Shown here: positions 1 to 64,000 of the stretch, in pieces | Numbering within the stretch: the first letter of the stretch is position 1 | Layout of the letters: each line of letters starts with the position of its first letter | Source of the DNA: Saccostrea cucullata | Lineage: Eukaryota | Assembly (NCBI RefSeq): GCF_032062105.1 | Contig: NW_026935559.1 | Location: forward strand, 558,001 to 622,000 | Direction: 5' to 3' | Length of the DNA stretch: 64,000 bases | The notes under the pieces: generated by a model | The model's input: the letters and a program-made list of their open reading frames with translations, nothing else | Database searches by the model: none | What the model was told of the DNA's origin: nothing | Translations under genes and position numbers: made by a program

Positions 1-423
1 GCACTTCTCATAATATTTATAAAATGGAGAAAATACATGTATTCATGTCCTTTTTGCATTTTCATTATTTTAAGGTATTAACATATAATAATCATAAAAG
101 AATGATTCGAGATTTTTAATTATGGTGTTTTCAAGTAAAAGTACTCAACCGTGGGAAAATTTTGATTATTGTCAAACTGATTGCACCTTAAAATTTACAC
201 TGAAACCCATGGACAGAGCATATTGAAAAATGTAATATTGGAACTTCATAAAATCTATTAGTAAAAGTATATGCAAAAAAACTTCTTCATTAAACTATGA
301 AATAACATGAATCAAGGTCCCAAAATTAAAAGAGATATTAAAGTAATATATCAAAATCTTTTGATATAGATAATAAGGAAACTTTTTATACATAATATTG
401 CAAAAATGAAATTTTGCTTTCAG

Positions 424-1281
424 GATACAACACTAAAACTTCTTGTTTCGCGTGTGGTGTTCAAAGAGACAATTGGTCAGAGTGGGACAACGCTTTGGAA
501 GAACATTTTAAAGACAATGCAATGTGTTGGCACGTGTTATTGATGAGAAAAAAGTTTGAGTTGGAAAATCGCGCTCGTGAACCTTCCCATAGTGTTAAAA
601 AATTAATTTCCACTGCTCGACATCCTGAATACGCATCGGAATCATTACGCACAGCTTCTTTTCAAGACTGTAAAACTTCTTTGAAACAAAAGGGTTCAGA
701 ACTTGCAAAATCTGGAATGTACTACAAAGGTTTGAATAATATTTCAATTATCTTAATTTTTATAATGTATCTGAAAACTTTTTTTGTTTGATTATATTTA
801 ACGTTTGAAAAAAAGTTATGATTTACAAGTTCGAATCATTGGTAAATCTTGATAACAGTTCTTCTTTTATAAATTTCTTAACTTTTAAATTGAGGTGATA
901 GCAATTTTTTAACCTTATTATTTTGATTAAATGTTTTATGTTTTCTAAAACGTATGTTGTAATCCTTTAGGTTTTGAAAACAAAGTGCAATGTTTCCATT
1001 GTGGAGTTGTCATGTCCGTGGACATGAATGACGACCCAACAGAAATACACTCACGTTCATCTCCAGATTGTGAGTTTCTTCGTTATGAAGTACAGACATT
1101 GACTGAAGACGCGGATAGAATTAGAAATCAATTACTCTGTAAAGTCTGTCTTAGTTCTCAAGTAATGGTCACATTCCGACCATGTGGTCATCTGGCCACG
1201 TGTCAAGCATGCGCAGATCAATTACAGTCCTGTCCTATTTGTAGGACGACTATTTCTGATAAAGTGAAAACATACTTTTAA
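424..1281 (+). CDS. IAP/BIRC gene 1, 3' part (exons 424-729, 971-1281): end of one BIR, a second BIR and a C-terminal RING; 5' exons lie before the window
   Basis: BIR CFAC-x16-H-x6-C, then YASESLRTASF...GMYYKG|FENKVQCFHC-x15-H-x6-C, then RING CKVC..PCGH..CQAC..CPICR. AG at 422-423, GT at 730-731, AG at 969-970; both introns are phase 1. Confidence 0.92.
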
Positions 1282-3074
1282 TTATTTTAAATTGATTATT
1301 TTTTATTTAGACATTATATTGTGATGGTATATTGTTTTGAGTGGCAGATTTCCAAGGAACAAGGGAATGAATGAAAAATCACATTCTACAGTGAATAAAT
1401 TTCTAGTGTATGTATATTTCCTAACAAAAGGTGTTGTTCTATGTAAAGGCTCTAAATTTACAAGACCGTGTTTCTAAATTTATATTAGTTAAAAATCATA
1501 CTAGTCAATACTTTTTCGTTCCTCATTCTGACATACATACTAGAAATAATACTGAGATGTGAAGATCAAAATTGACTTTGGATTAAAAATTCATATTTGT
1601 AAAAATTCTTTTATACAGCTAAATAACATTCTGGTCAGTTTTATTTCTCAAAAGGTTATTTTAGAAAAAAAAAATACGTAGAAGCAATATTTCATCATTA
1701 TAGAATTAATATTTGATAAATCTATGAAAGAAGATTTCAAATTGTTAGTTTTCAGAAGGCCCACATTCACAAGAATTACTTCCCTTTGGCCGCCATATTG
1801 GAAGTCAACATAATCTTATTCCTTCATTATTATTCCACTAACTTTAACTTTTGAAACTGGCAATTGTTGGGTAGGAAGCATGATTGTTTTTCTGAAAAAG
1901 ATACACTTGTTAGAGCTTCTTATTTAATTATTTTTATTACATAAAGATCCCACCTTATTTCTGCTACACCCTCTCAAATTAGGTAAGACAAATGGGGAAA
2001 ATTTGCTAAGATGGCGGCCAAAGAATATAACTCAGAGAGAAAGTAGGTCGTATGAAAACTCTCTATTAATCCTTTTAATTGAGTATACTTTAATATATCC
2101 TTAGGTAAGATGTCGTAAAAACATTGTGCTAAATTAAACAATATAATTTTTAAAAAATTAAAAACAAAATATCTAACCGAATTCGTTTTCTTGTAATGTA
2201 ATTGATATGCCGAGTCCAAGGCTTCCGAATAGGGGTAAAAAATTACGTATCCGATATCCTATATATTTCTGTACCATGCATACCTTATTACATAATATTG
2301 GAACTTAAGGTGTTATGAGCGTTTGTGTAATTCGTGTTAATTTCTATTACATATTAATGTCTTAAATTGCGTTTGGTATTGTCAATTATAACACATGTTG
2401 AAATGCTTTGGTTGCTTCGTAATTTATTTATTAATAATTGCAAGCATCCTGTTAATCAATAAACCGGATTAAACCTTTCAAGAAGTCCATGCAAACAATA
2501 ATTGTAAATGAAGTGTATCATTGGGTATTATACTTGTTTACGTGTATGCTTCATTCATTATGTTGTTTTCAAAAATTTCCTCCTAATGACTATGTTTTTT
2601 AATGTTAAAATGAATGAAATCGGAAAGAAAGTATCACAAAAGACAAATATTTCCATCAGCTTATTAATCTTAAGAATTAGAATTTGTAAGAATTTTCCTT
2701 TATTTTTGTGGGTAAAATTTTGAACCCCTCCCTATTGACAACTCCTGGGAACCTGACTTGAAAATATAATTCGACATGAAATCAGAAAAGTAGTACTTGA
2801 GCTCAAAATTCAAATAAAATAAAACAAATTTTGAGTAGAGCAGACCTTTAGAAACATCGGATGTGAAATCAAGAGGATTCGACATGATACGCCCACTATG
2901 TACCCGTTGCCTTATTCTTTTAGATTTAGTGGGGAATTCAGTTAAAAAATAGTGGTCTATGCTTTGTATAAAAAATTTCAATCAGCATTCAACTTAATGG
3001 TGGATAGTATTTGCATAAGTATCAGTAAACTGTCTCTATTTAGAAATTATTTAAGTATTGACCATTATCTTGGA

Positions 3075-3395
3075 AACAAAGATACATAGCGGGTTCCAGT
3101 AAATGTTCAACCAAGCCTCTTTCTTTTGTCCTCACTAATATACTTTAAACAGTAGTGAAGGAGAAATTTCAAGAGTACTGTGCAACAATATATTCAGGAC
3201 GTGATGTAAACCAGATTGGATACTAAAAAATTCCGAGGAACTTTTGGACAATTTGAAATCACAAGATTTTACCAAAATAAACAATTTAAAAACTTACGAC
3301 TGCTCAACTTTATTCACAATCATTTGGCACGATAAATAAAAGTCCAGGCTTTTTGACATAATTGACAGCAACTTTTTTCAATAAAAATGGAACTT
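3075..3395 (+). mobile_element. Penelope-like retroelement RT fragment (N-terminal part of RT, decayed)
   Basis: Translates with frameshifts to KQRYIAGSSKCSTKPL...WILKNSEELLDNLK...KTYDCSTLFTI; matches the reverse complement of 23183-23440. Confidence 0.75.
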
Positions 3396-4269
3396 GTAAA
3401 TTGTCATTGATCATTTGCAAAATTATTCTGTTAAAATACATTCTGATTCTATACACAAGTACTCTAAAAATAAAAAAAAAAATGTTCGAGTTTGCAGATT
3501 GTGTCCAAAATCTTATTTATGTTCTCCAGTGTAATTTAACTAATTTTTACAAGTTCACTGAAGCTAGTTTTTTGCACACACTTCTAAATTTATGTAGACC
3601 ATATCACATCCATATTAAAGTAACGCAAACACAAAGTCTGATGGATGAATTTGTCATTTATTATACATGTATAAATGACGACAGATAATGAAAAGATACA
3701 TCAGATAAAGGGGAGATCACTCTTGAAAGAATGTGTAAATTTGTACAAAACATTAGTTGATCTCCCCAGTGTAACATATTACATGAAGAAAATCCAAATA
3801 AACAATCCAGAATGTAAAAAATAACAATCAGCAAAAAAGGTGGCAGACAAAAACTGCCAAAGTACAAGCATGCAATGTTTGTACCCACTGCCACCCAAAG
3901 TGAACTTGTATAACGAGGACATACATTATAACCAGTTTTCCTATTACATGTAAATTAGAAATCACCGAGTAATAATAATTTTGCACATTCAAATCTGACT
4001 ATTTCATGATGTACTTGATCAACTCAGAGGTAGGCACATTTTTTTTTTTCCTTGGTAACAATTGCAACACCAAGGTTACATATATTTGATAATGACCGAT
4101 ATTAACATGTAAGTTAGAATGTAAGTTAAAGGAGTTTGGCTCAAAACATGTCTACAAAATGCAATTAAAAAGACAACCTTTGGTATCGCAATACCCATAC
4201 TTTAAACCTTAGCTATCACCTATTAAACGTAAATGGATAACCACATATGTGTACGATACATGATATTCT

Positions 4270-4497
4270 CCAAACATCAGCAGACAACTTCTGGCCTAAA
4301 GTTGAACTTTACCCAATATACAATTCGTGATAATTTTCAGCAGACAACTTCTGGCCTGGAAGTTGACTTCATCAAACCCACAGTTCATGATAGACCTCAG
4401 CAGACACCTTCTGGCCTGAAGGTTTAACTTCACAAAAACTACACTTTATGATAGATTGATTTTCAGCAGATACCTTCTGGCCTGAAGAGTCAACTCA
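4270..4497. repeat. Four diverged ~60-bp tandem repeats (core CAGCAGACAMCTTCTGGCCT)
   Basis: Core recurs at about 4278, 4338, 4398 and 4464. Confidence 0.85.
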
Positions 4498-4559
4498 ACG
4501 AATTTCTAAAAAATTAAATCCCGCAATGCCTATAAGTAATTGACTTGTCACTTACAAAT

Positions 4560-5890
4560 GAAAGCTTTCTAATTTTATTCTTTTTAATTGCATCCGAATT
4601 CCATCTCCCCATTTTTTGAATAGATTTTTTTTTCTGAAAATCCCAATTTTGCATTATCCTTTGCTGCACCAATTCGAAAGCTATGCCTTTCCTATAGTTT
4701 TTGATTCAGACCAATGACAGATACTGCTTAATTTAGATGTTTATTTACAAATGAATGAGACACTGGTTGACCACAATGAATTGACCACCTAAATTCTTTT
4801 AATAAGAACAGATTATGCTGGATCTGCAAGATTTTTTATTTAGTGTATAAACCCTATTGCACATGTGTGGGATGAAATGCTATTAGTTGAGTATTTGTTG
4901 GCAAATAAATGAGTAATGAAATTGCATAAAACTATAGGTGAAATAGGTATTAGGCAACTGAAACCGCTGACCAGACTTAAAAATCTTCCAGCTTCATTGA
5001 CATTAAGATGCTCTTGTGCTATTTGATAAAGATGCAGTCAAATTGCTTTAAGCCACTGGTGTTTACATTATCAAGAGATGATGTGGTATTGATGCTTGTT
5101 TCTAGAAAAGGTGAAATATTCCCCAAGACTGAAGCAAAATCTACTGACCCAGAGGCATCTGTGAAAAGTGTGAGGTATTGCAAAGATAATCATCGGTAGG
5201 AAAGAAGTATATATTTCCCATTGTAATATTCAATGAAATACTACCAGGTGTCAAGAGCTGCCCTTGCTTCAGTCAAAAGTGAGTTTATTGTAAAGAAATA
5301 GGTTTTTGGTTCCCTCAAGTTAAACTTGATTGATCGCATTCGGAATGCCCTTCCGGGAACTACTTACGTATACAGCACATGCAAATAAAAGACTGCATAC
5401 TTTCTTCATAAACCTAGTATCATTCAAATTTATGTTTACTTTAAGTAATTCAGCCCCAGGCAATCAGTATTCCAAAGCAACAGAGCTATTTTGATAACAT
5501 ACTTACAAATCTACTATGTAGTTGAAGGAAATGTGTTTTTATCATCTTTAATTTGGACACGTACAAACACATTGTTATACCAATGCAATATATTCTTGAA
5601 ATGGTTGTACCAATAAAAAAGAAATTATCTACCAGGTAATATGTGAGATATTCCTCCTGCTAAATAATTTAATGATCTCATCAATTAAACATAGTGCCCT
5701 CAGAGTCCTAGAACACCTGAATTTATGGAAACATTTCTGGGATAAGCCAAGGTAATAGATTATCCTAAATTTCCTGGATCTAATTTTGGAACAACATCTT
5801 ATGTTATGGGGATGACCCGAAAATCATTAAAAGGTTTCTGATTGAAAAAAGGGGCCACCAATCCTACCAAGTGAAGAACTGTGTTCCACG
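4560..5890 (-). mobile_element. Decayed DIRS/Ngaro-type tyrosine-recombinase retrotransposon (RT, RNase H, YR) with internal deletions
   Basis: Minus-strand remnants: RT GRIGGPF..PFNDFRVIPI..VPK.DPG (~5740-5875) and FACAV..VVPGRAF (~5340-5390); RNase H LTLFTDASGS (~5145-5175); YR FITHLFANKYSTNSISSH (~4865-4920) and HSFRIGAA...MGRWNS (~4592-4685). Many stops and frameshifts. Confidence 0.85.
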
Positions 5891-6829
5891 TGTTTTTGTA
5901 TTACCTAGCCATGTAATTTACACATTTTCTTAACCAGTGTAAGATACTATAATTGATGAGGGGCGTCAGTTGGAAATTTCCCTAAGTAGATACAAATGAA
6001 AACTTAAAAGGTATTTGTCTATTGTTTACATTAAAAGAGGGATACTTAAGAATTCTACTGTTCAATAATTGTAACTGAAGTCACTGTCCAAGTGAAGGAA
6101 TTATTTTCATGATTTGGCCAGAAACTTCTTCACCCATATTTACCCAAACCCTTTTATTTTTGACTGAAATTGATGCTCCTAAGGGATGCCATCAGATAAA
6201 GAAATGAGATTGTCCATTTTTTGATATGTTCCCCTGAACATGTACCTTCCAATACACTGGTCACCAATTTCTCCACTGAGGCATCTTGACTTCCTGACAC
6301 AGTGTCCAACCCTTATTGTCCTGCTTGATGACCTTTCAGTATTTTGAGTAGCTATCGGGGTTGTCTGGATAGTGCTCCGAGTAGATGGAGGGGATGCCTG
6401 AATAGTGCTCTGTGTAGGAGGGGTTGCCTAGGGAGTGCTCGGAGATGAAGTTGGCTCAATAGTTCTGCTAGGAATGGTCATCCTGACTCCTTGCTGCTCG
6501 TTGTTGACTGATTTTGTTGTTTTAGTACCTCAGTTTTTCATAGTCAATGTTTTTCACCAGTTTTCGACTTTTTTTGTGTGGATTCCTTCCTGCCATGTAT
6601 CTTTTGACACCATACACCTGCTTCTCTTTGACATATTTCCTGCAAAAAATCTAAAATGTGTCAGAACATAGCAATTGCCAAGTGTTCAAATAAACTTTCT
6701 TAGTTGCAGCAGTTTTAAAAAATTGTCAGAAATAAGTATCAAATATAACAAGCCAAATAAAATGCTTGAATATGTATTGAATGAACTGCTGATATATGAT
6801 TCAAATTTTTATCAACCTGTATTGATTTG

Positions 6830-7505
6830 ATATGTATGACTAACAATGCACCATATATTGCGACTTACAATGCATACCTCATTTGATCATTTTGTATACA
6901 CTATATATGTATGCCTAACAATACACATGCCAGTGTGACCTATAATGCATGCCAAAGATGAAAATTGCATATTAGGCATATGTGTACGTCGACGTAAAAG
7001 AAAAGTCTGACTGACAATACACATTAAACAGAATACAATGCACATATATATATCCTGTATGACATACAATGCACACTGAAGTGAGACTTATAATGCATAC
7101 CCAGATAAGCCTCAACAATGCATACCTTGCATAATATATACATTGAAGTAAAAAGATAATATATGACTGACTATGCACACTAAGGTGACTCACAATGCAT
7201 ATATCATATGTATGACTAATAATGCACACTAAAGTGTGGCTTACAATGCATACCCAGTTATGTTTCAACAATGCATACATGAATTATGCAAATATATATG
7301 TTGAAGTAAAGAGATATGACTGACAATGCATACTAAGGTGACTTACAATGCATATATATCGCATGTATTTCTAAGAATGCTAACTAAAGTGTTACTCATA
7401 ATGCATACCCGGTAATGTTTCAACAATGCATAATATGCATATATATGTTAAAGTAAAGAGATATGACTAAAAATGCACACTAAGGTGACTCCGAATGCAT
7501 ATATC
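6830..7505. repeat. Degenerate minisatellite block of the same family as 8238-8735
   Basis: Repeated TATGACTRACAATGCAC / TGACTTAYAATGCATA motifs with irregular spacing. Confidence 0.8.
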
Positions 7506-8237
7506 ACTTAAAAAACATTGTCGAAAAGCTCTGTTCTTGTCTTTGTTTTACCTCAATCAACAAACAATTGTTATAACCAAATAAGACTTTTCTTGGTATG
7601 AATTATCTAATTACTTGCATCAAGAACTAATAGGGGTAAGCATAAACTAATATTTGAAGATATCCAACATGCCTAAACCAACCGAATTTGATCACATATT
7701 TTGTAAGTTTTTCTTTGGGAAAACTTCCACTACATTTTGAGAAAAAAGACATTATCATATATTTTCAATTAGGACAGGGGCTGAATTTCGACCCCAAATC
7801 AGCCCTACAAAAACAAAATTACTCATATGTATGCAGTCTTCACGAAAACTCACTGGTCCGAAGACCGAGGCCAGTGAATTTTGATGTCGGGTCAGTGAAA
7901 ATCAAAATTCAAGAAGTCCGATGTACTTGTTGATTTTAAAAATCATACACAGTCAATATAAATTTTTACTGAACTTGCATTTTAAAATATCATATGTATG
8001 CATTAACAATGCTAGTAACTATTAACTAGTGCAACTTATAATGCATACCATTTCAAAAGTTTGCGTAAACATGTATTAATTTACAGTTATAAAAATGTAT
8101 TTAGTGCATAAATTTATATTTTTGCACGCTAAAGTGCAAATTATAGTGCATAAATTTATATTTTTGAATTATGCATTAAATAAAAGATTATATAACTTAT
8201 AGTGTACATTCAAGTGACTCACATGCATATCACTTTG

Positions 8238-8735
8238 TATGACTGACAATGCACACTAAAGTGTGACTTATAATGCATACATTATAAACTCGTATGACTA
8301 ACAATGCACACAATAGTGTGGCTTATAATGCATACCTTATGAACTCGTATGACTAACAATGCACACAATAGTGTGACTTATAATGCATACCATATAAACT
8401 CGTATGACTAACATTGCACACTTAATTAAGTGTGACTTATAATGCATACCTTATAAACTTGTATGACTAACAATGCACACAATAGTGTGACTTATAATGC
8501 ATACCATATAAACTCGTATGACTAACAATGCACACTTAAGTGTGACTTATAATGCATAGGCCTACCATATAAAATTGTATGACTAACAATGCACATGACA
8601 GTGTGGCTTATAATGCATACCTTATGAATTCGTATGACTAACAATGCACATAATAGTGTGGCTTATAATGCATACCTTTATATCAACTTGTATGACTAAC
8701 AATGCACATCACAGAGTGACTTACAATGCATACCC
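8238..8735. repeat. 55-bp tandem minisatellite, about 9 copies
   Basis: Unit TATGACTAACAATGCACACAATAGTGTGRCTTATAATGCATACCTTATRAACTCG; starts at 8293, 8348, 8403 and so on. Confidence 0.95.
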
Positions 8736-9892
8736 TTAACTCACCAATTTGCACAAACAAATGGGAAATCATCAATTACAAAAAGCTAAATTATCTCTGC
8801 ACCCCTACAATGCAGAGCATACCACATGTAGTAAGAAGATAAAGAGCATACTAAGACATAACATGAACAAAGTGTGCATGTCATTTCATAAGTAAATAAC
8901 TTTCCCTTATACCTATATTAAAAGCTTTCCATGATATAATGACATTTTGTCAATTAAAAAATGAAATTAAAAGTAAATGTCACTTGACTTGTAGACTATA
9001 TATAGATCTATCATAAATTTATTATATTACTGATTTGGAGTTCTACACTGTGACACCAAAACAATATCATCATGGATTATAGGTACTGGAAGAATTATTT
9101 ATTATTATAGTTAATTATTGCTTCCATTGAATATGAATTACATGGAATATTTATGAATTACTAGCCTTGTCAATGGCATGGCATAATACTGCACTCCTCA
9201 AATACTCTCTAATTGGAGCTGATCTATGGTTATTACAGGCAATGTGCAAACCATCCGGCTTTAGGTATGACAGGTCCCTCCAAAAATTAATGACAATTAA
9301 GAGAGATTGCCCAAGGTTGTCTTCGCAGCAGTAATTCTATGATGACACGCCGAATTCCGACTCCCAAATGTGATAACGAGCTATCGACAGAATACATCGG
9401 GCACTCTGAGGCAGACACGCGGTGGGGGCTCTGCTAATGTAATTCAAACCCACGCACTGCACAAGTATTAGTTTTCGTGTCATATATGCATATTAGACCT
9501 CCTTTAAACCCAATGTCCAAAATGAAAATTTTACAATCCAGATTTGATTTGCACACATCACAATTAGCATTCATAAAGTTCCAAGAACACTCAATGCCTA
9601 TAGAATATACATGTACGAATGTCCCAGATGGCGCACACTCATTATCTCCTTTGCATTCGTCCTACGAGAGGGAACTTCAGTCGCTTCCTAGGCATTGATG
9701 GATATACGTATGATTTGACAAATAACCAACTGTTCACAAATACTTCTGTATCACACTTCTATTTTTCAAATAAAAAATCGATCGCAAACAAGAGTTTCAG
9801 TTTGTAAAACTCCAACACTTGGAAAACCCTAGTTAGAATAATCTAACTGTGTCTCGGTACAGGCCCTCACCACAGTTAGAATACGTCCCATA

Positions 9893-10188
9893 TACTTGTA
9901 ATGTAGCAAATCGGAGCGGATCCGCTCCGAAACGATTTTGAAGAGTATAAAATGATTTGCACTGGGATTAACTACTAAAATAATCAAAACAAACCTTCTT
10001 GAGATTGCTTATGCCTTTTATCCCAAAAAATAATCCATATAAATACGAAAATCCAATTAATTTTCTCAACGTTTTTCTCGAGATTCAAATTACCTGCGAT
10101 GTTTACATTCGGAACTCTCTAGATTGTTCCTAGTAAATGCACTATGCGAGTTATCGCCCGTGTTTCTTTCTGCTACATTACGAATACA
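9893..10188. mobile_element. Small TIR-bounded non-autonomous element (MITE-like) with an internal hairpin
   Basis: TACTTGTAATGTAGCA ... TGCTACATTACGAATA inverted ends; internal palindrome TCGGAGCGGATCCGCTCCGA at ~9911-9930. Confidence 0.45.
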
Positions 10189-10227
10189 TGAAACGAATTC
10201 TATCGTTAAACCGGGTCCGTAGGACAA

Positions 10228-10258
<31 letters not shown>

Positions 10259-10501
10259 GAAAACCCTTCTAACTGCGATCGAATCAAAACAAGAAGTGAC
10301 GTAGAATCTACATTTAGTGTCTCTTCTGATTGGTCGGTAAAATTACCCCCTATCGATCGCTCTAATATTGACACAAAATTGAAACACGGATAAAAACGGA
10401 TTGATTAACAAGCTAAAAGTACAAACTCAAAACTTCATTACATGAGTACATAAAAATCATTACATGAGTACATAAATGCTATTATTTACAATAATGCAGT
10501 T

Positions 10502-11265
10502 GCATGAAAAAAGAAGAAAACACCTGTTGTGGCCTTAAGCTCAACACTTTTATAAATATATCGACGACGTATTGTCAATTAACAATAGTAATTTCCATTC
10601 TTATATCGATACGATATATCCTGGTGAGCTTGAAATATAAGATACCACCGAGTCTGACACATCTGTTTCATACTTGGACATTTTAATTGAAAAAGACGTT
10701 AATAGTAATCTAACAACCAAAATCTATGATAAACATGATGACTTTAACTTTTCAATCGTCAACTTCCCTTACCTTTGCAGCAATATAAATGTACCTTCAA
10801 CAACCTACATACGGAGTTTATATATCTCAGTTGATTTGATGCGCAAGAGCATGCTCTAGGTATTAAGCATTTCTAAAACGAGGTACATTATTGACAAACA
10901 GTTGATGAAACAAGAATATCAGCAGTCTCGTTTAAAGTCATCATTTTGTAAGTTCTATGGTCGTTACAATGACCTTGTCAGCAAATACATTTTATCAGTG
11001 AGTCAAATGCCGACTGGCGTTTTTCATACTAATTGTTAGTCCATTATTCATACCCTGAATTGACGACGGAATTATCCATTATTTCCCGATCATGAAAAGG
11101 AGCACACAGCGGATGTGACCGATCGGCAAGGGATGCTCACTCTTACATGGCCTCTGATCCCACCTCTGATGTTTTGAAGGTCCCTGTTTGATCTGCTCCT
11201 GTTTTGTATTGTTTTATGGATATTTTTTTACTTTGAATACTGCTCATTATCTCCATACGCTACAT
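10502..11265 (+). mobile_element. 5'-truncated Penelope-like element: RT C-terminal half plus conserved 3' end
   Basis: YIDDVL catalytic motif (~10556-10573), SYLDILI...IYDKHDDFNFSIVNFPYLCSN, RLKSSFCKFYGRYNDLVSKY, then the GGGATGCTCACTC..CTGATCCCACCTCTG tail. Confidence 0.88.
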
Positions 11266-11494
11266 TGTCTATCAAATAAATTGGCACATATATATATTAT
11301 ATGTTAACTTAGTGATAAAGGTTTATTGTAACATATATGAGGGAAGTTGGCAAGAGAACTAAGTCATCAATCTATTACAAAGTTCATTTTTTTTTCAATG
11401 TTTTTCTGTCGTAAATAAAAAAATATGTGTCTGACTCTGTGGCGGCTTTAATGACAAGTTCAACGGGATATATCTAATCAACTTATGAAAAAGG

Positions 11495-12030
11495 ATGAAT
11501 GAAGGATATGGATATAACAAACAGTATTCAATATCAAAGTCCATAAAACAAAACAAAAAAGGAGCAAAGCAAACACAGACCTCTAAAACATCAGCGGTGG
11601 GATCAGGTGCCATGTAGGAGTGAGCATCCCCTGCCGATCGGTCACACCCGCCGTGTCCTCCTTGCCATGATCGGGAAATAACGGAAACATCCGTCAATTC
11701 AGTGCATAAATAATGAACTAACAATTAGTATGAAAAACGCCAGTCGGCATTTGACTCAATGATAATTTGTATTTGCTGACAAGGTCATTATAACGACCAA
11801 AGAACTTACGAAATGAAGACTTTAAACGAGGCTGCTGATATTCTTGATTCATCAACTTGCTTGTCAATAATTTCCCTCGTTTTAGAAATTGTTCATACGT
11901 AGAGCATGCTAATGCGTATCGAATCAGCTGAGATATATAAACTCTGTATGCAGGTGATGAAGGTATATAGCTGCATAAGTAAGAAAAGTTGACGATAGAA
12001 AAGTTAAAGTCATCACGTTTATCATAGATC
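11495..12030 (-). mobile_element. 5'-truncated Penelope-like element copy, inverted relative to 10502-11265
   Basis: Reverse complement of the same RT end and 3' tail. Confidence 0.88.
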
Positions 12031-12454
12031 TAATTGATAAACTCATTATATGATTAACACCTTTGTTTTATCTAAGTGTCAACTTGGGGGAAAAATGAAT
12101 TTTTTGATATCAAAGTAAAACAAAAAACAGTCTCCTTCAAGAAGAACACACATCAGTTCGACTTATTATGGTACACATTTAAGACCTATGTTTGAAAAGT
12201 CCAGACTCATAATATTGGTAAAAAAACCCACCAAATTTGTTTTGCCAATTATAAATTGACTTACTATATCATATGAATACTGGCATCTCGTATTAAATTA
12301 TAGCCTATCAAAGACACTTCATTACTTATCAAATAAATATTTTCAGATATACCTTAATTCCATGTAGCCCTTTTAACGAGGTATAAAAGACTGTTTTCAA
12401 TTTAGATATTTTCCCACAAAATATCAAAATAATAAGAAACTAAAAAAAAACCCA

Positions 12455-12962
12455 TTATCACACGTCAAACTTTTCTATCGTCAATTTAACCCGTTTTATG
12501 GACATTTCTATTTGACCTGCACATAAAGTTTATATATAATAATGATGTTCCAGTTGAGCTGATAAGCAAGGCATGGTTTATATACGATCAATTTCTAAAA
12601 CAGAACAATCTTCTGACAAATAAATTGATGATATAAGGATATCAACAATCAAATAAAGTAAAATTTTACAAATTGTATGAACGATACGGCAAACTTGTTA
12701 GCAAATGCTATCTATCAATTAGTTGAACGTTGACAGAGCCTTTCATACACTGAATTGAAGACGGATTTTTCCCGTTATTTCCTGATCATGACAAGGAGCA
12801 CACGGCGGGTGTGACCGGTCGGCAGGGGATGCTCACTCCTCCATGGCACCTGATCCCACCTCTGATGTTTCGGAGGTCCGTGTTTGCTCTGCTCCTATTT
12901 TGTATTGTTTTATGGACTTCGAGATTGAATACTGTTCGTTATCTCCATATCCTTCTTTCATC
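12455..12962 (+). mobile_element. Penelope-like element 3' fragment
   Basis: Degenerate RT end followed by a well-preserved tail at 12790-12960. Confidence 0.8.
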
Positions 12963-14378
12963 AAATTGTTAGTACATTATATGGATGTTTCATTAACAAT
13001 GCAAATAGAAAAGGTAATAAAGGTGGATGCTATTCTCTTGTTTAATAAACGTCATCCAGTTCCTTTTTTGATGAATGAGAAAATACATTTGATGATAAAC
13101 AAGATATATATATAATTGCAAACTGTACGATAGAATCGCCTTCCTAACAGTTTTGTGAATTGAAACTGTCATTCGTCTTTTGGCAAAATTCTCTCAATAA
13201 GCCTTGGGCTCTTTTTGACAATTTTCTTTTTCTCTAACAGCAAATACCTAGTATAAAATGAGTACTTATAGTTTAAATTTCGTGTAAGTGATATTTAAAC
13301 ATCTAAAGGTTTTCTAAAGAAAAGAATAAGTCATGGAAAATGTCTTTGTCGGACAAACATTGAATATTCTTTATGCCTGAAATATGATGCGTTAATATTT
13401 GTATGGAATCAAATATTGGTCGAAGAAAAAAATAGTTAATTATTGACATACATCTGTTGTCTCCCTTGAATATATGAAGGTATATATTGTGTTGTATGTG
13501 TCATTTAGGAAATGTAAGAATTTTCCTTGAATGAAGTAATATTTAGTGCAAAAACATTTAAACTATACATTCTGATCTTCTTCAATGCTTAAAGTTTAAA
13601 ATTATCTACAGGAAATAAATCTAAAAACCCAGCTTTCGATTTCAGGTCATTACCTGTTTCGTAGCATTCACACACTTGTTGCTCAGGGTTTATTGATCTA
13701 ACTATTTATAGTCGTACGTGTTTTCACGTTACTAATTTCTTTAAAATTTTCAAGTACCGGGTTATTCATGGAAGTTAATGTGCTTTTCCTAAAGGATTGG
13801 TAAGACATTAAATATTTTACTACAAACAACATATATATACATATACAAACATGTATACATGTAAACAGATATATTTTCGGCTCTTTTTTTGTTTACTTTC
13901 TCTTTCATTGATACTAGAAACTGCTACTTTTGATTTTGATACAACAGGTTATACAATGGACATTACAAATATTTCAGTCATATCAATAAAGACAATGGAA
14001 AATGCAATCTAGTTCCTTTATATTTCAATGTATGTCAGTGGAATATTTATGAATTACTGTACTTTATTTTTAACTGGAAATTTCCATGACCTAGAGATCT
14101 ACTTAGTTTGCGCTTTAAATATTAAGTGTCCCTTCCAGCAAAATGTAAATATGTGCATTTGTAATTGTGTTTATTTTTCATGAAAAATCAAATTGGACTA
14201 GGTTTTATATCTCTCAAAAGAAAATAGTTTTTGGTAGTTATTGAGAATAGTTTTAGTTTTTGAAAGTTGATTCTTTATATTTGGAAAATTTGAGATAATT
14301 CGTATTTTTGAATATTTTCCTTGGTTTAAAGAGTGATTTCTTTTCTTGTAGAAAAGGGATTTAAAAAAAAAATAAAGA

Positions 14379-17300
14379 ATGGAATATATATACTTTGTTC
14401 AAGTCGACATAGATGACAAGTCAACATCAGTTGGTTCTCTGCGTTGTTCGGAGTATAAAGATCAACTTCGACCAGGATCCCCATCGTGTGTTCCAAAAGT
14501 ATCAATCAATGATATGGAAGACACCAGACCCATTTTGTATGCATGTTGGAATTCAGGGGCAATAAAATCTTTCTTCTGTCAAATTGAATCAAGGAAAAGG
14601 GAGGCGAAAATTTCTTCTTTGTATTTTCTCAATTTGAGGGTACATTATTTTGCCATCGATTGGAATAATCAGGTATGTAGCATCATTGTGGAAGCTAAAA
14701 ACTTTGCAATAGGCCAAATTCTACTAAATTTGAATTTTCAAAGTGTTCATAATTCTAACGTACTTCCAAAGATAATGTTTCCAAATACTGGACAGCAGTT
14801 AAAGGTAAACAAATTGACAAGCAGAGAGAATAAAATCAAAATTAGACCTCCTTATATTTCTAGGGTTTGTTGGAGATCGCTAGATTTTCTTATAGCCTCA
14901 TCTTGTTTCTCTCTGCACAAACAATTTAGTGTTTTCTTCAATATAGAAGCTTTCCAAAAGGTGCATTTCTTATGTGAACTCCAATGGTCTATATTTTGTG
15001 AAACAAGCTCACCTTTATTCGTTTCAGTGGATTACATAGCAATAAAGGGTTGTATCATTGCAAAACGTATCTTTGAAGTCAATGCATCAACATTTCAAAT
15101 AGAAATGACATCTTTGCTTTTTTCACCGTGCAGCATGCTTCTTAGATTCACTTCACGTTTCAACAGAGCTCGGGATATGCATACAGCTTACCTTTTAAAA
15201 CAACTTTTAAAAGTCTTTGACCATAAACATATCGAAATTGATGAAAATTTGCAAACAAAAGAAAACAAACGAAACAAAGGTAACCCTTATTCAAGCGTCG
15301 ATCCGACGGAAATGTATTGTCTAAGGAAAAACGAACATTTTGAAAACTCTCTGATGACAAAAATCCACGAGTTCTTTCACAACAAATCTGAATCTGATTT
15401 TACTGAGAATTTGGATACTGTTGGTGAAAGAAAGCAAAAAGAATGGCTTTCTTATAATTTCAATAATTTTTTGGAAATTTCAATGTTCCCTGTTTTCCGT
15501 AGAAATGATCTCGAATACTCGTTTCAACAAATTTTGAATGGTACACCCTATCTATCGAGTGAGGTTATGAGATTTGAACATCATCGTTTGAGTTCATTTG
15601 CAAATTATACCAGCAGTGATATACCAAGCGTACTGCTGATGGCTAAGGCCGGGTGGTATGCTACAGGAAATGGAATGGAAACAAAAACATTCTGTTGTAT
15701 GATAACTCATACTGCTTGGAGAAAAGAAGACGATCCATTTCATGTGCACAAAGATCTTTATTACGAATGTGCATTTATTCTGGGTTCAAATTTGGATCAT
15801 GTATCAATTCAGAGAGAAAATCCTGATTGTCAACGACGTAATTCCGATACCAACAATTCAAATCTTTCTGAAATTTCGACGAGGATGCAAAACATGGAAA
15901 TTGTTTCATCTAAGCCAAAAGAAGATGAACGAGTAGAGGAGGAACATTTAGTAAATGAATTTAAAATTGACAGGCCTTCAAAGTTATCCTCGAAATTAAC
16001 TCGAAACACATCCACAGCCTGGAGTATTGACTGTCCTTCTCGATCATTATCAGCAAACAGAGGAGTAGACAACTTTTCTCGAAACTTACCCGTTTGTGAT
16101 ATAAACCGCAAGACAGAAGAATCTGCATTAAATGAAGTCAGATCATTTGAAAACGATAAAAGTAATAGAAAAATAGAATTTACAGATAGCGGAGACGGTT
16201 CCAAACACGTTTTACACGAGCCGGTACTACCACCCTTAGATTTCGCGAAACCAAAACATATCGAATATTCCACGGTGGGGATAAGAATGTCCTCTTTCAG
16301 TGGTTTTCCCATTACTAGTAGAAAGACAGCAAAAGAGTTTGCAGTGGGCGGATTCTACTACAGAGGATTTGGTGATAGAACCACTTGTTTTCAGTGTGGA
16401 ATTAGTTTGCAAGGATGGAGTGTAGATGATGATATATTTGTAGAACATGTCCGTTACAATCCATTATGTCAATACATGAGGCGATTGAAGGGTGATGATT
16501 TCATAAAACTAGTTATGACAGCAACTGAAAACCCCCAGGTAACTATAAATGAACACAAAATAATGTTTCAAAAGTCTTTGACCTATTTCTATTATATTTG
16601 GTGTGATAGTTTATAAACAACTTTAAGAACTGCTAGGCAATATTTTTCTCTATAGACACCACCTTCTCTTTCAAGTTTGAGGGGCGATAAAACATGTAAG
16701 TTTTGATTTTTTTTCCATAGAAATTATTACAATGTGTAGATAAATCTTGTTCATGAATACAGTTGTGGTATAAATTCTCTTCCGTAGCACCTCAGAATTC
16801 TTCTGCAAAAGATATAGCCAGAAAACTTAAAGAAATGGGATTTTCCAAAAATGCAATATCTGCAGCTTTAAACATAGTTGCAACAAAAAATGGTATGTTT
16901 GGTCTGCCTTTGACAATTCAGATTCTTGTTACTATTTAGAACTGTTTTGTCACCAATCATCTGAATAACGTATCAATTTGTTTATGCTGTAAAGGCAATA
17001 GAACACTTTAGTCGGCAATTTACAGGAAATGTGGAAGAAATAAATAAATATTAATATTATTGCTCATGTTGATTTTTCAGTTAGTTTTACTATCCAGGAC
17101 GTTCTGGATGTCGTTGTTGAAAATACAGACATCGAACATAGAAATTCAGTGAACACATCAATTACATCAACAGAGCAAGAAGAAAATGAAGAACATTGTA
17201 ATTCACGAGATAATCTTTCAAATGCTTGTTTTTCTGAAAGTACATCGACTAGTTTTTCAACAAACTTAACAAGTGCCTCAAAGAGCGATTTGGAATTTAA

Positions 17301-17463
17301 AGATAAATTCTTATGTAAAATTTGTATGGATGAGAGAGTGGGGGCAGTTTTTACACCATGTGGTCACATTGTCACGTGCTGGGGATGTTCAAAATCTTTG
17401 GGAAAATGTCCCATTTGCCGTGAAAATATAAGGGATAAGATTAGGACCGTTATTAATGATTAG
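14379..17463 (+). CDS. IAP/BIRC gene 2, ~895 aa (exons 14379-16538, 16656-16695, 16788-16892, 17081-17463): ~390-aa orphan N-terminus, BIR1 (Cys->Thr), BIR2, UBA, RING
   Basis: RLSSF..AGWYATG..TFCC-x16-H-x6-C; RMSSF..GGFYYRG..CFQC-x16-H-x6-C; UBA motif LKEMGFSKNAISAAL; RING CKIC..PCGH..CWGC..CPICR. All GT-AG junctions are phase-consistent (0,1,1); there is an acceptor at 14351 before the ATG. Confidence 0.9.
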
Positions 17464-18439
17464 AATGATTGATTGAGTTACGACATTAAAACAGATTGAT
17501 AACTTTTATCAGTAATACATGTACTACTTATATCGAATTTGAAAAAAAAAAATCATTTGTGGTTCACAAACTTTATATTAGTTTTTTGAATCACCAGAGA
17601 CGGAATTTTCATATTCAATATTCACATTTTAGTAAATTCTGAGTGAATTAGATTTTTTTTTGGTTTATTTTCTGTGTTTTGTTAATTTATGCAATAGAAT
17701 TTATTTAAAGTTAAATAGAGAGGGTCTGACTCAATATTTGTTAATATTTATTTCAAATTTTATTATATACATACCAAACTGTCAGATTATATTTCTCAAA
17801 TCATGCTGTATAAAGCATAATTGTGAAGTTATAGTATTTGCAACAATTTACCATGGAGTATTTTTCATTCGAAATAAATTGTCATTTAATTGTAATTTGC
17901 CATATTTAACTGTCTTACATTCATATAACAGGAAAATAAAATTCAAAAGTTTATGAAGGGGAGAAGAATATGTGATAATTATAATTGAAAGGATTTTGTT
18001 TTAATTGGTGAATGAAGAAAGGTTTTTGTCTGAAAAATATAAAAGTTAATGATGGGATATCAAAGTTAAAAATGAGACTTCTCTGAGGCGTATTTAATGA
18101 ACAAACAATGCTTTCCAAACAGAGGAAGTTTAATGCCTTGTGACGTAAAATGGAAAGAACCGCGCATGTACCTTTGAATATCTTGGCTTTTGCACTCTCA
18201 TGCATATGAAAATCATGATGTTGCTCTTTCCATTTTCAAGAAACGATTTCGAGATGTACAGTGTTATTAAAAATGCCTGGATCATATATCATATCTACAT
18301 CTAGAAGATTATAATACCGAGTCTCCGCAGATTATAGGATAAGGGAGATATACAAAAAGATCAGTTAACATTGTACTAGAAAGAAATTTACTCCTTCGAA
18401 GTAGAATGAAAGAAACTACAGAGATTCATGATTCCTATC

Positions 18440-20385
18440 GACCTGAGTCTTACTGAAAGAAATGTTACCGATGAATTAGTTGAATCAATTGGGTCAAGAA
18501 GCCAAGGACAGTAAAAACAACAGACATCTCTTAAATCGGAAAAAGACAGATACTGCAAAAAAAAAAACGACGAAAATAGGCACGATATATTTATTTTACA
18601 ATACCACGTTATATCGTTGTCAAGGTACAACTCAATTTAAAAACATTTACAGTTTTAAATATACCTAGGCCTACAAAAAACTGCATAAAATTCAATCATA
18701 TACCTCCTTATTGGAATGATTCTTATAACCTTAATTCAATATTATGGCTGAAAAATCACAGTCATCGAAGACTACAGTAAATATTGTTATCAAAGGTATG
18801 ATGGATCATTACTGGATGAACAAAGGAAAGTTTTGAGACATCGAGAGATCGTTTACACTGAAATTTCATTTAGTTGAAATGCTGATTGCAAGTGGAAATA
18901 ACCTTACAATATCATTTTGTCTTTATTTCTAAATGTCTGTTTCTGCTGTCACCAATAAACAAAGAAAAAACTGGAAACACTTGAAGTTTAGTCCTAGCTC
19001 TCATCTGATCAGGAGAAGACCTTTTACCACCACAGTAAAATGCTGCGTCATCAAAATCGAAATAAAAATTATATCAAACTGAATGGATGACACTTAAGAC
19101 GATCAATGATGCTATAAACTATTGTTGACTAAAAGGAACGGTAATATGAAGCTATCATAGGAAAAAAATTCTGCAGATTGAGTTACAAGATCGAGATATC
19201 AGATAAAGAATAATGACGCTAAAACAAAATTATTTTTAACGTTTTAAGATATACCAAGCCTCTTTACTAATGGCTGGAACATATAATCTGCTGTAAAGGT
19301 AATATTTACCTAAATAGCGTCAAAACTGAAGTTGGATAGAAAATGCCAATTGGGGAAAATAAAAAGTCATTCAAATGAATCAACGAATCTGCACCTTTGA
19401 CTTTGAAATTTTGAGAGTAAAGCATCGCGTATCAAATTTATTATCATCCATATCAAAAGTATTTTTAACCCCAACACCAGCATATCTGTAAAAAGTCATT
19501 TCTAGAATTGATTCGAGGAAAATCTCTGAGTCTTACTTAAAGATGGTGCCGAAGAATTAGTTCCTCGCAATTGGATCAAGAAGCCCAAGACAGTGAGAAC
19601 AACGACATCCCTTAAATTAAATAAAAGACAAACACTGCATAAAAGCCGAGGAATAAATTGCAACGGTATCTATTAGATACAATACCACGTTACATCGATG
19701 TTAGGTACAGCTTAATTTAAAACATTAAAGTTTATTATATTTAACAAGAATTGCATAAATTTTAATCATATACCTGTTTATTGGAGTGACTATTTTAACC
19801 TTAATTCAGTATTATGGCTAAAAAATCACACTCATCGAAGACTACAGTAGATACTTTTATCAAAGGTATGATGGATCATTAATGGATGAACAAAGGAAAT
19901 TTGTAAGGCACCAGGAGGTCTGAAGTTGAAATTTCATTTATTGTTGATTGCAAGTGGAAATAACCTTACCACATCATTTTGTCTTTATTTCTAAATGTCT
20001 GTTTCAGCAGTCACCATTTGACGAGAAAACAATTAGAAACAATGAAAGTTTAGAACTAGCTCTGATCAGATTGTGATAAGACCTTAAACAACCACTATAA
20101 TATGGTCTCTTTGATGCGTCAGCAAAATCAAAACAAAATATATAACAATCTGAATGGATGCCACTTGAGGGGACCAATCAAGGTTTATCATTTAGGAAAG
20201 GAAATTGTAGAAACCTAGAAAACATTTCTGCAGATTGAATTATATGGAAAATACATGTCATTAGACTCTTTTGGCAAAGTAATACTAGGAATGACGTTAA
20301 AACATTATTATAATCCATATCAATTTTTATATCAACATTATCATGCCTGTAAAAAATCCATTCTGGTTTTGATTCGAGGGAATTC
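18440..20385. repeat. Diverged head-to-tail duplication (~1.08 kb copy plus ~0.86 kb copy with an internal deletion)
   Basis: Shared blocks about 1080 bp apart, e.g. CTGAGTCTTACT (~18444/~19527) and CAAAGGTATGATGGATCATTA (18791/19861). Confidence 0.85.
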
Positions 20386-21745
20386 TTGTGTGTATTTTTT
20401 TAACACTATCTGTAAATCTACATTGTTATTACAGTGTATATGTACATCATCAATCCGATTGTTTTTCATAGTTTTATCCTTGAAATAAAATTATCTATCT
20501 ATTTTCAGCTTCCCTTTGAACTGGATCTCTTTATTTCGGAGATTTTATAATCTTAATTCTTTGTCTTCATAATTTTTTTTTAAAAACAAATATAATTGCT
20601 TACTACAGTATTTAAGTCTCTTTTTAGACAAAAAAGAAATGAATGATATCGTTCATTATTAAATGTATTTTATAAAACTGGAAATTGTATATAGTCTTTG
20701 GGGAAAAAATTATTTTAAATGGCCGAAGCTCCATTTGCACAGTATACATTGCAACATGAAACATATGAAGATAACGAACAGTATTCAAGATTAAAATAAT
20801 CATGGGAGCAGAGTAAAACGGACCTCCAAAACATCAGAGATCAAGTACTATGGAGGAGTGAGTATTCCCTGCCGACCTATCACGCCCGCCGTGAGCTCCT
20901 TGTCATTTTCGGGTAACAACGAAAAAACCCGTCGACAATTCAGTGTGTACATGGACTGACAATTAGTATGAAAAACGTCAGTCAGCTTTTGACTCAAAGA
21001 TAAATTCTATTTGCTAAAGAACATACGAAATGATGACTTTAGACTGTTGGTATTCTTGTTTCATCTACTTGTTTGTCAATAATTTACCTCTTTTTCGAAA
21101 TTGTTCATACGTAGTACATGCTCTTGTACATGGAATCAATTGAGATATATAGAAACTCCATGTTCAGGTGATGAAGGTAGATCGCTGTATAAGTAAGGGA
21201 AGTTGACGATTGTGAAGTTTGTCATCACGTTTATCATAAAGCTTGGTTGAAAGATTACCATAAACGTCTTTTTAAGTAAAATACCAATATGTGAAACAGA
21301 TGATTTAGACTTTGTAGTAACTTTTATATCACGCTTATCAGGATATATCGTGCATAAGATAGGAAATTATCACTGTTAATTGACAATACGTTGTCGATAT
21401 ATCTTAACGTCGAGTTGAAGGCCAAAGCAAGTGTTTTCTTCTTTTTACGTATAAAATTTTAGGCAAAGTCTGCTTCAAATGATTACATAAAAAGGTCCGC
21501 TAATAACGGGGCACAACTGGTACTCATGGGAATTCCAATAGATTGTTTGAAGACCTAGTCTCCAAAATCAACATATATTGTCAATCAGAAACTCAAGTAT
21601 GATTTTGATGTCAACTTGAGAGTACTTTTGTGTACAATCAGAATGTTTTCAACAAAATAATTTTGAAAAGGACCAATGACCTGATAAGTAAATAAACGGT
21701 TTCATTATATTTATTGAAAAAGCATCTGTCAATGATATAAAAAAG

Positions 21746-22274
21746 CCAACAGGCATGCTTATGAAGCTATCTTAGGACTAAGACATATCTTAAGACGGTC
21801 TTACGACATATCTTAGTCTTAAATGAGGCCATCGAAGCTGTCCTATCTTAGGAGACCTCCTAATTTTAGTCCTAACTTTCAGACGACTGCGGACATGTCT
21901 TAAGTCTTATCTTAGGTGATTTTAAGAAGCGTTGGTGTCAGGAAAACAAGTCGAATAATGTTTTGTGTAAATAAATCAAATATTTGTTGTAAATTAAAGA
22001 TTTCTGTAATGAACTAAATAAATTTATGAGCATTGTACGTGTGAATGTATGAATATGCCTGTGCACATAACAATGGAGAGAATAGTTAATAAAAATGCAC
22101 TGAAGAATTGACATGTATGCATTTAAAGGTTAAATCATTGAAAAAAGATTTCTTCAAGCCCTTTCAAAATAGATAAAAATATACAATCAATTGTTTTTTT
22201 TTTATTGGGGCAAAACGGAGAGGTATTTTTTTTATTTAAAGAAAGTGTATACATGTTGACTGCTTCTTCCTTTT

Positions 22275-22325
<51 letters not shown>

Positions 22326-23182
22326 AACTGGGAGAAGAACGACCAAATAAATGTTATGCCTTATATCTTTTCTCAATTACTTACCCAATTATACAAATAA
22401 TTATGAAATTAAAAAAGTAATTTTATTTTGTCATGTAGCTCCGCTTTTTTTATTCTGCTAAATGTACACTAGATTGTACACAAGTAGCTATGTTATATAA
22501 CATTTGTTACACAAAACTGGGATAAAATGGACTAAACTGCTAAAGATATATGTAATCATACAATAGAAATCGATGAAAATAATAGATTAAAATGATTTTT
22601 TTAAAAATCATACTTTAAAAATTAGTCTTGAATCCAAGCATGTTTTTAAAAAAGGAGTAGGGACACACCCACTAAAGAAATACTGACTAAGAAATGTTTT
22701 AATAAGTAAGGAAAATTAAAATAAAAACATTAATCGTCTCCAAACCTGAAAACTCTTTTGGGGGTGGGGTGCATTTATAACTATACAAAACATGTATTCG
22801 CATATGGCTTTAGATGTTAGATTTGCTCGCATACTCGATAGTCGCTACCATAAGCATAGGAGTATGTGAGCGGATCAAAATTTCATTCGAGTGTTTTAAG
22901 TAAATTCTTTAAAGAACAAAAGGGAGCTTACCTCCCCCCCTACATCTACATATGATGGTAACTTGAAAAAGGGACTTCTTTTAGTGCTTCATTTACAAAA
23001 ACGCAAAAGAAGAAAATGCCTAAGATTGAATTTACGACATCTTAACTTAGGACAATCCTAAGATGCCTTCGTTCTACAAACCAAGACGTATCCGAAAATG
23101 CGCCTAAGATATGTCCTAAGAAATATTCTAAGACACATCTTCAGACACATCTTATAAAATTTTCATAAGCATGCCTGCTGGG
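21746..23182. mobile_element. Non-autonomous TIR DNA transposon (EnSpm/CACTA-like termini) nested in the Penelope-like element
   Basis: TIRs CCAACAGGCATGCTTATGAA / TTCATAAGCATGCCTGCTGG; subterminal CTTA(A/G)GAC / CTAAGA repeats at both ends; target-site duplication not clear. Confidence 0.75.
22277..22323. repeat. (AG)n microsatellite
   Basis: Direct reading. Confidence 0.98.
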
Positions 23183-23789
23183 CTTTAATTTATCGCGGGA
23201 AAGTAGTAAGTTTGAAGCTGTTGATTTTAGTGAAATCTTGTGATTTCAAATTGTCGAAAAGTTCCTTAAACTTTTTAAGTATCCACATCTGATACATGTA
23301 TATACACCACTTCTCGAAAATATTGATGCACAGTACTCTTTAAGTTTCTCCTTAACTACTTTTAATATCTTAGTGAGGAGTAAGAAAAAGGCTTGGTTGA
23401 ACATTTCTTGGAACCTGCTGTTTATCTTTGTTTGTAAGGATTTTTATGAAGTTTTGGATTCCAATATATATATATGGTACATCTACTCCAGTATAAACTA
23501 GAAAAAACAACTTTTGATATTCATTGGAATAATTTTCTTAAAACCTTTATTTTGCTAAGAATGAACTAAATCTTGACGTACTTTTTTCTTTGTTTAAAAT
23601 ACATTGGCCTTTCAGATAGGAGGGCCTGAAGATAAACCATTTTTGTCGTAATTTGTCAATTTTATTATAAAGAGGCGAAGATAAAAAAAAGTTACTTTAC
23701 TACAAAAATTTTAAAAAATCATTTTTAAAAAATTTTAAACAAAATTAATTTTTAATTTTCATTTTTTTTATCTTAACAAATCTTAAAAA

Positions 23790-24360
23790 GGCATAAAATA
23801 AGAACATTTGAAAATTCGATAGATGGTATCAGATGCTTAGGTTGGGGTAAGTATTCTCTGTTAACTGGTAACGTCCACCTTGAACCCTAACAAAGTTGAA
23901 GGAACATTCTGTAGTAAAACTCGGTACTAGTATTTAAACAAAGGCCTTACAATTGATATGAACCAAGTCATCCAGAATACATTGATAACAGAGAAATAAT
24001 AATGACCGTAGATTTTACGAAATACCCGCTTTTAAAGGGGTTTGTAGAATCCTTGTAACATCATCTTATCTTTCAGTAGCCTACCTCAGTTTTTACAGTT
24101 GTACTCGGAGCATTGTGATGAGCATCAGATAAGTCGTGAGATTTTAACATCATAAGCAGGGTATACCAGGATTTTACCACTTAAATAAGGAAAAGTCGAA
24201 CTCATCTCGGTGCCATACAAATAAGTTGTAAAATGGCCCTTATCCAGTAAATATCGAAATATGAAATAGATCTGGCAAACTCGGTGTCTTATTTATTTCA
24301 GATTCACTACAGGATAAATAACATGGACATAGAATGAAAGTAGCAATTGTTGATTGATTC
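23790..24360 (-). mobile_element. Highly diverged Penelope-like RT 3' fragment (different subfamily)
   Basis: Tail-like GATGGTATCAGATGCTTAGG..GGGGTAAGTATTCTCTG and RT-like TCGTGAGATT..CATAAGCAGG and ATAAGTTGTAAAA blocks. Confidence 0.55.
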
Positions 24361-26643
24361 TACAATGTATATACAATGTATATATTCAAAAGAAAGGAGA
24401 ATTTCAAATTTTTAATTGAAGAAGTAGTTGTCTATGACATCAACAAATCCCGGTTTTAAACTCATCATGATTAATGTTGATAAAATGTAGAAAAGTAAAA
24501 CATATTGGAGTAACTGACTTTTGCAAAATTTAATGCATCAAAATCACATTACATTGATAATGCCCATGAATATGTTACGATATACCATGTATAATATTAA
24601 ATTTACTTTCTTGAGGAGGGGGGGGGGATAAGAAAAGTTGCATAACATATATTTATTAAGTAATGTCATGTCCTAAATTTTGAACTTATAGGGTAGAAGA
24701 AAAAAAATCAGAACATGTCAAAATCAGTAACATTCATAAAGAAGCGTCGTCGTGTACTGTATTTTCAAGGTTTTTCATTGATGATCCCCTGAGGTAAGAT
24801 TGTGATCACATACTAGTATGACATTTAAAATTATACATAAGAATACTCATATGTAGGAAACATTTCTAAAGTCTTTTTTATTTTCTTTCAGGCAGTATAT
24901 TGGATTAATTTATAAAATAGGAAATTTATTTTATTTTGTTTTAATTTTTGTCCATCAATAAATCTACGGTCTATCCAAATTTTCATTCCACTGTGATATG
25001 TGTATCATTTAGTTTTGAATCTGGAAATCAAGAGAATAAGGAAATAAAATTTATGTAAAAAATTAAATATTTCCTCGGTGTCAATGCATGGTTAAATGCT
25101 TCATACCTCGTGAAAAAAGGAAACTAAAATTTAGATATGAAAAAAATTCTCCCCAAAACAGCACTCAACACTCTTACATTGTCTACAGAGCCTTGAGGCG
25201 ACGAAAATGTTGTGAAAAAAGAAAAGAAAAATAAAATAGTTCGAAAAACATCATAAATTTTATCTAAAAATAGATTTAAAGTTATCTTGAATTGGATCAT
25301 GTTTTATTTAAATGGCTTGGTTTAAAAAGGTGTTTTCCATGCCTTATTTTCTGCGCTGATATATATCTGGTTTATTTTTGTCCAACTACGCCATTATCTT
25401 ATATCTAACTTGTTTGTCATTCCTTTTATAAGAAGTACTCAGCTTTTTTCTACAAAAATTAGTTTAAAAAGGTTAGAGAAATTAAAGATGAAATGATTTA
25501 TAAATTCTTTACTTATATTAGGAAGAGTCGCTTACTTCGAATGTTTTACTTTTATTGGAAATGTTTCCGTATTTAAATGTATCTTTTAAATGCGCAGAAA
25601 TAGACAGACCTAGTGCGCATTATGATATATTTATACATTATTTCATTTCTAGAATTTTAAAACAAGAACGCAAAAAACAACAAAAATGCGCAAAAAGTTT
25701 TAAAAACACGTATGCAGAAAGCTCGAGAATGATATATTCATACATTATTTCATCGCTAATTATTCAAAACAATATAAAAATATGAAATAAGGTAACTTCA
25801 GATGATTTAAATCCATTACTTTTGGGAGGTAATTCATTCAAGGGTTATCGTTATTTGCCGACACACCAGGAAGAAGCAATGGAGCAGGTACTCTTTCAAA
25901 ACATTTGCAAAAATTGTTTATTGTGGAAATGCATTTTATATGATTATATATATATATAATTATGGAACTAACTACATTGAACGTTTCTGAAAAAAAAAAT
26001 GAATTAAACATCAAATCTGTAGGGTTTTTAAAAAAAAAATGATTTTTCAACTTTCGTTTTGATAGATTAGCTTATACAGATTAAAGATTTTGATGAAATC
26101 AAATGTAATTTGATACATTTGGTTATATAGCATTGACTATTAGTAACATTTTCATTTGGATTACCTTTTAAAGTTTATTTATATATATTCCAACAGAATA
26201 TCTTTTTAAACATATATTTATATACACGCAAAAACATTGAGGAAAGTTTATATTATAAGGCTAAATATAACCTTTTCCGGGTCAATATTGATACTTGGGT
26301 TGTGTCGCGAGAATAACTATGTCAGCTTGCAAGGCTGGTATGAATATACAGGCTTGATACGAATAGTTTGGCGTCATGATAGTATATCGAAAATACTTAA
26401 TTATTATTAAATATATTTAAGAAAATTAAATGCATTTAAGATATCATATTTTCATTGTGTTACATTAAAAGTTTACATTTCAATTTAACTTATCTATCAC
26501 AAGCACCACTCTATTCAATAAAACTTTTTTTCAGGCGTATATGTGTACATATCTCTAAATTACTGAGACTGTTTTCCTATCTTCATACCAAATCCAATGA
26601 TGATTATTTAGTGACTTCCACATCAGACAATACTTACGGAATA

Positions 26644-29205
26644 ATGAAAAGCGGATTAAAATTATGTGAGGGCAGTATGAGGCTATTGATACCATTTGAT
26701 AAACTGAAAGATTGTTGCAACGAAAATGTAAATTTACATCAGACGAAGTTTTTACTCTCCTCGCCTAAAGCAGACATTGATTTGATTAAAAGGTTCTTTT
26801 CATATCAGGTACTTGCTGGTGTCCTTTTGTACAAAAGCTTTTTACATCAAATACTCATTGAATACATATTGCATAATGGAATAAATGTTTCCCCATTGGT
26901 ATGGGAATTCATACGCAGAAGTTCCATATCACAAGAAAATAACACTACAGACGCTGATGATCAGGAAAAGAATGATAACGAGGCTAGGGGAGAAAGGTAC
27001 AAAGATCCTTTAGGGAAAATAATCAAAAGCCCTGTAATTATAAATTTTCATATCAGTAATACTTTAATAACTTTTAAAGCATCTTTAAAAGATATTAAAG
27101 TAACTGAAAACAAATTAAAAGAGAAACATTTAACACTGCAAATGTTATCCACTGTGAATAAAGAGAGAGATGCCTTTCATTGTAAGGAAAATAAATGGTA
27201 TAAGGAATTATTTCTGCGTGAAAGAATAAATCCCCCCATGCCATTTCTGATATTGCCAGGTACAATAAACCAAAGTTTTAATAAACTCTCCCAAGGAACA
27301 CCGCCTGATGATTTTGAAATAATGAAATTTGAATTTCACAGATTAAGCTCATTTAGCAACTTTACCTTTCCCGATGTACCTAGTTCTATAATTTTGGCCA
27401 AAGCAGGATGGTTTGCAACAGGAAGCGAAAAAGAAACAAACACTTTTTGTTGCCTCAAAGTATATAGTAGATGGAAAAGAAGCGATGATCCGCATTATAT
27501 TCACAAAATGTTATCACCTACTTGCTTCTTTATATTAGGGAAAGATATTGGACAGATTTCATTTCATGATAGGGCTTTGAATGACAACAATGAAGCATCT
27601 GTGGATAATTCAAGGAATAATGGTTACCTTCCTGGAAATCAGCATAGACATTATAGTAATACATCCCAAGAAATTTTATACCAGAGAACTAACGATGTGG
27701 AATCACTGACGGATGAAATTGGCCAATCTTACACAAATCCAAAGGTTTTCAAAGAAGAATTAAGCGAGTGTGACAACGAATCGTTTGCCCAAGAAAGCGA
27801 AAATCCTGAAATACATTCTACAAACAATGTATCGCATTTGAATTGGAGCCTATCAGATGCAGTATATCCAAACCAATCAGAAATTGAAGCGAGGATAGAA
27901 AGCTTTTCAATGATTAATAAGTCTCATTATGCATTAAAAATTGGACCGGGCTCAGAAAATTTTGTTATTGCGAATAAAACCGCGGAGGAATTTGCTAGAG
28001 CTGGTTTATTTTACCGTGGATTCCGCGACAGAACTTCTTGTTTTTACTGCGGGATAGGTCTTCAAAATTGGACCTCCCTCGACAATATCATACTGAGACA
28101 CTACCAATCAAGTGGAAATTGTCCTATAGCTCAGGCATCAATACATGAAATAGATGCTGATAGAAATACATCATCAAGTAAGTCAATTTAAGTGTAAAAA
28201 CCATATAAAAATTGCAATAGATTACATGTATACACCTTCAAAACAAAAATTCCGCCGAAATATGACTGAAAAATTGCCGACTCGACGTTAAAAAATATAC
28301 AATCAATCAATCAAAACACAAAAAAAAATTTATATAAGTACCTGGAATTTGCAGGACAGGCATCCAGAATCCTCTTTAAGTGATCTATAATTTTTTTAAG
28401 GTGAGAATAGCGTTGCGGCTTCTCCGAATCAGAGCAGAGGGTATCCTCCAGATATGGAGGGAATTTGTGCTGAACTAGATGAAATGGGATTTGATGAGGA
28501 GTTAATCAAAGCGGCCATTGAAAGTTTAGGGCATCGGGGAAGTGAGTAGAAATGAAAAAGAGATATGTTTAATACAATAAATATATCTTTAAACATAATG
28601 TTATGATCAATTACACTTTAAATTATATTTACAGATAACAATATACTCAGTATATTATTGATACTTAATGGTGATTGTTCAAAAATTGTGTGTACTTTTA
28701 AAAAGTCTGACAAGTTTTCGTATTTGAAAAATAAATAACAAGATATATATTTTTAAATTCATGATCAGTTACCATAAGCCTAATAATTATACTTTCAGTG
28801 ACATGCACCAAAGAGAGAATTGTGAATGAAATTCTAGACAATAGAGCATCCTTGCATTCTGGATCGTCGATTTCTGGGAGTGCCGAATATAATTCATCAG
28901 AATATCAAGAATCAATAGAACCCTTGGAAAATCCGCGCATAGAAACGGCTTCCGGTGAAAATGCCGAAAAACCAACAGCGCCTGGTGAAAAGATTGATAC
29001 GACAGCATCTACTTCAAACCTGAGAGAACAGTCTGATGATGAACTGCGCAGGCGCGTCACGTGTAAGGTCTGTTTGTCGGAGGAAGTAGGGGTTCTTTTT
29101 CTACCCTGTAGTCATTTGGTATCTTGTGTCAGTTGTTCTCGGAGGTTAAAGAAGTGCCCCTTATGTCGAAAACATATTCAAACAAAACAACCCATGTTCT
29201 GGTAA
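26644..29205 (+). CDS. IAP/BIRC gene 3, at least 693 aa (exons 26535/26644-28177, 28401-28541, 28799-29205): orphan N-terminus, BIR1 (Cys->Thr), BIR2 with insertion, UBA, RING
   Basis: RLSSF..AGWFATG..TFCC-x16-H-x6-C; AGLFYRG..CFYC-x16-H-x6-C; UBA LDEMGFDEELIKAAI; RING CKVC..PCSH..CVSC..CPLCR; phase-1 GT-AG junctions. Start is uncertain: acceptor at 26534, first in-frame ATG at 26644. Confidence 0.88.
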
Positions 29206-29648
29206 AGTTAGAAATATTCCCTGTTATGGTCTTCAAAAAGAGCAAGATTGTACATATACGTGGTTATTACAGATCAGATTTATGTAAAAATGTGTTTTGT
29301 GTGTCTATGTTCCTGTTCAAAAAAGAACGTTATATTAATATTTTAATTTTTTTGACATTTTGAAGCGTTTGTGTCTTTTTAAAATCATGCACATGTACAC
29401 ACCATGTTTATTTTATCAAAATGTAGAATATGCGTTTTATGAATTTTTATTTTCTTCACTTTGATTCATGAATGATACATTAACAAATAGATGTATGTGA
29501 AATTAAGTATAAAATTAAGTAAAATTATAGCAATTGCTCTTATAAGAACGGTTGTTCTTATTATGATGCCCCCAAAGGAATTATTTATCGTCTTAACAAT
29601 CAACTGAACAATGTTACCAGATCATTATTTAATACAACAAAACATTTT

Positions 29649-32442
29649 CTAATATCGGCATTTACATGGCTTGCCCTGTAATGAAAAAAAAAAAATTCTC
29701 TTTAGTATCCTTGCATTCAAAAGACATAAATCGTGATCTAAACGTAGAGCTGAAGTAGAAACATACCGCCTTCAATTCACAAATGTAGTAGTGTTCCTTC
29801 ATACAGTTTTCTACGTGCCAGTGGTATCTATACGTGTGCCACATTATACCACAGTGGTAGTCCTTGTGTTGGTGGAATTCCGGCTCGTCTCCAAACCAGT
29901 CAAACTTGTGACACAGCGTGGTGCTGAACCCCCACCTCCAGCTGTGTTTTTCTATGTCAGATAACTCATTAAGTCCTATCCAAGCCCCCTGGTCAACTGA
30001 ATATGAATACAAACATGTTTTATTTCATGTCAAGCGTGATACATTTTCGACTGATTAAAAAGAATAAAATTCAATGTTATCAATTTAAAAAAATATCTTA
30101 AATCTGCATATGGCTTTTGCTTTATATTTGGACATATGTTGTCCCTTGCTATGCACGACTGATTAACGTATAAAAACTAACTTAAAGAATCTATTACATA
30201 AAGAGAATGTCTATATGTTAAAAGCGTACACAAACATTGAGCTAATAATATTTTCCAGCAGATAATTTGAACAATGGTGAACTTATTTTTTTTTAATACA
30301 TGTTGATTATTAAAATCTGGTTTTATATTCTATAAAATTATATAAAATACTTGAATATTTTTCAAACTAACTTTCATTGGATATAAGAAAATTTCTGAGG
30401 TAAGTATTCTCATGGGCAGTGTTTATGACCGCCAAGTAGCCGCCCATCGACGCACAAGTCATCTGCAAGAAAAACACCAAAATCCAAAACTTATCTTCAG
30501 GTGTTCAGACCATTATTCTGTTACATGCATAGAATGTAATTGTACATTTTTTCAAGAACTATTAGACACAAATTTTGTTTGTTTGTTTGCATTTTTAACG
30601 TAAATATTCAAAGCGAAAATTTGATATACTTTAATTAGTGGGAAGATTTTTGCAAATATTCATTATGATAATGTGTAGTATTGATTTTCATCTCGTTGTT
30701 ATTTACTTTTTGAAAAATATTTCAACACATAAAAACACTATATTCTAGAGACATCTAAACTTACCGTAGCTTTATACCAGCTAAGTTCGTCTCTGCTAAA
30801 GTAATAACAGCTATCGTCATACTTTAACCAAGCATAGGGACAGCTATTATTTTCAAGGTGTGGCTCTACTGTATTCAGTCTGAATGTTTTAGGCTGTTTC
30901 GGGGGTGGAGGAGGAGTTTTTAGTCCGCTGATATCTATTCCAGCTTTGTAAGATCCAAGGTGGTATCCTTTCTTGTTGTATCCCTTAACATGTGATGGTC
31001 GGTACTTTTTAAGATAAGTCTTGTAGTATGATTGGTAGTTTCCTTTAGAATAGGATCCGTCAAGATAATGCAAATAAATTTTTGGATAGTATTTTTGTAG
31101 GTATGTCCAGTACGCCTGACTATACCCACCTCTGTAGTTTCCTGTGTGGTACAAAATGTTTGTCCCAGAACCTCGAGCCCTATAAGAATTTTTCGATTTT
31201 TTGTATTTTTGTTTCTTAGAGTAACCTCTTTTCATGTTTCGTTTGCCTTTCTTTCGATAATATGAAACCTTGTAATATTTAGTTTTTCGATATCTTCGAA
31301 ACGGTCTGCGATAACGTCGTCTTCTTACACGGCGATAAGTTGAACGGTACTTCCGTCGAATGTAATATCGACGGCCAAGAAACGCATTCCTATATGAACG
31401 TTTTACAATATGGTGCGAACTTGTAGCACTCGTCAAATTATTATGGGATTGTCTTTGTGGTATGAAAACTGGATTCTTTAGTAGAGATCTCAGTCCATAC
31501 CCAACTACAGCTGCAGATTTTATTTTTTGTGCCTTAAATGTTGGACTTATAGATATAAACAGTGGATATCCTTTTAAAGAACCAGAAAGAAGCAGACTTC
31601 GAGGATGGACCTGTTGAGTCGAGCTAGGCAATGCACCATATACCCTTCCTTTTGAAGACAAATTCTTTATCAATTTCCACAAAGACTTTTGAGATAAAGT
31701 TGGAGTAAATTTCACAGAAGGATAAGAATTTGAGTTTTCATTTGTGTTTATTTGTTTCAGTTTATGTAATGGCTTAGCTATTGGCTCACGGTGCAGAACC
31801 CAGCGATACCCAGAGTGTGTACCTAGGTTATAGCGCTTCGCCCGCTTTTTACCAGTTGTTACTTGTGCCTCATCCATTTGATTCATGATTTTTCGAGCAT
31901 TAAGTTTATCCATGATATCATTCATCTGAGGCAGGGGTTCCCCAGGGTTTGAATCATTAATAGTTGTTGGTTCTGGTGTGGTATTAGGGTCAAAAGGTTT
32001 CGTTACCGTTTCGTCCCACGAGTAAGATTCATTTGGTTTAGCTGTTGTTTCCCACGAGTAAGATTCAGTTGGTTTTACCGTTGTTTCCAACGAGTACAAA
32101 TCAGTTGATTTTGTTCCAATTTTTTCTAATCTTTGCTTTTGTCTTTCTTTTTGGGTTTCCTCTGTTTTTTCTAATTCACTTTCGACACGAGGATCATTTG
32201 GATAACTATTATCTTGATCATCACTCCCGGTTAAACCATATGTTGTGAAAGCTAGGAAAAAACGTTTTTATTGACTCTAGTTTTTGATAACGTACTAGAC
32301 AAATAAATTTTCATGATGAAGACTATATCAGCTAATATTTAGTTTCCATTATCTTTTTAATAACCACAAAAAAGATTGAAAACTTACCCCATACATAGAG
32401 AAGTAAAACGAGTGTTAGTTCAACAATGGATACTGATGTCAT
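29649..32442 (-). CDS. Secreted 629-aa protein: signal peptide, acidic/Thr-rich repeats, Arg/Lys/Tyr-rich domain and C-terminal C-type lectin domain (exons 32442-32388, 32251-30765, 30462-30372, 29996-29767, 29675-29649)
   Basis: MTSVSIVELTLVLLLYVWA signal peptide; CTLD CPYAWLKYDDSCYYFS..WYKAT|MTCASMGGYLAVINTAHEN..|AWIGL..EPEF..HCG..WHVENC..YICE; terminal exon GKPCKCRY*. All junctions are GT-AG and in phase. Confidence 0.9.
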
Positions 32443-33319
32443 TATTTCTTTTCAGGATAGTCATTCAATGCATGTCACTAATTAATCCTAATTGAGAAGC
32501 AAAAGAGTAAGGTGCTATGCAAATCGATCTCTATTTTTCTACCTCTAGGAAAGAAAGTATTGACCTGAAGCATACTTGCATTGGATAAGTACATTGAAGC
32601 GAAATCCTATTTCTTGTTAGTTCAAAGCGTAAATAATACGGCATACATATAATCATATTTGTCGTGCATATAGAGTAGAAATATCAAGCAAGTTAAACGT
32701 TAAATAACATCGACTTTATTATATGGAAATTTGTCATATACTTGTTTACTTTTCGTTGCAAATTATTTTTTATCGTTTATTCTTCCCAATAAACACTGAA
32801 TTGAAACAAGTTATGATATTTGAAAAGTTAGGAGATTATATATTGTTGTCACTCAGTGGATGTTAAAGAAGAAAAAAAGTTTCAACATAAAAGCAGAAAA
32901 AAAATTGTTAACAAGCATTGTGAGAGTTTTGCATTAGCAATACTAGTTGCCTACTGGTAAGTGTTATCTGGTTCCTATTGAAACAATTTAAAAGGCGTAT
33001 TTCCCTAAAATAATCATTAAAGCAAAGCAAATTTGAAGTTGGATCTTTCAACTCCTCAACATATATTTACATACCAAAACAGACGGACAGACGCAGAGGA
33101 AACCTATATAATCAGAGTATAACTATATCAAGGAAATCCTTTTCCTTTACATGGAATATGTTATTGTTAAGCAAAGATTCCTTGATGTTATAGTCAAGAA
33201 ATCCTTCATAGTATTCAACATTTCAAAACCTATGACATGCATTTATTGCTTTAGACTGTCTATCTCAAACTTACTTTCATGAATACTATATTGATTCTAC
33301 AATCAAGTACCACAAGGAC

Positions 33320-33640
33320 GATATTGAATGTGAAACCAACAATTACCAATCTTGTAAACCCAGTAAAGAATACAATACGTACAAGCAGGGTGAAGAGCCA
33401 GACTTGACCCTAGGAATATTCTGTGTTGTCGGATCATGTGCCTTTGAGGAGTAAGAATCCTTTGTCGTCCGAGAACATCGCCCGCATGCCTTTTGTATTG
33501 ATTAGGTAAACAGAGAAATACATAATTAAAATTGGCGTAAGACATTGCACTATCAATTGGTATGAAACAAAATACGACCAAACTAAATTTTGTAACTTCA
33601 AACATTTCAACATTATATTGACCGTCATGTTTGCAAATTG
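33320..33640 (-). mobile_element. Degenerate Penelope-like 3' fragment
   Basis: GGATCATGTGCCTTTGAGGAGTAAGAATCC matches the element tail. Confidence 0.6.
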
Positions 33641-34235
33641 CTGACTTCAAAGAAATTTGCTGAAAGCTAAAAAACATAAACTTATTTCTCAGTAGCCTGT
33701 GTCTTGTAAAAAAAATGATTGATTGATTAATATTGATCAACGCCGAGTCGGCAATATTTCAGCCATGTTCAGCAGTACAAAAATCGATCTTACTCAGATT
33801 AAAGAATGAATCGTACTCAGAACATGTGTTTGATTAGGTATGTGACATAAACTCTATATGCAGATAAATATCACAGTGAAAAATTCACCGTTTTTAAAAA
33901 ACAAACTTTATTTTAGACTTTACTTTTGATTTCGTATTTTTTGCTAGATTTTATTTCTCACGATATGTTTCATGAATCTAATTGTTTAATTGACCAGTGA
34001 CACTTTTTTGAACTCTTGATATGTTATAATTACAGAGAGACAGAGTGCTTTGTCTCATGCTAATCTCTTATAAGAACATTGTGTAATTATCTGTTTTTCA
34101 TGTCCAAACATCACAGAGTCATTTAGTATATCTAATAACTCCATACCTGTGAAACTTTCACTCATTTTACTTCATGCCAACACCTGTCATTTATTTACTC
34201 ATTATGTACATTCTTATAAATAGTCATGTATAACA

Positions 34236-34569
34236 TGTATAATACCAATCTTTAGTCTGGAATAAACGGAGGCCAGCCTTGGCCACGTCCGACTCGTTAG
34301 GACTCTGAGTCCGGGGCCACTTCGGCTATATCCGACTCGATCATTTTAATATGTCTGTTTGTTGATTTATATAAACTGTTGCCATCGTTGAGACTCATCT
34401 AATAAATACGGAATCCTTCATCATTTGTTTTATCTCTGGAATTGTATATTGGTGGACCTTTGGGATACGGCACCCCTTATACCTTGTTTTTACCTTACGG
34501 CCACACAGCGCCTTTACCTTATACTTCGTACCCTCTACGCCAACATTCCCTCACCCCGTTCGTTTTGCA
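34236..34569. mobile_element. Possible solo LTR (334 bp)
   Basis: TG...CA ends flanked by AACA on both sides; internal TATATAAA and AATAAA; GC-richer than the flanks. No internal coding sequence to confirm it. Confidence 0.4.
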
Positions 34570-34944
34570 AACAACGGATGTAGTTCCAGACGAAATCTTA
34601 GTACCGTCCAAATCTACACGGTCACATAAAACTGAACTATTAAATACAGAAATAATACAGAAATGTGACAGAAAAGCTGACTATCATGTTCGCCGTATGA
34701 AATTATTCTCCAAAGTTCTATGACACAAATTATTTTGTGAAGATGAGTCTCTGAAAATATCAGAGGTGGGATCAAATCCCAAGAGTTTTCTTCGGAACTA
34801 TATTTTGTCTGCTGAATGATTTTAAACAAGAAATCCTTATTTCAATTCCATAATTCCTTTTAAACTTCTCATAAATTAAGTTATACCGTTTTCCACAAAT
34901 ATATTTCCAGACAAACAGTTAAAACTTGAAACGAAATATTTGGA

Positions 34945-35635
34945 TATAACGAATAGAATTCTAGCCCAAAAGTCCAATAAACAATACAAAATTTGAGCAA
35001 AGCAAACACAGCCCAAGTCGGATCAAATTCCATGGAGGAGTGAGCATCCCATTAATACCGGTCACAGCCGCCTTGTGCTCCTTGTCATGATCGGGAAATA
35101 ACGGAAAAATCCGTCGACTCGACAATTCCGTGTGTATACGGCCTAACAAGTATGAAAAACGTCAATCAGTATTTGAATCAGTGATAAATTGTATTTGCCG
35201 ACAAGGTCATTGTAACGACCATAGAACTTACGAAAATGATGACTTTAAACGAGACTGCTGATATTCTTGTTTCATTAACTTGCTTGTCAATAATTTACCT
35301 CTTTTTAGAAATTGTTCATACGTAGTACATGAATTTATGAAATTGTCCACATGTACACTTGTAGAGCATGCTCTTGCGTATCAAAGCAACTGAGAGAACC
35401 TGTATGCAAGTGATGAAGGTATACCTGGTATAACTGCATTAGTCAAATATCTAAATATGAAACAGATGTGTCAGACTCTGTAGTATCTTTTATTTCAATC
35501 TCATCGGGATAAATCGAATCGACAAAAGAATTGACATAACCATTGTAAATTGACAGTGCGTCGTCGATATATCTAAATGTCGAGTGTGAAGGCCACAGCA
35601 AGAGTTTTCGCGTATAACATTGTAAACAAAATCTG
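34945..35635 (-). mobile_element. 5'-truncated Penelope-like element copy
   Basis: Minus-strand RYIDDAL (~35555-35575), RT end and conserved tail. Confidence 0.85.
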
Positions 35636-37052
35636 TTACAGTTGAATGGAAAATTATGTCATAGAATGGGAAATTTACCTATATTTTTGTCATAATATCT
35701 TGAAATATAAATTCATTTTTTTTTTTATCAAAACTGCATTTATGTCGTTTACTTTATAAAAGAAAAAAAATTATGCCTGTTTTTTGTGATAGATATGCAA
35801 AATAGTGATAGAGACAGTGATAATATTCATGCAAATATTTTAGATAAGGCATTACCCCTTCACTAAATTAAGAGAAGATTTAAAAAAGATTTTTGATACA
35901 TTGATTTCGTAATACATTTTCTTATTTAAACGTCACAATTTTACATCTTTTTTAAAAATTAATTTAGAAAATTATTTACATAAAAAACATAATATCATGT
36001 TTATAATATTTTTGTAACAACAGAGGTTTAAATGAATATTACAAACATTTTAAAAGTGCAAATCGGCCAAGTTTAACTTGCATTTACTAAAGCAACCAGC
36101 CATTATCCCAGTTACTTCTTACAACAGTTTTAATTTTTTCTTGTCAAAGTATTAAAACATGCTCATGAAGACCTGACTTAACAATATATTTAGTTGCGTA
36201 CCTCCTTGATTTTCCGTATTAAGGTGAGGTTTTTTTCAACATAAAATCCTAATCAAATTTACATTTTAACTTCTGTGTGTAAATTGTAAAACATACAATT
36301 TTCATTATTTATGATTAAGCATTTGTTTCGTCATAAAAACCTAAAAGTTCTTAGTACATATATCCATATTAGTATGATACGCAGAGAAGAACATAACATT
36401 TTGAAAATTTCAGCAAACAATAATTCTCGAAAACCTCATTCAATCGAACTATGCATATTTTTATGAAAAAGTAAAAATACACATATTTTAACATTTTTTT
36501 CCGATTTGATTTTTATAGCTTTATTTTAAAAAAAAATGAAATGTTATAATGGTTTTGAAAGTGTTCATTAAAATCTGTCAATTTGAAACAAAAAGATATC
36601 ATTGTGATTGATTCTTTTTTAAGATTACACTTATTAGGTATGTTTTGGCCAAAGTGATTTGACTGTTGGGAAAAATGTTTAGTTATGAATAATATAAGAA
36701 TCATTATAGCATTATTTATTTCGATAATGTTTATAAAACTTACAAAGTTTTACAAAATGAAATATTTTAAGGACTATCTGAAGTTTTTAGATTATGCAGT
36801 TTAAATGCTTAATGTACCTCAAAAGCACCAAATTACATAGAATTATGTTGAATTAGCATTTTTGAAAGTCATGACAAATTCTACCCGGCCGATATCAAGT
36901 TTATTCTCAAGAGTCTTGTGATTCCATACGTGACTTGATGTATTATCAGACTGCAGCTATGGGTGGCAATTTTAGCCGCGATGACTCGCCCCTTTTGTTC
37001 GGAAGTCACGATTGATGAGCAACGGCCTTGTGAACAGGGGGGGTCCTCGGGG

Positions 37053-37175
37053 TATATAAAGAGCCTCCAGGCTTTTAATTTTACATCAAACCTAAGGTTA
37101 CCTCTGAGCTGGACTTAGAGGAATCGGATTCCAGGTCTAGTTATTTGCTGTTTGTCGCGGAAGATATTGAGGAAG
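37053..37175 (+). promoter_or_regulatory. TATA box and non-coding first exon of orphan secreted gene A, ending in a GC-AG donor
   Basis: TATATAAA at 37053-37060 in a GC-rich context; AAG|GCAAGT at 37175/37176; the next acceptor at 37552 directly precedes the ATG. Confidence 0.65.
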
Positions 37176-37552
37176 GCAAGTTATTCTATTTATTTATATT
37201 GATAGCAAATTTTGCAAACAAAACCTTTGGCATCGCTTTTTAAAATACTAAAGAAATTAGTTTTAAAAATGGAAATATCTGTTTGTGTTGAATTCTAAAT
37301 AATTTTAACAGTCAAAATCTTCTTTCTGAATGATAAAATGCGATGATAAGTAGTGAAGTTTTGAAATGAAGTTAAAGTACAAATTAAAAAGATGCAAAGT
37401 TTATACAAAAATTATGCAATCCAAGCATCCCCTGTCACAAATTACAAAAAATACAAAATGTAAACAGAAAAAAAATCAAAGATACTACTTGTACATGAAC
37501 ATTACATGTTAACTTAACCTGTAAAATAAATTTCCCTTTTTTTGCCTTTAAG

Positions 37553-38583
37553 ATGCGTTGCCTGGTCATCTATGCTGCATTAGCTATATTTGCTGGTCAA
37601 ATATTTGCTCAGGTTACCGAGCCAGTACCCAGGAATGGTAAATTGGTTTCCTTTTTAAAAAATGAAATATTAGATAAAGTGGCTAAAACTGAAATTCACT
37701 TTCCCTAGATCTTTTCAACTTTCTTACGACTAAGATAAATTTTGACAACTCTTTATATACAAAATTTCTCTAAAAGATCATCACAATACCGGTATATCAT
37801 AATATTTTAATGCAATATTTTTTTACTGTAACATGCACCTTCCAAAACTTAGATTTTAAAAAAATCTAAATTTATATACATACTCTAACTGTAAAACAGT
37901 CAATAATATTTTCATATTAATTATATAGCTCTATTTACACATGTATAAAAAAAATTTCATTTACTCTCTCAGGAACTGAAAGGCCTCCAATAGAAGAAAA
38001 GACCGTGGCTCCAGGGGGTGAAAATATTACGGGAATTCCAACAGAAGGTGACAAAACGCCACCAGCTCTCCCTGGCGTTGATCCATCCCCCGAACCCGAC
38101 CACGACGGAGAAGAAACCGGAAAAGGAAAAATCTGGAAGAATCGCATCGCCAAGTGGAAGAAAATGCGATTGAACAAGAAAGGTCCAGCACAAGAGAAAC
38201 CAGAAATCAAAGATGATGAAGAGCCCGGACAAGAAACACGGGATAAGGCAAAAGGACCAAGACCTAATGGGAAAACTGGTAATTATTTCTTACTCATTTG
38301 TATCTAGAGAACAGCAATTAAATATATTTTTACCATTCATTTACGTTTCCAGTTGCTAAAATACAAGTACATGTAGTTTATTCATCACAAGAACTAAAAA
38401 ATGTTATGAATATCTTTTGTGTAGAAAAAAATAAAAATGAATTCACATAAAATTATATTTTATCTGAGTTATTAATTAGAATTCAACTTAAATGAAGAAA
38501 AAATAAATTACATCATTTCAGATAAGGAACGTCGACCAAAATTTGGAAAACGTAGAGAAAGGGGGATGAAGATCTTTCCATGA
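37553..38583 (+). CDS. Orphan secreted protein A, 150 aa (exons 37553-37637, 37973-38278, 38522-38583)
   Basis: Signal peptide MRCLVIYAALAIFAGQIFA; Pro/Gly/Glu-rich region; cationic core KIWKNRIAKWKKMRLNKK; tail DKERRPKFGKRRERGMKIFP*. Phase-1 GT-AG introns; AATAAA at 38778. Confidence 0.85.
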
Positions 38584-38844
38584 AGTCATTTATTAAGCAA
38601 AGAAATGCCAAAAAATGTTTTAAGTTTAATATTTCATTGAAAAATTGGAAATCAAAGGTGAAGCTATATCAAAAACATTTTTCGTAGAATCTTTTTATTT
38701 CATTTGATCATGTAAAAAATTATTAACATCGTTATCTTATGTTTTTGTTATTTTTTTTATTTGTTGAAATTTTTAAAAATAAAAGCATTTCTTCATTCTG
38801 ATAAACCTTTTATAGTTTGTTCATAAAACAAAAAGCTGTGTTTA

Positions 38845-39070
38845 ATACTGTGGAATAATTAAAAATCATGGGGGTCAGTGATCGTGGATTGCTTAAAATT
38901 AACAGGTTTGTGAAGACGTATTTTCATATACATGTATTCTCCTACACATACAAAATGAAATATGACTTCGTAATCATAATTAACGATTCATGGAGAATGT
39001 TAGTTCATGTATGACGGATGCCACAAATACCACAAAAATTGAGCCACTACGAAATCTAATGATTTCACAT
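38845..39070. mobile_element. Short MITE-like element (TACTGTGGA-type)
   Basis: TACTGTGGAATAATT..TCATGGGG ... CCACTACGAAATCTAATGATTTCAC imperfect inverted ends; a related copy lies at ~58100-58270. Confidence 0.5.
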
Positions 39071-40964
39071 TTAGCTTTTCCAAGACCAAAACCGAATCTG
39101 TAGACTTCTAAAAGCATCAAAAATTGGATAAGGTGTCATGGAGAGATAAGAATTTACTGCTGTAAACTTGTTACATCTGATACGTGCCTTTTTCATCATG
39201 GAATAAACGAAGAAGTTATACTAACCAATTCAGTAAGACAATAGTGGCCTTAAAATTTATATGAAAGACGTCAGTCATCATTTGACCGAACGAAAACAAT
39301 ACCATAGTTTCTAAAGAACATTTCATTGGGAAACGTCTTAGATTTAAGTCAGTTTTTCAACTTTCCTTGTAAGTTGATCTATATTGTATTCTATGTAAGT
39401 TGATCTATATTGTATTCTATGCACGAGAAAATCACACATAGTTTTTTTTTCAAGACAAGATGAAATTAGCATTATAAAAATACTTTGAGTATAAAAATTA
39501 ATTCTAGTTAATCTCCAATTACTTTTTTTTCAAATTGTAAGACCAGTTTATCATAAATAGAACAAAATATCGATAAACATCAAATATTTAATGCTTTCTA
39601 ATCATATTTGAATGGTATATGTTCCTTAAATGAAAGAACATTTGTCACTGTATATTTGCAATAGAAATAAATAATGGCTAGTTTTTTATGTACAGATATT
39701 TGTTTCCCATTAAAAGCGACAACTAAAAAACCGGAATTAATGTTTTTAAAGAATTGAAAAAATAAATCTTATTGAGAAGCTTTACTGTTATGCAAGTTAC
39801 TTGCAATTAAAAAAGAAAATGTACTATACATGTTTACCTTGAATCTAAATTACTAATAAACAGAAGAAAATGCGAAACAAACTCCCATGCATTTTCTCAT
39901 TTCATTTTTTGTCTGATTTCATTTTGTCATATAACGACAATATACTACATGTAGTTTCGTCAATAAATCAAGTATTTTATATGATGTAAAGCATTGACGA
40001 TGTAGACTTTTTAAATACTTACAAACACGATGGACTTCATATAATGTTCCAATAATACCTTTCGATCTGCAGTAAAAAAAAATTCAAACTGTTTTAGGAA
40101 ATCGTGACGAAAGAAATGTAGTCCCATTTAAAACAAGATTTAAATTTCTTCAAATCGTATTATTTGATATGTTAACACTTGGATATATATAATTAAACAC
40201 ACAAAAACATTCAAACTGACCTACCTTCTACCTGAATACTACGATTAAACAGCTTTATATTTGACAAGTAGGTTTAGAAAAGAATGATTTATTTATGATT
40301 TATTATGATAACGTTATTTTCAAATTCAAAATTCAAAATTTTAATTTTTTGTGTTCTTTTAGTCTAAGAATGCTTGAAAACTGAAGAAAGTTCATAAGCA
40401 GTATTTTTTTCTGTTTTGTTTGTTTTTAATGTTTGTTCATATACTTATTTTTTCTGTATTTTTTCTGTTTTGTACTAAAAAATGAAATATATATTTGGAA
40501 CTTCATTTAAAATTTTTTTTTCCTTCTTTACGAATTTCTTAAACATTTTTTGAGGAAAAATAATGACTAACTGCACTGCAGGTATTAAATGCTTTGAATC
40601 TCGTTTTTAACCCACAGAGCTTGGGTAAATACAAGAAAATTTAAAGCATGTTCACCGACTTGTTAATTCCATTCTGTTGCACCATTTAAATGACAGTATT
40701 TATATAAAAAATTTAGAAATGTTGTATACATTAAGCATTTTTGAGTTTAAAATGTGTGTCCACTTTACAAAAATATACAAAAAGGTCCAGTGGTCCTGTT
40801 TTTCTAATGAAATGAATCGTGACTCGTATGTTGGTCTAACTAATAAACCTTCCAGGTACCTTGCAGGTATTAAGAAATCAAATGGCCTACCCTATTATTA
40901 GGAACTCACGATTTTTATGTAATGAGGTATGCTGGAGTGGAACTGAGAGGTTACTAATTGAGGA

Positions 40965-41064
40965 GCAGCAGCGTTTTTCGTCACAGTGGTCTCCTCTCTG
41001 AGCTAGTCTGAGGGGTCATTCTTGGACTTCTTCTGTCTTTTGGGCTGCTGCAATTTTAACCAAG
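40965..41064 (+). other. Probable non-coding first exon of orphan gene B
   Basis: Strong donor CAAG|GTAAAG at 41064/41065; shares CTCTGAGCT..GAGG with exon 1 of gene A. Confidence 0.5.
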
Positions 41065-41182
41065 GTAAAGGGTTTAATTATTTTACTATAGAAAGATCAT
41101 TAACTACCGGCAGGTCCTGGAATGTCAATTTTGCATAATTTAATTCGATGCACAATTTATGATAGCAACAGTTTTGAAACAA

Positions 41183-41185
<3 letters not shown>

Positions 41186-41260
<75 letters not shown>
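41186..41260. repeat. (TA)n microsatellite
   Basis: Direct reading. Confidence 0.98.
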
Positions 41261-41261
<1 letters not shown>

Positions 41262-41479
41262 GAAAAAAAATTGGTTTCTAGATTATGATAAGCATCGGAT
41301 TGTAAGATAACTGATAAATTAATTAGTAAAGTAACAATTAATCCCGCATTGTGCAAATGGAAAATAACGCTCAGCTAATCTTTTCAACGTTGTCTGAAAT
41401 CAAAACTGGTTTGAAAATCACCATTGTGCAATTATATACAAGGTTTGTGATTTTTTTATTATAACAATACGTGTGTGGT

Positions 41480-41620
41480 NNNNNNNNNNNNNNNNNNNNN
41501 NNNNNNNNNNNNNNNNNNNNNNNNNNNNNNNNNNNNNNNNNNNNNNNNNNNNNNNNNNNNNNNNNNNNNNNNNNNNNNNNNNNNNNNNNNNNNNNNNNNN
41601 NNNNNNNNNNNNNNNNNNNN
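41480..41620. other. Assembly gap (N run)
   Basis: Run of n characters. Confidence 1.
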
Positions 41621-43046
41621 CATCAAAAAATTAATAAAACAGCTTTAATTTCTTGATTTTTTTTTTAAATAATTGTTTTCCAAATGTTTCTTAATAAATA
41701 AGATATTCAAGACAATGTTCTGAACACAACAATTTCGTTCTGTAAGATAGGCTGATAAAATTAATTAGATAGTGAAGTATCAATTGATTCCACAATATGC
41801 CAATGGAAATAATTCTCAAAACTGATTTTTTTAATTATCAGTGTAAGGTTGATTCTATGAATAACGTCATTGTGTTAGAAGAAAAGGACACTTTCAACTG
41901 ATTAAAGACGAAATAAATTAAATTGAATGACAAACGTGATGACTTACATATTCCCTTATTTATGAAGCATTTTTTTGTATCTAGATGTTTTTGATTGATC
42001 GCTGTTAATGTTAAATTATTCTTTTTCACTGAAAAAAAAAATAAACAAATCGGCATTTTTAATGTTTGTACAACCATTTTGTTTCATCAAACTAAACAAA
42101 TAATCAAAGTTGAAAAAAAATTTCAACAACCGATAAAAAAAAAATTTTTGTTTGAAAAAAGATAAATTGATTATTATATCATTATTTAACACTTCCAAAA
42201 GTTAGGTGAATGTATATCATTTTTTTGCATTTCAAGGAAAAGTATACTATTTGCTAATTATAAAGACGATGAGAGCCATTTAGAAATTAGGATTTATGAC
42301 AAATATGATTACAGAATCATATTCCCTTATTTATATATTCTTTTGTTTGATGTTTTGATTGATCACTGTTAATGTTAAATAATCCTTTTTCATTGAAAAA
42401 TAAACAAATCGGCATTTTTAAAGTTTGTTCTACGGTTTGCATTCATTGAACTAAACAAACAATCAATTAAAAAAATAAAAACGATAAAAATAGATAAATA
42501 AATAAGATAAATTGCATGCTAATAAAATGTGTAATATTAGAGTTAGATGAGTGTTTTTTTTTATTTAGAGACGTGTTTGTAATAATATAATGAAACAATA
42601 AACCTTCGCGATTCACAAATATTTACAGAATTTTAATCCAGTATATATACTCATTTGTTTGAAATTTTTGTTTTTCTCCCTTCCTACAGGGTTTTAAAGA
42701 TTTTACTTGACGTTAAACGTAGATCGAATTAATATATTAGCTAACCAAAGAGTACAATTTTGCTTTAAATCCTTTGTAATATTTACAAACCTACACCTGA
42801 ACCTCAAACAGCTATATTAATTGCAATGACCCATTAGATTACCAAAAAAATATATATATATTGAAGGAATGACGTGATTAGTACGTAATAGAGCACAAAC
42901 CATGTGTACACTTTCAACACCTATTTTTGTACATAATTGATCCATTTTTTATTTTATTAATTGTTCCCTTAACATGGGCTTTCATAGTCTTGAAAAAAAA
43001 GCCTAGTAATTGGGGAAAAAAAGAATTTCTTTTTTTTTACTTCCAG

Positions 43047-43761
43047 ATGCGTAGCTTGATTCTGCTTGCATTCATTGGTGTGTTCACAGCGCAAGTTTTC
43101 TCCCAACGCGTTGGTATGCTTTACATCTATTAAAGAATGCAATAGTGTGATTTTATATCTATCATAGAATGCAATAGTGTGATTTGCTGTTTATCTTTCT
43201 TTCGTGTATGCTTAAACAAATCTAACAAACCAAAATACTAAGAAATCCTGTAACATTTTATATGTGTATTAACATAATTATAAAATTTGAAATTCAAAGG
43301 TAATGTTGATAAAACCTTACCACCTAAAGATGGAGCAATAAGCAGAAGACCGAAAGTGGATGACAAAACTAAAGGACCCGGAGACGGAGGAATAACAAGA
43401 CCAGTTGTCAATGTCAGAACGAGGCAACCAGGAGGGGTAACAAGAGGACCGGAAGTTGGAGATAGAACCAAGGGACCACGAAATGGTAGAGTTACGAGGA
43501 GACCTAAAAATGATGACAAGAAAAGGAAACCAAAGAAATTTATCAAAAAGATCAAGGGAGGTAAGTCTATTTAAAAAAGTGTTGCAGTTAGTGAGATATC
43601 CCAACATTTTTTTTCATTGTTAAATAATGCTTTTAACCTTTATCTCTTTAATAGGTAAAGGACTTGGAAATATGAAAAAAATGAAGCAGAGGTTTACAAG
43701 AAAAATGAAATCCTTCATGAAGATGAAGAAAGGCATGTTCAGGAAACAGAAACAAAATTAA
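43047..43761 (+). CDS. Orphan secreted protein B, 144 aa (exons 43047-43113, 43300-43560, 43655-43761), paralog of gene A
   Basis: Signal peptide MRSLILLAFIGVFTAQVFS; four ~17-aa repeats (D[K/R]TKGP.DG.[I/V]TR.P); Lys/Met-rich tail. Same exon and phase layout as gene A; AATAAA at 43877. Confidence 0.87.
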
Positions 43762-44084
43762 ACCAAGTGAACACAAGATTTAGAGTATATGCCTTACAGA
43801 ACGTCTTCCAACGCACTTACCCTTTCTCCATGCAAAAATGTTTTTTAAAGCTATCAAAATCAGTTACTAATTTGAAAATAAAACAAAATATTTCATTTGT
43901 TTTTATTTTTTTATTCATATTAAAATTTATTTGCTATTAAAATCAAAAGTATATAGAATCTGAGTATATTTGCTATAGCATTTTTGAAATACGATTGATG
44001 TTGAATTCGATAGACACCTTATTTGATTTTCATCTCGTACATGTAATCAGTGTACCTAGCTCATACATTCTTTAGAGTCATCGA

Positions 44085-44810
44085 ATGAACGATGGCGACA
44101 ATGAACAGCAGATCGGAAGTAAACATACTTCTAAAATCATCATGATCAGAGATGGGATCAGGTGCAATGAAAGAAGCAAGCATCTCCTGTGGACCGATCA
44201 CACTAGCCATGTTCTCCTAACCATGATCAGACAAACGGAGAGGTCCTTGAATGTGAAAAATGTTAGTCACATTCTGTAGTCACATAATGATGGTTATACG
44301 ATTCATATTTGCTGATAATTAAGGCCATCTTATCGACCATGAAACTTGGAAAATGTTGATTTCAAACCGCGTGGCGCAGTGGTTAGAACGTCTTCTCTAG
44401 AGTCGCAAAGTAAGAGTTGATCATTACGTTGCGGGTTGAATCCCACAGTGGGGCGAGGAGACCGGTCCTTCATATGAGACCGTATAAACAGAGGTCGCTT
44501 GCTGCAATAGGTGCTGGCACGAAAAAGATTCCTCTCAGCTCAGTGGCCCTGAGTGCCGAGTATAGGACAGAATTTGTAGTTCTCAACCGGGCAAGTGGTG
44601 GCGTCTCCATATGAGTGAAAAAATCTTGAGGGGGACGTTAAACAACATATCTATGCAAACAAACAAAATCAAACAAGAATTAAGATGTTGGTGTCCTTGT
44701 TTCATATATTTAATAGATTTGTTCGTTAATAGCTATAGCTATCATTGCTTTAGATATTGTTCGTACGTAGAACATCCTCTTGCGTATCAAATCATCTGGA
44801 AAACAATACC
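44085..44810 (-). mobile_element. Degenerate Penelope-like 3' fragment interrupted by a SINE
   Basis: Tail GATGGGATCAGGTGC..GCAAGCATCTCCTG at 44151-44190; RT-end similarity resumes after 44680. Confidence 0.65.
44367..44668 (+). mobile_element. tRNA-derived SINE
   Basis: A-box GTGGCGCAGTGG, B-box-like GGTTGAATCCC, body, and 3' GGGACGTTAAACAAC...(CAAA)n tail. Confidence 0.8.
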
Positions 44811-44974
44811 AGTAACTCCATAATTATGCATGTAAAAAGGGGATATTGCAATGTTAACTTTTACATCAATTTATTTCTCTCATTAGTTACAACTAATAAG
44901 AGAAAGAAATTGACGATGAAAAGGTTTAAAGCACAAGTTTATCATGAAGTTCTGTTAGGTTGCCATTCGAAAAA

Positions 44975-45148
44975 TGATTGATTGATTGCTTATGTTGTTT
45001 ACGGTCCCTCTCGAGAATTTTTCACTCATAAGGAGACTCCAACATTTGCCACTGGTGGAGAGTTGCAAAACAGTGGAATCAACTCCTTACTTTACGGGCT
45101 GCGACTTTACGACTCTAGAGCAGACGCTAACCACTGCGCCACGCGGGT
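44975..45148 (-). mobile_element. Internally deleted copy of the same SINE, inverted
   Basis: Reverse complement reads CCGCGTGGCGCAGTGGTTAGCGTCTGCTCTAGAGTCG at the head, with a (CAAT)n tail. Confidence 0.78.
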
Positions 45149-45304
45149 GACCATAGAGTGGGAAAAAAAAGATTTTACAAATGATCATCGACAAGCATAG
45201 AAAATTTACGAGCTCTATTCTAATTAATAATCATGACCTTTTTTCAACATGTAAGTTTTAAAACATTTCAAAGTAACACGACACCAGCTTTTCGGAACCT
45301 TATA

Positions 45305-46660
45305 CGAGGGCTGTTCAATAAATAATGTCCTGAGTTCTATGACATAGAACATAGAAATCATATGGCATTAAGCTTGACTTTTTCTAATGATTGAATCTTT
45401 GATGAACTGATAACAGTTCATGTGACCACTTTTCATCTGATAGTTTCATTGTGAGAAGCTGGAAAACATGGGTTAATCGAGAAGTGCATTAATAAATGAA
45501 TGGTAGAGAATCCGTAAACTAGAGTGAAATTAAACGCTTCATTAAAGCTCTGGCCAGTAAAACTCGTTAAGAATCCCAATTAAAGAAATATTCACTGAAA
45601 TATGTGAAATATACAACAACCAATGTCTGTTTTATAGACACAAGAGCAGGTGAATTTTAATGAACAAAAATGCTGTAATGGGCTTCAAAAATTGGTACCG
45701 TCCTTGGCGACAAGGGCTTACAACAACCAATGTATTGTTTGCCAAAAATTAAACAAATTATCAATGATGATGTTTGATTGACTTTAAGACACCTAGCAAA
45801 ATTGAAAAGCTTTATTTTGGGGGTAGTTTACACTGTTTTGAAGAAACGTTTGACAGTAAAAAAGCTTAGTATTCAATGGTCACCCTATGTTTTAAAAATG
45901 AGTGAAAACGAATGCGTGTAAGAATATCTCAACAATTATTTTAATAATCAAGAAAAATCAAGAATTTTAGTTATCCATGTTTGTCTGAAATTAAAACATA
46001 TAATGAAACTTGAATCCATTGCTATAAACCCTCAAAACAAATTTACAATAAGATGCACTTGACAAAAACAGCCAAAGTCTGAAAAGAGCAAAGCATTGCA
46101 AAAGCACAGAAACAGACAGCAATTTTCTTAAATAGTATTGGTCTTGTTGTTCAAATTCTTTTTCGGAGAGGCAGTTCAATTTCTGGAGAATTATACTAAG
46201 CAAATTTTTGCCAAAAAAAAAAAAAAAATCAAAAGATTTATGAGAGGATCAAAAACCAGAATCAGGAATCAACTACATTAATTTTTTTCGTGATAACGTC
46301 CAAGCACACACGCCATGAAGAGTAAAGGAGTTTTGGGGATAAACAGATAGTTGATGTTTTGTCACACCAACAATATTCGCCAGATCTTTCATCTTTGATT
46401 TGTTTCATTTTCCAAACTTGAAAAATACCTTTCAGAAAGGAGAAACAAGTCCAGGAAATCACAGGATCTGCCACATTCCAGTATACGAAGGGCCATACTT
46501 AAAAATATGTTCTAAAACAATCAGAAATTGGATAAAATGTTACGGACATGCATTTTAATCAAAAGAGAATATCTGAGTGAAATCATTAAGACTAAATCAT
46601 TGAAAAGCGGTTTTGGTTTGTTTCCGAGCACCGAGGACATTATTTATTGAACATCCCCCG
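45305..46660 (+). mobile_element. Full-length (1356 bp) decayed mariner transposon
   Basis: TIRs CGAGGGCTGTTCAATAAATAATGTCCT / AGGACATTATTTATTGAACATCCCCCG with TA duplication; transposase remnants WSPYVL (WVPHEL-like), RDNVQAH and HQQYSPDLS (YSPDL). Confidence 0.93.
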
Positions 46661-46779
46661 TATATGCACAAATTCGATGTCTTGAGCGGTCATTCCTTCA
46701 AACAATACAAAAATTGACATTGCAAGCATGTCAAACGAAGAATAATTATTGATAAATACTAGAAGCATCGTACTTATGA

Positions 46780-46814
<35 letters not shown>
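46780..46814. repeat. (TAAG)n microsatellite
   Basis: Direct reading. Confidence 0.95.
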
Positions 46815-47689
46815 TCATTTATTATAGTGACATTGTGCATATAGACATTTCTATAAACATTATAAACAAAATACGTCAGACTGAATTTGCACCCGGCCCA
46901 CTGGACCTATAAGTCACTTTTTCCATTAATTACATTTATATAAATTTACACATGCAGAAGATTCTTTCTATGGTTAAATGCTGTATGGACAAATTTGGCT
47001 AATTTTATCTGGTAATTTTGGTTTAAAATTTTAAACAAATAATCATAAGATGTGATCAAGATTAGACCTTTTATTAAAATTTGGTTGACATTTATCCAGA
47101 AACGATCTGAGAATGTCGCGTCCGGTTGGAGGTGGCGGGTTTCCACTTTTCATAATTAATGGCGTCAGTTTGAACTCTGGACATTTTCTCGGCATGTCAA
47201 ATACCAAAATCGTGAAAAACGACTGGAAAACATAAAAAATGTATAATGGTACAAACAGCAGTCATGCTCAAAGGCCCATTGAAACGATAAAAATTATAAT
47301 AAAACAAAGACGGACCTCTAGAAAACTCAAAGGTGGGAACAGGTGCCATAAAGAAGTACCGTATTCCTCTGTCGACCAGTCACATCCGTATGCATATAAA
47401 TTAAAAACTGTATTCAATGTGAATATATATACAGCCTTAACAATTTCTATAGAAAACGACAGTCTTCATATGTCTGAATAGCAGACTGAAGTGCACTCAC
47501 TGACTTTTACATGTGCGCAAATTTTATTCTTGCGTGATGTGTAAATATAATTTCTGCGATGCGTCTACATATATACACTCTCAATTCAAAGTATTTTGTA
47601 AATGCTATGACAAAATAATTGTTGATATTCAACTCAATATTCTTCCCACATACTGAAAATTAAGAACTCTACCATTTCTTGCTTATCTT

Positions 47690-47855
47690 GACATAATCAT
47701 GACAAGGACCACACGGCGGCTATGGTCGGCCGACAGGGGATGCTCACTCCTCTAAGGCACCTGCTCCCACCTATGATGTTTTGGAGGTCTTTGTTTGTTC
47801 TGCTCGCGATTTGTATTGTTTTGGTGGACCTACGAGATTGATTGCTGTTCATTAT
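47690..47855 (+). mobile_element. Penelope-like element 3' tail only (a shorter inverted remnant is at ~47280-47390)
   Basis: CACGGCGGC..GGTCGGCCGACAGGGGATGCTCACTCCTCTAAGGCACCTGCTCCCACCT. Confidence 0.75.
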
Positions 47856-49054
47856 TTATAAAAGATCATATTGTTTTATAAGAGAAAAAATATTTTGATG
47901 AGTCATGATCAGGGGAAAAGTATGAATCAGGCCCTATCTTTGCCAAATTAACTGAATAGAAAGAATATACATGTATTATATGAATAATAAAGATACAAAT
48001 AGGGTTGAGAAACTTTAAAACAATTTATTTTGAGAATCCAAAAAAAAAATTAAAAATTGGGAAGATTTTTTCCTCAATTGACCTGATCCCACCTCTGATA
48101 AATTTGAAAATGGACTTATCATGAGTTTTTGAAAATTAATTATCTCCATATTTCATCAAATATGTTACTTTCATTGATTGAACTTAATGAACTTAATATC
48201 TAATATTAAAAGATTCTTTAATGAAATTAAGGTGGCTCATATTTTCTCAAAATAATTTCAGTATTTGTGTTCTTGTGTAAATCTTGCCAAGCGTTCACGA
48301 ATTAGGACTTTTATTGTCATCTCCCTCGGGAGATGACACATTAAGATTGTATGCCGGAAGTGAAGTCCTAGTGTAGGCCTCCATTAATCTCTCGAGAGTC
48401 CTCGATGTTTTACATAGTTCCAAGTAGCCTGTAAACTGGTTTTCTTTTAGAAGAACTAGCTTAGGAGTGTGTGATCTACTTTTGGTTTAGGCCTATTTGA
48501 AAGCCAAGGAAAATTTAGAAAAGAAGTACGATGCTTATAAATATCTCTAGTTTCGGTGTGTCTTATATACATTGATCCTCAGTACTATGCCTTATTAAAT
48601 GGGTAAGCCACACAAGGAGAATTGACAATGACGCGATTTCTATATATAGATTTGTTGACGGGAAGCGAAAACTGGTTCTCGCACAAAAGAACAAGCTTAC
48701 AAGTAGATTCTGCAAGATAATGCCGTTCAGGTCATACAGTGTATGTTTTATAGACTAGAATTCAAAATGTAAAGTATAAAATTATACACTTCTATTATTA
48801 TAACCTTTTAAATATCTTATTATAAATGCACTGATTCAAATATGAAATATGATCAGTCAGGACATTATACAGTAAATCTACGTTAATTGTCAGGACAATT
48901 GATTTTAACACCTCTATAACAAAGAATAATTTCATTTCAGTTGAAAACAATTTACGTTTTTAGTTTAGAGAAATATATAAAGTTATTTTCAAAATAGTTG
49001 GGCATTTAGCTGTTTAGTAGAAATAATCGGTCGAGTCTGAAGTATAGACATGGT

Positions 49055-50042
49055 TGCATGGTCAGGTCTTTACTTCAGAAATGATCGGTGAGGTCTTTGG
49101 TAGAAATGGTCAGTCAGGTCAACGAGGTTATTCACATCAAGACAATCATATGGTTAATATAATATTCAAAAAAGATAGCTATCATTAATTATTTCTATTT
49201 GGTCAGGTCATTTCATATTTGGTCAGGTCATTTCTTTAATTATATTTGGTCAGGTCATTAAATTTAAATTTCATGATCATGATGATATACTGGGAAAACT
49301 GTTTCTAGAAGCATTTAAATTTTACCAAAAGTAATAAACATCATAATGAAGAATATTTTCTAAAATGTATCTAATATTTAAAAAAAAAGAAGCTATTATC
49401 AATGATTTTTATTCGGTCAGGCCATTTCATTTTTGGTCAGGTCATTTCATATTACCGGTCAGGTCATTAAAATTCCTTGTTATAAGCTAATAATTGAGGT
49501 AAAAAATGATTCTAAAACAATTTTATCCAAAGTTTTAGCCATTATAATGAGGATAATTCTGTAAAACTTATCAAATATTTAAAAGATATAACTATTATTG
49601 ATGATTTTGGTTTTGGTCAGGTCAATTCATATTTGGTCAGGTCATTTCATATTAGGTCAGGTCATTAAAATTCCATGATATAAAATAACACTTGAGGTAA
49701 AAATGATTCTAAAACCATTTTATCCAAAGCATTAACCATTACAATGAAGAAAATTTTTAAAAACTTATCAAATATTTAAAAAATATAACTATTATTGATG
49801 ATTCTGGTTTTGGTCAGGTCAATTCATATTTGGTCAGGTCATTACATTTCCATGAAATGAACAGATAAATAACAACAAATATGGTGAAAATGTGTATATT
49901 AATAATTATTTAACTTAATTTTATATTATTATCAAGAAAATATTCTAAAAAATATGATAATTGGTCTTATAATAGTGATTTTGACGAATTTTATGTTGGT
50001 CAGGTCAGTCAGGTCTTTAGTAGGTCAGGTCTTTAGTATCTC
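49055..50042. repeat. Satellite with GGTCAGGTCA motif clusters in ~190-230 bp higher-order units
   Basis: Clusters of 2-3 TTTGGTCAGGTCATT(TCATA) at ~49200-49260, 49413-49468, 49614-49666 and 49811-49842. Confidence 0.85.
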
Positions 50043-52189
50043 CCAGAGATAACTCTATTGTGAAAATCACCACATCACAATTGATACCAAAGAGATGACA
50101 TTTCAGGCTTTCTGGAAAGCCAAACTTGTACTTTTTATTAAAAAGATAATTAAAAGAGAAAGATGGATTATAAATAAAAAGGATTTATAATCAGCTACCA
50201 GTATCATAGATATTTGAAAATTATTTAGTTCGCGCCAATGTAGGAAGTTATTAATAGTAACAGAACTGGTCAAACCGGAAATGGTCATTGACAATTAAGG
50301 ACATCACAACTTGAAAAAAAAAACATAAACATATACACGTGGACTACACGTGCACATGCATTCACCACACGCCAAAACAAGTACGCACAATAAAAATAAT
50401 TAAAACATGGCTGGTTGATTGCATTTGTTACGGGATTTTTAGTGGGCATTTAAATTGTTATATATTGTTGTTTTATATGTATTTACGTACATTCACTTAT
50501 TTTCTTTAATAATAAAGGAACCAATACCCATTAATCAATCAATTGATCTCTAAACTAGTTAGAACTGGTTTTTAAAGCCCTATACACTGTATGTACATAT
50601 GACAGGTGGGTTTTCATAAACAACTGAATCAACAAAACAAACATGTTTATCAGGAATCCCCCTATACTATTATCATAATGAGGACTAATTCATGAACATG
50701 AGACTTACACATATTTTAAAGAAAATAGAATTTGTGATTTTTAATTGACGCAATTTAAATTTAAACTTAAAAATCACAAAAAAACATAGCTCAACGTTTG
50801 GTTTTTATGAGACGACCTAAGATGGTTGGGTCAATCAGGACATTAACCTCATCGGGGCATTATACCTTGCCTGGTATACGGTAAATCTAGTACCACGCAT
50901 CATCCGGATTTCGGATAAAATAGCTTTCATACTGCTCAGAATTAATTGCTATTGAATTAAATGCACAAACTTCGACCAACAAATCAATGATACGTAAACT
51001 GGTTAAATGCATTTTGAAATTTACAAAACTCCTGACCTTTTTAGACGGGGTCACGTGACCCCGTCTATTAGTTTACTGTCAGAGACCCTCAAAAAGGAAG
51101 CCGTGGTGATAACACATGATTTAAAACGCTATATGAAAGAGTGCAGAAATTGTTTTGATCAAAATATAAAATTTTGTATCAAACTGAAGAAAGTGATATG
51201 AACTTATTTCTAAATCAAATTAATGAAGCATTTTTTAAATGTAAACTCAAAATATTAATTGTAAAACACCTTAAACAAAGTACTCTCTTGCGTAGTATTA
51301 CGACTGCGTACGTATGCATCAACCATTGGTTACTTCCGGAGAAATATTAGTTCGGACCATGTGAAATTCGGACAATTTAACAAGGTTTCTAGACTTAGCA
51401 ATTATAGAAATTTCTACTTCAAATTAAATGAAAAAAATGCGATTTTATATTATTCATGATTTTGTTTTTAGCTTGTTAATAAAATTTTTTTTATCAAAAC
51501 TCGTTACAAAAATCACATTTGTGAAATCTAGCATGAAAATGATTTTGACCCAGTCTTTCAGTACTGTCTCAGTATTTTGATTTTTTTTTGCGTTTAATTA
51601 AGCCTTCCCATAATCCATACAGTGACGTTAAAACTGACAAATTCTTCGAGACTAGCTATTTCCCATACAAAGCACGTAGTATCATATATAAATTACATGT
51701 ATTATACACCTTTAAGAATGCAAAAGACAATCTTCTTTTTATTTTATACACAATATGCGTATTTCAGTATGATCTAGACATTTGTCAAGTGTGTGGGCAG
51801 CTAGTTTTTGATAAATTAAATTTTATAACAAATAAATGCATGCGCGAAGAACAAGACTGACAAATGGACACTCTCCTTGTTATTTAAATTTAGTTCTAAC
51901 AGACTTTAAATCCTGACCAGGAAAAACTATGTAGATAAAATATTTGAGAAAAATACATGTATGGAAACATCTTTCTAAGCAAAAGTGAAAATTGTACTAA
52001 GTACAATACTTAACTATATATCATCCCATGATGGTATTGTCTACAGGGATGAATATCGGATTTATTTATAATAAAAAAAAATTATTTAATTATATTGTTT
52101 ACAAAACAAAAAATAAGCGCTTCGTGCGTTACGTAAAAATGGATTAGAATGACGTAGAGTGGCCTTACAAATGTAACTTTACGACACTG

Positions 52190-52408
52190 GGGCCCGTTTT
52201 ACAAAAGAACTAACGACTAAGACCAAAATTTATTCTGCTTGTAACTTTCATATTTGCATGAAACTGAAAATGGGTTTGAACTTTTTAAAAGGAATGTAGA
52301 GAGATATTTTCATGATGGTAATGTTAAACTCAATCATTAATTCTGCAAAATTTTACAATCAACTAAATTTTTTGGTCGTAGTCGTAAGTTCTTTTGTAAA
52401 ACGGGCCC
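52190..52408. mobile_element. PIF/Harbinger-type MITE
   Basis: ~40-bp TIRs GGGCCCGTTTTACAAAAGAACT...; 3-bp duplication CTG at 52187-52189 and 52409-52411. Confidence 0.88.
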
Positions 52409-52772
52409 CTGGCCCCTTATACAAGCTTATTTAATATTACTTCGCATAGATATTCAAACACGTCGTAATCATACAACGTTTTCGCGCTTTTCTCCGAAAC
52501 GCGGGAAAACTCAATGATTAGTAGAAACTGGGAGAAATTTAAGGGGATTTTCGAAGTTAAAGGATTTAGTTATAGAAACAGAGCTACACAATAGCCTACC
52601 TCTTCATAAAGTTTTATGTATATTATAGAGCTTGATGTATATAATTAACCTAACACCCCTTTTTTCTTGTGAAAAAGTGTTTGCTAAACTAAGTGTAGCG
52701 CTCCACCCCACTAGCTCTTAACTAAAATTGCTGGATGGGTTTTGCGCTCCAGACTAAATGTTTTTTTTTTCA

Positions 52773-52903
52773 ATACACTTAAAAGTTGTTAAAATAAAAA
52801 GATTCAGACACTTCCCGACAAGAAAACCCCACATTTTTTTCAAATGTGATTGTTCTTCACTGAAAGTATCAGAATCTTTTATTTTAACAACTTTTAAGTG
52901 TAT
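52773..52903. mobile_element. Short fold-back MITE
   Basis: TACACTTAAAAGTTGTTAAAATAAAAAGATTC / GAATCTTTTATTTTAACAACTTTTAAGTGTA. Confidence 0.75.
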
Positions 52904-53406
52904 AATATTGAAAGTAGATTCAAAATCTTAATTTATTTTACATTTGACAATCCGGAAGACAAGCCCCTATATGGCATAAACTGGATGAAATTATGTAAAA
53001 AATGTCCTATCTCATGTTACAGCTTTTGCAATCTTAAGTTACACGCAGCTTTTTGCAAACTGGTTGTACCTCTTTTGATTATAATACGGGAGTCAGTTGT
53101 CCTGTTTACAATTTAACATTTGGATTGGTTTTAATAAAAGATTGTTTATATATATCATATTTGAATTCATTTCAATATCTATTCCTTTGAATATTTTCTC
53201 TTTTATTGCTTAAAATGAAAAAAAAAAGTGAAAACAAAAACGTGTCCAATCTCACATATCGTCAAATTGGGGATTTAAAACCCGGCCCTACTTAGTACTA
53301 GATTTACCGCCTTCTCAGAAGTTGGTCAATACCAGCTAGAACCAGAAGCGGACTATTAACATGATTAAAATAATTTGAGTCTGCATTATCATTATGTCAG
53401 ACTGTA

Positions 53407-56400
53407 ATGATTGTTAGGTTTATCACGAAGACACTATTTGCGAAGCCACGGACAAATTTTCTACTTAATAAGATGGAGGATTCCAAAGTCAGAGCTTTAT
53501 GTGACGAATTCTGGGACTGGAGGATGCGTCAAAGTCCGGAGTTTGCCTCATTCTGCGGAGATCAGAGATATTGTCATCTTTTGGATGATATCGACCCAGA
53601 CAATTTTGAGGAGTTTGAGGTAAATTTTGAGTTATCAACCACATGACATGGTGTATTATTTAATCTTTAATTAGACAGTATTAGAAATAATTCAGAGCCT
53701 AGTATTGATAATGTAGATGCATGCCTAACCTTAGAATTCAGTATTTTTTAATTTAAAAAACAGTTGTGTGTTGACTCTAAACCTGTTCTATTCAGTTACA
53801 CAAGGTCATCCATTTGAGTTTTTTTTTCATATAATTTTTATGTGAAATGTTAACTCAGTGAGATTCATAGAGACTTGTAACAGGATAGGAGGAAATGTAT
53901 GGCTACTGACCGGGAATCTAACCCAGGACCCCTGCATCACTGGTCATTGGTCAAGTGGTCATGTGCTCTACATATAGCTATCGAGGGAGATATCCATGGC
54001 CAAAAGCATTACATTCCCCCCACCTTAAATGGTATATGGCCTCAGAGCCACAACCCAAGTTCTTCATAATTAGCCCCTGGCAGAGCTTTCACCTGCAATT
54101 CCAAGTTCAATGGCACCATATATCGATCTGAAACGGAAAAGGAGGAAATGTATGACTGGACCAAACTATTACAGACTAAAAGTTTTGGTCTGGTGTCTCT
54201 GTGAATCTCAGACTTAGTGTGGAAGCATTCTTGGTAGTGTAGATTCTAAATTTTACAAACCATGAACCCCCTGGGTAGGAAGGGCTGGAATAGGGAATCC
54301 AAATTTACATTGAAAAATGTAGGAAAAATCTTTAAAACTCTTCTTCTCAATAACCACTGGGCCAGAAAAGCTGAAACTGATGTGGAAGCATCCTTGGGTA
54401 GTGTAGATTCTAAATTGTCCAAATTAAGACCCCGTGGGGTAGGGTGGGGTCACAATAGGTATTACAAAGGGGAGGAGGCATCTGGTAAAGAAGAACAGGT
54501 TTACTCAGGTGAGCGATGTGGCCCATGGTCCTGTTGTTTCCAATGGCATTTGGATAATTGGATTCTGGACAGAAAATGCAAATATATACAGCGTATTAGA
54601 TGCATGGTGTATATTTATGTGATGTGAGTTGCCAGTGACCAGTCCTGTTGTTTAAGGGGCCAATGGCATTTGATATAATTGGCCATGTCCCTGAAAGACC
54701 TGCCAGAGAATCGGAGTATATATAGAGGCCAAAGACCTTTTAGATGCATCGTCGCCAGTATATTTATGTGATGTCTGACCAGAGATTCAGGGGGTCTGCA
54801 GGGGTGTGCAGTGACCAGATAAAGTTACTAGCCCCAAGTGAAAAGTTACTAGCCCAAATATAGGGGCAAAAATTAAAATAAAAAACAATACATTGAAAAG
54901 AAATTACTTGTTGAAAAATGCAGGGTACTGAGGTCATTCTTTTTAAAATTAAAGTTTAATTCTCACTATGAAATTAAATCATGTATAAATTATAATGAAA
55001 GAAGATTAAAATGAATTTAAATAAATTCTTTCCCATTTTTCTGAACATTGCACTAGCTCATTTAGAATGAAATTTAAATTTTGTATTTGGTGTATTTTTG
55101 CCATGTAAAACCTTAGCTTTCAGTTAATTGAGTGATCGTAAATAATTTCAAGATACCATGTATTTACCATAAACGAAAGAGGGAAATTGGCGGAAAAAAG
55201 ATGTTTTCAGGAGGCCAAAGACCTTAAAGGTGAGAGGAGCATGTGGTGAAAACTTTTCACTGATGGGAATTTGATAGCAAAAACGAGTGAAAATGCAGGT
55301 TGTGCTTTTCATGTATTGCTTGTGTAGTTATAATTTTTACATGAAAATCACTAGCCCGACCCCAAAAAGTGATAGCCCCGGGCGTCGGGCGATGCTAATT
55401 GCACACCCCTGGGTCTGGGTTCGAATCACAGTCTGGTCCATTTGCATATTATAATTATAGTACTACTCTTACATCCTTTTTGTATAATTTACCATAATGA
55501 TAAAAAAAGTTATAGCCTCTTAAATTCAGAATGGTATTAAATGATGTAAAATGAAGAGTGTTTTACTATTTATTACCTTCTTGTTGGAAAAACTTTGCAT
55601 AAACATAACTAGTTTTGTAATTTATTTATTTTCAAGTGCTAAGCCCCTGCATATGCCTTTGTTTGTTTATCTCATTTGATTACATGGAAGGCAAAGGGAT
55701 TTATCAGTTTTATTATACATATGTAGGTTACAACTTTGTTTATTTTATTTTACAGGAAGATGTTTCCAAAATGTTAGAGAAGGCAGAAGCAATTGAAGTA
55801 AAGAATTGTTCCAAACGTGCCAGGAATGCCCTCTTACTTGTGAAGGATCAGATGGACACATTTGTAGATGGAATGAAGCATAAGTGGTTAAGCAATAGTA
55901 ATATTTACTTCAAGGATCACAGATATCATTTGTTTTAGGCCAACAATAAAAAATGATTTGTTTGAATAACTCAGACCAGCCAATCAAAATTGCCCCTCCC
56001 CCCAATCATTTTTTCAGCTCTTTGTATTTAAATTTTTTTTTTAGCAATAAATATTTAAATATTTTTACGATGGCCTTAGAGATACTGACAAAATGGTCAA
56101 AATCTAACAAATCATAGAAACTATATCAATTTATACAGTTGAACTTCGGTATCTCGAACACCAGCTTTGTCTCGAATACAGTGGATATGTCAACGTGATT
56201 TGGAAGTCCCAACCACTTACCGGTATTCTTTAAGTATTTTAACTTTGATTTCTCGAATCATCAGATACCCAGGTTTTTCATACTCCTAGGTCCCACTGAG
56301 TTCGAGATAACATTTAACAAACAATCTTAGAAGAATGGTTAATATATTCAGTGGCATGAAATGTAGTAAACAGCTTAATCTTGATGAATTTTAGTAAGGA

Positions 56401-59400
56401 AAGAAATATAATATCCAGTGTAATTTTTTCAGCTGGTATTTTCCAATCAACTTTATGGATGGGTTGCATGCAGATGCTCCTAAAGTAATGAGTACCTGCC
56501 CAACCAAAACAGAAGAAGACTTCAAAAATCTGAATAAAAGAATTAGATGTTATGAAAAGAAGGTGAGTTGGTGATCTTTATACTGTAAAACGAGAAAAAT
56601 TGGCGCATAAGCACTTTGGCACAAATGCAAGTAGGAATGCATTGACGCAAATAAATTTTAGTGCTTGCACTGTCATTAAAATATGTAAATGTGATATTGT
56701 TTTCTTTTATCTATGCCCGTATTTGACTTTTTGGTTAGTCAAGCATGGAAACACATAGCACTCCCGTATATAAGTAACTTGACATTCGTCAACTTGACCA
56801 TGGTGTTACAGTCACATGAGCGTGGCACAATGTCTATTTTATTTTAATTTTTTTTAAAAAGAAAACGATGAGTATTTACGCAATTTATCCATATTAAAAC
56901 AATGCATGCATTTAAAGGAAGTTGCATGTACTTAGATACATTGTAAATGGTAATCAAAATCAGGTATTGTCTGCAAGTTCAATCGCCATGCTTGATTGCA
57001 ATGTTTACCTCGAGGCGATAGATGATTGACACATGAGACGCCAGACTTTGAAGGTGCTAATTATACTATGTAAGTATCGGGTAACAACTAACAATAGTTT
57101 AATTAAATTATAATTTGGCAGAACTTTCTCTATCGATCCTACAGTGCTAGTTTGTATATAAAAATCCAATGACCCTTCGACATTACGTAATCGTACGTTC
57201 CGGTTTACATGTACTTATGTGAAAACTTTGAACACACACAAAAAGTAATATTTAGAAATCCATTAGCGCACAATAAATTTTAGCGTCATGGGGCATTTAC
57301 GTCAAAGGCGCTAAAATTAGTAGTGCGCCATATATTGTCGTTTTACAGTATGCAATACAATGAATACATGTACCATAAAAATTGTGAATACGGTAATTAC
57401 AGAAAAACAGTTTAGTACAAACACGGATTTTGCGAATTCAAAGATATAGTGAAGTTATTTTGGATCCCCAGCTATATAAATTTAACGAATTCCTTACATG
57501 GATATAACGAATTAAGGATATAGCGTTGCTTGAAAATCAATAGACCATAACAAAATCAGGAGAGTTATTTGTATAAAAGCCAAAATTATACCTGTTGTTT
57601 AAAGTTTCAGCTATCGATTATATTAGAATACAAAAATACAAATTTTCGAGTAAACCTTCAGTTTTGCTTTATAAGCATAGTTTTGTAGCTATTGTTAACT
57701 TTTGGAGTAGAGATTTTTTGTTTTCTTGTAGGCCAAAAGTTGTATACACCTTCTGAAAGAGGGAGTGGACCACGGTCATGTTAACCATCTATACTCAATA
57801 GTAAGTCAAATTTATACTTCACTTCTGTAACTTATATAAAAGATGAAATGATGATATGGACAGTTATATTGTTGGACGAAATGGTCTATTATTGTTGTGT
57901 GTACCATTTAGGAGGGTGTACCAGATCAGTTAGATCTGTTGATCAGTGCTGAACTGACTCCAGAAACAGATGTTTTTCTAGCACCTTACAAAAAGTTTCC
58001 TGCATCCATTGATCCCTCTATAAAGTAAGTGAAATAAAACTTACAGAAATTACTCAGTTCATTTTCTCAAACTTTTAAAGACTGAGATTAGACTTGATTT
58101 AGTCACTGGAGATTGTTTAGCATCAATGCTTTTTAGATTTATAGTGGTCATAAATTCATGGGTCTCTTCATGCCTCAAAAACAACAAAAATTGAACTCCA
58201 AGGGAAAAATAGTACATTGTAACTTCACCATAAATACAGACCTGTGAATAATTATAAAACAGAATGATTCAGGGTCTGTGAAAAAGAGAAAAATTCTGTT
58301 ATTTTATATTGAACATGGTGCATTTTATTTTTTTGCAGGTCTGAGACAATAGCTCAATTAAGTGAATACATCTAATCAAAGATTGTCCAGTTTCTGTCTT
58401 ACATAGTGTGCTCTAAATGTTCCCTACTGATGAAAAAATCCTTATAGTTCAAATGAAAAACCATGTCCTCTTTTAAAGGGAGATAATGTAGAAATTTGGT
58501 TGTTTTCTTTTTTTTTTTCCTCAAAAACCAAAGAAAAAAAGATGAAATCACATATGGAGGTTTAATTTTTATTGGTCTTGTAGTATATTTTTGGTTTACA
58601 ACAAAATGCTATTTTTTTAAATACTAATAAGAGTATCATGTGTCTTCTATAACCACTGAATTAAATCTCCTCAATCCAAAATTTTTTTCAATCCTCAAAA
58701 ATAAAATCGCAGTAATTTGAAAGCAGAACACAACAAATACATATATATATATTTTTGTTCATTTTTGACTTCAGAGAACAACTTTTAGAAGAAGCAAAAG
58801 ACATAATCCAAAACATTGTAAGACCAGCATTTAAAGAACTGGCTGAATATATAGAAAATGTAAGTATGTAATTAGGACCCTGCAGTGCATGTACCTTAAA
58901 GTTATCAATTTGTCAATCTGTTTATATGTTTCCTTTTCAACCTATCTTGCTCATACTCTGAAAGTGCCCATGCATAAGTATAGGGTATGCAATGACCTTG
59001 ATTTAAGTTCTAGACTTAAGGTCAAAAAACGCCAGTGTAAAACACTTGACTGCATCATATTTTCCCTCCCTTGGGCCTATCGGGTTCATTCTTTACTTTG
59101 TTAAATTCCCAGTTGTAAAGCAATGACCTTCAACCATATTTAAGCCAGAAGTCAAAGTTCTGAGCAAATTATTTTTCTTGGATATTTTTTCATGGATCTT
59201 GATTTACCTGACCAGTTCTTGTGATTAATTTGTTTGCAGTGACCTTAAACCAATGTCAAAGCAGTACTCTGTGTAAAAATTGAGGATTTCAAGGTCAAAG
59301 CAGCCTTTTTTTATCAATTAAGACAAATGTTAGACTTTGTTCTTGGGCCTATGTAGCAAATATTTACCCCTAAGAGTGCCCTCAGGTATTAAAAGTGCAC

Positions 59401-62400
59401 AGAGTGTTTGAATTATATATATTCTTAACTTATTATGCGCCCGGATCGATAGATCCGAGGCTTATATTGTTTTTGTCCTGTCTGTTTGTCTGTTTATCTG
59501 TTTGTCTGTCTGTCTGTTGTCAACTTTAACCTTCGCCGTAATTTTTGAACCATGAAAGATACAGACTTCATATTATGTTTGCATACTCCACCAATAAAGT
59601 TCTTTCGAATGACACCAAGGTCAATGACCTTGGGACCTTGACTATGACCTATTTGCTAAAAATAGCTTCTTTGAATTTTCGCCATATCTTTTGAACCATG
59701 AGAGATAGAGACTACATATTTGATATGCTTACTCCACCAGTGACGCTCTTTCAAATGACACCAAGGTCAATGACCTAGTGATCTTGACTGTGACCTATAT
59801 GCTAAAAATAGATTTTACAAAATTTTTGCCATAACTTTTGAACCATGAGAGATAGAGACTTCGTATTTGGTGTGCATACTCCACTAATGAAGTTCTTCAA
59901 ATGACACCAAGGTCAATGACCTTGTGACCTTGACTTTCACTTATCTGCTGAAAATAGTTTTTTTAAACTTTGTTGCCGCCGGCGCATAGTGTTTCACAAA
60001 CACATCTTGTTTTTAATGTTAAAAATGTCATGATTTATTTAACAAATGATTTCCTTAAATGTGCATGCTTACAGATGGAGTTTTTCCTATGTGGAGTTCA
60101 GGAAAGATCATGTTTACCTTGACTTGTTCTGTTCCATTCTAGGATTATATGAAGCACTTGCGTGAAGATATATCCATTCACTCCCTCCCGAATGGGGAGG
60201 AGTTATACCAGGATTGTCTAGATTTCCATCTTTCTTTCTCAATGACCCCACAGCAAGTGTTTGACATTGGGACGGCAGAGGTGGAGAGAATCACGCAGGC
60301 GATGCACAAGATCACCCTTGAGGAAGGCTTCGGAACAGATATTATGAAGTTTAAAGAAGACATAGTCAAGAGGGAGGAGTTCCATTGCAAAACTCCTGTA
60401 GGTTTATTTGGTTTTTTACATAGGAATCATGTTGTGGCTATACAGTAAAACTCGGTTATAGCGAAGTCCTGGGGACCTGCGAATTTACTTCCCTATATCC
60501 GTAATTTGTTATATCCGTATAACGAATTCTTATAACCATATGTAGCGAATTCGCAATATGAATGTTTTCTCTCAAGTATTAGAACCAAATATGTTAGTGA
60601 AGGAAATGACAAAACAAACGTTCGATATCTAAGGTTTTATTATGAATCGAATTTTATATACAAATGCTACAAGAAAAAAATTAAGTTTGTTCAATTTAGC
60701 AAATTTTGAGATCTTTGAAAGTTCTTTATAAAAGATGTAAATTTCATTATATTTAACCTCAACGGGTCTCAAAATCAGTTTGCTATATCCGTAAATTCGT
60801 TATATCAGAGTTCGTTATAATCGTAAAATTTTACAAAGATTTGTTAAGAACCAAAATTCGCTATATCCGTAAATTCGCTATATCCGTGTTCGTACTAAAC
60901 AAGTTTTACTGTATAAGCATGTTTGAAATATAAAATTGTTTTTTTTTCCTATGCCATTCTCACATTTGTTCTCTTTCTCTTTTACAGGAGGAGCTGATAG
61001 CTTATGTCAAACATATATGTTTTGACCAGATTCAACCAAAGTTACCACAATTATTCTTTGAATCTCCAAAGTCCAAGCTAAAGTAAATGTTTCTCTTGCT
61101 CTCTCTTTGTCTTCTCATCAGGAAAAGATTAAGAATGTGAGATCTGAATATTGATTAAGAAAGTACACTATAACAGGCTTATATTGAATTGACATTTACA
61201 GCCAAGTGATAATCATTCCCCTTGGCTGTAGAATAAATTTTGAACTCGGCGATTCACTTTTATATTGAAGAAAAATCGTCTGTCCCAGGAACTTTGTTAT
61301 AAGCTTGTTTTTACTGCTTTATTTTTCTCTCTACTTCATGCTTATAGATTTAGTATAATTTTTTAGCTTGTTATCTGTACACAGTACAAGATTATCTGTT
61401 GAAAGGAGAATAAAATACTATGATAATTTACTATACTGTTTTATTTACCGTTAGGATTGAGCCGACTCCCCCGCTGATGGATGATGGGCCTGTGGCATTC
61501 TACTTCAATGGTTCCCCCGATGGCTCTAGACCTGGTGTGTACTATATCAGTACATCTAACTTGGAAGTAAAGTATGTCATAAGAAACATTTACAGTGCTC
61601 ATACAGTGCTCCTGATAAATGTCTATCAACCCTGCTGACTGTTAATGCTCACTGGAAACGTGGACATTTACATGTTAAAAAGATATTTTTAAGGAAATAT
61701 GCGATTAAATTTTTTTTATGCAAATGCCTTTAATCATATTTGATTTGGTTTTCACAATGCATAAGCCCTGTATGGCAGGAAAAACCCTTAAAATTATATC
61801 CCACTTCTTATTTGTGTAATAAGAGAGTGTAAATAGCCAAGTTTGCAGTATATGAATCGCAGGCACTTGTTTTGTGTACTGGACACCCCTTACTTATTTT
61901 ACCACAAGGCACTTAAGTCATTTTACTAATTATTACTTATTAACTTACTTTAGAATGATAATGTTTGCTTCAAGAGACTTTTTTTCTTGTCTATTAAATT
62001 GTTTAAGACATCTCTGGTAGAGCCTCTTTATTGTAAACCACTCATTTATTCCTGAAAATTACATCAAGACATTTTAAGACTAGATGGGATTCAACTTTCG
62101 GGTTGGGGGTACAATAAACCCAACCAAAAAGTATCCCATCCAAAGTTTAATATGTATCAAGGTCTAAAATAATTTTTTTGACAAGAAACAAGTCTCAAGA
62201 AGCAAATGATGTCACATTTTAAAGTAGGTTAATGATTGATGTAGTAACTAAATATGAGCTTGAAGCAGGGGTGCCTGAAAATTATTAAAAATAAGCAGGG
62301 GTGTCCTGTATTTGAAATAAGTGCCTGTGACATGAATGCTACTTTCTGTGAACTTGGTGCAGTATAGTAATTTTTGTGTAATTTATTTTCAGTCCAAAAT

Positions 62401-62982
62401 ATGAACTACCAGCTTTGTGTTTACATGAAGGAGAGCCTGGGCACCATTTTCAGGTCAGTATCTGGGTTGATTTATGAAGTCTGACACTCTGATATACATG
62501 TATGTTAGGTGTGTCACATGCTCAGGGAGAAAGTTGTTTTAAGTATCCATTATACTAGATCCAGGAGTGGTTTATCTCGAGGTTTTTCCTCGGCCCCATC
62601 GAGTTTGAGATTTGACTGTATATTGAATTTAAATGTCCATAGTAATTTTAATAAAAGGATGTTGCTTTATTATGAAAAACATATGAAAATAAAATCTTGC
62701 ATATAAATAAATTGCAAAACTAAACTTGTTTGATGCCTTGGTTGCAGTTTTTAGTGCTTTGAATTAGGCCTGGTTCAATGGTATCTTCAACATATCATTT
62801 TCCCAGGTTTCTGAAAGAAATTTTACATGACTGTGTGAACTATTTAAAATTTTTAACAATATTGACTCTAGGGAATGATTTCTATGGAAATGAAGGAGCT
62901 ACATGCTTTTAGGAGAGCCAACGAAGATCTGAATTATGCTTGGGTACCTTCTAGATTTCCAATGTATACTGCATATTTAGAG
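53407..62982 (+). CDS. DUF885-family putative metallopeptidase-like protein, first 460 aa; 3' end beyond the window (exons 53407-53619, 55756-55886, 56433-56562, 57732-57800, 57912-58024, 58775-58859, 60143-60397, 60988-61082, 61455-61571, 62393-62453, 62872-62982)
   Basis: Eleven phase-consistent GT-AG exons. DUF885 hallmarks: SPEFASFCGD, LPNGEELY..L.FH...TPQQVFDIG..EVERI, AFY...SPDGSRPGVYY, LCLHEGEPGHHFQ, YTAYLE (GWALY expected next). Confidence 0.9.
54215..54540. mobile_element. Cg170-type satellite / non-autonomous Helitron-Helentron 3' fragment
   Basis: Two GTGGAAGCAT.CTTGG.TAGTGTAGATTCTAAAT units about 164 bp apart and the terminal CAGGTGAGCGATGTGGCCCATGG..CTGTTGTTT typical of oyster repeats. 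Confidence 0.75.
54799..55411. mobile_element. MITE (hAT/P-like termini) inserted into a tRNA-derived SINE head
   Basis: Perfect TIRs CAGGGGTGTGCA / TGCACACCCCTG; GGTCTG duplicated on both sides; the B-box GGTTCGAATC follows. Confidence 0.8.
56581..57350. mobile_element. TA-flanked MITE
   Basis: TACTGTAAAACGA..TGGCGCA / TGCGCCA..TCGTTTTACAGTA. Confidence 0.8.
59430..60012. mobile_element. Non-autonomous Helentron (pearl/DINE-1-like) element
   Basis: 5' hairpin CGGATCGATAGATCCG, (TCTG)n microsatellite, three ~147-bp core repeats (TTTTGAACCATG at ~59543, 59689, 59836), 3' GTGTTTCACAAACAC hairpin then T-run. Confidence 0.85.
60443..60911. mobile_element. Tc1/mariner(pogo)-type MITE; a related partial copy lies at ~57400-57530
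   Basis: TA-CAGTAAAACTCG ... CAAGTTTTACTG-TA with subterminal TTCG(T/C)TATATCCG repeats. Confidence 0.82.
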
Positions 62983-63452
62983 GTTAGTGTATTTAAAAAT
63001 TATAAAATGTTATGAATTTGTAGTGTATTGGTAAACTTATACCGATGGTTTAAAGAAAATACAGACCTTGGTGTATGTAATGTTTTATATATGATCACCT
63101 TAGTCTCTCAAATGACCCATAAATTGCTATCTATTTTTGTCCCCTGTTTGTGGTCAAAATTTTTTTGGAACTTATTCAGCTTTTCCACAGAATTTCAATT
63201 TCAACCACATTTAGTTGTGGGTATCGATGGAAGTGAATAATGGATAATTCCAGGTATCTGTCTCCCAGGGGCCTGAGGGATTGTACCAAAACAAATGATA
63301 AGCAGCTATAATTTATGATTTTACAGTTGTCATTGTATTTTCCAAAAACTTTCCTTTTCCTCTCTTTAAAAGCTGAAAAGGTAAATGTTAACTGCATCAC
63401 TTTGTATCCCTATAATACCTTGTCTTTCAATATATAACAATTTGACAATGCT

Positions 63453-63609
63453 TAAGGACTCACTGTGTAGTTTGTTGGGTATGCCAGGGCATCAACAATA
63501 GTTGGAAACATGGGATAATTTGCAGAAGCCCATTATGCATAAATTAACCCACATTCCAACTACTGTTGATGTCCCTTGAATACCCAACAAACTAGACAGT
63601 GATTCCTTA
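63453..63609. mobile_element. Fold-back (palindromic) MITE
   Basis: TAAGGACTCACTGTGTAGTTTGTTGGGTAT... / ...ATACCCAACAAACTAGACAGTGATTCCTTA; arms about 70 bp. Confidence 0.8.
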
Positions 63610-64000
63610 TATTTCCATTTCATTGTAAAAAAAAATTGTAAATTTAGTTTTAAAAAATGTTTTTAGATTTAAAATGCATGAGGTTTTCAATGGTCCCTGC
63701 CCACTGACGTCAGACACAAAGACAGCCGCAGAAAACTTGCATGCATATTAGGCTTTATTAGGTCCTAACCTTTTGCTTGGCGAAATTTACATATTGGTTA
63801 AATGATCAAGAAATCAACTCACCTAACTTTCAAAGAGTTATCATAGGGAAAATAAACAGAAATGGAAATATTGTAAAATCAACAATACAATTCACTCTAT
63901 TCAGCAAAGTGCTCCCTATCCTTTATACAAGATTTTTATTGTATTCGATGATAGAGAAATTTTTTATCATATTGAATTATTTATAATGCAGTTAATCTCT

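Follow-up and report, generated by a model that had tools for sequence, protein, structure and literature searches.

An oyster lectin precursor predicted to be an ingredient of glue or shell coating

Introduction

What does a gene make that joins a stretch rich in arginine, lysine and tyrosine (R/K/Y) to a C-type lectin domain (CTLD)? Such a gene is present in the window, the whole stretch of 64,000 nucleotides that was analyzed (Saccostrea cucullata, contig NW_026935559.1, positions 558,001 to 622,000). A sequence-only reading had proposed that its product is a pro-protein, which releases a cationic, cross-linkable lectin for cement, periostracum or microbial trapping. The accessible part of PMC6337334 describes the composition of oyster larval glue as unresolved, because the material resists extraction. 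The gene analyzed here is a single-copy, family-wide glue candidate with a defined predicted cleavage site, and it is kin to the one byssal DOPA lectin that has been characterized. Its product is a predicted ingredient of oyster glue or of a shell coating.

Results

Gene structure and transcripts

The gene covers positions 29,649 to 32,442 of the window on the minus strand. It consists of five exons with GT-AG introns and encodes a product of 629 residues; the R/K/Y stretch is contained in an open frame of 509 codons (32267-30741, minus strand). The exons are as follows.

32388..32442, minus strand: exon 1, 55 nt, with the start codon, a hydrophobic N-terminus that resembles a signal peptide (judged by eye) and a phase-1 GT donor
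30765..32251, minus strand: exon 2, 1487 nt, with the entire pro-region, the predicted cleavage site, the R/K/Y region, the hinge and CTLD residues 1-26
30372..30462, minus strand: exon 3, 91 nt, CTLD; splice joints in runs X1, X2 and X5
29767..29996, minus strand: exon 4, 230 nt, CTLD with the WIGL, EPE and WHV motifs
29649..29675, minus strand: exon 5, with the tail GKPCKCRY, typical of the subfamily, and the stop codon; joint 29674/29766 in X5

The C-terminal end of the gene model is identical, letter for letter, to a named record (P0001). The NCBI model for S. cucullata, LOC134243256, corresponds to the last 502 of the 629 residues; it begins at an internal methionine and lacks the signal exon. 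The start encoded by exon 1 resembles the N-terminus of the named S. echinata orthologue. The protein is likely secreted.

The RNA evidence consisted of contigs from four of seven runs (X1, X2, X3 and X5; X4, X6 and X7 were left out), which represent a close relative that is about 91% alike, and the seven runs cover 5-6% of the sampled words. When X1, X2 and X5, which carry three study codes, were combined, all four introns were found to be spliced. The joint between exons 1 and 2 (32250/32388) was seen in X2, whereas the X3 contigs of the gene contained no splice joint. A single X1 contig spans the full exon 2 and joins it to exon 3, with 136 substitutions and net indels of only 3 nt, and therefore exon 2 is transcribed and retained in frame. 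Skipping of the large exon, which the earlier reading had named as an outcome that would refute it, is ruled out by these spliced contigs. Likewise, splicing, conservation and in-frame indels rule out a chance open reading frame or a frame artefact.

Orthologues and layout of the protein

A search with exon 2 yielded 10 clusters among 6640 candidates. Orthologues were named in six oysters of the genera Saccostrea, Ostrea, Magallana and Crassostrea, i.e. S. cucullata, S. echinata, O. edulis, M. gigas (LOC105328056), C. angulata and C. virginica, and have lengths of 580-630 residues. Among the matches of the exon-2 search and of further searches, no protein from outside oysters had the N-terminal regions. 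At least one copy of the R/K/Y region is present in the source genome, and the gene is single, outside the tandem clusters of short paralogues. The following regions were distinguished upstream of exon 3; identities refer to four orthologues.

31833..32249, minus strand: acidic Thr/Glu-rich region, residues 20-158, pI 4.7, net charge -7, 13-46% identity; ends in RAKR (31844-31833)
31476..31832, minus strand: basic module in the middle of the chain, residues 159-277, conserved at both ends, common to a lectin-free secreted basic protein encoded elsewhere in the genome
31398..31415, minus strand: HHIVKR, residues 298-303, predicted convertase site, followed by SY
31152..31397, minus strand: basic, protamine-like arm, residues 304-385, 44% Arg plus Lys, 17% Tyr, no acidic residues
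30933..31151, minus strand: Tyr block, residues 386-458, 18 Tyr in 73 residues, duplication with a period of 29 residues, 78-90% identical in four oysters
30843..30932, minus strand: Pro/Lys hinge, residues 459-488, with PPPPP at 30914
30765..30842, minus strand: first part of the CTLD, CPYAW to WYKAT; the rest of the domain is encoded on three further exons

Conservation is uneven along the chain: identity is 32-73% in the middle module, 88-100% at HHIVKRSY, 26-78% in the basic arm, 50-96% in the hinge and 70-89% in the CTLD.

The predicted cleavage site

The minus-strand motifs IVKR, PPPPP and RAKR begin at 31409, 30914 and 31844, respectively. The pattern HHI[VA]KR followed by S[YF] was found in all 63 sequences compared, which comprise orthologues and alleles (56 with SY, 7 with SF). 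This set contained sequences of more than 380 residues in which the start of the CTLD was present, and most of them are alleles of few species. The flanks of HHIVKR are 26-51% identical outside Saccostrea. The potential convertase site that had been noticed ahead of the R/K/Y region has thus gained weight, as its KR is kept in all 63 sequences of what is predicted to be a secreted precursor.

The related genes offer a parallel. In most of the short paralogues, the signal peptide is immediately followed by SY or QY as the start of the mature chain, and in a third type of paralogue, KR or RR followed by EY or AY precedes the domain. The simplest reading is that a convertase makes here the start that signal peptidase makes in the paralogues. 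The predicted C-terminal product has about 39 kDa and a pI of 9.9, calculated from a model that is five residues short, and starts with SY.

The consensus site of furin has an arginine at P4. IVKR lacks this arginine, and therefore a granule convertase fits better than furin. Three furin-type motifs are present inside the basic arm (0-3 in the orthologues, none in the Magallana sequences), and these may allow trimming of the arm.

The pro-region and a lectin-free relative

The N-terminal part had been described as acidic. This is true of residues 20-158, but not of residues 159-303, which are basic (pI 10.9, net charge +19). RAKR at the boundary, which had been suggested as an upstream convertase site, did not withstand comparison: a furin-type motif is present at this place in only one of 15 orthologue sequences, and RAKR was rejected as a conserved second site. 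Some dibasic pair is found within the 12 residues preceding the middle module in 13 of the 15 sequences.

The middle module has conserved ends, Y[DN]LG..SG[YF][RK]W and P...I.P.F[KR]A....A.V.GY. Residues 159-277 matched two places in the genome, on contigs C11513 and C14363, with E values of about 1e-10, and the reciprocal search agreed. The two copies are 95% alike and probably represent alleles. The predicted C11513 gene consists of a signal-like exon and one large exon, and encodes a putative protein of 277 residues without a CTLD (19% Lys, 11% Arg, 8% Tyr and 8% His), which contains repeats resembling KxxRHRYRKYQH. It ends about 20 residues past the shared module, and cleavage at HHIVKR would fall about 25 residues past it; therefore, the N-terminal product would resemble the C11513 protein. 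The recurrence of the module in a separate, lectin-free basic secreted protein suggests that the precursor yields two products from one gene. Neither exon 2 nor the lectin-free relative had a Pfam match, the ESM Atlas contained no usable match for the middle module (best TM 0.33), and a metagenome scan for the module gave 14 pattern matches, none of which was confirmed. The earlier reading was silent on this conserved module upstream of IVKR that is common to another gene.

The R/K/Y region: a conserved Tyr block preceded by a variable arm

IVKR and PPPPP enclose 161 residues, which contain 19.9% Tyr, 15.5% Lys, 14.9% Arg and 9.3% Gly, and have a pI of 10.6 and a net charge of +47. The composition, the PPPPP hinge and the CTLD behind it were all as first described, and the peptides quoted at that time were recovered letter for letter. 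The region falls into two parts, a basic arm that changes rapidly and a Tyr block that is conserved, a division that the sequence-only reading missed. The arm has a net charge of about +36 and many dibasic pairs. Its composition is kept in 9 of 9 sequences (41-46% Arg plus Lys, 13-17% Tyr, at most two acidic residues), while its sequence is not and its length varies from 60 to 94 residues. The Tyr block of 73 residues is conserved as strongly as the CTLD.

The internal duplication that had been noted is real, with 17 residues repeated at a period of 29 and a score of 51, but it is modest, and shuffling supports it only within the Tyr block: the score was reached by 1 of 1000 shuffles of the block and by 9.5% of the shuffles of the full 161 residues. 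No trace was detected at the DNA level (P 0.30), and a recent DNA duplication was rejected as the origin of the repeat. The pairing of Tyr with Lys or Arg that had been likened to mussel adhesives was not supported as a designed pattern: 16 of 32 tyrosines lie beside Lys or Arg, compared with a shuffle mean of 16.6, so that there is no enrichment beyond composition. The fraction is 11/14 in the arm (P 0.32) and 5/18 in the block, and 3/18 tyrosines lie beside Gly, versus 4.2 by chance. The ESM Atlas held no usable match for the region. Structure prediction gave a mean pLDDT of 30 for the full length (11 rows) and of 43.5 for the Tyr block plus the start of the CTLD (single sequence); the repeats of the Tyr block were helical in both of these low-confidence models.

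The lectin domain and its subfamily

The S. echinata orthologue matched Pfam Lectin_C (PF00059) with 53.8 bits at a cut-off of 22.6, exon 4 alone reached 24.3, and the domain matched 43 solved CTLD sequences at E <= 1e-8. The six canonical cysteines of the long form (489, 500, 517, 593, 609 and 617) and WIGL are present, together with extra cysteines at 573, 625 and 627; with nine cysteines, one would remain unpaired within the chain. A model of two CTLD copies scored 0.03, which neither supports nor opposes pairing. The motifs of calcium site 2 read EPE and WHV or WHL in 8 of 8 full orthologue models. A canonical sugar site is not supported for this lectin, as EPE and WHV replace EPN/QPD and WND. 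The aspartate that is kept by most bivalve variants listed in the accessible part of PMC12842671 is gone here.

The closest relatives of the domain form a subfamily with 44-57% identity, which comprises Cys-rich "aggrecan-type" proteins, tandem clusters of 182-residue "perlucin-like" proteins and the type in which KR precedes the domain, as well as proteins of Pinctada. Full-length paralogues had alignment scores of 373-529, compared with at most 195 outside the subfamily. In a tree of 55 domains, 25 subfamily rows lay on one side of a branch (support 100/98, stem 1.53), relative to an outgroup of 30 CTLDs that are mostly multi-domain receptors and do not represent all bivalve C-type lectins. 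Five orthologues grouped together (96/96), and their position within the subfamily was not resolved (91/84). Both paralogues that were checked share the 91-nt and 230-nt exons, with the same phase in the case of exon 3, and the tail [KQ]PCxCx[YLH] is common to oyster members. In the source genome, 17 further places matched exon 4, mainly on contigs C17664 and C3700.

Two sets of characterized proteins are linked to this subfamily. One is represented by apfp-1 (AIW04139), a byssal protein of the fan shell Atrina. The Pinctada protein FSP39_019299 has a CTLD that is 50% identical over 133 residues and contains GLNDVLFPK, one of three peptides sequenced from apfp-1 according to the accessible part of PMC4912638. 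Kinship to apfp-1 is based on this one shared peptide and on reported identities; apfp-1 was absent among the 28 matches of the profile search. The earlier reading is supported in that the CTLD falls into the subfamily of a byssal DOPA protein, and not among generic lectins.

The other set comprises six pediveliger-specific, perlucin-like C-type lectins of M. gigas (CGI_10010615 and the cluster CGI_10006917-22) that are reported to be 44-48% like apfp-1 (PMC6337334, accessible part). Tyrosinases and a peroxidase have the same specificity in this source. For four of the six, CGI_10010615 and three members of the cluster, the protein level is reported to fall sharply after settlement (PMC7574277, accessible part). 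Two subfamily members, K1QBI0 ("Aggrecan core protein") and K1REI9 ("Asialoglycoprotein receptor 2"), match two of the six lectins by name only, not by accession.

Expression and published record

The gene was matched to none of the six pediveliger-specific lectins, which appear to be shorter paralogues. In X1 and X2, both this gene and the aggrecan-type paralogue are represented by spliced contigs. Those of the paralogue reached a depth of 6-7 in X1 and of about 900-5400 in X2; X5 contained only unjoined pieces of it at depth 4-5, and no exon cover was listed for X3. Contigs of this gene were found in X1, X2, X3 and X5 with depths of 3-107. These data hint that the gene stands apart from the pediveliger set, with the proviso that contig depth cannot rank genes, that a lack of cover proves nothing and that the runs were chosen for containing this gene. 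Expression may be broader than the pediveliger stage.

Six orthologue gene numbers were named in no paper of the openly accessible literature searched, and the gene identifiers were not found in the accessible parts of the supplements of PMC10140915 and PMC11464482. An account of the precursor was not found in the same literature, including the accessible parts of PMC12842671, PMC5549309, PMC7018726 and PMC6193008, in which search apfp-1 and the pediveliger lectins were found.

Discussion

A proposal for settlement glue and its rivals

We tentatively propose, at slightly less than an even chance, that the gene product is a secreted precursor that is cut into two basic products, the second of which, with its apfp-1-type lectin domain, is cross-linked in the byssus-derived glue of the larval foot at settlement. 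A convertase of the secretory granules would cut after the KR of HHIVKR and thereby generate the 39 kDa product with its pI of 9.9 and its SY start, while the acidic N-terminal part would offset charge during storage in the secretory cell. A tyrosinase or peroxidase would convert tyrosines of the Tyr block to DOPA or dityrosine, by which the protein would be fixed in the matrix. The variable Arg/Lys arm would supply charge for binding to anionic surfaces or polysaccharide, and the CTLD, with its non-canonical site and odd ninth cysteine, would anchor the product to glycans or partner proteins. The N-terminal product would serve in the matrix in its own right, as would the lectin-free C11513 protein. 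An unlikely elaboration of this proposal is an oyster-specific glue polyprotein, in which a stand-alone basic matrix gene became joined to an apfp-1-type lectin gene at the convertase site, such that two cement proteins are delivered at 1:1; the invariant 73-residue Tyr block would then be an undescribed self-assembling, cross-linking module that builds the cement fibres, as a leftover of the ancestral byssus that now serves permanent attachment.

Several observations were counted against the settlement-glue proposal: the arm lacks the repeats of apfp-1, neither Lys/Arg nor Gly is found next to Tyr more often than expected, the EPN/QPD and WND motifs are missing, IVKR is without the P4 Arg of furin sites, and the furin-type motifs in the arm could lead to its trimming. 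Moreover, oyster larval glue is described as fibrous, not foamy like DOPA coacervates, and DOPA is not shown for it in the accessible parts of PMC6337334 and PMC6193008.

The gene product might instead be a mantle-edge matrix protein of juveniles or adults, tanned through its tyrosines and located in the periostracum, the organic shell layers or adult cement. The gene is single and conserved and stands apart from the tandem clusters of short paralogues, its spliced contigs come from three runs that carry three study codes, Pif is an example of a shell-matrix precursor processed at a dibasic site (PMC11291548, accessible part), and adhesive and shell proteins have domains in common (PMC6337334, accessible part). 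We nevertheless regard a mantle role as somewhat unlikely, since the closest characterized kin are byssal (apfp-1) or pediveliger-specific, as far as the accessible reports extend; in addition, identifiers of the oyster family were not found in one supplement on mantle biomineralization, a weak test because the identifier system is possibly different. A mucosal role in defence or particle trapping would make use of other properties of the chain. Linear peptides rich in Arg, Lys and Tyr, freed by convertases, would act on microbes, which the CTLD would agglutinate. The high positive charge of the arm, its lack of acidic residues, its many dibasic pairs and its rapid change fit this role; mucosal C-type lectins of bivalves are reported to act in feeding and immunity, several with odd motifs still binding calcium (PMC12842671, accessible part), and gill-specific cysteine-free myticalins exist (PMC12294457, accessible part). 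However, expanded immune lectins differ from a gene with one copy and a CTLD that is 70-89% identical across genera, and the conserved Tyr block and the subfamily kinship suggest a material role, so that defence seems distinctly improbable.

It is also conceivable, with a slim chance in our estimate, that the protein is uncut at HHIVKR or that its tyrosines are unmodified, and that the whole protein is a granule scaffold, which condenses anionic cargo and has a folded or self-associating Tyr block. The sequence conservation of the block exceeds what a catechol-rich, low-complexity tract needs, its repeats are predicted to be helical, although both models are of low confidence, and the neighbours of its tyrosines do not follow an mfp-like pattern. 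On the other hand, an invariant KR amid variable flanks, followed by the x-Tyr start that paralogues obtain from signal peptidase, argues for cleavage, as does the lectin-free relative, which ends near where the cut would fall.

If the settlement-glue proposal is true, it would link oyster cement with the byssus of pteriomorphs, and bring in a Tyr module not described before together with a lectin-free protein as a second candidate. If the product is a mantle protein instead, it would still be a new processed matrix precursor.

Comparison with known systems

High contents of Arg/Lys and Tyr are also found in the interfacial mussel foot proteins mfp-3 and mfp-5 and in protamines. In mfp-3/5, tyrosines stand beside Lys or Arg; protamines and other sperm nuclear basic proteins are small, nuclear and free of a signal peptide. 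The likeness of the oyster protein to both groups is by composition only: no sequence match was obtained in the searches, and the region is fused here to a CTLD. A nuclear protamine is unlikely because the start resembles a signal peptide, and it was rejected in view of a hydrophobic N-terminal exon and a disulphide-rich CTLD in one spliced chain.

Pif of Pinctada fucata is a matrix precursor that is cut at RMKR to give two products, Pif97 and Pif80 (PMC11291548, accessible part). Both are bivalve extracellular-matrix precursors with a dibasic site, cleavage being predicted in the case of the oyster protein. Pif differs in its VWA and chitin-binding domains and its furin-type RMKR, and the two have no domain in common.

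The CTLD is 50-57% identical to the likely equivalents of the pediveliger lectins, and the GKPCxCxY tail, the 91- and 230-nt exons and the x-Tyr mature start are shared. In S. echinata, O. edulis, C. angulata and C. virginica, a single chromosome-length record carries both the aggrecan-type gene and the orthologue. In contrast to the gene studied here, the pediveliger lectins have only 180-350 residues and a short or Cys-rich N-terminal part, are mostly arranged in tandem clusters, and contain EPV or EPI and 10-11 cysteines from the CTLD on, compared with EPE and nine.

The closest known design is that of apfp-1, for which the accessible part of PMC4912638 reports a mass of 38.7 kDa (about 38.5 kDa for the mature chain), a pI of 9.5, about 5 mol% DOPA, binding of its CTLD to mannan with calcium, an 18-residue signal peptide and a mature start that was read as ASXVPPVD by Edman degradation and as ASYVPPVD from the cDNA. 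As far as this source extends, both proteins have a signal peptide, a Tyr/Lys-rich N-terminal region, a Tyr-containing second region and a C-terminal CTLD of the same subfamily, which is linked via the Pinctada protein bearing GLNDVLFPK, and about 38.5 kDa and pI 9.5 compare with 39 kDa and pI 9.9 predicted here. The differences are also clear. The apfp-1 chain starts straight after the signal peptide, whereas about 285 residues and a KR site precede SY in the oyster protein. apfp-1 has Pro-rich tandem repeats (VVPDYKPP, VPKYK and PVYK) and Gly-flanked tyrosines; the oyster protein has no such repeats, its arm being non-repetitive and rich in Arg and its Tyr block conserved. Only for apfp-1 are DOPA, binding of mannan and a byssal location demonstrated, within the accessible report. 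An apfp-1 orthologue was rejected, because the repeats and the chain start directly after the signal peptide are lacking; by sequence, the design is like that of apfp-1 and the CTLD belongs to the same subfamily, yet the genes are not orthologous. The novelty that the sequence-only reading had implied for the architecture does not hold, because the combination of a DOPA region with a CTLD is already found in apfp-1. A lectin domain that carries a tyrosine arm is therefore a known design, with DOPA shown in Atrina, and the surprise is limited accordingly. What is new compared with the known designs is the long precursor, the middle module of which is shared with a separate, lectin-free basic secreted protein.

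A lectin-free relative of the precursor

Sequence comparison located the middle module of the lectin precursor also in the predicted 277-residue product of a gene on contig C11513, of which a likely allele lies on contig C14363.

G000:C11513:242158-241137, minus strand (L045/L046): lectin-free basic protein gene
G000:C14363:1-564, plus strand (L044): likely allele

The protein is predicted to be secreted and basic, and to contain tandem repeats of His, Tyr, Arg and Lys. A CTLD is absent, and a Pfam search yielded no match. This protein is a candidate for a second matrix protein besides the lectin precursor.

Neighboring genes and elements

Further genes and elements were located in the window and in its contig flanks.

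Window 396-1278, 14376-17460 and 26440-29202, plus strand: inhibitor-of-apoptosis genes (BIR, RING), three in tandem
Window 37500-38500 and 43040-43940, both plus strand: two neighboring genes with low-complexity exons
Window 53374-61635, plus strand: multi-exon gene, DUF885 match at 60143-60445
L036, L037 and L039, contig flanks: retrotransposon-like open frames

Pfam confirmed the second and third BIR pairs and the third RING; the third inhibitor-of-apoptosis gene is tail to tail with the lectin precursor gene and ends about 450 bases from its stop codon. The two neighboring genes have similar, signal-like first exons and low-complexity exons rich in Gly, Pro, Lys and Arg, with imperfect short repeats in the gene at 43040-43940; a Pfam search of both yielded no match. 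The family description of DUF885 is bacterial. The flanking open frames, recognized from translation alone, look like pieces of retrotransposon reverse transcriptase, integrase and recombinase.

Gene models and other subfamily members

The signal exon is missing from P0001, the NCBI model of the precursor. Compared with other M. gigas models, the M. gigas UniRef model P0010 is about 70 residues short in the arm and Tyr block, which reflects an error in the model or a separate isoform. The Pinctada model P0196, in which a ferritin-like sequence is fused to a subfamily CTLD, is probably an annotation merger of two genes.

Additional subfamily CTLD genes were found elsewhere in the genome.

G000:C17664:104000-147000 and C3700:24000-59000 (jointly L029-L035): tandem clusters
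L029:7007-8718, plus strand: additional gene
L041 (G000:C8113:138001-148000): divergent member

The divergent member has a long intron of tandem repeats between its CTLD exons. The gene at L029:7007-8718 encodes an N-terminal arm rich in Lys and Thr and is spliced in RNA run X2; its first loop was unmatched among the named records checked. Exon 4 of the precursor gene had 11 matches on C17664, one of them containing a stop codon, and four on C3700. The tandem genes of both clusters are likely equivalents of the pediveliger-specific lectins.

What the first reader, a model, noticed from the sequence alone, without database searches (positions are those of the whole stretch)
37053..43761. Paralogous pair of orphan secreted cationic-peptide precursors (candidate new antimicrobial or matrix peptide family)
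Seen: two tandem genes that appear only as fragments in the ORF track share an architecture. Each has a non-coding exon 1 with a common CTCTGAGCT..GAGG block, an ATG right after the acceptor, and three coding exons with phase-1 introns. Signal peptides are related (MRCLVIYAALAIFAGQIFAQ vs MRSLILLAFIGVFTAQVFSQ), but the Cys-free mature regions are very different. Gene B ends in 49 residues with 23 K/R, no D/E and M/F spaced 3-4 apart (amphipathic helix). Gene A has a cationic Trp-containing core between acidic segments. Established: a conserved signal peptide with hypervariable cationic mature region is typical of AMP precursor families such as mussel myticalins. I do not recognise these as defensins, big defensins, Cg-Prp, molluscidin or myticalins. 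Inference: an undescribed effector family; a shell or cement matrix role is the alternative.
Basis: partly seen in the sequence, partly recalled or inferred. Interest (0 to 1): 0.82.

Follow-up and report, generated by a model that had tools for sequence, protein, structure and literature searches.

The report
Oyster-only secreted cationic-helix gene pair
Two neighbouring oyster genes, with no relatives found outside true oysters, encode secreted, mostly floppy proteins whose best-conserved part is a strongly positive helix; they look like precursors of a new type of antimicrobial or polyanion-binding peptide, but no activity has been tested.

Summary
Real. The window is Saccostrea cucullata. 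Gene A equals RefSeq XP_062581442.1 (150 aa, uncharacterised). Gene B (144 aa) has no database protein, but a related species' RNA contigs from three studies show all its splice joints; exon 1 joins the ATG exon directly, so the N gap lies only in a 5'UTR intron. A and B are syntenic in S. echinata; A has Crassostrea orthologues; only two copies were found in this genome, and no kin outside Ostreidae. The cationic helices are the most conserved parts (dN/dS 0.07-0.15). B reads as signal peptide, four 18-aa repeats, one unblocked KR site and a 46-aa amphipathic polycationic tail; A has one cationic helix in a disordered chain without flanking cut sites. Not a myticalin, Cg-Prp, molluscidin or defensin. 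Best guess: host-defence peptide precursor (0.4); rival: mucus/matrix polyanion binder (0.3). A conserved exon-1 block is either a CNGGN hairpin or a DPE-like promoter element. The scan noted other, Cys-containing cationic orphans in this genome; not this family.

The parts
37005..37059 (+). Gene A promoter: conserved TCACG motif and TATA box (TATA at -32 from the inferred start)
   Evidence: Conserved in S. echinata and two Crassostrea species
37085..37175 (+). Gene A non-coding exon 1 (start inferred; probable GC-AG donor at 37176)
   Evidence: Alignment with orthologues; GC donor kept in S. echinata; spliced exon 1 seen in C. gigas RNA contig L058
37097..37125 (+). Conserved 29-nt exon-1 block: 8-bp stem with CUGGA loop, also RGWY at +27 (DPE-like)
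   Evidence: 26/29 identical to C. gigas against about half in the rest of the exon; pairs 94.6% standard; weak in full exon context
37553..37637 (+). Gene A exon 2: 20-aa signal peptide plus 8 aa
   Evidence: helix 2-21 in model
37973..38278 (+). Gene A exon 3: Pro/Glu/Gly-rich disordered region with one cationic helix (about residues 76-96, about 38115-38175)
   Evidence: core dN/dS 0.07-0.08
38522..38583 (+). Gene A exon 4: basic tail with a Gly-Lys-Arg-Arg amidation-like site, stop codon
40905..41064 (+). Gene B promoter remnant and non-coding exon 1 (TATA degenerate; block at 40996; donor after 41064)
   Evidence: Homology to A and to S. echinata; 5' loose ends of RNA contigs match its 3' end
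41480..41620 (.). Assembly gap, inside B's 5'UTR intron; not filled, not looked up
43047..43113 (+). Gene B exon 2: signal peptide
43300..43560 (+). Gene B exon 3: four 18-aa Pro/Gly/Arg/Asp repeats, single unblocked KR site, start of cationic tail
43655..43761 (+). Gene B exon 4: Lys/Met/Phe amphipathic helix, net +14, stop codon
   Evidence: dN/dS 0.09 and 0.15

Best explanation
A and B arose by tandem duplication of an oyster-specific gene for a secreted, largely disordered precursor that carries a conserved polycationic helix. Shown: gene structure, splicing, secretion signal, homology, purifying selection on the helices, predicted helicity. Inferred: B is cut by a proprotein convertase at its only unblocked KR site, releasing a 46-residue Lys/Met/Phe amphipathic helix that binds anionic microbial membranes and acts as a constitutive host-defence peptide in secretions. 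A exposes a shorter cationic helix, probably without precise release, with its acidic N-terminal part as an internal counter-charge.
For: Signal peptide and spliced transcripts. B tail: helix pLDDT 92, hydrophobic moment 0.57, shuffle p 0.007 for the best window, conserved in S. echinata. All other dibasic sites in B exon 3 are followed by Pro in both species and the one free KR is kept. dN/dS 0.07-0.15 on the cationic helices. Sequence held in runs of 7 studies of a relative, so probably not a rare stage-specific gene. Neighbours are a C-type lectin and IAP genes. Low-hydrophobicity cationic peptides such as molluscidins are reported as antibacterial in oyster gill (PMC5577615).
Against: No activity or peptidomics data. 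Mean hydrophobicity of the helices is low (about 0.1; negative for the Crassostrea A core) and Crassostrea A puts Asp/Glu in the core, poor for membrane lysis in seawater (own knowledge). No expansion or hypervariability, unlike myticalins and Cg-Prps. B's pro-region is cationic (+6 to +9), not anionic. A has no conserved convertase sites round its core. No kB or AP-1 consensus in about 350 nt of promoter (simple pattern). A Lys just after the KR may hinder cleavage.
Confidence: 0.4

Rival explanations
1. Secreted structural or polyanion-binding protein of mucus, connective/storage-tissue matrix, periostracum, shell or cement. The intact disordered chain bridges sulfated glycans or acidic proteins through the cationic helix.
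For: Most of each protein is low-complexity Pro/Gly/charged and disordered, with internal 9/18-residue periodicity. Low hydrophobicity and stable low copy number fit a matrix component. The head-to-head neighbour is a lectin with an Arg/Tyr/Lys-rich region. A lacks cut sites round its core.
Against: No Tyr and no Cys in either mature protein, unlike DOPA adhesives and KRMPs (own knowledge). B's tail is significantly amphipathic and preceded by a conserved free KR. The C. gigas transcript seems to come from gonad libraries, not mantle only (inferred).
Confidence: 0.3
2. Reproductive secreted protein (acrosomal, egg-coat or gonad-duct secretion) whose cationic helix engages gamete surfaces, with its mRNA controlled through a Smaug-type element.
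For: The only spliced Crassostrea copy found is in SRR12564931 and SRR12564943, which bracket six C. gigas mature-gonad runs (PMC10294476) of an 18-gonad study (PMC8353863). The exon-1 hairpin loop fits the CNGGN consensus in 6 of 7 sequences.
Against: Sample identity is inferred from accession order; the two runs are not among the mature-stage runs, and early gonads contain storage tissue and haemocytes. Held in 7 studies of a relative. No positive selection. The hairpin is weak in context.
Confidence: 0.15
3. Peptide-hormone or neuropeptide-like precursor giving an amidated C-terminal peptide from gene A.
For: Gly-Lys-Arg near A's C-terminus in S. cucullata, S. echinata and C. gigas.
Against: The residues before the site are poorly conserved while the internal helix is the conserved part. 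The site is absent from the C. ariakensis-type exon 4 and from B. Not in the supplements of a C. gigas ganglion neuropeptide survey.
Confidence: 0.07

Closest known systems
Myticalins / modiocalins (Mytilidae; PMC5577615, PMC12294457)
   Same: Cys-free, secreted, lineage-restricted; non-coding exon 1, ATG at the start of exon 2, phase-1 intron; dibasic site; cationic segment.
   Different: Four exons instead of three; signal peptide alone on exon 2; no anionic C-terminal extension; unrelated signal peptide; cationic part conserved, not hypervariable; two copies.
Cg-Prp (C. gigas; PMC3390580)
   Same: Oyster, signal peptide, pro-region, C-terminal cationic part (B).
   Different: Cg-Prp has a 19-aa anionic pro-region, a 16-18 aa Pro-Arg-Pro peptide and 4-18 gene copies. 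B's tail is a 46-aa Lys/Met helix after a cationic pro-region.
Molluscidins (PMC5577615)
   Same: Lys-rich linear peptides of oysters with low hydrophobicity.
   Different: Molluscidins have no signal peptide and are unstructured dibasic repeats; these genes have signal peptides and a helix.
Linear amphipathic helical AMP precursors (dermaseptin/cecropin type; from memory)
   Same: B layout: signal peptide, pro-region, KR, C-terminal amphipathic cationic helix.
   Different: No sequence similarity found; pro-region not acidic; helix far more charged and less hydrophobic; not diversified.
Smaug recognition element / ZCCHC14 pentaloop (PMC4053848, PMC9282228)
   Same: Exon-1 stem with CUGGA or CUGGU loop; CUGGA is the loop cited for HAV stem-loop Vb.
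   Different: S. cucullata B loop loses the third-position G; no compensatory double changes; the fold is not dominant in context; the block also fits a DPE position in gene A.

Membership tests
Myticalin | Three exons; exon 2 holds signal, mature peptide and dibasic site | tested here: not met
   Four exons; exon 2 holds only the signal peptide plus 2-8 aa
Myticalin | Anionic C-terminal extension after Lys-Arg | tested here: not met
   B tail net +23; A C-terminal part neutral to basic
Myticalin | Conserved myticalin signal-peptide consensus | tested here: not met
   Compared by eye with the consensus in PMC5577615; no myticalin among the hits
Myticalin | Hypervariable mature peptide, multigene family | tested here: not met
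   dN/dS 0.07-0.15 on cationic parts; two copies found
Myticalin | Gill-specific expression and antibacterial activity | not testable with these tools
   Run tissues are coded; no assay
Cg-Prp | Short anionic pro-region plus 16-18 aa Pro-Arg-Pro mature peptide | tested here: not met
   144-150 aa precursors, helical Lys-rich cationic parts
Molluscidin | No signal peptide; dibasic repeat peptide | tested here: not met
   Signal peptides present
Defensin / big defensin | 6-8 Cys array | tested here: not met
   No Cys in the mature regions; no Pfam hit
KRMP / DOPA adhesive proteins (features from memory) | Cys/Trp basic domain with Gly/Tyr tail, or Tyr-rich repeats | tested here: not met
   No Tyr or Cys in mature A or B
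Linear amphipathic helical AMP (functional class) | Secreted precursor with cationic amphipathic helix | tested here: met
   Met for the B tail; weak for the A core
Linear amphipathic helical AMP (functional class) | Processing to a free peptide and membrane or antimicrobial activity | not testable with these tools
   Only a conserved free KR site
Homeodomain helix 3 / penetratin | Invariant Trp-Phe-x-Asn-Arg-Arg spacing in a nuclear homeodomain | tested here: not met
   No Phe, spacing shifted, orthologues drift from the motif, no Pfam or PDB hit
Smaug recognition element | CNGGN loop on a stem | tested here: inconclusive
   6 of 7 loops fit and 53 of 56 stem cells pair, the only such hairpin in 159 kb scanned on both strands, but pairing probability is 0-0.17 in five of six whole exons
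DPE core-promoter element (consensus from memory) | RGWY at +28 from the initiator | tested here: inconclusive
   +27 or +28 in four A genes with TATA at -31 to -33, but +21 or +22 in B; start sites inferred

The most novel reading that the evidence does not exclude
Gene B encodes the first dedicated (signal-peptide, convertase-processed) amphipathic helical antimicrobial peptide of a bivalve, a class a 2025 paper says has not been described in bivalves (PMC12294457). It is conserved rather than hyperdiverse, and its mRNA carries a 5'UTR Smaug/ZCCHC14-type hairpin kept across oyster genera that controls when the effector is made.
Probability: 0.12. Interest if true: 0.7.

Novelty: new variant of a known kind. 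Interest (0 to 1): 0.42.

Why it matters
Oyster AMPs known so far are mostly Cys-stabilised, and amphipathic helical AMPs are stated to be undescribed in bivalves (PMC12294457). A conserved, expressed, largely unannotated oyster family with a directly synthesisable 46-aa tail gives a cheap test and would add an effector relevant to aquaculture disease. If it is a matrix or gamete protein instead, it is one more oyster orphan, now with a correct gene model, orthologues and a mapped conserved segment.

Tried and rejected
Pfam on exons and full proteins: nothing significant. PDB by profile: best E 0.38. ESM Atlas: only Sp185/333 at 0.75, below the usable level, and no hit for the C. gigas protein. 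Rfam: no real match. Word search with B exon 3: no hit. B's joined protein was not searched: spliced models were searched exon by exon by reference, and full-length A only through database ids. Paper search for motifs and LOC ids: none. URP20 is a 12-aa unrelated peptide. Genome-wide pattern search for the exon-1 block: only gene A matches exactly and one-mismatch counts equal the control (46 vs 42). First pair count used wrong columns and was redone. PHAT search for Smaug was uninformative. B in Crassostrea could not be tested: contigs end about 1.6 kb after A. The N gap was neither filled nor overlaid; reads were laid only downstream of it. Coded runs were not identified, so tissue stays unknown. 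Fold search was not run: the A model is disordered (pTM 0.19) and the B tail is a single helix.

Full report
Observation. Gene A (coding 37553-37637, 37973-38278, 38522-38583) is letter for letter the RefSeq protein XP_062581442.1, uncharacterized LOC134243227 of Saccostrea cucullata, which also identifies the genome. Gene B (43047-43113, 43300-43560, 43655-43761; 144 aa) has no database protein. In 159 kb of the contig these two are the best-scoring signal-peptide-type ATG exons. Searches of the whole genome by DNA, protein and profile return only these two genes.

The gap. The N run lies in B's 5'UTR intron, so no reading frame crosses it. I laid RNA contigs only downstream of it (41700-44200). 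In three studies of a related species (about 95% identical; probably S. glomerata, inferred), contigs cover exactly the three coding exons, skipping 186 and 94 nt as predicted. In the gap-free S. echinata locus the same exon 1 sits 245 nt before the ATG. The gap was not filled. Spliced models were searched exon by exon; the joined B protein was left out.

Relatives. The exhaustive search of 1.84 billion representatives with A finds only itself, the S. echinata orthologue and one Logan protein. The echinata locus keeps the order lectin, A, B. The Logan proteins are exon-3 ORFs from Crassostrea-type DNA runs: one series next to a run cited as C. ariakensis, others taken to be C. gigas from neighbouring accession numbers and memory. 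They have the same four-exon gene. One spliced 169-aa version with signal peptide (P0043) comes from SRR12564931 and SRR12564943. These numbers bracket six C. gigas mature-gonad runs (PMC10294476) from an 18-gonad study (PMC8353863), so they are probably earlier-stage gonad samples. That is an inference, and such samples contain storage tissue and haemocytes. No Pfam, PDB, Atlas or literature match was found. The family is so far limited to Ostreidae.

Anatomy. A is predicted disordered except for the signal peptide and one helix at residues 76-96. The helix has net charge +6 to +8 in all species, and Crassostrea versions carry Asp/Glu and a Trp/Leu polymorphism. B exon 3 is four 18-residue repeats (period 18, p 0.016 and below 0.002) in which every dibasic site is followed by Pro except one Lys-Arg, kept in S. 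echinata. After it come 46 residues whose exon-4 part is a confident helix (pLDDT 92) with hydrophobic moment 0.57 but mean hydrophobicity 0.10. B exon 3 aligns to the Crassostrea A exon 3 above all 1000 shuffles, and both show 9/18 periodicity. Promoter and exon 1 are homologous too. So A and B are whole-gene duplicates, not a shared signal exon on unrelated mature regions.

Selection. dN/dS is 0.08 (vs S. echinata) and 0.07 (vs C. gigas; synonymous sites near saturation) for A's core, against 0.65 and 0.17 for the whole exon. It is 0.09 and 0.15 for B exon 4. Signal peptides give 0.14-0.44.

Mechanism. Most likely (0.4) these are precursors of constitutive host-defence peptides, B being cut at its one free Lys-Arg to release a polycationic amphipathic helix. 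The layout and selection are shown; cleavage and activity are inferred. Against it stand low hydrophobicity, a cationic pro-region, no expansion, and no cut sites round A's core. A polyanion-binding mucus or matrix role (0.3), a reproductive role (0.15) and a neuropeptide role (0.07) remain. Tissue is the missing fact: runs of 7 studies hold A's words but are coded.

Exon-1 block. It can form an 8-bp stem with a CUGGA or CUGGU loop; outside one unstable position, all five cells with a one-sided change remain G-U pairs, and none is compensatory. The loop fits the CNGGN Smaug/ZCCHC14 consensus (PMC4053848, PMC9282228) in 6 of 7 sequences, and it is the only such hairpin among 164 pentaloop hairpins in the 159 kb scanned on both strands. 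However, the stem has pairing probability 0-0.17 in five of six complete exons, S. cucullata B lacks the key G, and the same letters read RGWY at +27/+28 from the inferred start of A, where a DPE would lie. B keeps the block at +21/+22 and its RNA extends further upstream, which favours a position-independent element. Undecided.

Comparison. Not a myticalin (exon layout, no anionic extension, not hypervariable), Cg-Prp, molluscidin (has a signal peptide) or defensin (no Cys), and not URP20. The penetratin resemblance noted in s1-722013 is not conserved as a homeodomain motif. B works, if anything, like a helical AMP precursor, a class said to be undescribed in bivalves.

Verdict. A real, expressed, undescribed oyster family with a conserved cationic helix; function untested. 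Other cationic secreted orphans have been noted in this genome, so the class is not rare. Interest 0.42.

Noticed in passing
window 29665-32250 (-): C-type lectin gene with a long Arg/Tyr/Lys-rich region, head-to-head with gene A; syntenic in S. echinata.
   Followed up: partly
window 414-791, 14379-16616, 26455-29205 (+): Tandem IAP genes (BIR and RING domains) upstream.
   Followed up: no
L017 10001-10250: The RefSeq S. echinata model of gene A (XP_061176124.1) adds 78 residues of a transposase-like exon from about 8 kb upstream of the true exon 1, hiding the signal peptide; probably an annotation error.
   Followed up: partly
window 37176: Gene A intron 1 probably uses a GC donor in both Saccostrea species, GT in Crassostrea; not confirmed by RNA.
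   Followed up: partly
window 41065-43046: B's first intron is about 2 kb against 245 nt in S. echinata, with an (AT)37 run, the gap and a duplicated unit of about 150 nt (41989-42120, 42353-42479); a strong acceptor at 42690 is not used in the relative's RNA.
   Followed up: partly
window 37005-37015 and 40905-40915: A TCACG motif, with CGTGA further upstream, is conserved in all six promoters; it resembles paired-domain or bHLH-PAS sites (from memory).
   Followed up: no
P0016, P0018, P0027, P0043, L046: Crassostrea alleles vary in the core (Trp/Leu, one Trp/Gly); one contig has a frameshift after the core and one lacks the exon-3 donor; these may be assembly errors or null alleles.
   Followed up: no
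window 49168-50040: 197-bp tandem repeat rich in GGTCA direct repeats (nuclear-receptor half-site-like).
   Followed up: no

Follow-up and report, generated by a model that had tools for sequence, protein, structure and literature searches.

A conserved, penetratin-like cationic helix in a predicted secreted protein of the oyster Saccostrea cucullata

What is a fragment that reads like the third helix of a homeodomain doing in the middle of a predicted secreted oyster protein: was it captured from a homeobox, does it carry the protein into cells as penetratin is carried, or has it been kept for something else? The 12-residue motif, KIWKNRIAKWKK, is encoded at 38128–38163 (forward strand) of the 64,000-nt stretch of S. 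cucullata contig NW_026935559.1 analyzed here (“the window”), as codons 81–92 of a spliced 150-amino acid gene, gene A. A preliminary description of this DNA had reported the motif correctly, and proposed that it is a natural secreted module, cell-penetrating or DNA-binding, that arose by convergence or by capture of a homeobox fragment. The observation is confirmed and the interpretation partly supported. By sequence comparison and structure prediction, the Trp helix of gene A is genuine, cationic and under constraint, and the protein that carries it is undescribed and predicted to be secreted; neither homeobox capture, the most striking part of the proposal, nor DNA reading of the homeodomain type is supported.

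The gene A product is identical to the uncharacterized NCBI protein XP_062581442.1 (LOC134243227). All features of the gene are on the forward strand. A candidate TATA box is at 37053–37060, and a non-coding exon 1 (37102–37175) is represented in one RNA contig, which does not fix its 5′ end. The open reading frame, the NCBI protein and RNA contigs define exon 2 (37553–37637), with its ATG directly 3′ of the acceptor and a predicted signal peptide at approximately residues 1–19. Exon 3 (37973–38278; open reading frame, RNA contigs, and charge count) is the long coding exon, comprising an acidic Pro/Gly linker, the cationic helix, a second acidic linker, and a basic stretch; exon 4 (38522–38583; open reading frame and NCBI protein) encodes a basic tail with the sequence G-K-R-R, and the stop codon. 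RNA-type contigs from related oysters, ~90% identical, show the GT..AG splice 37637/37973 in four of four runs; contig depth has a ~300-fold spread between runs and cannot rank expression. Intron 1 (37176–37552, junction placed by eye) appears to be a GC-AG intron. Sequence searches of the S. cucullata genome with exon 3, with the whole protein, and with exon 3 of the neighboring gene B (see below) found only the genes themselves; gene A is present as a single copy as far as such searches reach, distant paralogues lying beyond them. Relative to this genome, most of the related RNA contigs have a 24-base in-frame insertion at 38087–38088, shared with S. echinata but absent from the contigs of run X3, and a 6-base deletion at 38215. 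Contigs of runs X3 and X6 have a one-base deletion at 38561 that shifts the frame just after G-K-R-R and shortens the tail.

Secretion is predicted from a signal peptide judged by eye and from a predicted helix at residues 2–21. The only Cys and Tyr of the protein fall within this signal, and the mature chain has no tandem repeats. AlphaFold, supplied with a 10-sequence alignment, predicts just one further helix, residues 76–96 (pLDDT 82 for residues 81–90), with the rest disordered. Net charge alternates along the chain, from –9 (residues 20–77) to +10 (79–98) to –4 (99–121) and then +9, so that the conserved cationic block (residues 79–98; 38122–38181), set in the predicted helix 76–96, is indeed flanked by acidic stretches as first described. 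The further suggestion that these mask the motif until cleavage lacks a cleavage site: there is no KR or RR closer than 40 residues to the Trp in any of five motif types, and the helix therefore probably acts within the whole chain. Its hydrophobic moment is unremarkable (muH 0.18, with 3902 of 5000 shuffles as high; 0.18–0.31 across types, above shuffles in none of the five), and a strongly amphipathic lytic helix was rejected on this basis. A 16-mer containing the motif has a net charge of +7 (+5 to +7 across types), a low moment and two Arg; helix 3 of the genome's own Hox proteins has the same charge and an equally low moment.

Domain and structure searches added little. Pfam searches with exon 3, the whole gene A protein, four homologues, and exon 3 of gene B gave nothing above cut-off; Foldseek found no match to the low-confidence gene A model, and a PDB profile search yielded one weak match (E 0.62). 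Residues 70–104 had no feature match in the Atlas, and the structure rows were uninformative. The sea urchin Sp185/333 (SpTransformer) proteins, which are secreted disordered immune proteins, were the only Atlas feature match for the whole gene A protein, with a score of 0.75, below the level that shuffled proteins often reach, and no alignment. Literature searches with WKNRI and with the gene and protein identifiers gave no match, within a scope that excludes most subscription papers and proteome supplements using other identifiers, and topical searches found nothing on gene A by title or abstract start. The motif is absent from URP20 (PMC8399951) and from the entries listed in a Crassostrea gigas mucus peptide table (PMC11432763).

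How good is the likeness to homeodomain helix 3? The near-match originally reported was to a composite template: among 24 real helices the best agreement is at 9 of 12 residues if one deletion is allowed, and at 6 of 12 ungapped. The two losses noted at that time are upheld. Among the best 30 of 136 PF00046 matches in the genome, a set without K50-class members, an aromatic residue at position 49 is found in 30 of 30 (24 F, 6 Y), with Asn51 three residues after the Trp, and Arg53 is likewise found in 30 of 30; the motif has no aromatic-49, its Asn is two residues after the Trp in all types, and Ile, invariant across homologues, replaces Arg53. With both of these residues lost, a DNA-binding module of homeodomain type is not supported. 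Asn51 and the basic residues at positions 52, 55, 57, and 58 are present in both named Saccostrea proteins, but position 55 is Glu in the other types. No ~60-residue three-helix homeodomain fold was found in the gene A protein by AlphaFold helices, Pfam or Foldseek, in agreement with the earlier remark that no other homeodomain helices surround the motif.

For scoring, a helix-3 set was picked by the pattern W-F-x-N-x-R (24 of 30 loci, 23 without a stop). Invariance within a set chosen in this way is circular, and the counts above were therefore repeated pattern-free on all 30. On a PSSM built from the 23 sequences, with a 5-bit gap cost, the motif scores 27 bits with one deletion and 5 ungapped, compared to 24–52 for real helices; none of 3000 shuffles of the 20-mer reaches 27 bits. 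The per-position probability of such a score is ~4e-10 at average composition, but 1e-6 to 5e-5 at the local K/W/R-rich composition. A composition-corrected HMMER search with an own-genome homeodomain profile gives 1.0 bit (E 890 for 35,000 proteins). In the PDB, the top match to residues 79–98 is the N-terminal helix of an unrelated protein, a plant cellulose synthase (6wlb, residues 124–140; E 7.1), which matches IWKNR...WK ungapped and shows, as a control, that such a word can arise more than once on its own; no homeodomain was found at E ≤ 10. The caution that the likeness could be due to chance thus receives a mixed answer, the PSSM score beating the shuffles and HMMER giving little. As a pattern the likeness is genuine, and rare in isolation, but it is not significant by those tools, and a scan of many windows against many famous motifs would be expected to meet such cases.

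The relatives of gene A tell more about what is kept. Three proteins came from a full HMMER search and 10 from a profile search; with those added through cluster look-ups there are 54, most of them alleles of a small number of types. The one named homologue is S. echinata LOC133185080; the others are Logan proteins, likely from other oysters to judge by their 35–45% identity and the same exon end. (Residues 1–78 of the S. echinata model, ahead of the signal peptide, include a transposase-like helix-turn-helix stretch that is below cut-off and likely a gene-model artefact.) Homologue motifs are KMWKNRIAKWKK (one protein), KEWKNRIAEWKK (15), KKWKNRIDEWKK (5), and KKWKNRIDELKK (31), with one further protein in which Gly replaces the first Trp, which is otherwise present in 53 of 54. 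The conserved core is KGKxWKNRIxxxKKMR; residues K79, G80, K81, W83, K84, N85, R86, I87, K91, K92, M93, and R94, mostly basic plus W, N, I, and M, are invariant in the 10-sequence alignment. The penetratin look of the motif comes from its Ile, Ala, Lys, and second Trp, and it is these that vary. Distant types have one or two fewer positive charges and have often lost the second Trp, and one type has Asp-Glu in mid-helix. The pattern W-x-N-R-x-x-K-W, put forward as a check on orthologues, holds in 2 of 54 proteins including the query and fails in every type not named Saccostrea; it also holds in RNA contigs of related oysters, from runs that were found by exact words. Over five types the helix-3 PSSM score drops from 27 to 20, 13, 7, and 3 bits, while the block itself stays conserved. 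As the homologue set is unrooted, it is compatible both with a rise of the likeness in Saccostrea and with its loss elsewhere, and the ancestor may have been as penetratin-like as Saccostrea.

Compared with the rest of residues 30–122, the motif is better conserved in four of four pairwise tests, significantly in two (identities 11/12 vs. 59/81, p 0.15; 10/12 vs. 31/81, p 0.004; 9/12 vs. 28/81, p 0.01; 8/12 vs. 31/81, p 0.06). In the flanks, 12 of the 14 codons changed in the RNA contigs (from 15 differences) are changed non-synonymously, and there are indels in addition. Positions 38089–38188 form a change-free run of 100 nt in four of four runs, with p 0.003 at face value; this was not counted as independent, because runs found by exact 31-letter words need such a block. 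Several elements of the module first proposed are upheld by these comparisons: the block is better conserved than the remainder of its exon, predicted to be helical, and strongly cationic, and its first Trp is kept.

The explanation given the most weight here, at about an even chance, is that the helix binds polyanions (microbial envelopes, sulfated glycans, mucus) in a mucosal or surface defence role. Selection would preserve a short helical segment, with its seven basic residues and W-I-W/L anchor, between drifting linkers, which suggests a segment that folds on contact with a polyanion. W83, I87, and W/L90 would serve as the anchor; the seven invariant basic residues, including the BBXB motif KKMR, would grip the polyanion, and the acidic linkers would damp the helix in solution. 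BBXB is described as a heparan-sulfate-binding motif in PMC9495127, but so short a motif is common in Lys-rich sequences. The absence of a Pfam family, the presence of only two predicted helices (signal and 76–96), the fast-changing flanks, and a neighboring gene B that is still more cationic are all consistent with a defence role, as are the signal peptide, opposite-charge blocks, and intron immediately before the ATG, which recall the mussel myticalins as these are outlined in PMC5577615. Of the features of linear cationic antimicrobial precursors, gene A has a signal peptide (by eye) and a cationic segment with an anionic spacer, but its helix is non-amphipathic, unlike those of classical lytic peptides. 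Also counting against polyanion binding are the PSSM score, which puts the S. cucullata match to helix 3 beyond simple chance, the type with Asp-Glu in mid-helix, and the invariant Gly, Asn, and Met, which charge alone does not explain and which could indicate a specific partner.

The comparison with myticalins is by description; none was among the gene A matches in the HMMER and profile searches. According to PMC5577615, they share with gene A a signal peptide, cationic and anionic blocks, a mature part without Cys, and a possible Gly-basic amidation signal, and at the gene level a non-coding first exon, an intron right before the ATG, and a phase-1 intron. They differ in having three exons with the mature peptide on exon 2, where gene A has four with the helix on exon 3; in a conserved KR separating the cationic peptide from the anionic tail, where gene A has none by the helix; in a hypervariable cationic part, which in gene A is the conserved one; and, by eye, in their signal-peptide consensus. 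Molluscidin and CgPrp, described in the same paper, are like gene A linear, cationic, Cys-free, and from oysters, but molluscidin has dibasic repeats and no signal peptide, CgPrp is Pro/Arg-rich, and the descriptions given there include no Trp helix for either. On sequence grounds gene A is neither a homeodomain nor a myticalin, but belongs to a broad kind of lineage-restricted secreted cationic bivalve proteins.

Gene B (43047–43761, forward strand; 43047–43113, 43300–43560, and 43655–43761 in the predicted model), 4.5 kb downstream, is likely a tandem paralogue. It would encode a secreted protein of 144 amino acids with a net charge of +33, with a similar signal peptide, the same exon layout and the same intron phases as gene A, and without the WKNRI block. 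The signal similarity was reached by none of 2000 shuffles, and that of the mature parts by 53 of 2000. Its Lys/Met/Phe-rich C-terminal stretch is amphipathic in the best two of seven windows (117–132 of 5000 shuffles), and of the two genes it is B that comes closer in appearance to a classical antimicrobial peptide precursor; no gene B homologues were found within 47–151 aa. The linear defence peptides known from oysters, a farmed group of animals, are few; this undescribed gene pair, with its conserved cationic helix, is a cheap candidate for antimicrobial or glycan-binding tests.

A secreted, low-complexity, lineage-restricted, and fast-evolving build is typical of shell matrix proteins, and gene A has such a build. 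It could conceivably be a shell, periostracum or cement protein, a disordered charge-block chain binding mineral or acidic matrix proteins through its cationic helix, although we consider this unlikely: its mature chain lacks tandem repeats, Cys, and Tyr, and the literature searches gave no match for gene or motif. A C-type lectin gene with a Tyr/Lys/Arg-rich block ~5 kb upstream points in the same direction, but neighborhood alone is weak evidence.

Somewhat less likely again is a docking or signaling helix for a specific partner such as a receptor, an enzyme or a gamete-surface protein, possibly in a hormone-like precursor amidated at G-K-R-R. The invariance of G80, N85, and M93 besides the charged residues would fit such a partner. 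So would G-K-R-R itself, which may be an amidation signal: it is near the C-terminus of both named Saccostrea proteins, with different tails beyond it, and apparently, by eye, also in the RNA contigs that carry the frameshift, which falls just after it. The residues preceding G-K-R-R vary, however, exon 4 was not seen in the Logan homologues, and KR or RR is absent around the helix. Nor does gene A resemble the oyster GRWRN precursor, and WKNRI is absent from the supplement to that report (PMC8398477).

Natural cell entry appears improbable. On this reading the motif would be a secreted cell-penetrating module, penetratin-like by convergence, that takes itself or a cargo through the membranes of host cells or microbes. 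Once inside, it would bind nucleic acids or some other target, and gene B would belong to the same undescribed peptide family, armed in a different way. Penetratin and the gene A motif share a cationic helix, the letters KIW..NR..KWKK, a net charge of +7 per 16 residues, and a low moment, with two Trp in Saccostrea; the gene A motif is one residue shorter between W and N than penetratin, lacks aromatic-49, and has Ile for Arg53. Unlike a homeodomain (PF00046), it has no helices 1 and 2 and lies in a predicted secreted, disordered context, and the likeness fades in relatives. High positive charge and an anchoring N-terminal Trp, as in penetratin-type peptides, are found across types (+5 to +7 per 16; Trp in 53 of 54). 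In vitro, however, uptake into cells is seen for many cationic Trp peptides whose role lies elsewhere, and the motif is Arg-poor (2 of 16) and without a release site; distant types, moreover, have fewer charges and often no second Trp. In penetratin uptake Trp48 matters most and Trp56 less, according to PMC11053488, and the near-invariant first and variable second Trp of the motif mirror these weights; with its Hox-like charge and moment, the peptide may therefore be taken up by cultured cells, whatever its natural role. If cell entry were that role, the helix would amount to a secreted penetratin that arose with no homeodomain involved, and its natural variants (Trp/Leu, Lys/Glu) would form a ready structure-activity series.

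The DNA bears on descent. The best match of the motif's 36 bases to the genome's homeoboxes is 29 of 36, to homeobox L014, and 3092 of 20,000 synonymous recodings do as well against the same 23 homeoboxes (K50-class outside the set), so that this is the amount of likeness the amino acids alone predict. A 100-nt DNA search with the motif region, the sole test covering the K50 class, found gene A itself only. The motif is very probably not homeobox-derived, and its penetratin likeness, strongest in Saccostrea, is best explained by convergence of composition. A captured helix 3 that later decayed in a secreted gene would account for the gapped 9/12 identity, the 29 bases and a PSSM score near the bottom of the range for real helices, but is highly improbable given that DNA match, the mid-exon position with no helix 1 or 2 remnant seen around it, the two changes required at positions conserved in all 30 homeodomains, the invariant Ile in all homologues, and the single HMMER bit.

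Elsewhere in the window, the C-type lectin gene (PF00059; ~29700–32260, reverse strand) has a 499-codon open exon with an acidic Thr-rich start, a KKRAKR site, and its long Tyr/Lys/Arg-rich block, and may resemble matrix or adhesive proteins. At ~1100–29200 (forward strand) are tandem inhibitor-of-apoptosis-like genes, with BIR and RING confirmed for 26440–29205 and two more RING/BIR-like exon sets recognized by eye. Exons of a larger conserved-looking gene, possibly DUF885-like, occupy ~53400–61600 (forward strand). One interspersed repeat, recognized by similar translations, is present in several copies on both strands (11041–12940, 20791–20980, 34971–35170, and 47641–47850).

Follow-up and report, generated by a model that had tools for sequence, protein, structure and literature searches.

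This locus raises the question of how a gene of DUF885, a mainly bacterial protein family, came to stand with many introns in the DNA of the oyster Saccostrea cucullata, and what its product might do there. The oyster gene represents a eukaryotic form of a family that is known but has gone unstudied. It is an expressed 15-exon member of DUF885, and on balance we consider it probable that it is an old eukaryotic inheritance and that it encodes a zinc peptidase of the gluzincin type that acts inside the cell.

Structure and expression of the gene

The window, that is, the whole stretch of 64,000 nucleotides that was analyzed, holds 11 exons of the gene between positions 53407 and 62982 on the plus strand, which splice to 1380 nt (460 codons with zero stops) and leave GT..AG borders on all 10 of the introns lying in the window. 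The earlier note had described these 11 exons and had ended the gene at 62982. The open frame, the splice borders, and the RNA joints bear out the exons but not the end, which lies four exons farther on and past the window: the whole gene has 15 exons, encodes 601 amino acids, and has 14 introns (10 backed by RNA and 4 predicted) where the note had counted on at least 10. When the oyster's own genome was searched with the PF05960 profile, an extra match appeared about 4 kb beyond the window end.

All exons are on the plus strand. The coding part of exon 1 (53407..53619, in a transcript piece that starts at 53318) begins with M1, which opens a 22-residue basic extension ahead of M23. It is followed by exon 2 (55756..55886), exon 3 (56433..56562), exon 4 (57732..57800), exon 5 (57912..58024), exon 6 (58775..58859), exon 7 (60143..60397), which matches PF05960 by itself, exon 8 (60988..61082), exon 9 (61455..61571), which carries a near-invariant Tyr380, exon 10 (62393..62453), which carries HExxPGHH, and exon 11 (62872..62982), which carries a 13-residue eukaryote insert at residues ~440 to 454. 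The splice model and RNA support each of these exons, joined by the profile for exon 7 and by the alignment for exons 9, 10, and 11. The first part of intron 11, a predicted intron, occupies 62983..64000, and the intron continues beyond the window end. With the window numbering continued, splice prediction places exon 12 at 66547-66611, exon 13 at 66721-66792, exon 14 at 67673-67842, and exon 15 at 68545-68663 (4548-4612, 4722-4793, 5674-5843, and 6546-6664, respectively, in locus L011), and these four exons carry GWGLYCE467, R492, R495, Y544, and the stop. Intron 11 cuts the EGW motif as E|GW, and because it sits between E460 and GW, no EGW was visible when the window was first read.

RNA joints were found for 10 of the 10 in-window introns in X8, in X10, and in the contigs of X2, and for 9 of the 10 in X9 (two studies in all); this support covers the introns in the window, and introns 11 to 14 are predicted. 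The reads show fixed differences, so the RNA comes from a close relative and not from the sequenced individual. Read depth was very high over repeats in introns 1 and 6. The product is identical at 548 of 601 positions (91%) to the Saccostrea echinata protein LOC133185430 (P0001), which marks the host as an oyster, and the remainder of the window contains IAP genes of the BIR-RING type together with an exon for a C-type lectin. The introns, the RNA joints, and these animal neighbors agree with the view, taken from the start, that this is a host gene and not contamination. The gene is shown to be under purifying selection, with dN/dS relative to two close paralogs at 0.14 over 360 codons for one and 0.18 over 231 codons for the other, and with 23 synonymous and 3 non-synonymous changes among the 26 single-site exon differences seen in RNA, which were taken from 40 of about 500 difference rows with six clustered sites excluded. 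The DUF885 gene is thus a real, expressed, and spliced gene of the oyster.

Family, fold, and the putative metal site

The gene product is a member of DUF885 (PF05960), the family that had been named from the letters of the window. The HMM comparison suggested at the time was run, and against a curated cut-off of 32.4 bits exon 7 alone scored 39.6 bits (E = 6.7e-10) and exon 14 scored 56.4 bits; the ortholog P0001 reached 432 bits across positions 1-532. A search of NCBIfam profiles gave nothing meaningful. When the P0001 sequence was searched against solved structures, it found three DUF885 structures only, namely 3o0y from Colwellia (E = 2.4e-65), 3iuk from Arthrobacter, and 3u24 from Shewanella. 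For the fold, the AlphaFold model of P0001 (pLDDT 95.1) was used as a 91% identical stand-in, and it superposes on these three with Z scores of 42.5, 34.2, and 28.0, respectively, and TM values of 0.86-0.90, the rmsd to 3o0y being 1.8 across 559 residues. The three bacterial proteins have the fold, the full-length profile match, and the HExxPGHH and EGW motifs in common with the oyster protein, whereas the oyster gene has the 13-residue insert before EGW and 14 introns and is without a lipoprotein signal. Bacterial members in the sample mostly score as exported by a crude rule.

The next fold neighbors are M32 (Z of 10.8-11.7), MATCAP (11.3-11.4), M1 and M3 (about 10), and ACE (about 8.5). Ranks 4-34 in a wide structure search are peptidase-fold zincins or near to them, and almost every row as far down as Z 8 is a zincin-fold peptidase. 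Each of the lower scores is modest alone, and a Z of about 11 can also be reached by helical bundles through a common arrangement. The comparison with zincin folds that the earlier note had advised was carried out on the ortholog model, and zincin-fold peptidases followed the DUF885 structures. In the model, a helix stops at the HE pair, GEPG forms a loop, and the second His begins a new helix; modeled in this way, the HExxPGH region is a zincin helix interrupted by a two-residue insertion.

The putative site, H414-E415-x4-H420 with E460 downstream, is intact in the oyster protein and in 405 of 410 homologs, and H, E, H, and E are kept in 176 of the 181 eukaryote-clade sequences and in all 229 of the others. 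On the plus strand of exon 10, HEGEPGHHFQ starts at 62424, with H414 (62424-62426) and H420 (62442-62444) as two predicted zinc ligands and E415 (62427-62429) as the predicted general base; YTAYLE ends exon 11 at 62982, and its last residue, E460 (62980-62982), is the third ligand predicted from the alignment. Both stretches had been reported as intact and both are present. EGWxLYxE and HExxPGHH are found together in the oyster translation, and E467, R492, R495, D499, R533, and Y544 are near-invariant in the alignment. The spacing E460-x6-E467 equals the HESQ..E spacing in the two M32 proteins that were fetched. Judged by its sequence, the protein is a gluzincin candidate, with two His residues, a putative general-base Glu, and a downstream Glu, in a motif two residues longer than HExxH, and H421 could alternatively be the second zinc ligand. 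DUF885 has been placed in Peptidase_MA in PMC12572635, where a catalytic His-His-Glu zinc site was predicted for another member and experiments were urged, and IPR010281 is among the zinc-site annotations in solved structures in a listing of PMC4539273 that leaves the particular site unspecified. A lengthened HExxxH motif occurs in DPP III and TMCP/MATCAP, which are proven peptidases (PMC10499314), and therefore catalysis is compatible with a lengthened motif.

Distribution and origin of the eukaryotic branch

The best 120 of the 3884 matches of P0001 include bivalves, gastropods, octopus, chiton, Capitella, and Lineus, as well as horseshoe crabs, ticks, a spider, a crab, two hemichordates, amphioxus, Hydractinia, and the sponge Sycon, and further look-ups added jellyfish, anemones, coral, Priapulus, and Tigriopus. 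Protist homologs are present in Syssomonas, in the green algae Chlorokybus and Cymbomonas, and in the dictyochophyte Pseudopedinella, the diatom Leptocylindrus, and the dinoflagellate Gymnodinium. Among the best 120 of 3884 and the look-ups, none of the named rows belongs to a vertebrate, an insect, a nematode, a fungus, or a land plant, and the earlier note likewise knew of no DUF885 in vertebrate or insect models; for vertebrates this holds in spite of the limit to 120 matches, because their orthologs would be expected to rank beside amphioxus. DUF885 appears to have been lost in vertebrates and insects.

The family has 12,360 representatives at E ≤ 0.001, its Atlas clusters are 95-100% bacterial, and the identity to bacterial homologs is about 35% across the full length. 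The 13-residue insert, scored as a distance of at least 42 between HExxPGH and EGW, is present in 172 of the 181 eukaryote-clade sequences and in 0 of the 229 others (225 at ≤37 and 4 unmeasured), and the clade that bears it spans three supergroups, Opisthokonta, Archaeplastida, and SAR. It is conserved, its first Pro being kept in 97-100% of every eukaryote group, and one eukaryote sequence (P0197, from MMETSP) is without it. Of 80 metagenome loci scanned, 79 lack the insert; the single bearer is L110, a short contig with no intron.

PF05960 matches lie at 22 places in the oyster's own genome. Three contigs (C17696, C9211, and C1584) carry stretches like the window gene, and a class with a hydrophobic tail has five copies on C11849 and one on C17512. 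By a crude hydropathy rule, the tail class (37 sequences) has a signal in 26 and a hydrophobic tail in 32, and the class of the window gene (49 sequences) has a signal in 3 and a tail in none; the window gene itself has neither a signal peptide nor a GPI-type tail. All 14 of its introns match those of P0098, a distant paralog with 16 introns that is predicted to be secreted and of GPI type, in position and phase by pairwise alignment (13 exactly and one a column off in the multiple alignment), at an identity of 211/648, so the introns are as old as the split between the classes. Each class has molluscs and another phylum (Capitella in one, Lineus in the other), which dates the split between them to the lophotrochozoan radiation or earlier. 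The class of the window gene, which is without a signal, may be intracellular, and the class with a signal and a GPI-like tail may be a surface ectoenzyme.

The trees leave out 27 proteins that fell beyond the length range of 480-760 aa, two GTDB frames that were short, one row with many gaps, 32 cluster members, and 19 two-domain proteins. In the FastTree analysis of 410 sequences, including 78 named GTDB prokaryotes, the animals form one clade (0.992, 158 sequences), their sister is a group of 23 sequences with the named protists (joint clade 0.95), and none of the prokaryote groups lies near them. IQ-TREE, run on 69 sequences under LG+F+G4 with the insert columns removed, likewise separates the eukaryote-side sequences (96.3/94 for 35 of them and 94.1/60 for all 39), with weak animal monophyly (66.7/69). 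Within the protists, Cymbomonas groups with the diatom Leptocylindrus (93.9/100) and Chlorokybus stands apart, which splits the green algae. The maximum-likelihood phylogeny thus yielded a clade on the eukaryote side but not a species-like branching among the protists. Many sequences on both the eukaryote and the prokaryote sides have no taxon name, and the protist ones come in part from transcriptomes of predators or of xenic cultures, which can carry prey sequence. In AU tests, which were soft (32 sequences, fast constrained searches noisy by about 20 log units, 5000 replicates), six trees joining the animals to one prokaryote sequence apart from the protists were rejected (0.0001-0.037), and the tree with animals and Syssomonas together was retained (0.32).

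Of the two origins offered in the earlier note, a patchily retained ancient gene and a transfer from bacteria into animals, the former is favored because of the broad animal spread, the grouping with protists, and the common insert, which is absent outside the clade; as far as the sequences tell, the oyster gene is probably an old eukaryotic gene and not a recent bacterial transfer. That bacteria passed the gene straight to animals, or to molluscs, with introns gained later, could be read from the full-length identity to bacterial homologs and from the gap at vertebrates, insects, nematodes, fungi, and land plants among the matches listed. It is largely refuted, however, and we regard it as very unlikely: the insert is shared with protists, neither tree gives a close prokaryote sister or nests the animals in a bacterial clade, the six constrained trees fail the admittedly soft AU tests, and sponges, cnidarians, and deuterostomes have members as well. 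A bacterial acquisition by an early eukaryote, followed by spread among eukaryotes that included the holozoan line and left the function unchanged, is a more serious contender, though still an unlikely one. It keeps its place because the branching of the protists departs from the species tree, and the patchy distribution and the overwhelmingly bacterial make-up of this large family speak for it as well, whereas the presence of the insert-bearing form in three supergroups and the retained tree with Syssomonas speak against it, and repeated loss produces patchiness too. The data show a single old eukaryote branch, compatible with ancestral descent and loss or with early acquisition and lateral spread.

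Possible function and comparison with known peptidases

From its sequence and the model, we are fairly confident in taking the oyster DUF885 protein to be a zinc peptidase; that it trims peptides at or near the C-terminus is a tentative proposal on the same grounds. In the mechanism that we suggest, Zn2+ would be bound by H414, H420, and E460, E415 would act as the general base that activates water, Y544, in a YKIG segment reminiscent of the YTLG of M32, would steady the transition state or intermediate, and the invariant R492/R495 would bind the terminal carboxylate of the substrate. Short peptides would be trimmed within the cleft of an all-helical body like that of M32, M3, and ACE, and the eukaryote insert, just ahead of the helix bearing E460, may shape this cleft. 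M32, Dcp, and ACE work as exopeptidases limited to oligopeptides, and because of the roles assigned to the zinc site, E415, Y544, and R492/R495, the oyster enzyme might act in the same manner. Residues 1-22 of the product are basic with no acidic residue, and similar extensions occur in a few other oyster sequences. Targeting to mitochondria was considered and set aside as a weak option, with 5 of 49 sequences of the clade "mito-like" and 30 short.

The literature searched, which left paywalled papers and supplementary tables aside, held no measured activity for any DUF885 protein. Around 80 GTDB prokaryote homologs, the 106 same-strand neighbors belong to scattered families with no recurrent partner, among them one S9, one S33, one TonB receptor, one tandem DUF885, and three amidohydrolases. 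The last of these, together with the unusual HExxPGHH and its extra invariant residues, the weak similarity to characterized peptidases, and the fusion of a fungal DUF885 to a nucleoside-phosphorylase-like domain (PMC8478523), would suit a zinc-dependent hydrolase with this fold whose substrate is a non-peptide amide or an unusual peptide linkage, in place of a general peptidase. We think this improbable, as the characterized structural neighbors to Z 8 are peptidases almost throughout, and the extended motifs of DPP III and TMCP/MATCAP belong to proven peptidases (PMC10499314). Even less room is left for contamination from bacteria, for a pseudogene, or for a protein that binds without catalysis, which together we hold to be extremely improbable: 5 of the 181 eukaryote-clade sequences, Chlorokybus included, are without a site residue, as a non-catalytic protein might be, but the 14 spliceosomal introns, the RNA joints, the animal IAP and lectin neighbors, the low dN/dS, and the intact site stand against all three and refute contamination and a pseudogene.

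Taking the peptidase reading further, we suggest, still more guardedly than the C-terminal trimming, that DUF885 is a so far unrecognized family of zinc exopeptidases spread across eukaryotes, marked by an HExxPGH motif of its own and by a substrate loop specific to eukaryotes. It would predate the animals, have split in them into an intracellular form and a GPI-anchored surface form, have been recruited to venom, and have been lost in vertebrates and insects. If peptides are indeed trimmed, a peptidase class with cytosolic and surface forms in many invertebrates has been missed by catalogs based on vertebrates and flies. Three structures have been solved in the very large DUF885 family, whose conserved, expressed animal branch offers tractable hosts. 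The case also calls for caution with stories of horizontal gene transfer (HGT), as what looks like a "bacterial" DUF in an animal is in this instance probably an old gene of eukaryotes, masked by losses in model organisms.

Animal DUF885 proteins are known already from databases, a spider venom, and a snail gland, so that "uncharacterised animal enzyme," as the earlier note put it, is fair as to characterization but passes over existing annotation. An abundant 599-aa DUF885 protein was found in the venom of Physocyclus mexicanus and is conserved in arachnids, and the authors noticed an M32-like fold and proposed venom peptide processing (PMC7682650); a DUF885 transcript, PVC-83, is reported in a gland transcriptome of the snail Raphitoma (PMC11359391). 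Like the oyster protein, these are animal proteins of about 600 aa, but they are gland products, and the oyster copy has no signal peptide. Elsewhere in eukaryotes, Dictyostelium DUF885 (DDB_G0278355) has been listed as a candidate for bacterial HGT (PMC3188802; likewise 10.64898/2026.03.01.708701), and fungal members exist (PMC8478523). Neither is among the named rows of this analysis, and they may be separate acquisitions. No paper on the eukaryote clade, the 13-residue insert, or the two animal classes was found in a search that did not extend to paywalled papers or supplementary HGT tables, and the oyster HGT literature had nothing on this gene among the matches listed, though subscription journals and supplementary tables may name animal DUF885 genes.

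The best characterized fold neighbors are the M32 carboxypeptidases (PfuCP, 1k9x; TcMCP-1, 3dwc; FisCP, 5e3x), with about 365-390 residues aligned. They resemble the oyster protein in the HE..H with a downstream E, the E-x6-E spacing, and a late YxxG segment, but they have HEXXH instead of HExxPGH, and the identity is 8-13%. Of the M32 motifs HEXXH, DXRXT, HPF, HESQ, IRXXAD, as well as GXXQDXHW (PMC7918520), the last five are absent from the oyster translation when checked by eye. P0001 has no match to the M32 profile PF02074 at E ≤ 1, and hhalign with two M32 sequences aligned only the YKIG/YTLG segments, without significance (probability 0.03, E = 0.97). Membership in M32 is rejected on these grounds.

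The tubulin carboxypeptidases MATCAP/TMCP (7z5g and 7z6s; Z of 11.3-11.4) are gluzincins with a lengthened motif, as the oyster protein would be, and were long unannotated before they were proven to be carboxypeptidases (PMC10499314). Theirs, however, is HExxxH in a smaller domain (245-263 residues aligned) with tubulin as the substrate, of which the oyster protein gives no hint. M3 (neurolysin, thimet oligopeptidase, and Dcp) and M2 (ACE) have a similar all-helical body with a cleft (Z of 8-10), but they give no sequence match and their motif differs. The two DUF885 classes recall the pairing of M3, soluble and intracellular, with ACE, a membrane-anchored ectoenzyme, and if our proposal is true, they would be a part, missed so far, of the turnover of neuropeptides and peptides in invertebrates, parallel to neurolysin and ACE.

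Start region of the DUF885 gene

Translation of the main DUF885 gene from M1 gives a basic extension of 22 residues before M23, which is the start position in many orthologues. The sequence suggests that a dual start, yielding mitochondrial and cytosolic forms, is possible. Two short ATG frames, both out of frame, lie upstream of M1 (53361-53417 of the window, forward strand), and the RNA contig of a close relative has an 11-base gap at 53358.

Neighboring genes and other features

Oysters have an expanded set of inhibitor-of-apoptosis (IAP) genes. The tandem BIR-RING IAP genes of the window (at least three, 396-29202, forward strand), two of which contain very long open frames (14376-16613 and 26440-28188), are in line with this expansion. 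The reverse strand at 29665-32267 contains an exon of a C-type lectin together with a low-complexity frame of 509 codons, for which a Pfam search returned no match; the two perhaps form one mucin-like lectin gene. A run of 141 N occupies 41480-41620. Downstream of the DUF885 gene, a 486-codon forward-strand frame (956-2413 of locus L012) weakly matches reverse transcriptase, and we take it to be DIRS-like.

Clustered and unusual DUF885 proteins

A single contig of the oyster genome (G000:C11849, about 234600-353100; loci L095-L102 and L109) carries five DUF885 genes that belong to the secreted, GPI-like class, two of them arranged tail to tail; the putative surface peptidase that they encode has expanded locally here. 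The Chlorokybus homologue P0262 is likely an inactive member: its site is degenerate (H-Y, with the second His replaced by W and the third ligand by N), and the eukaryotic insert is retained. The homologues P0155-P0161 and P0307-P0325, from animals (Solemya, Tegillarca, and Armadillidium) and unnamed sources, are 1100-1700 aa long, and several carry two or three DUF885 stretches. They are either fused gene models or tandem two-domain forms that resemble somatic ACE.
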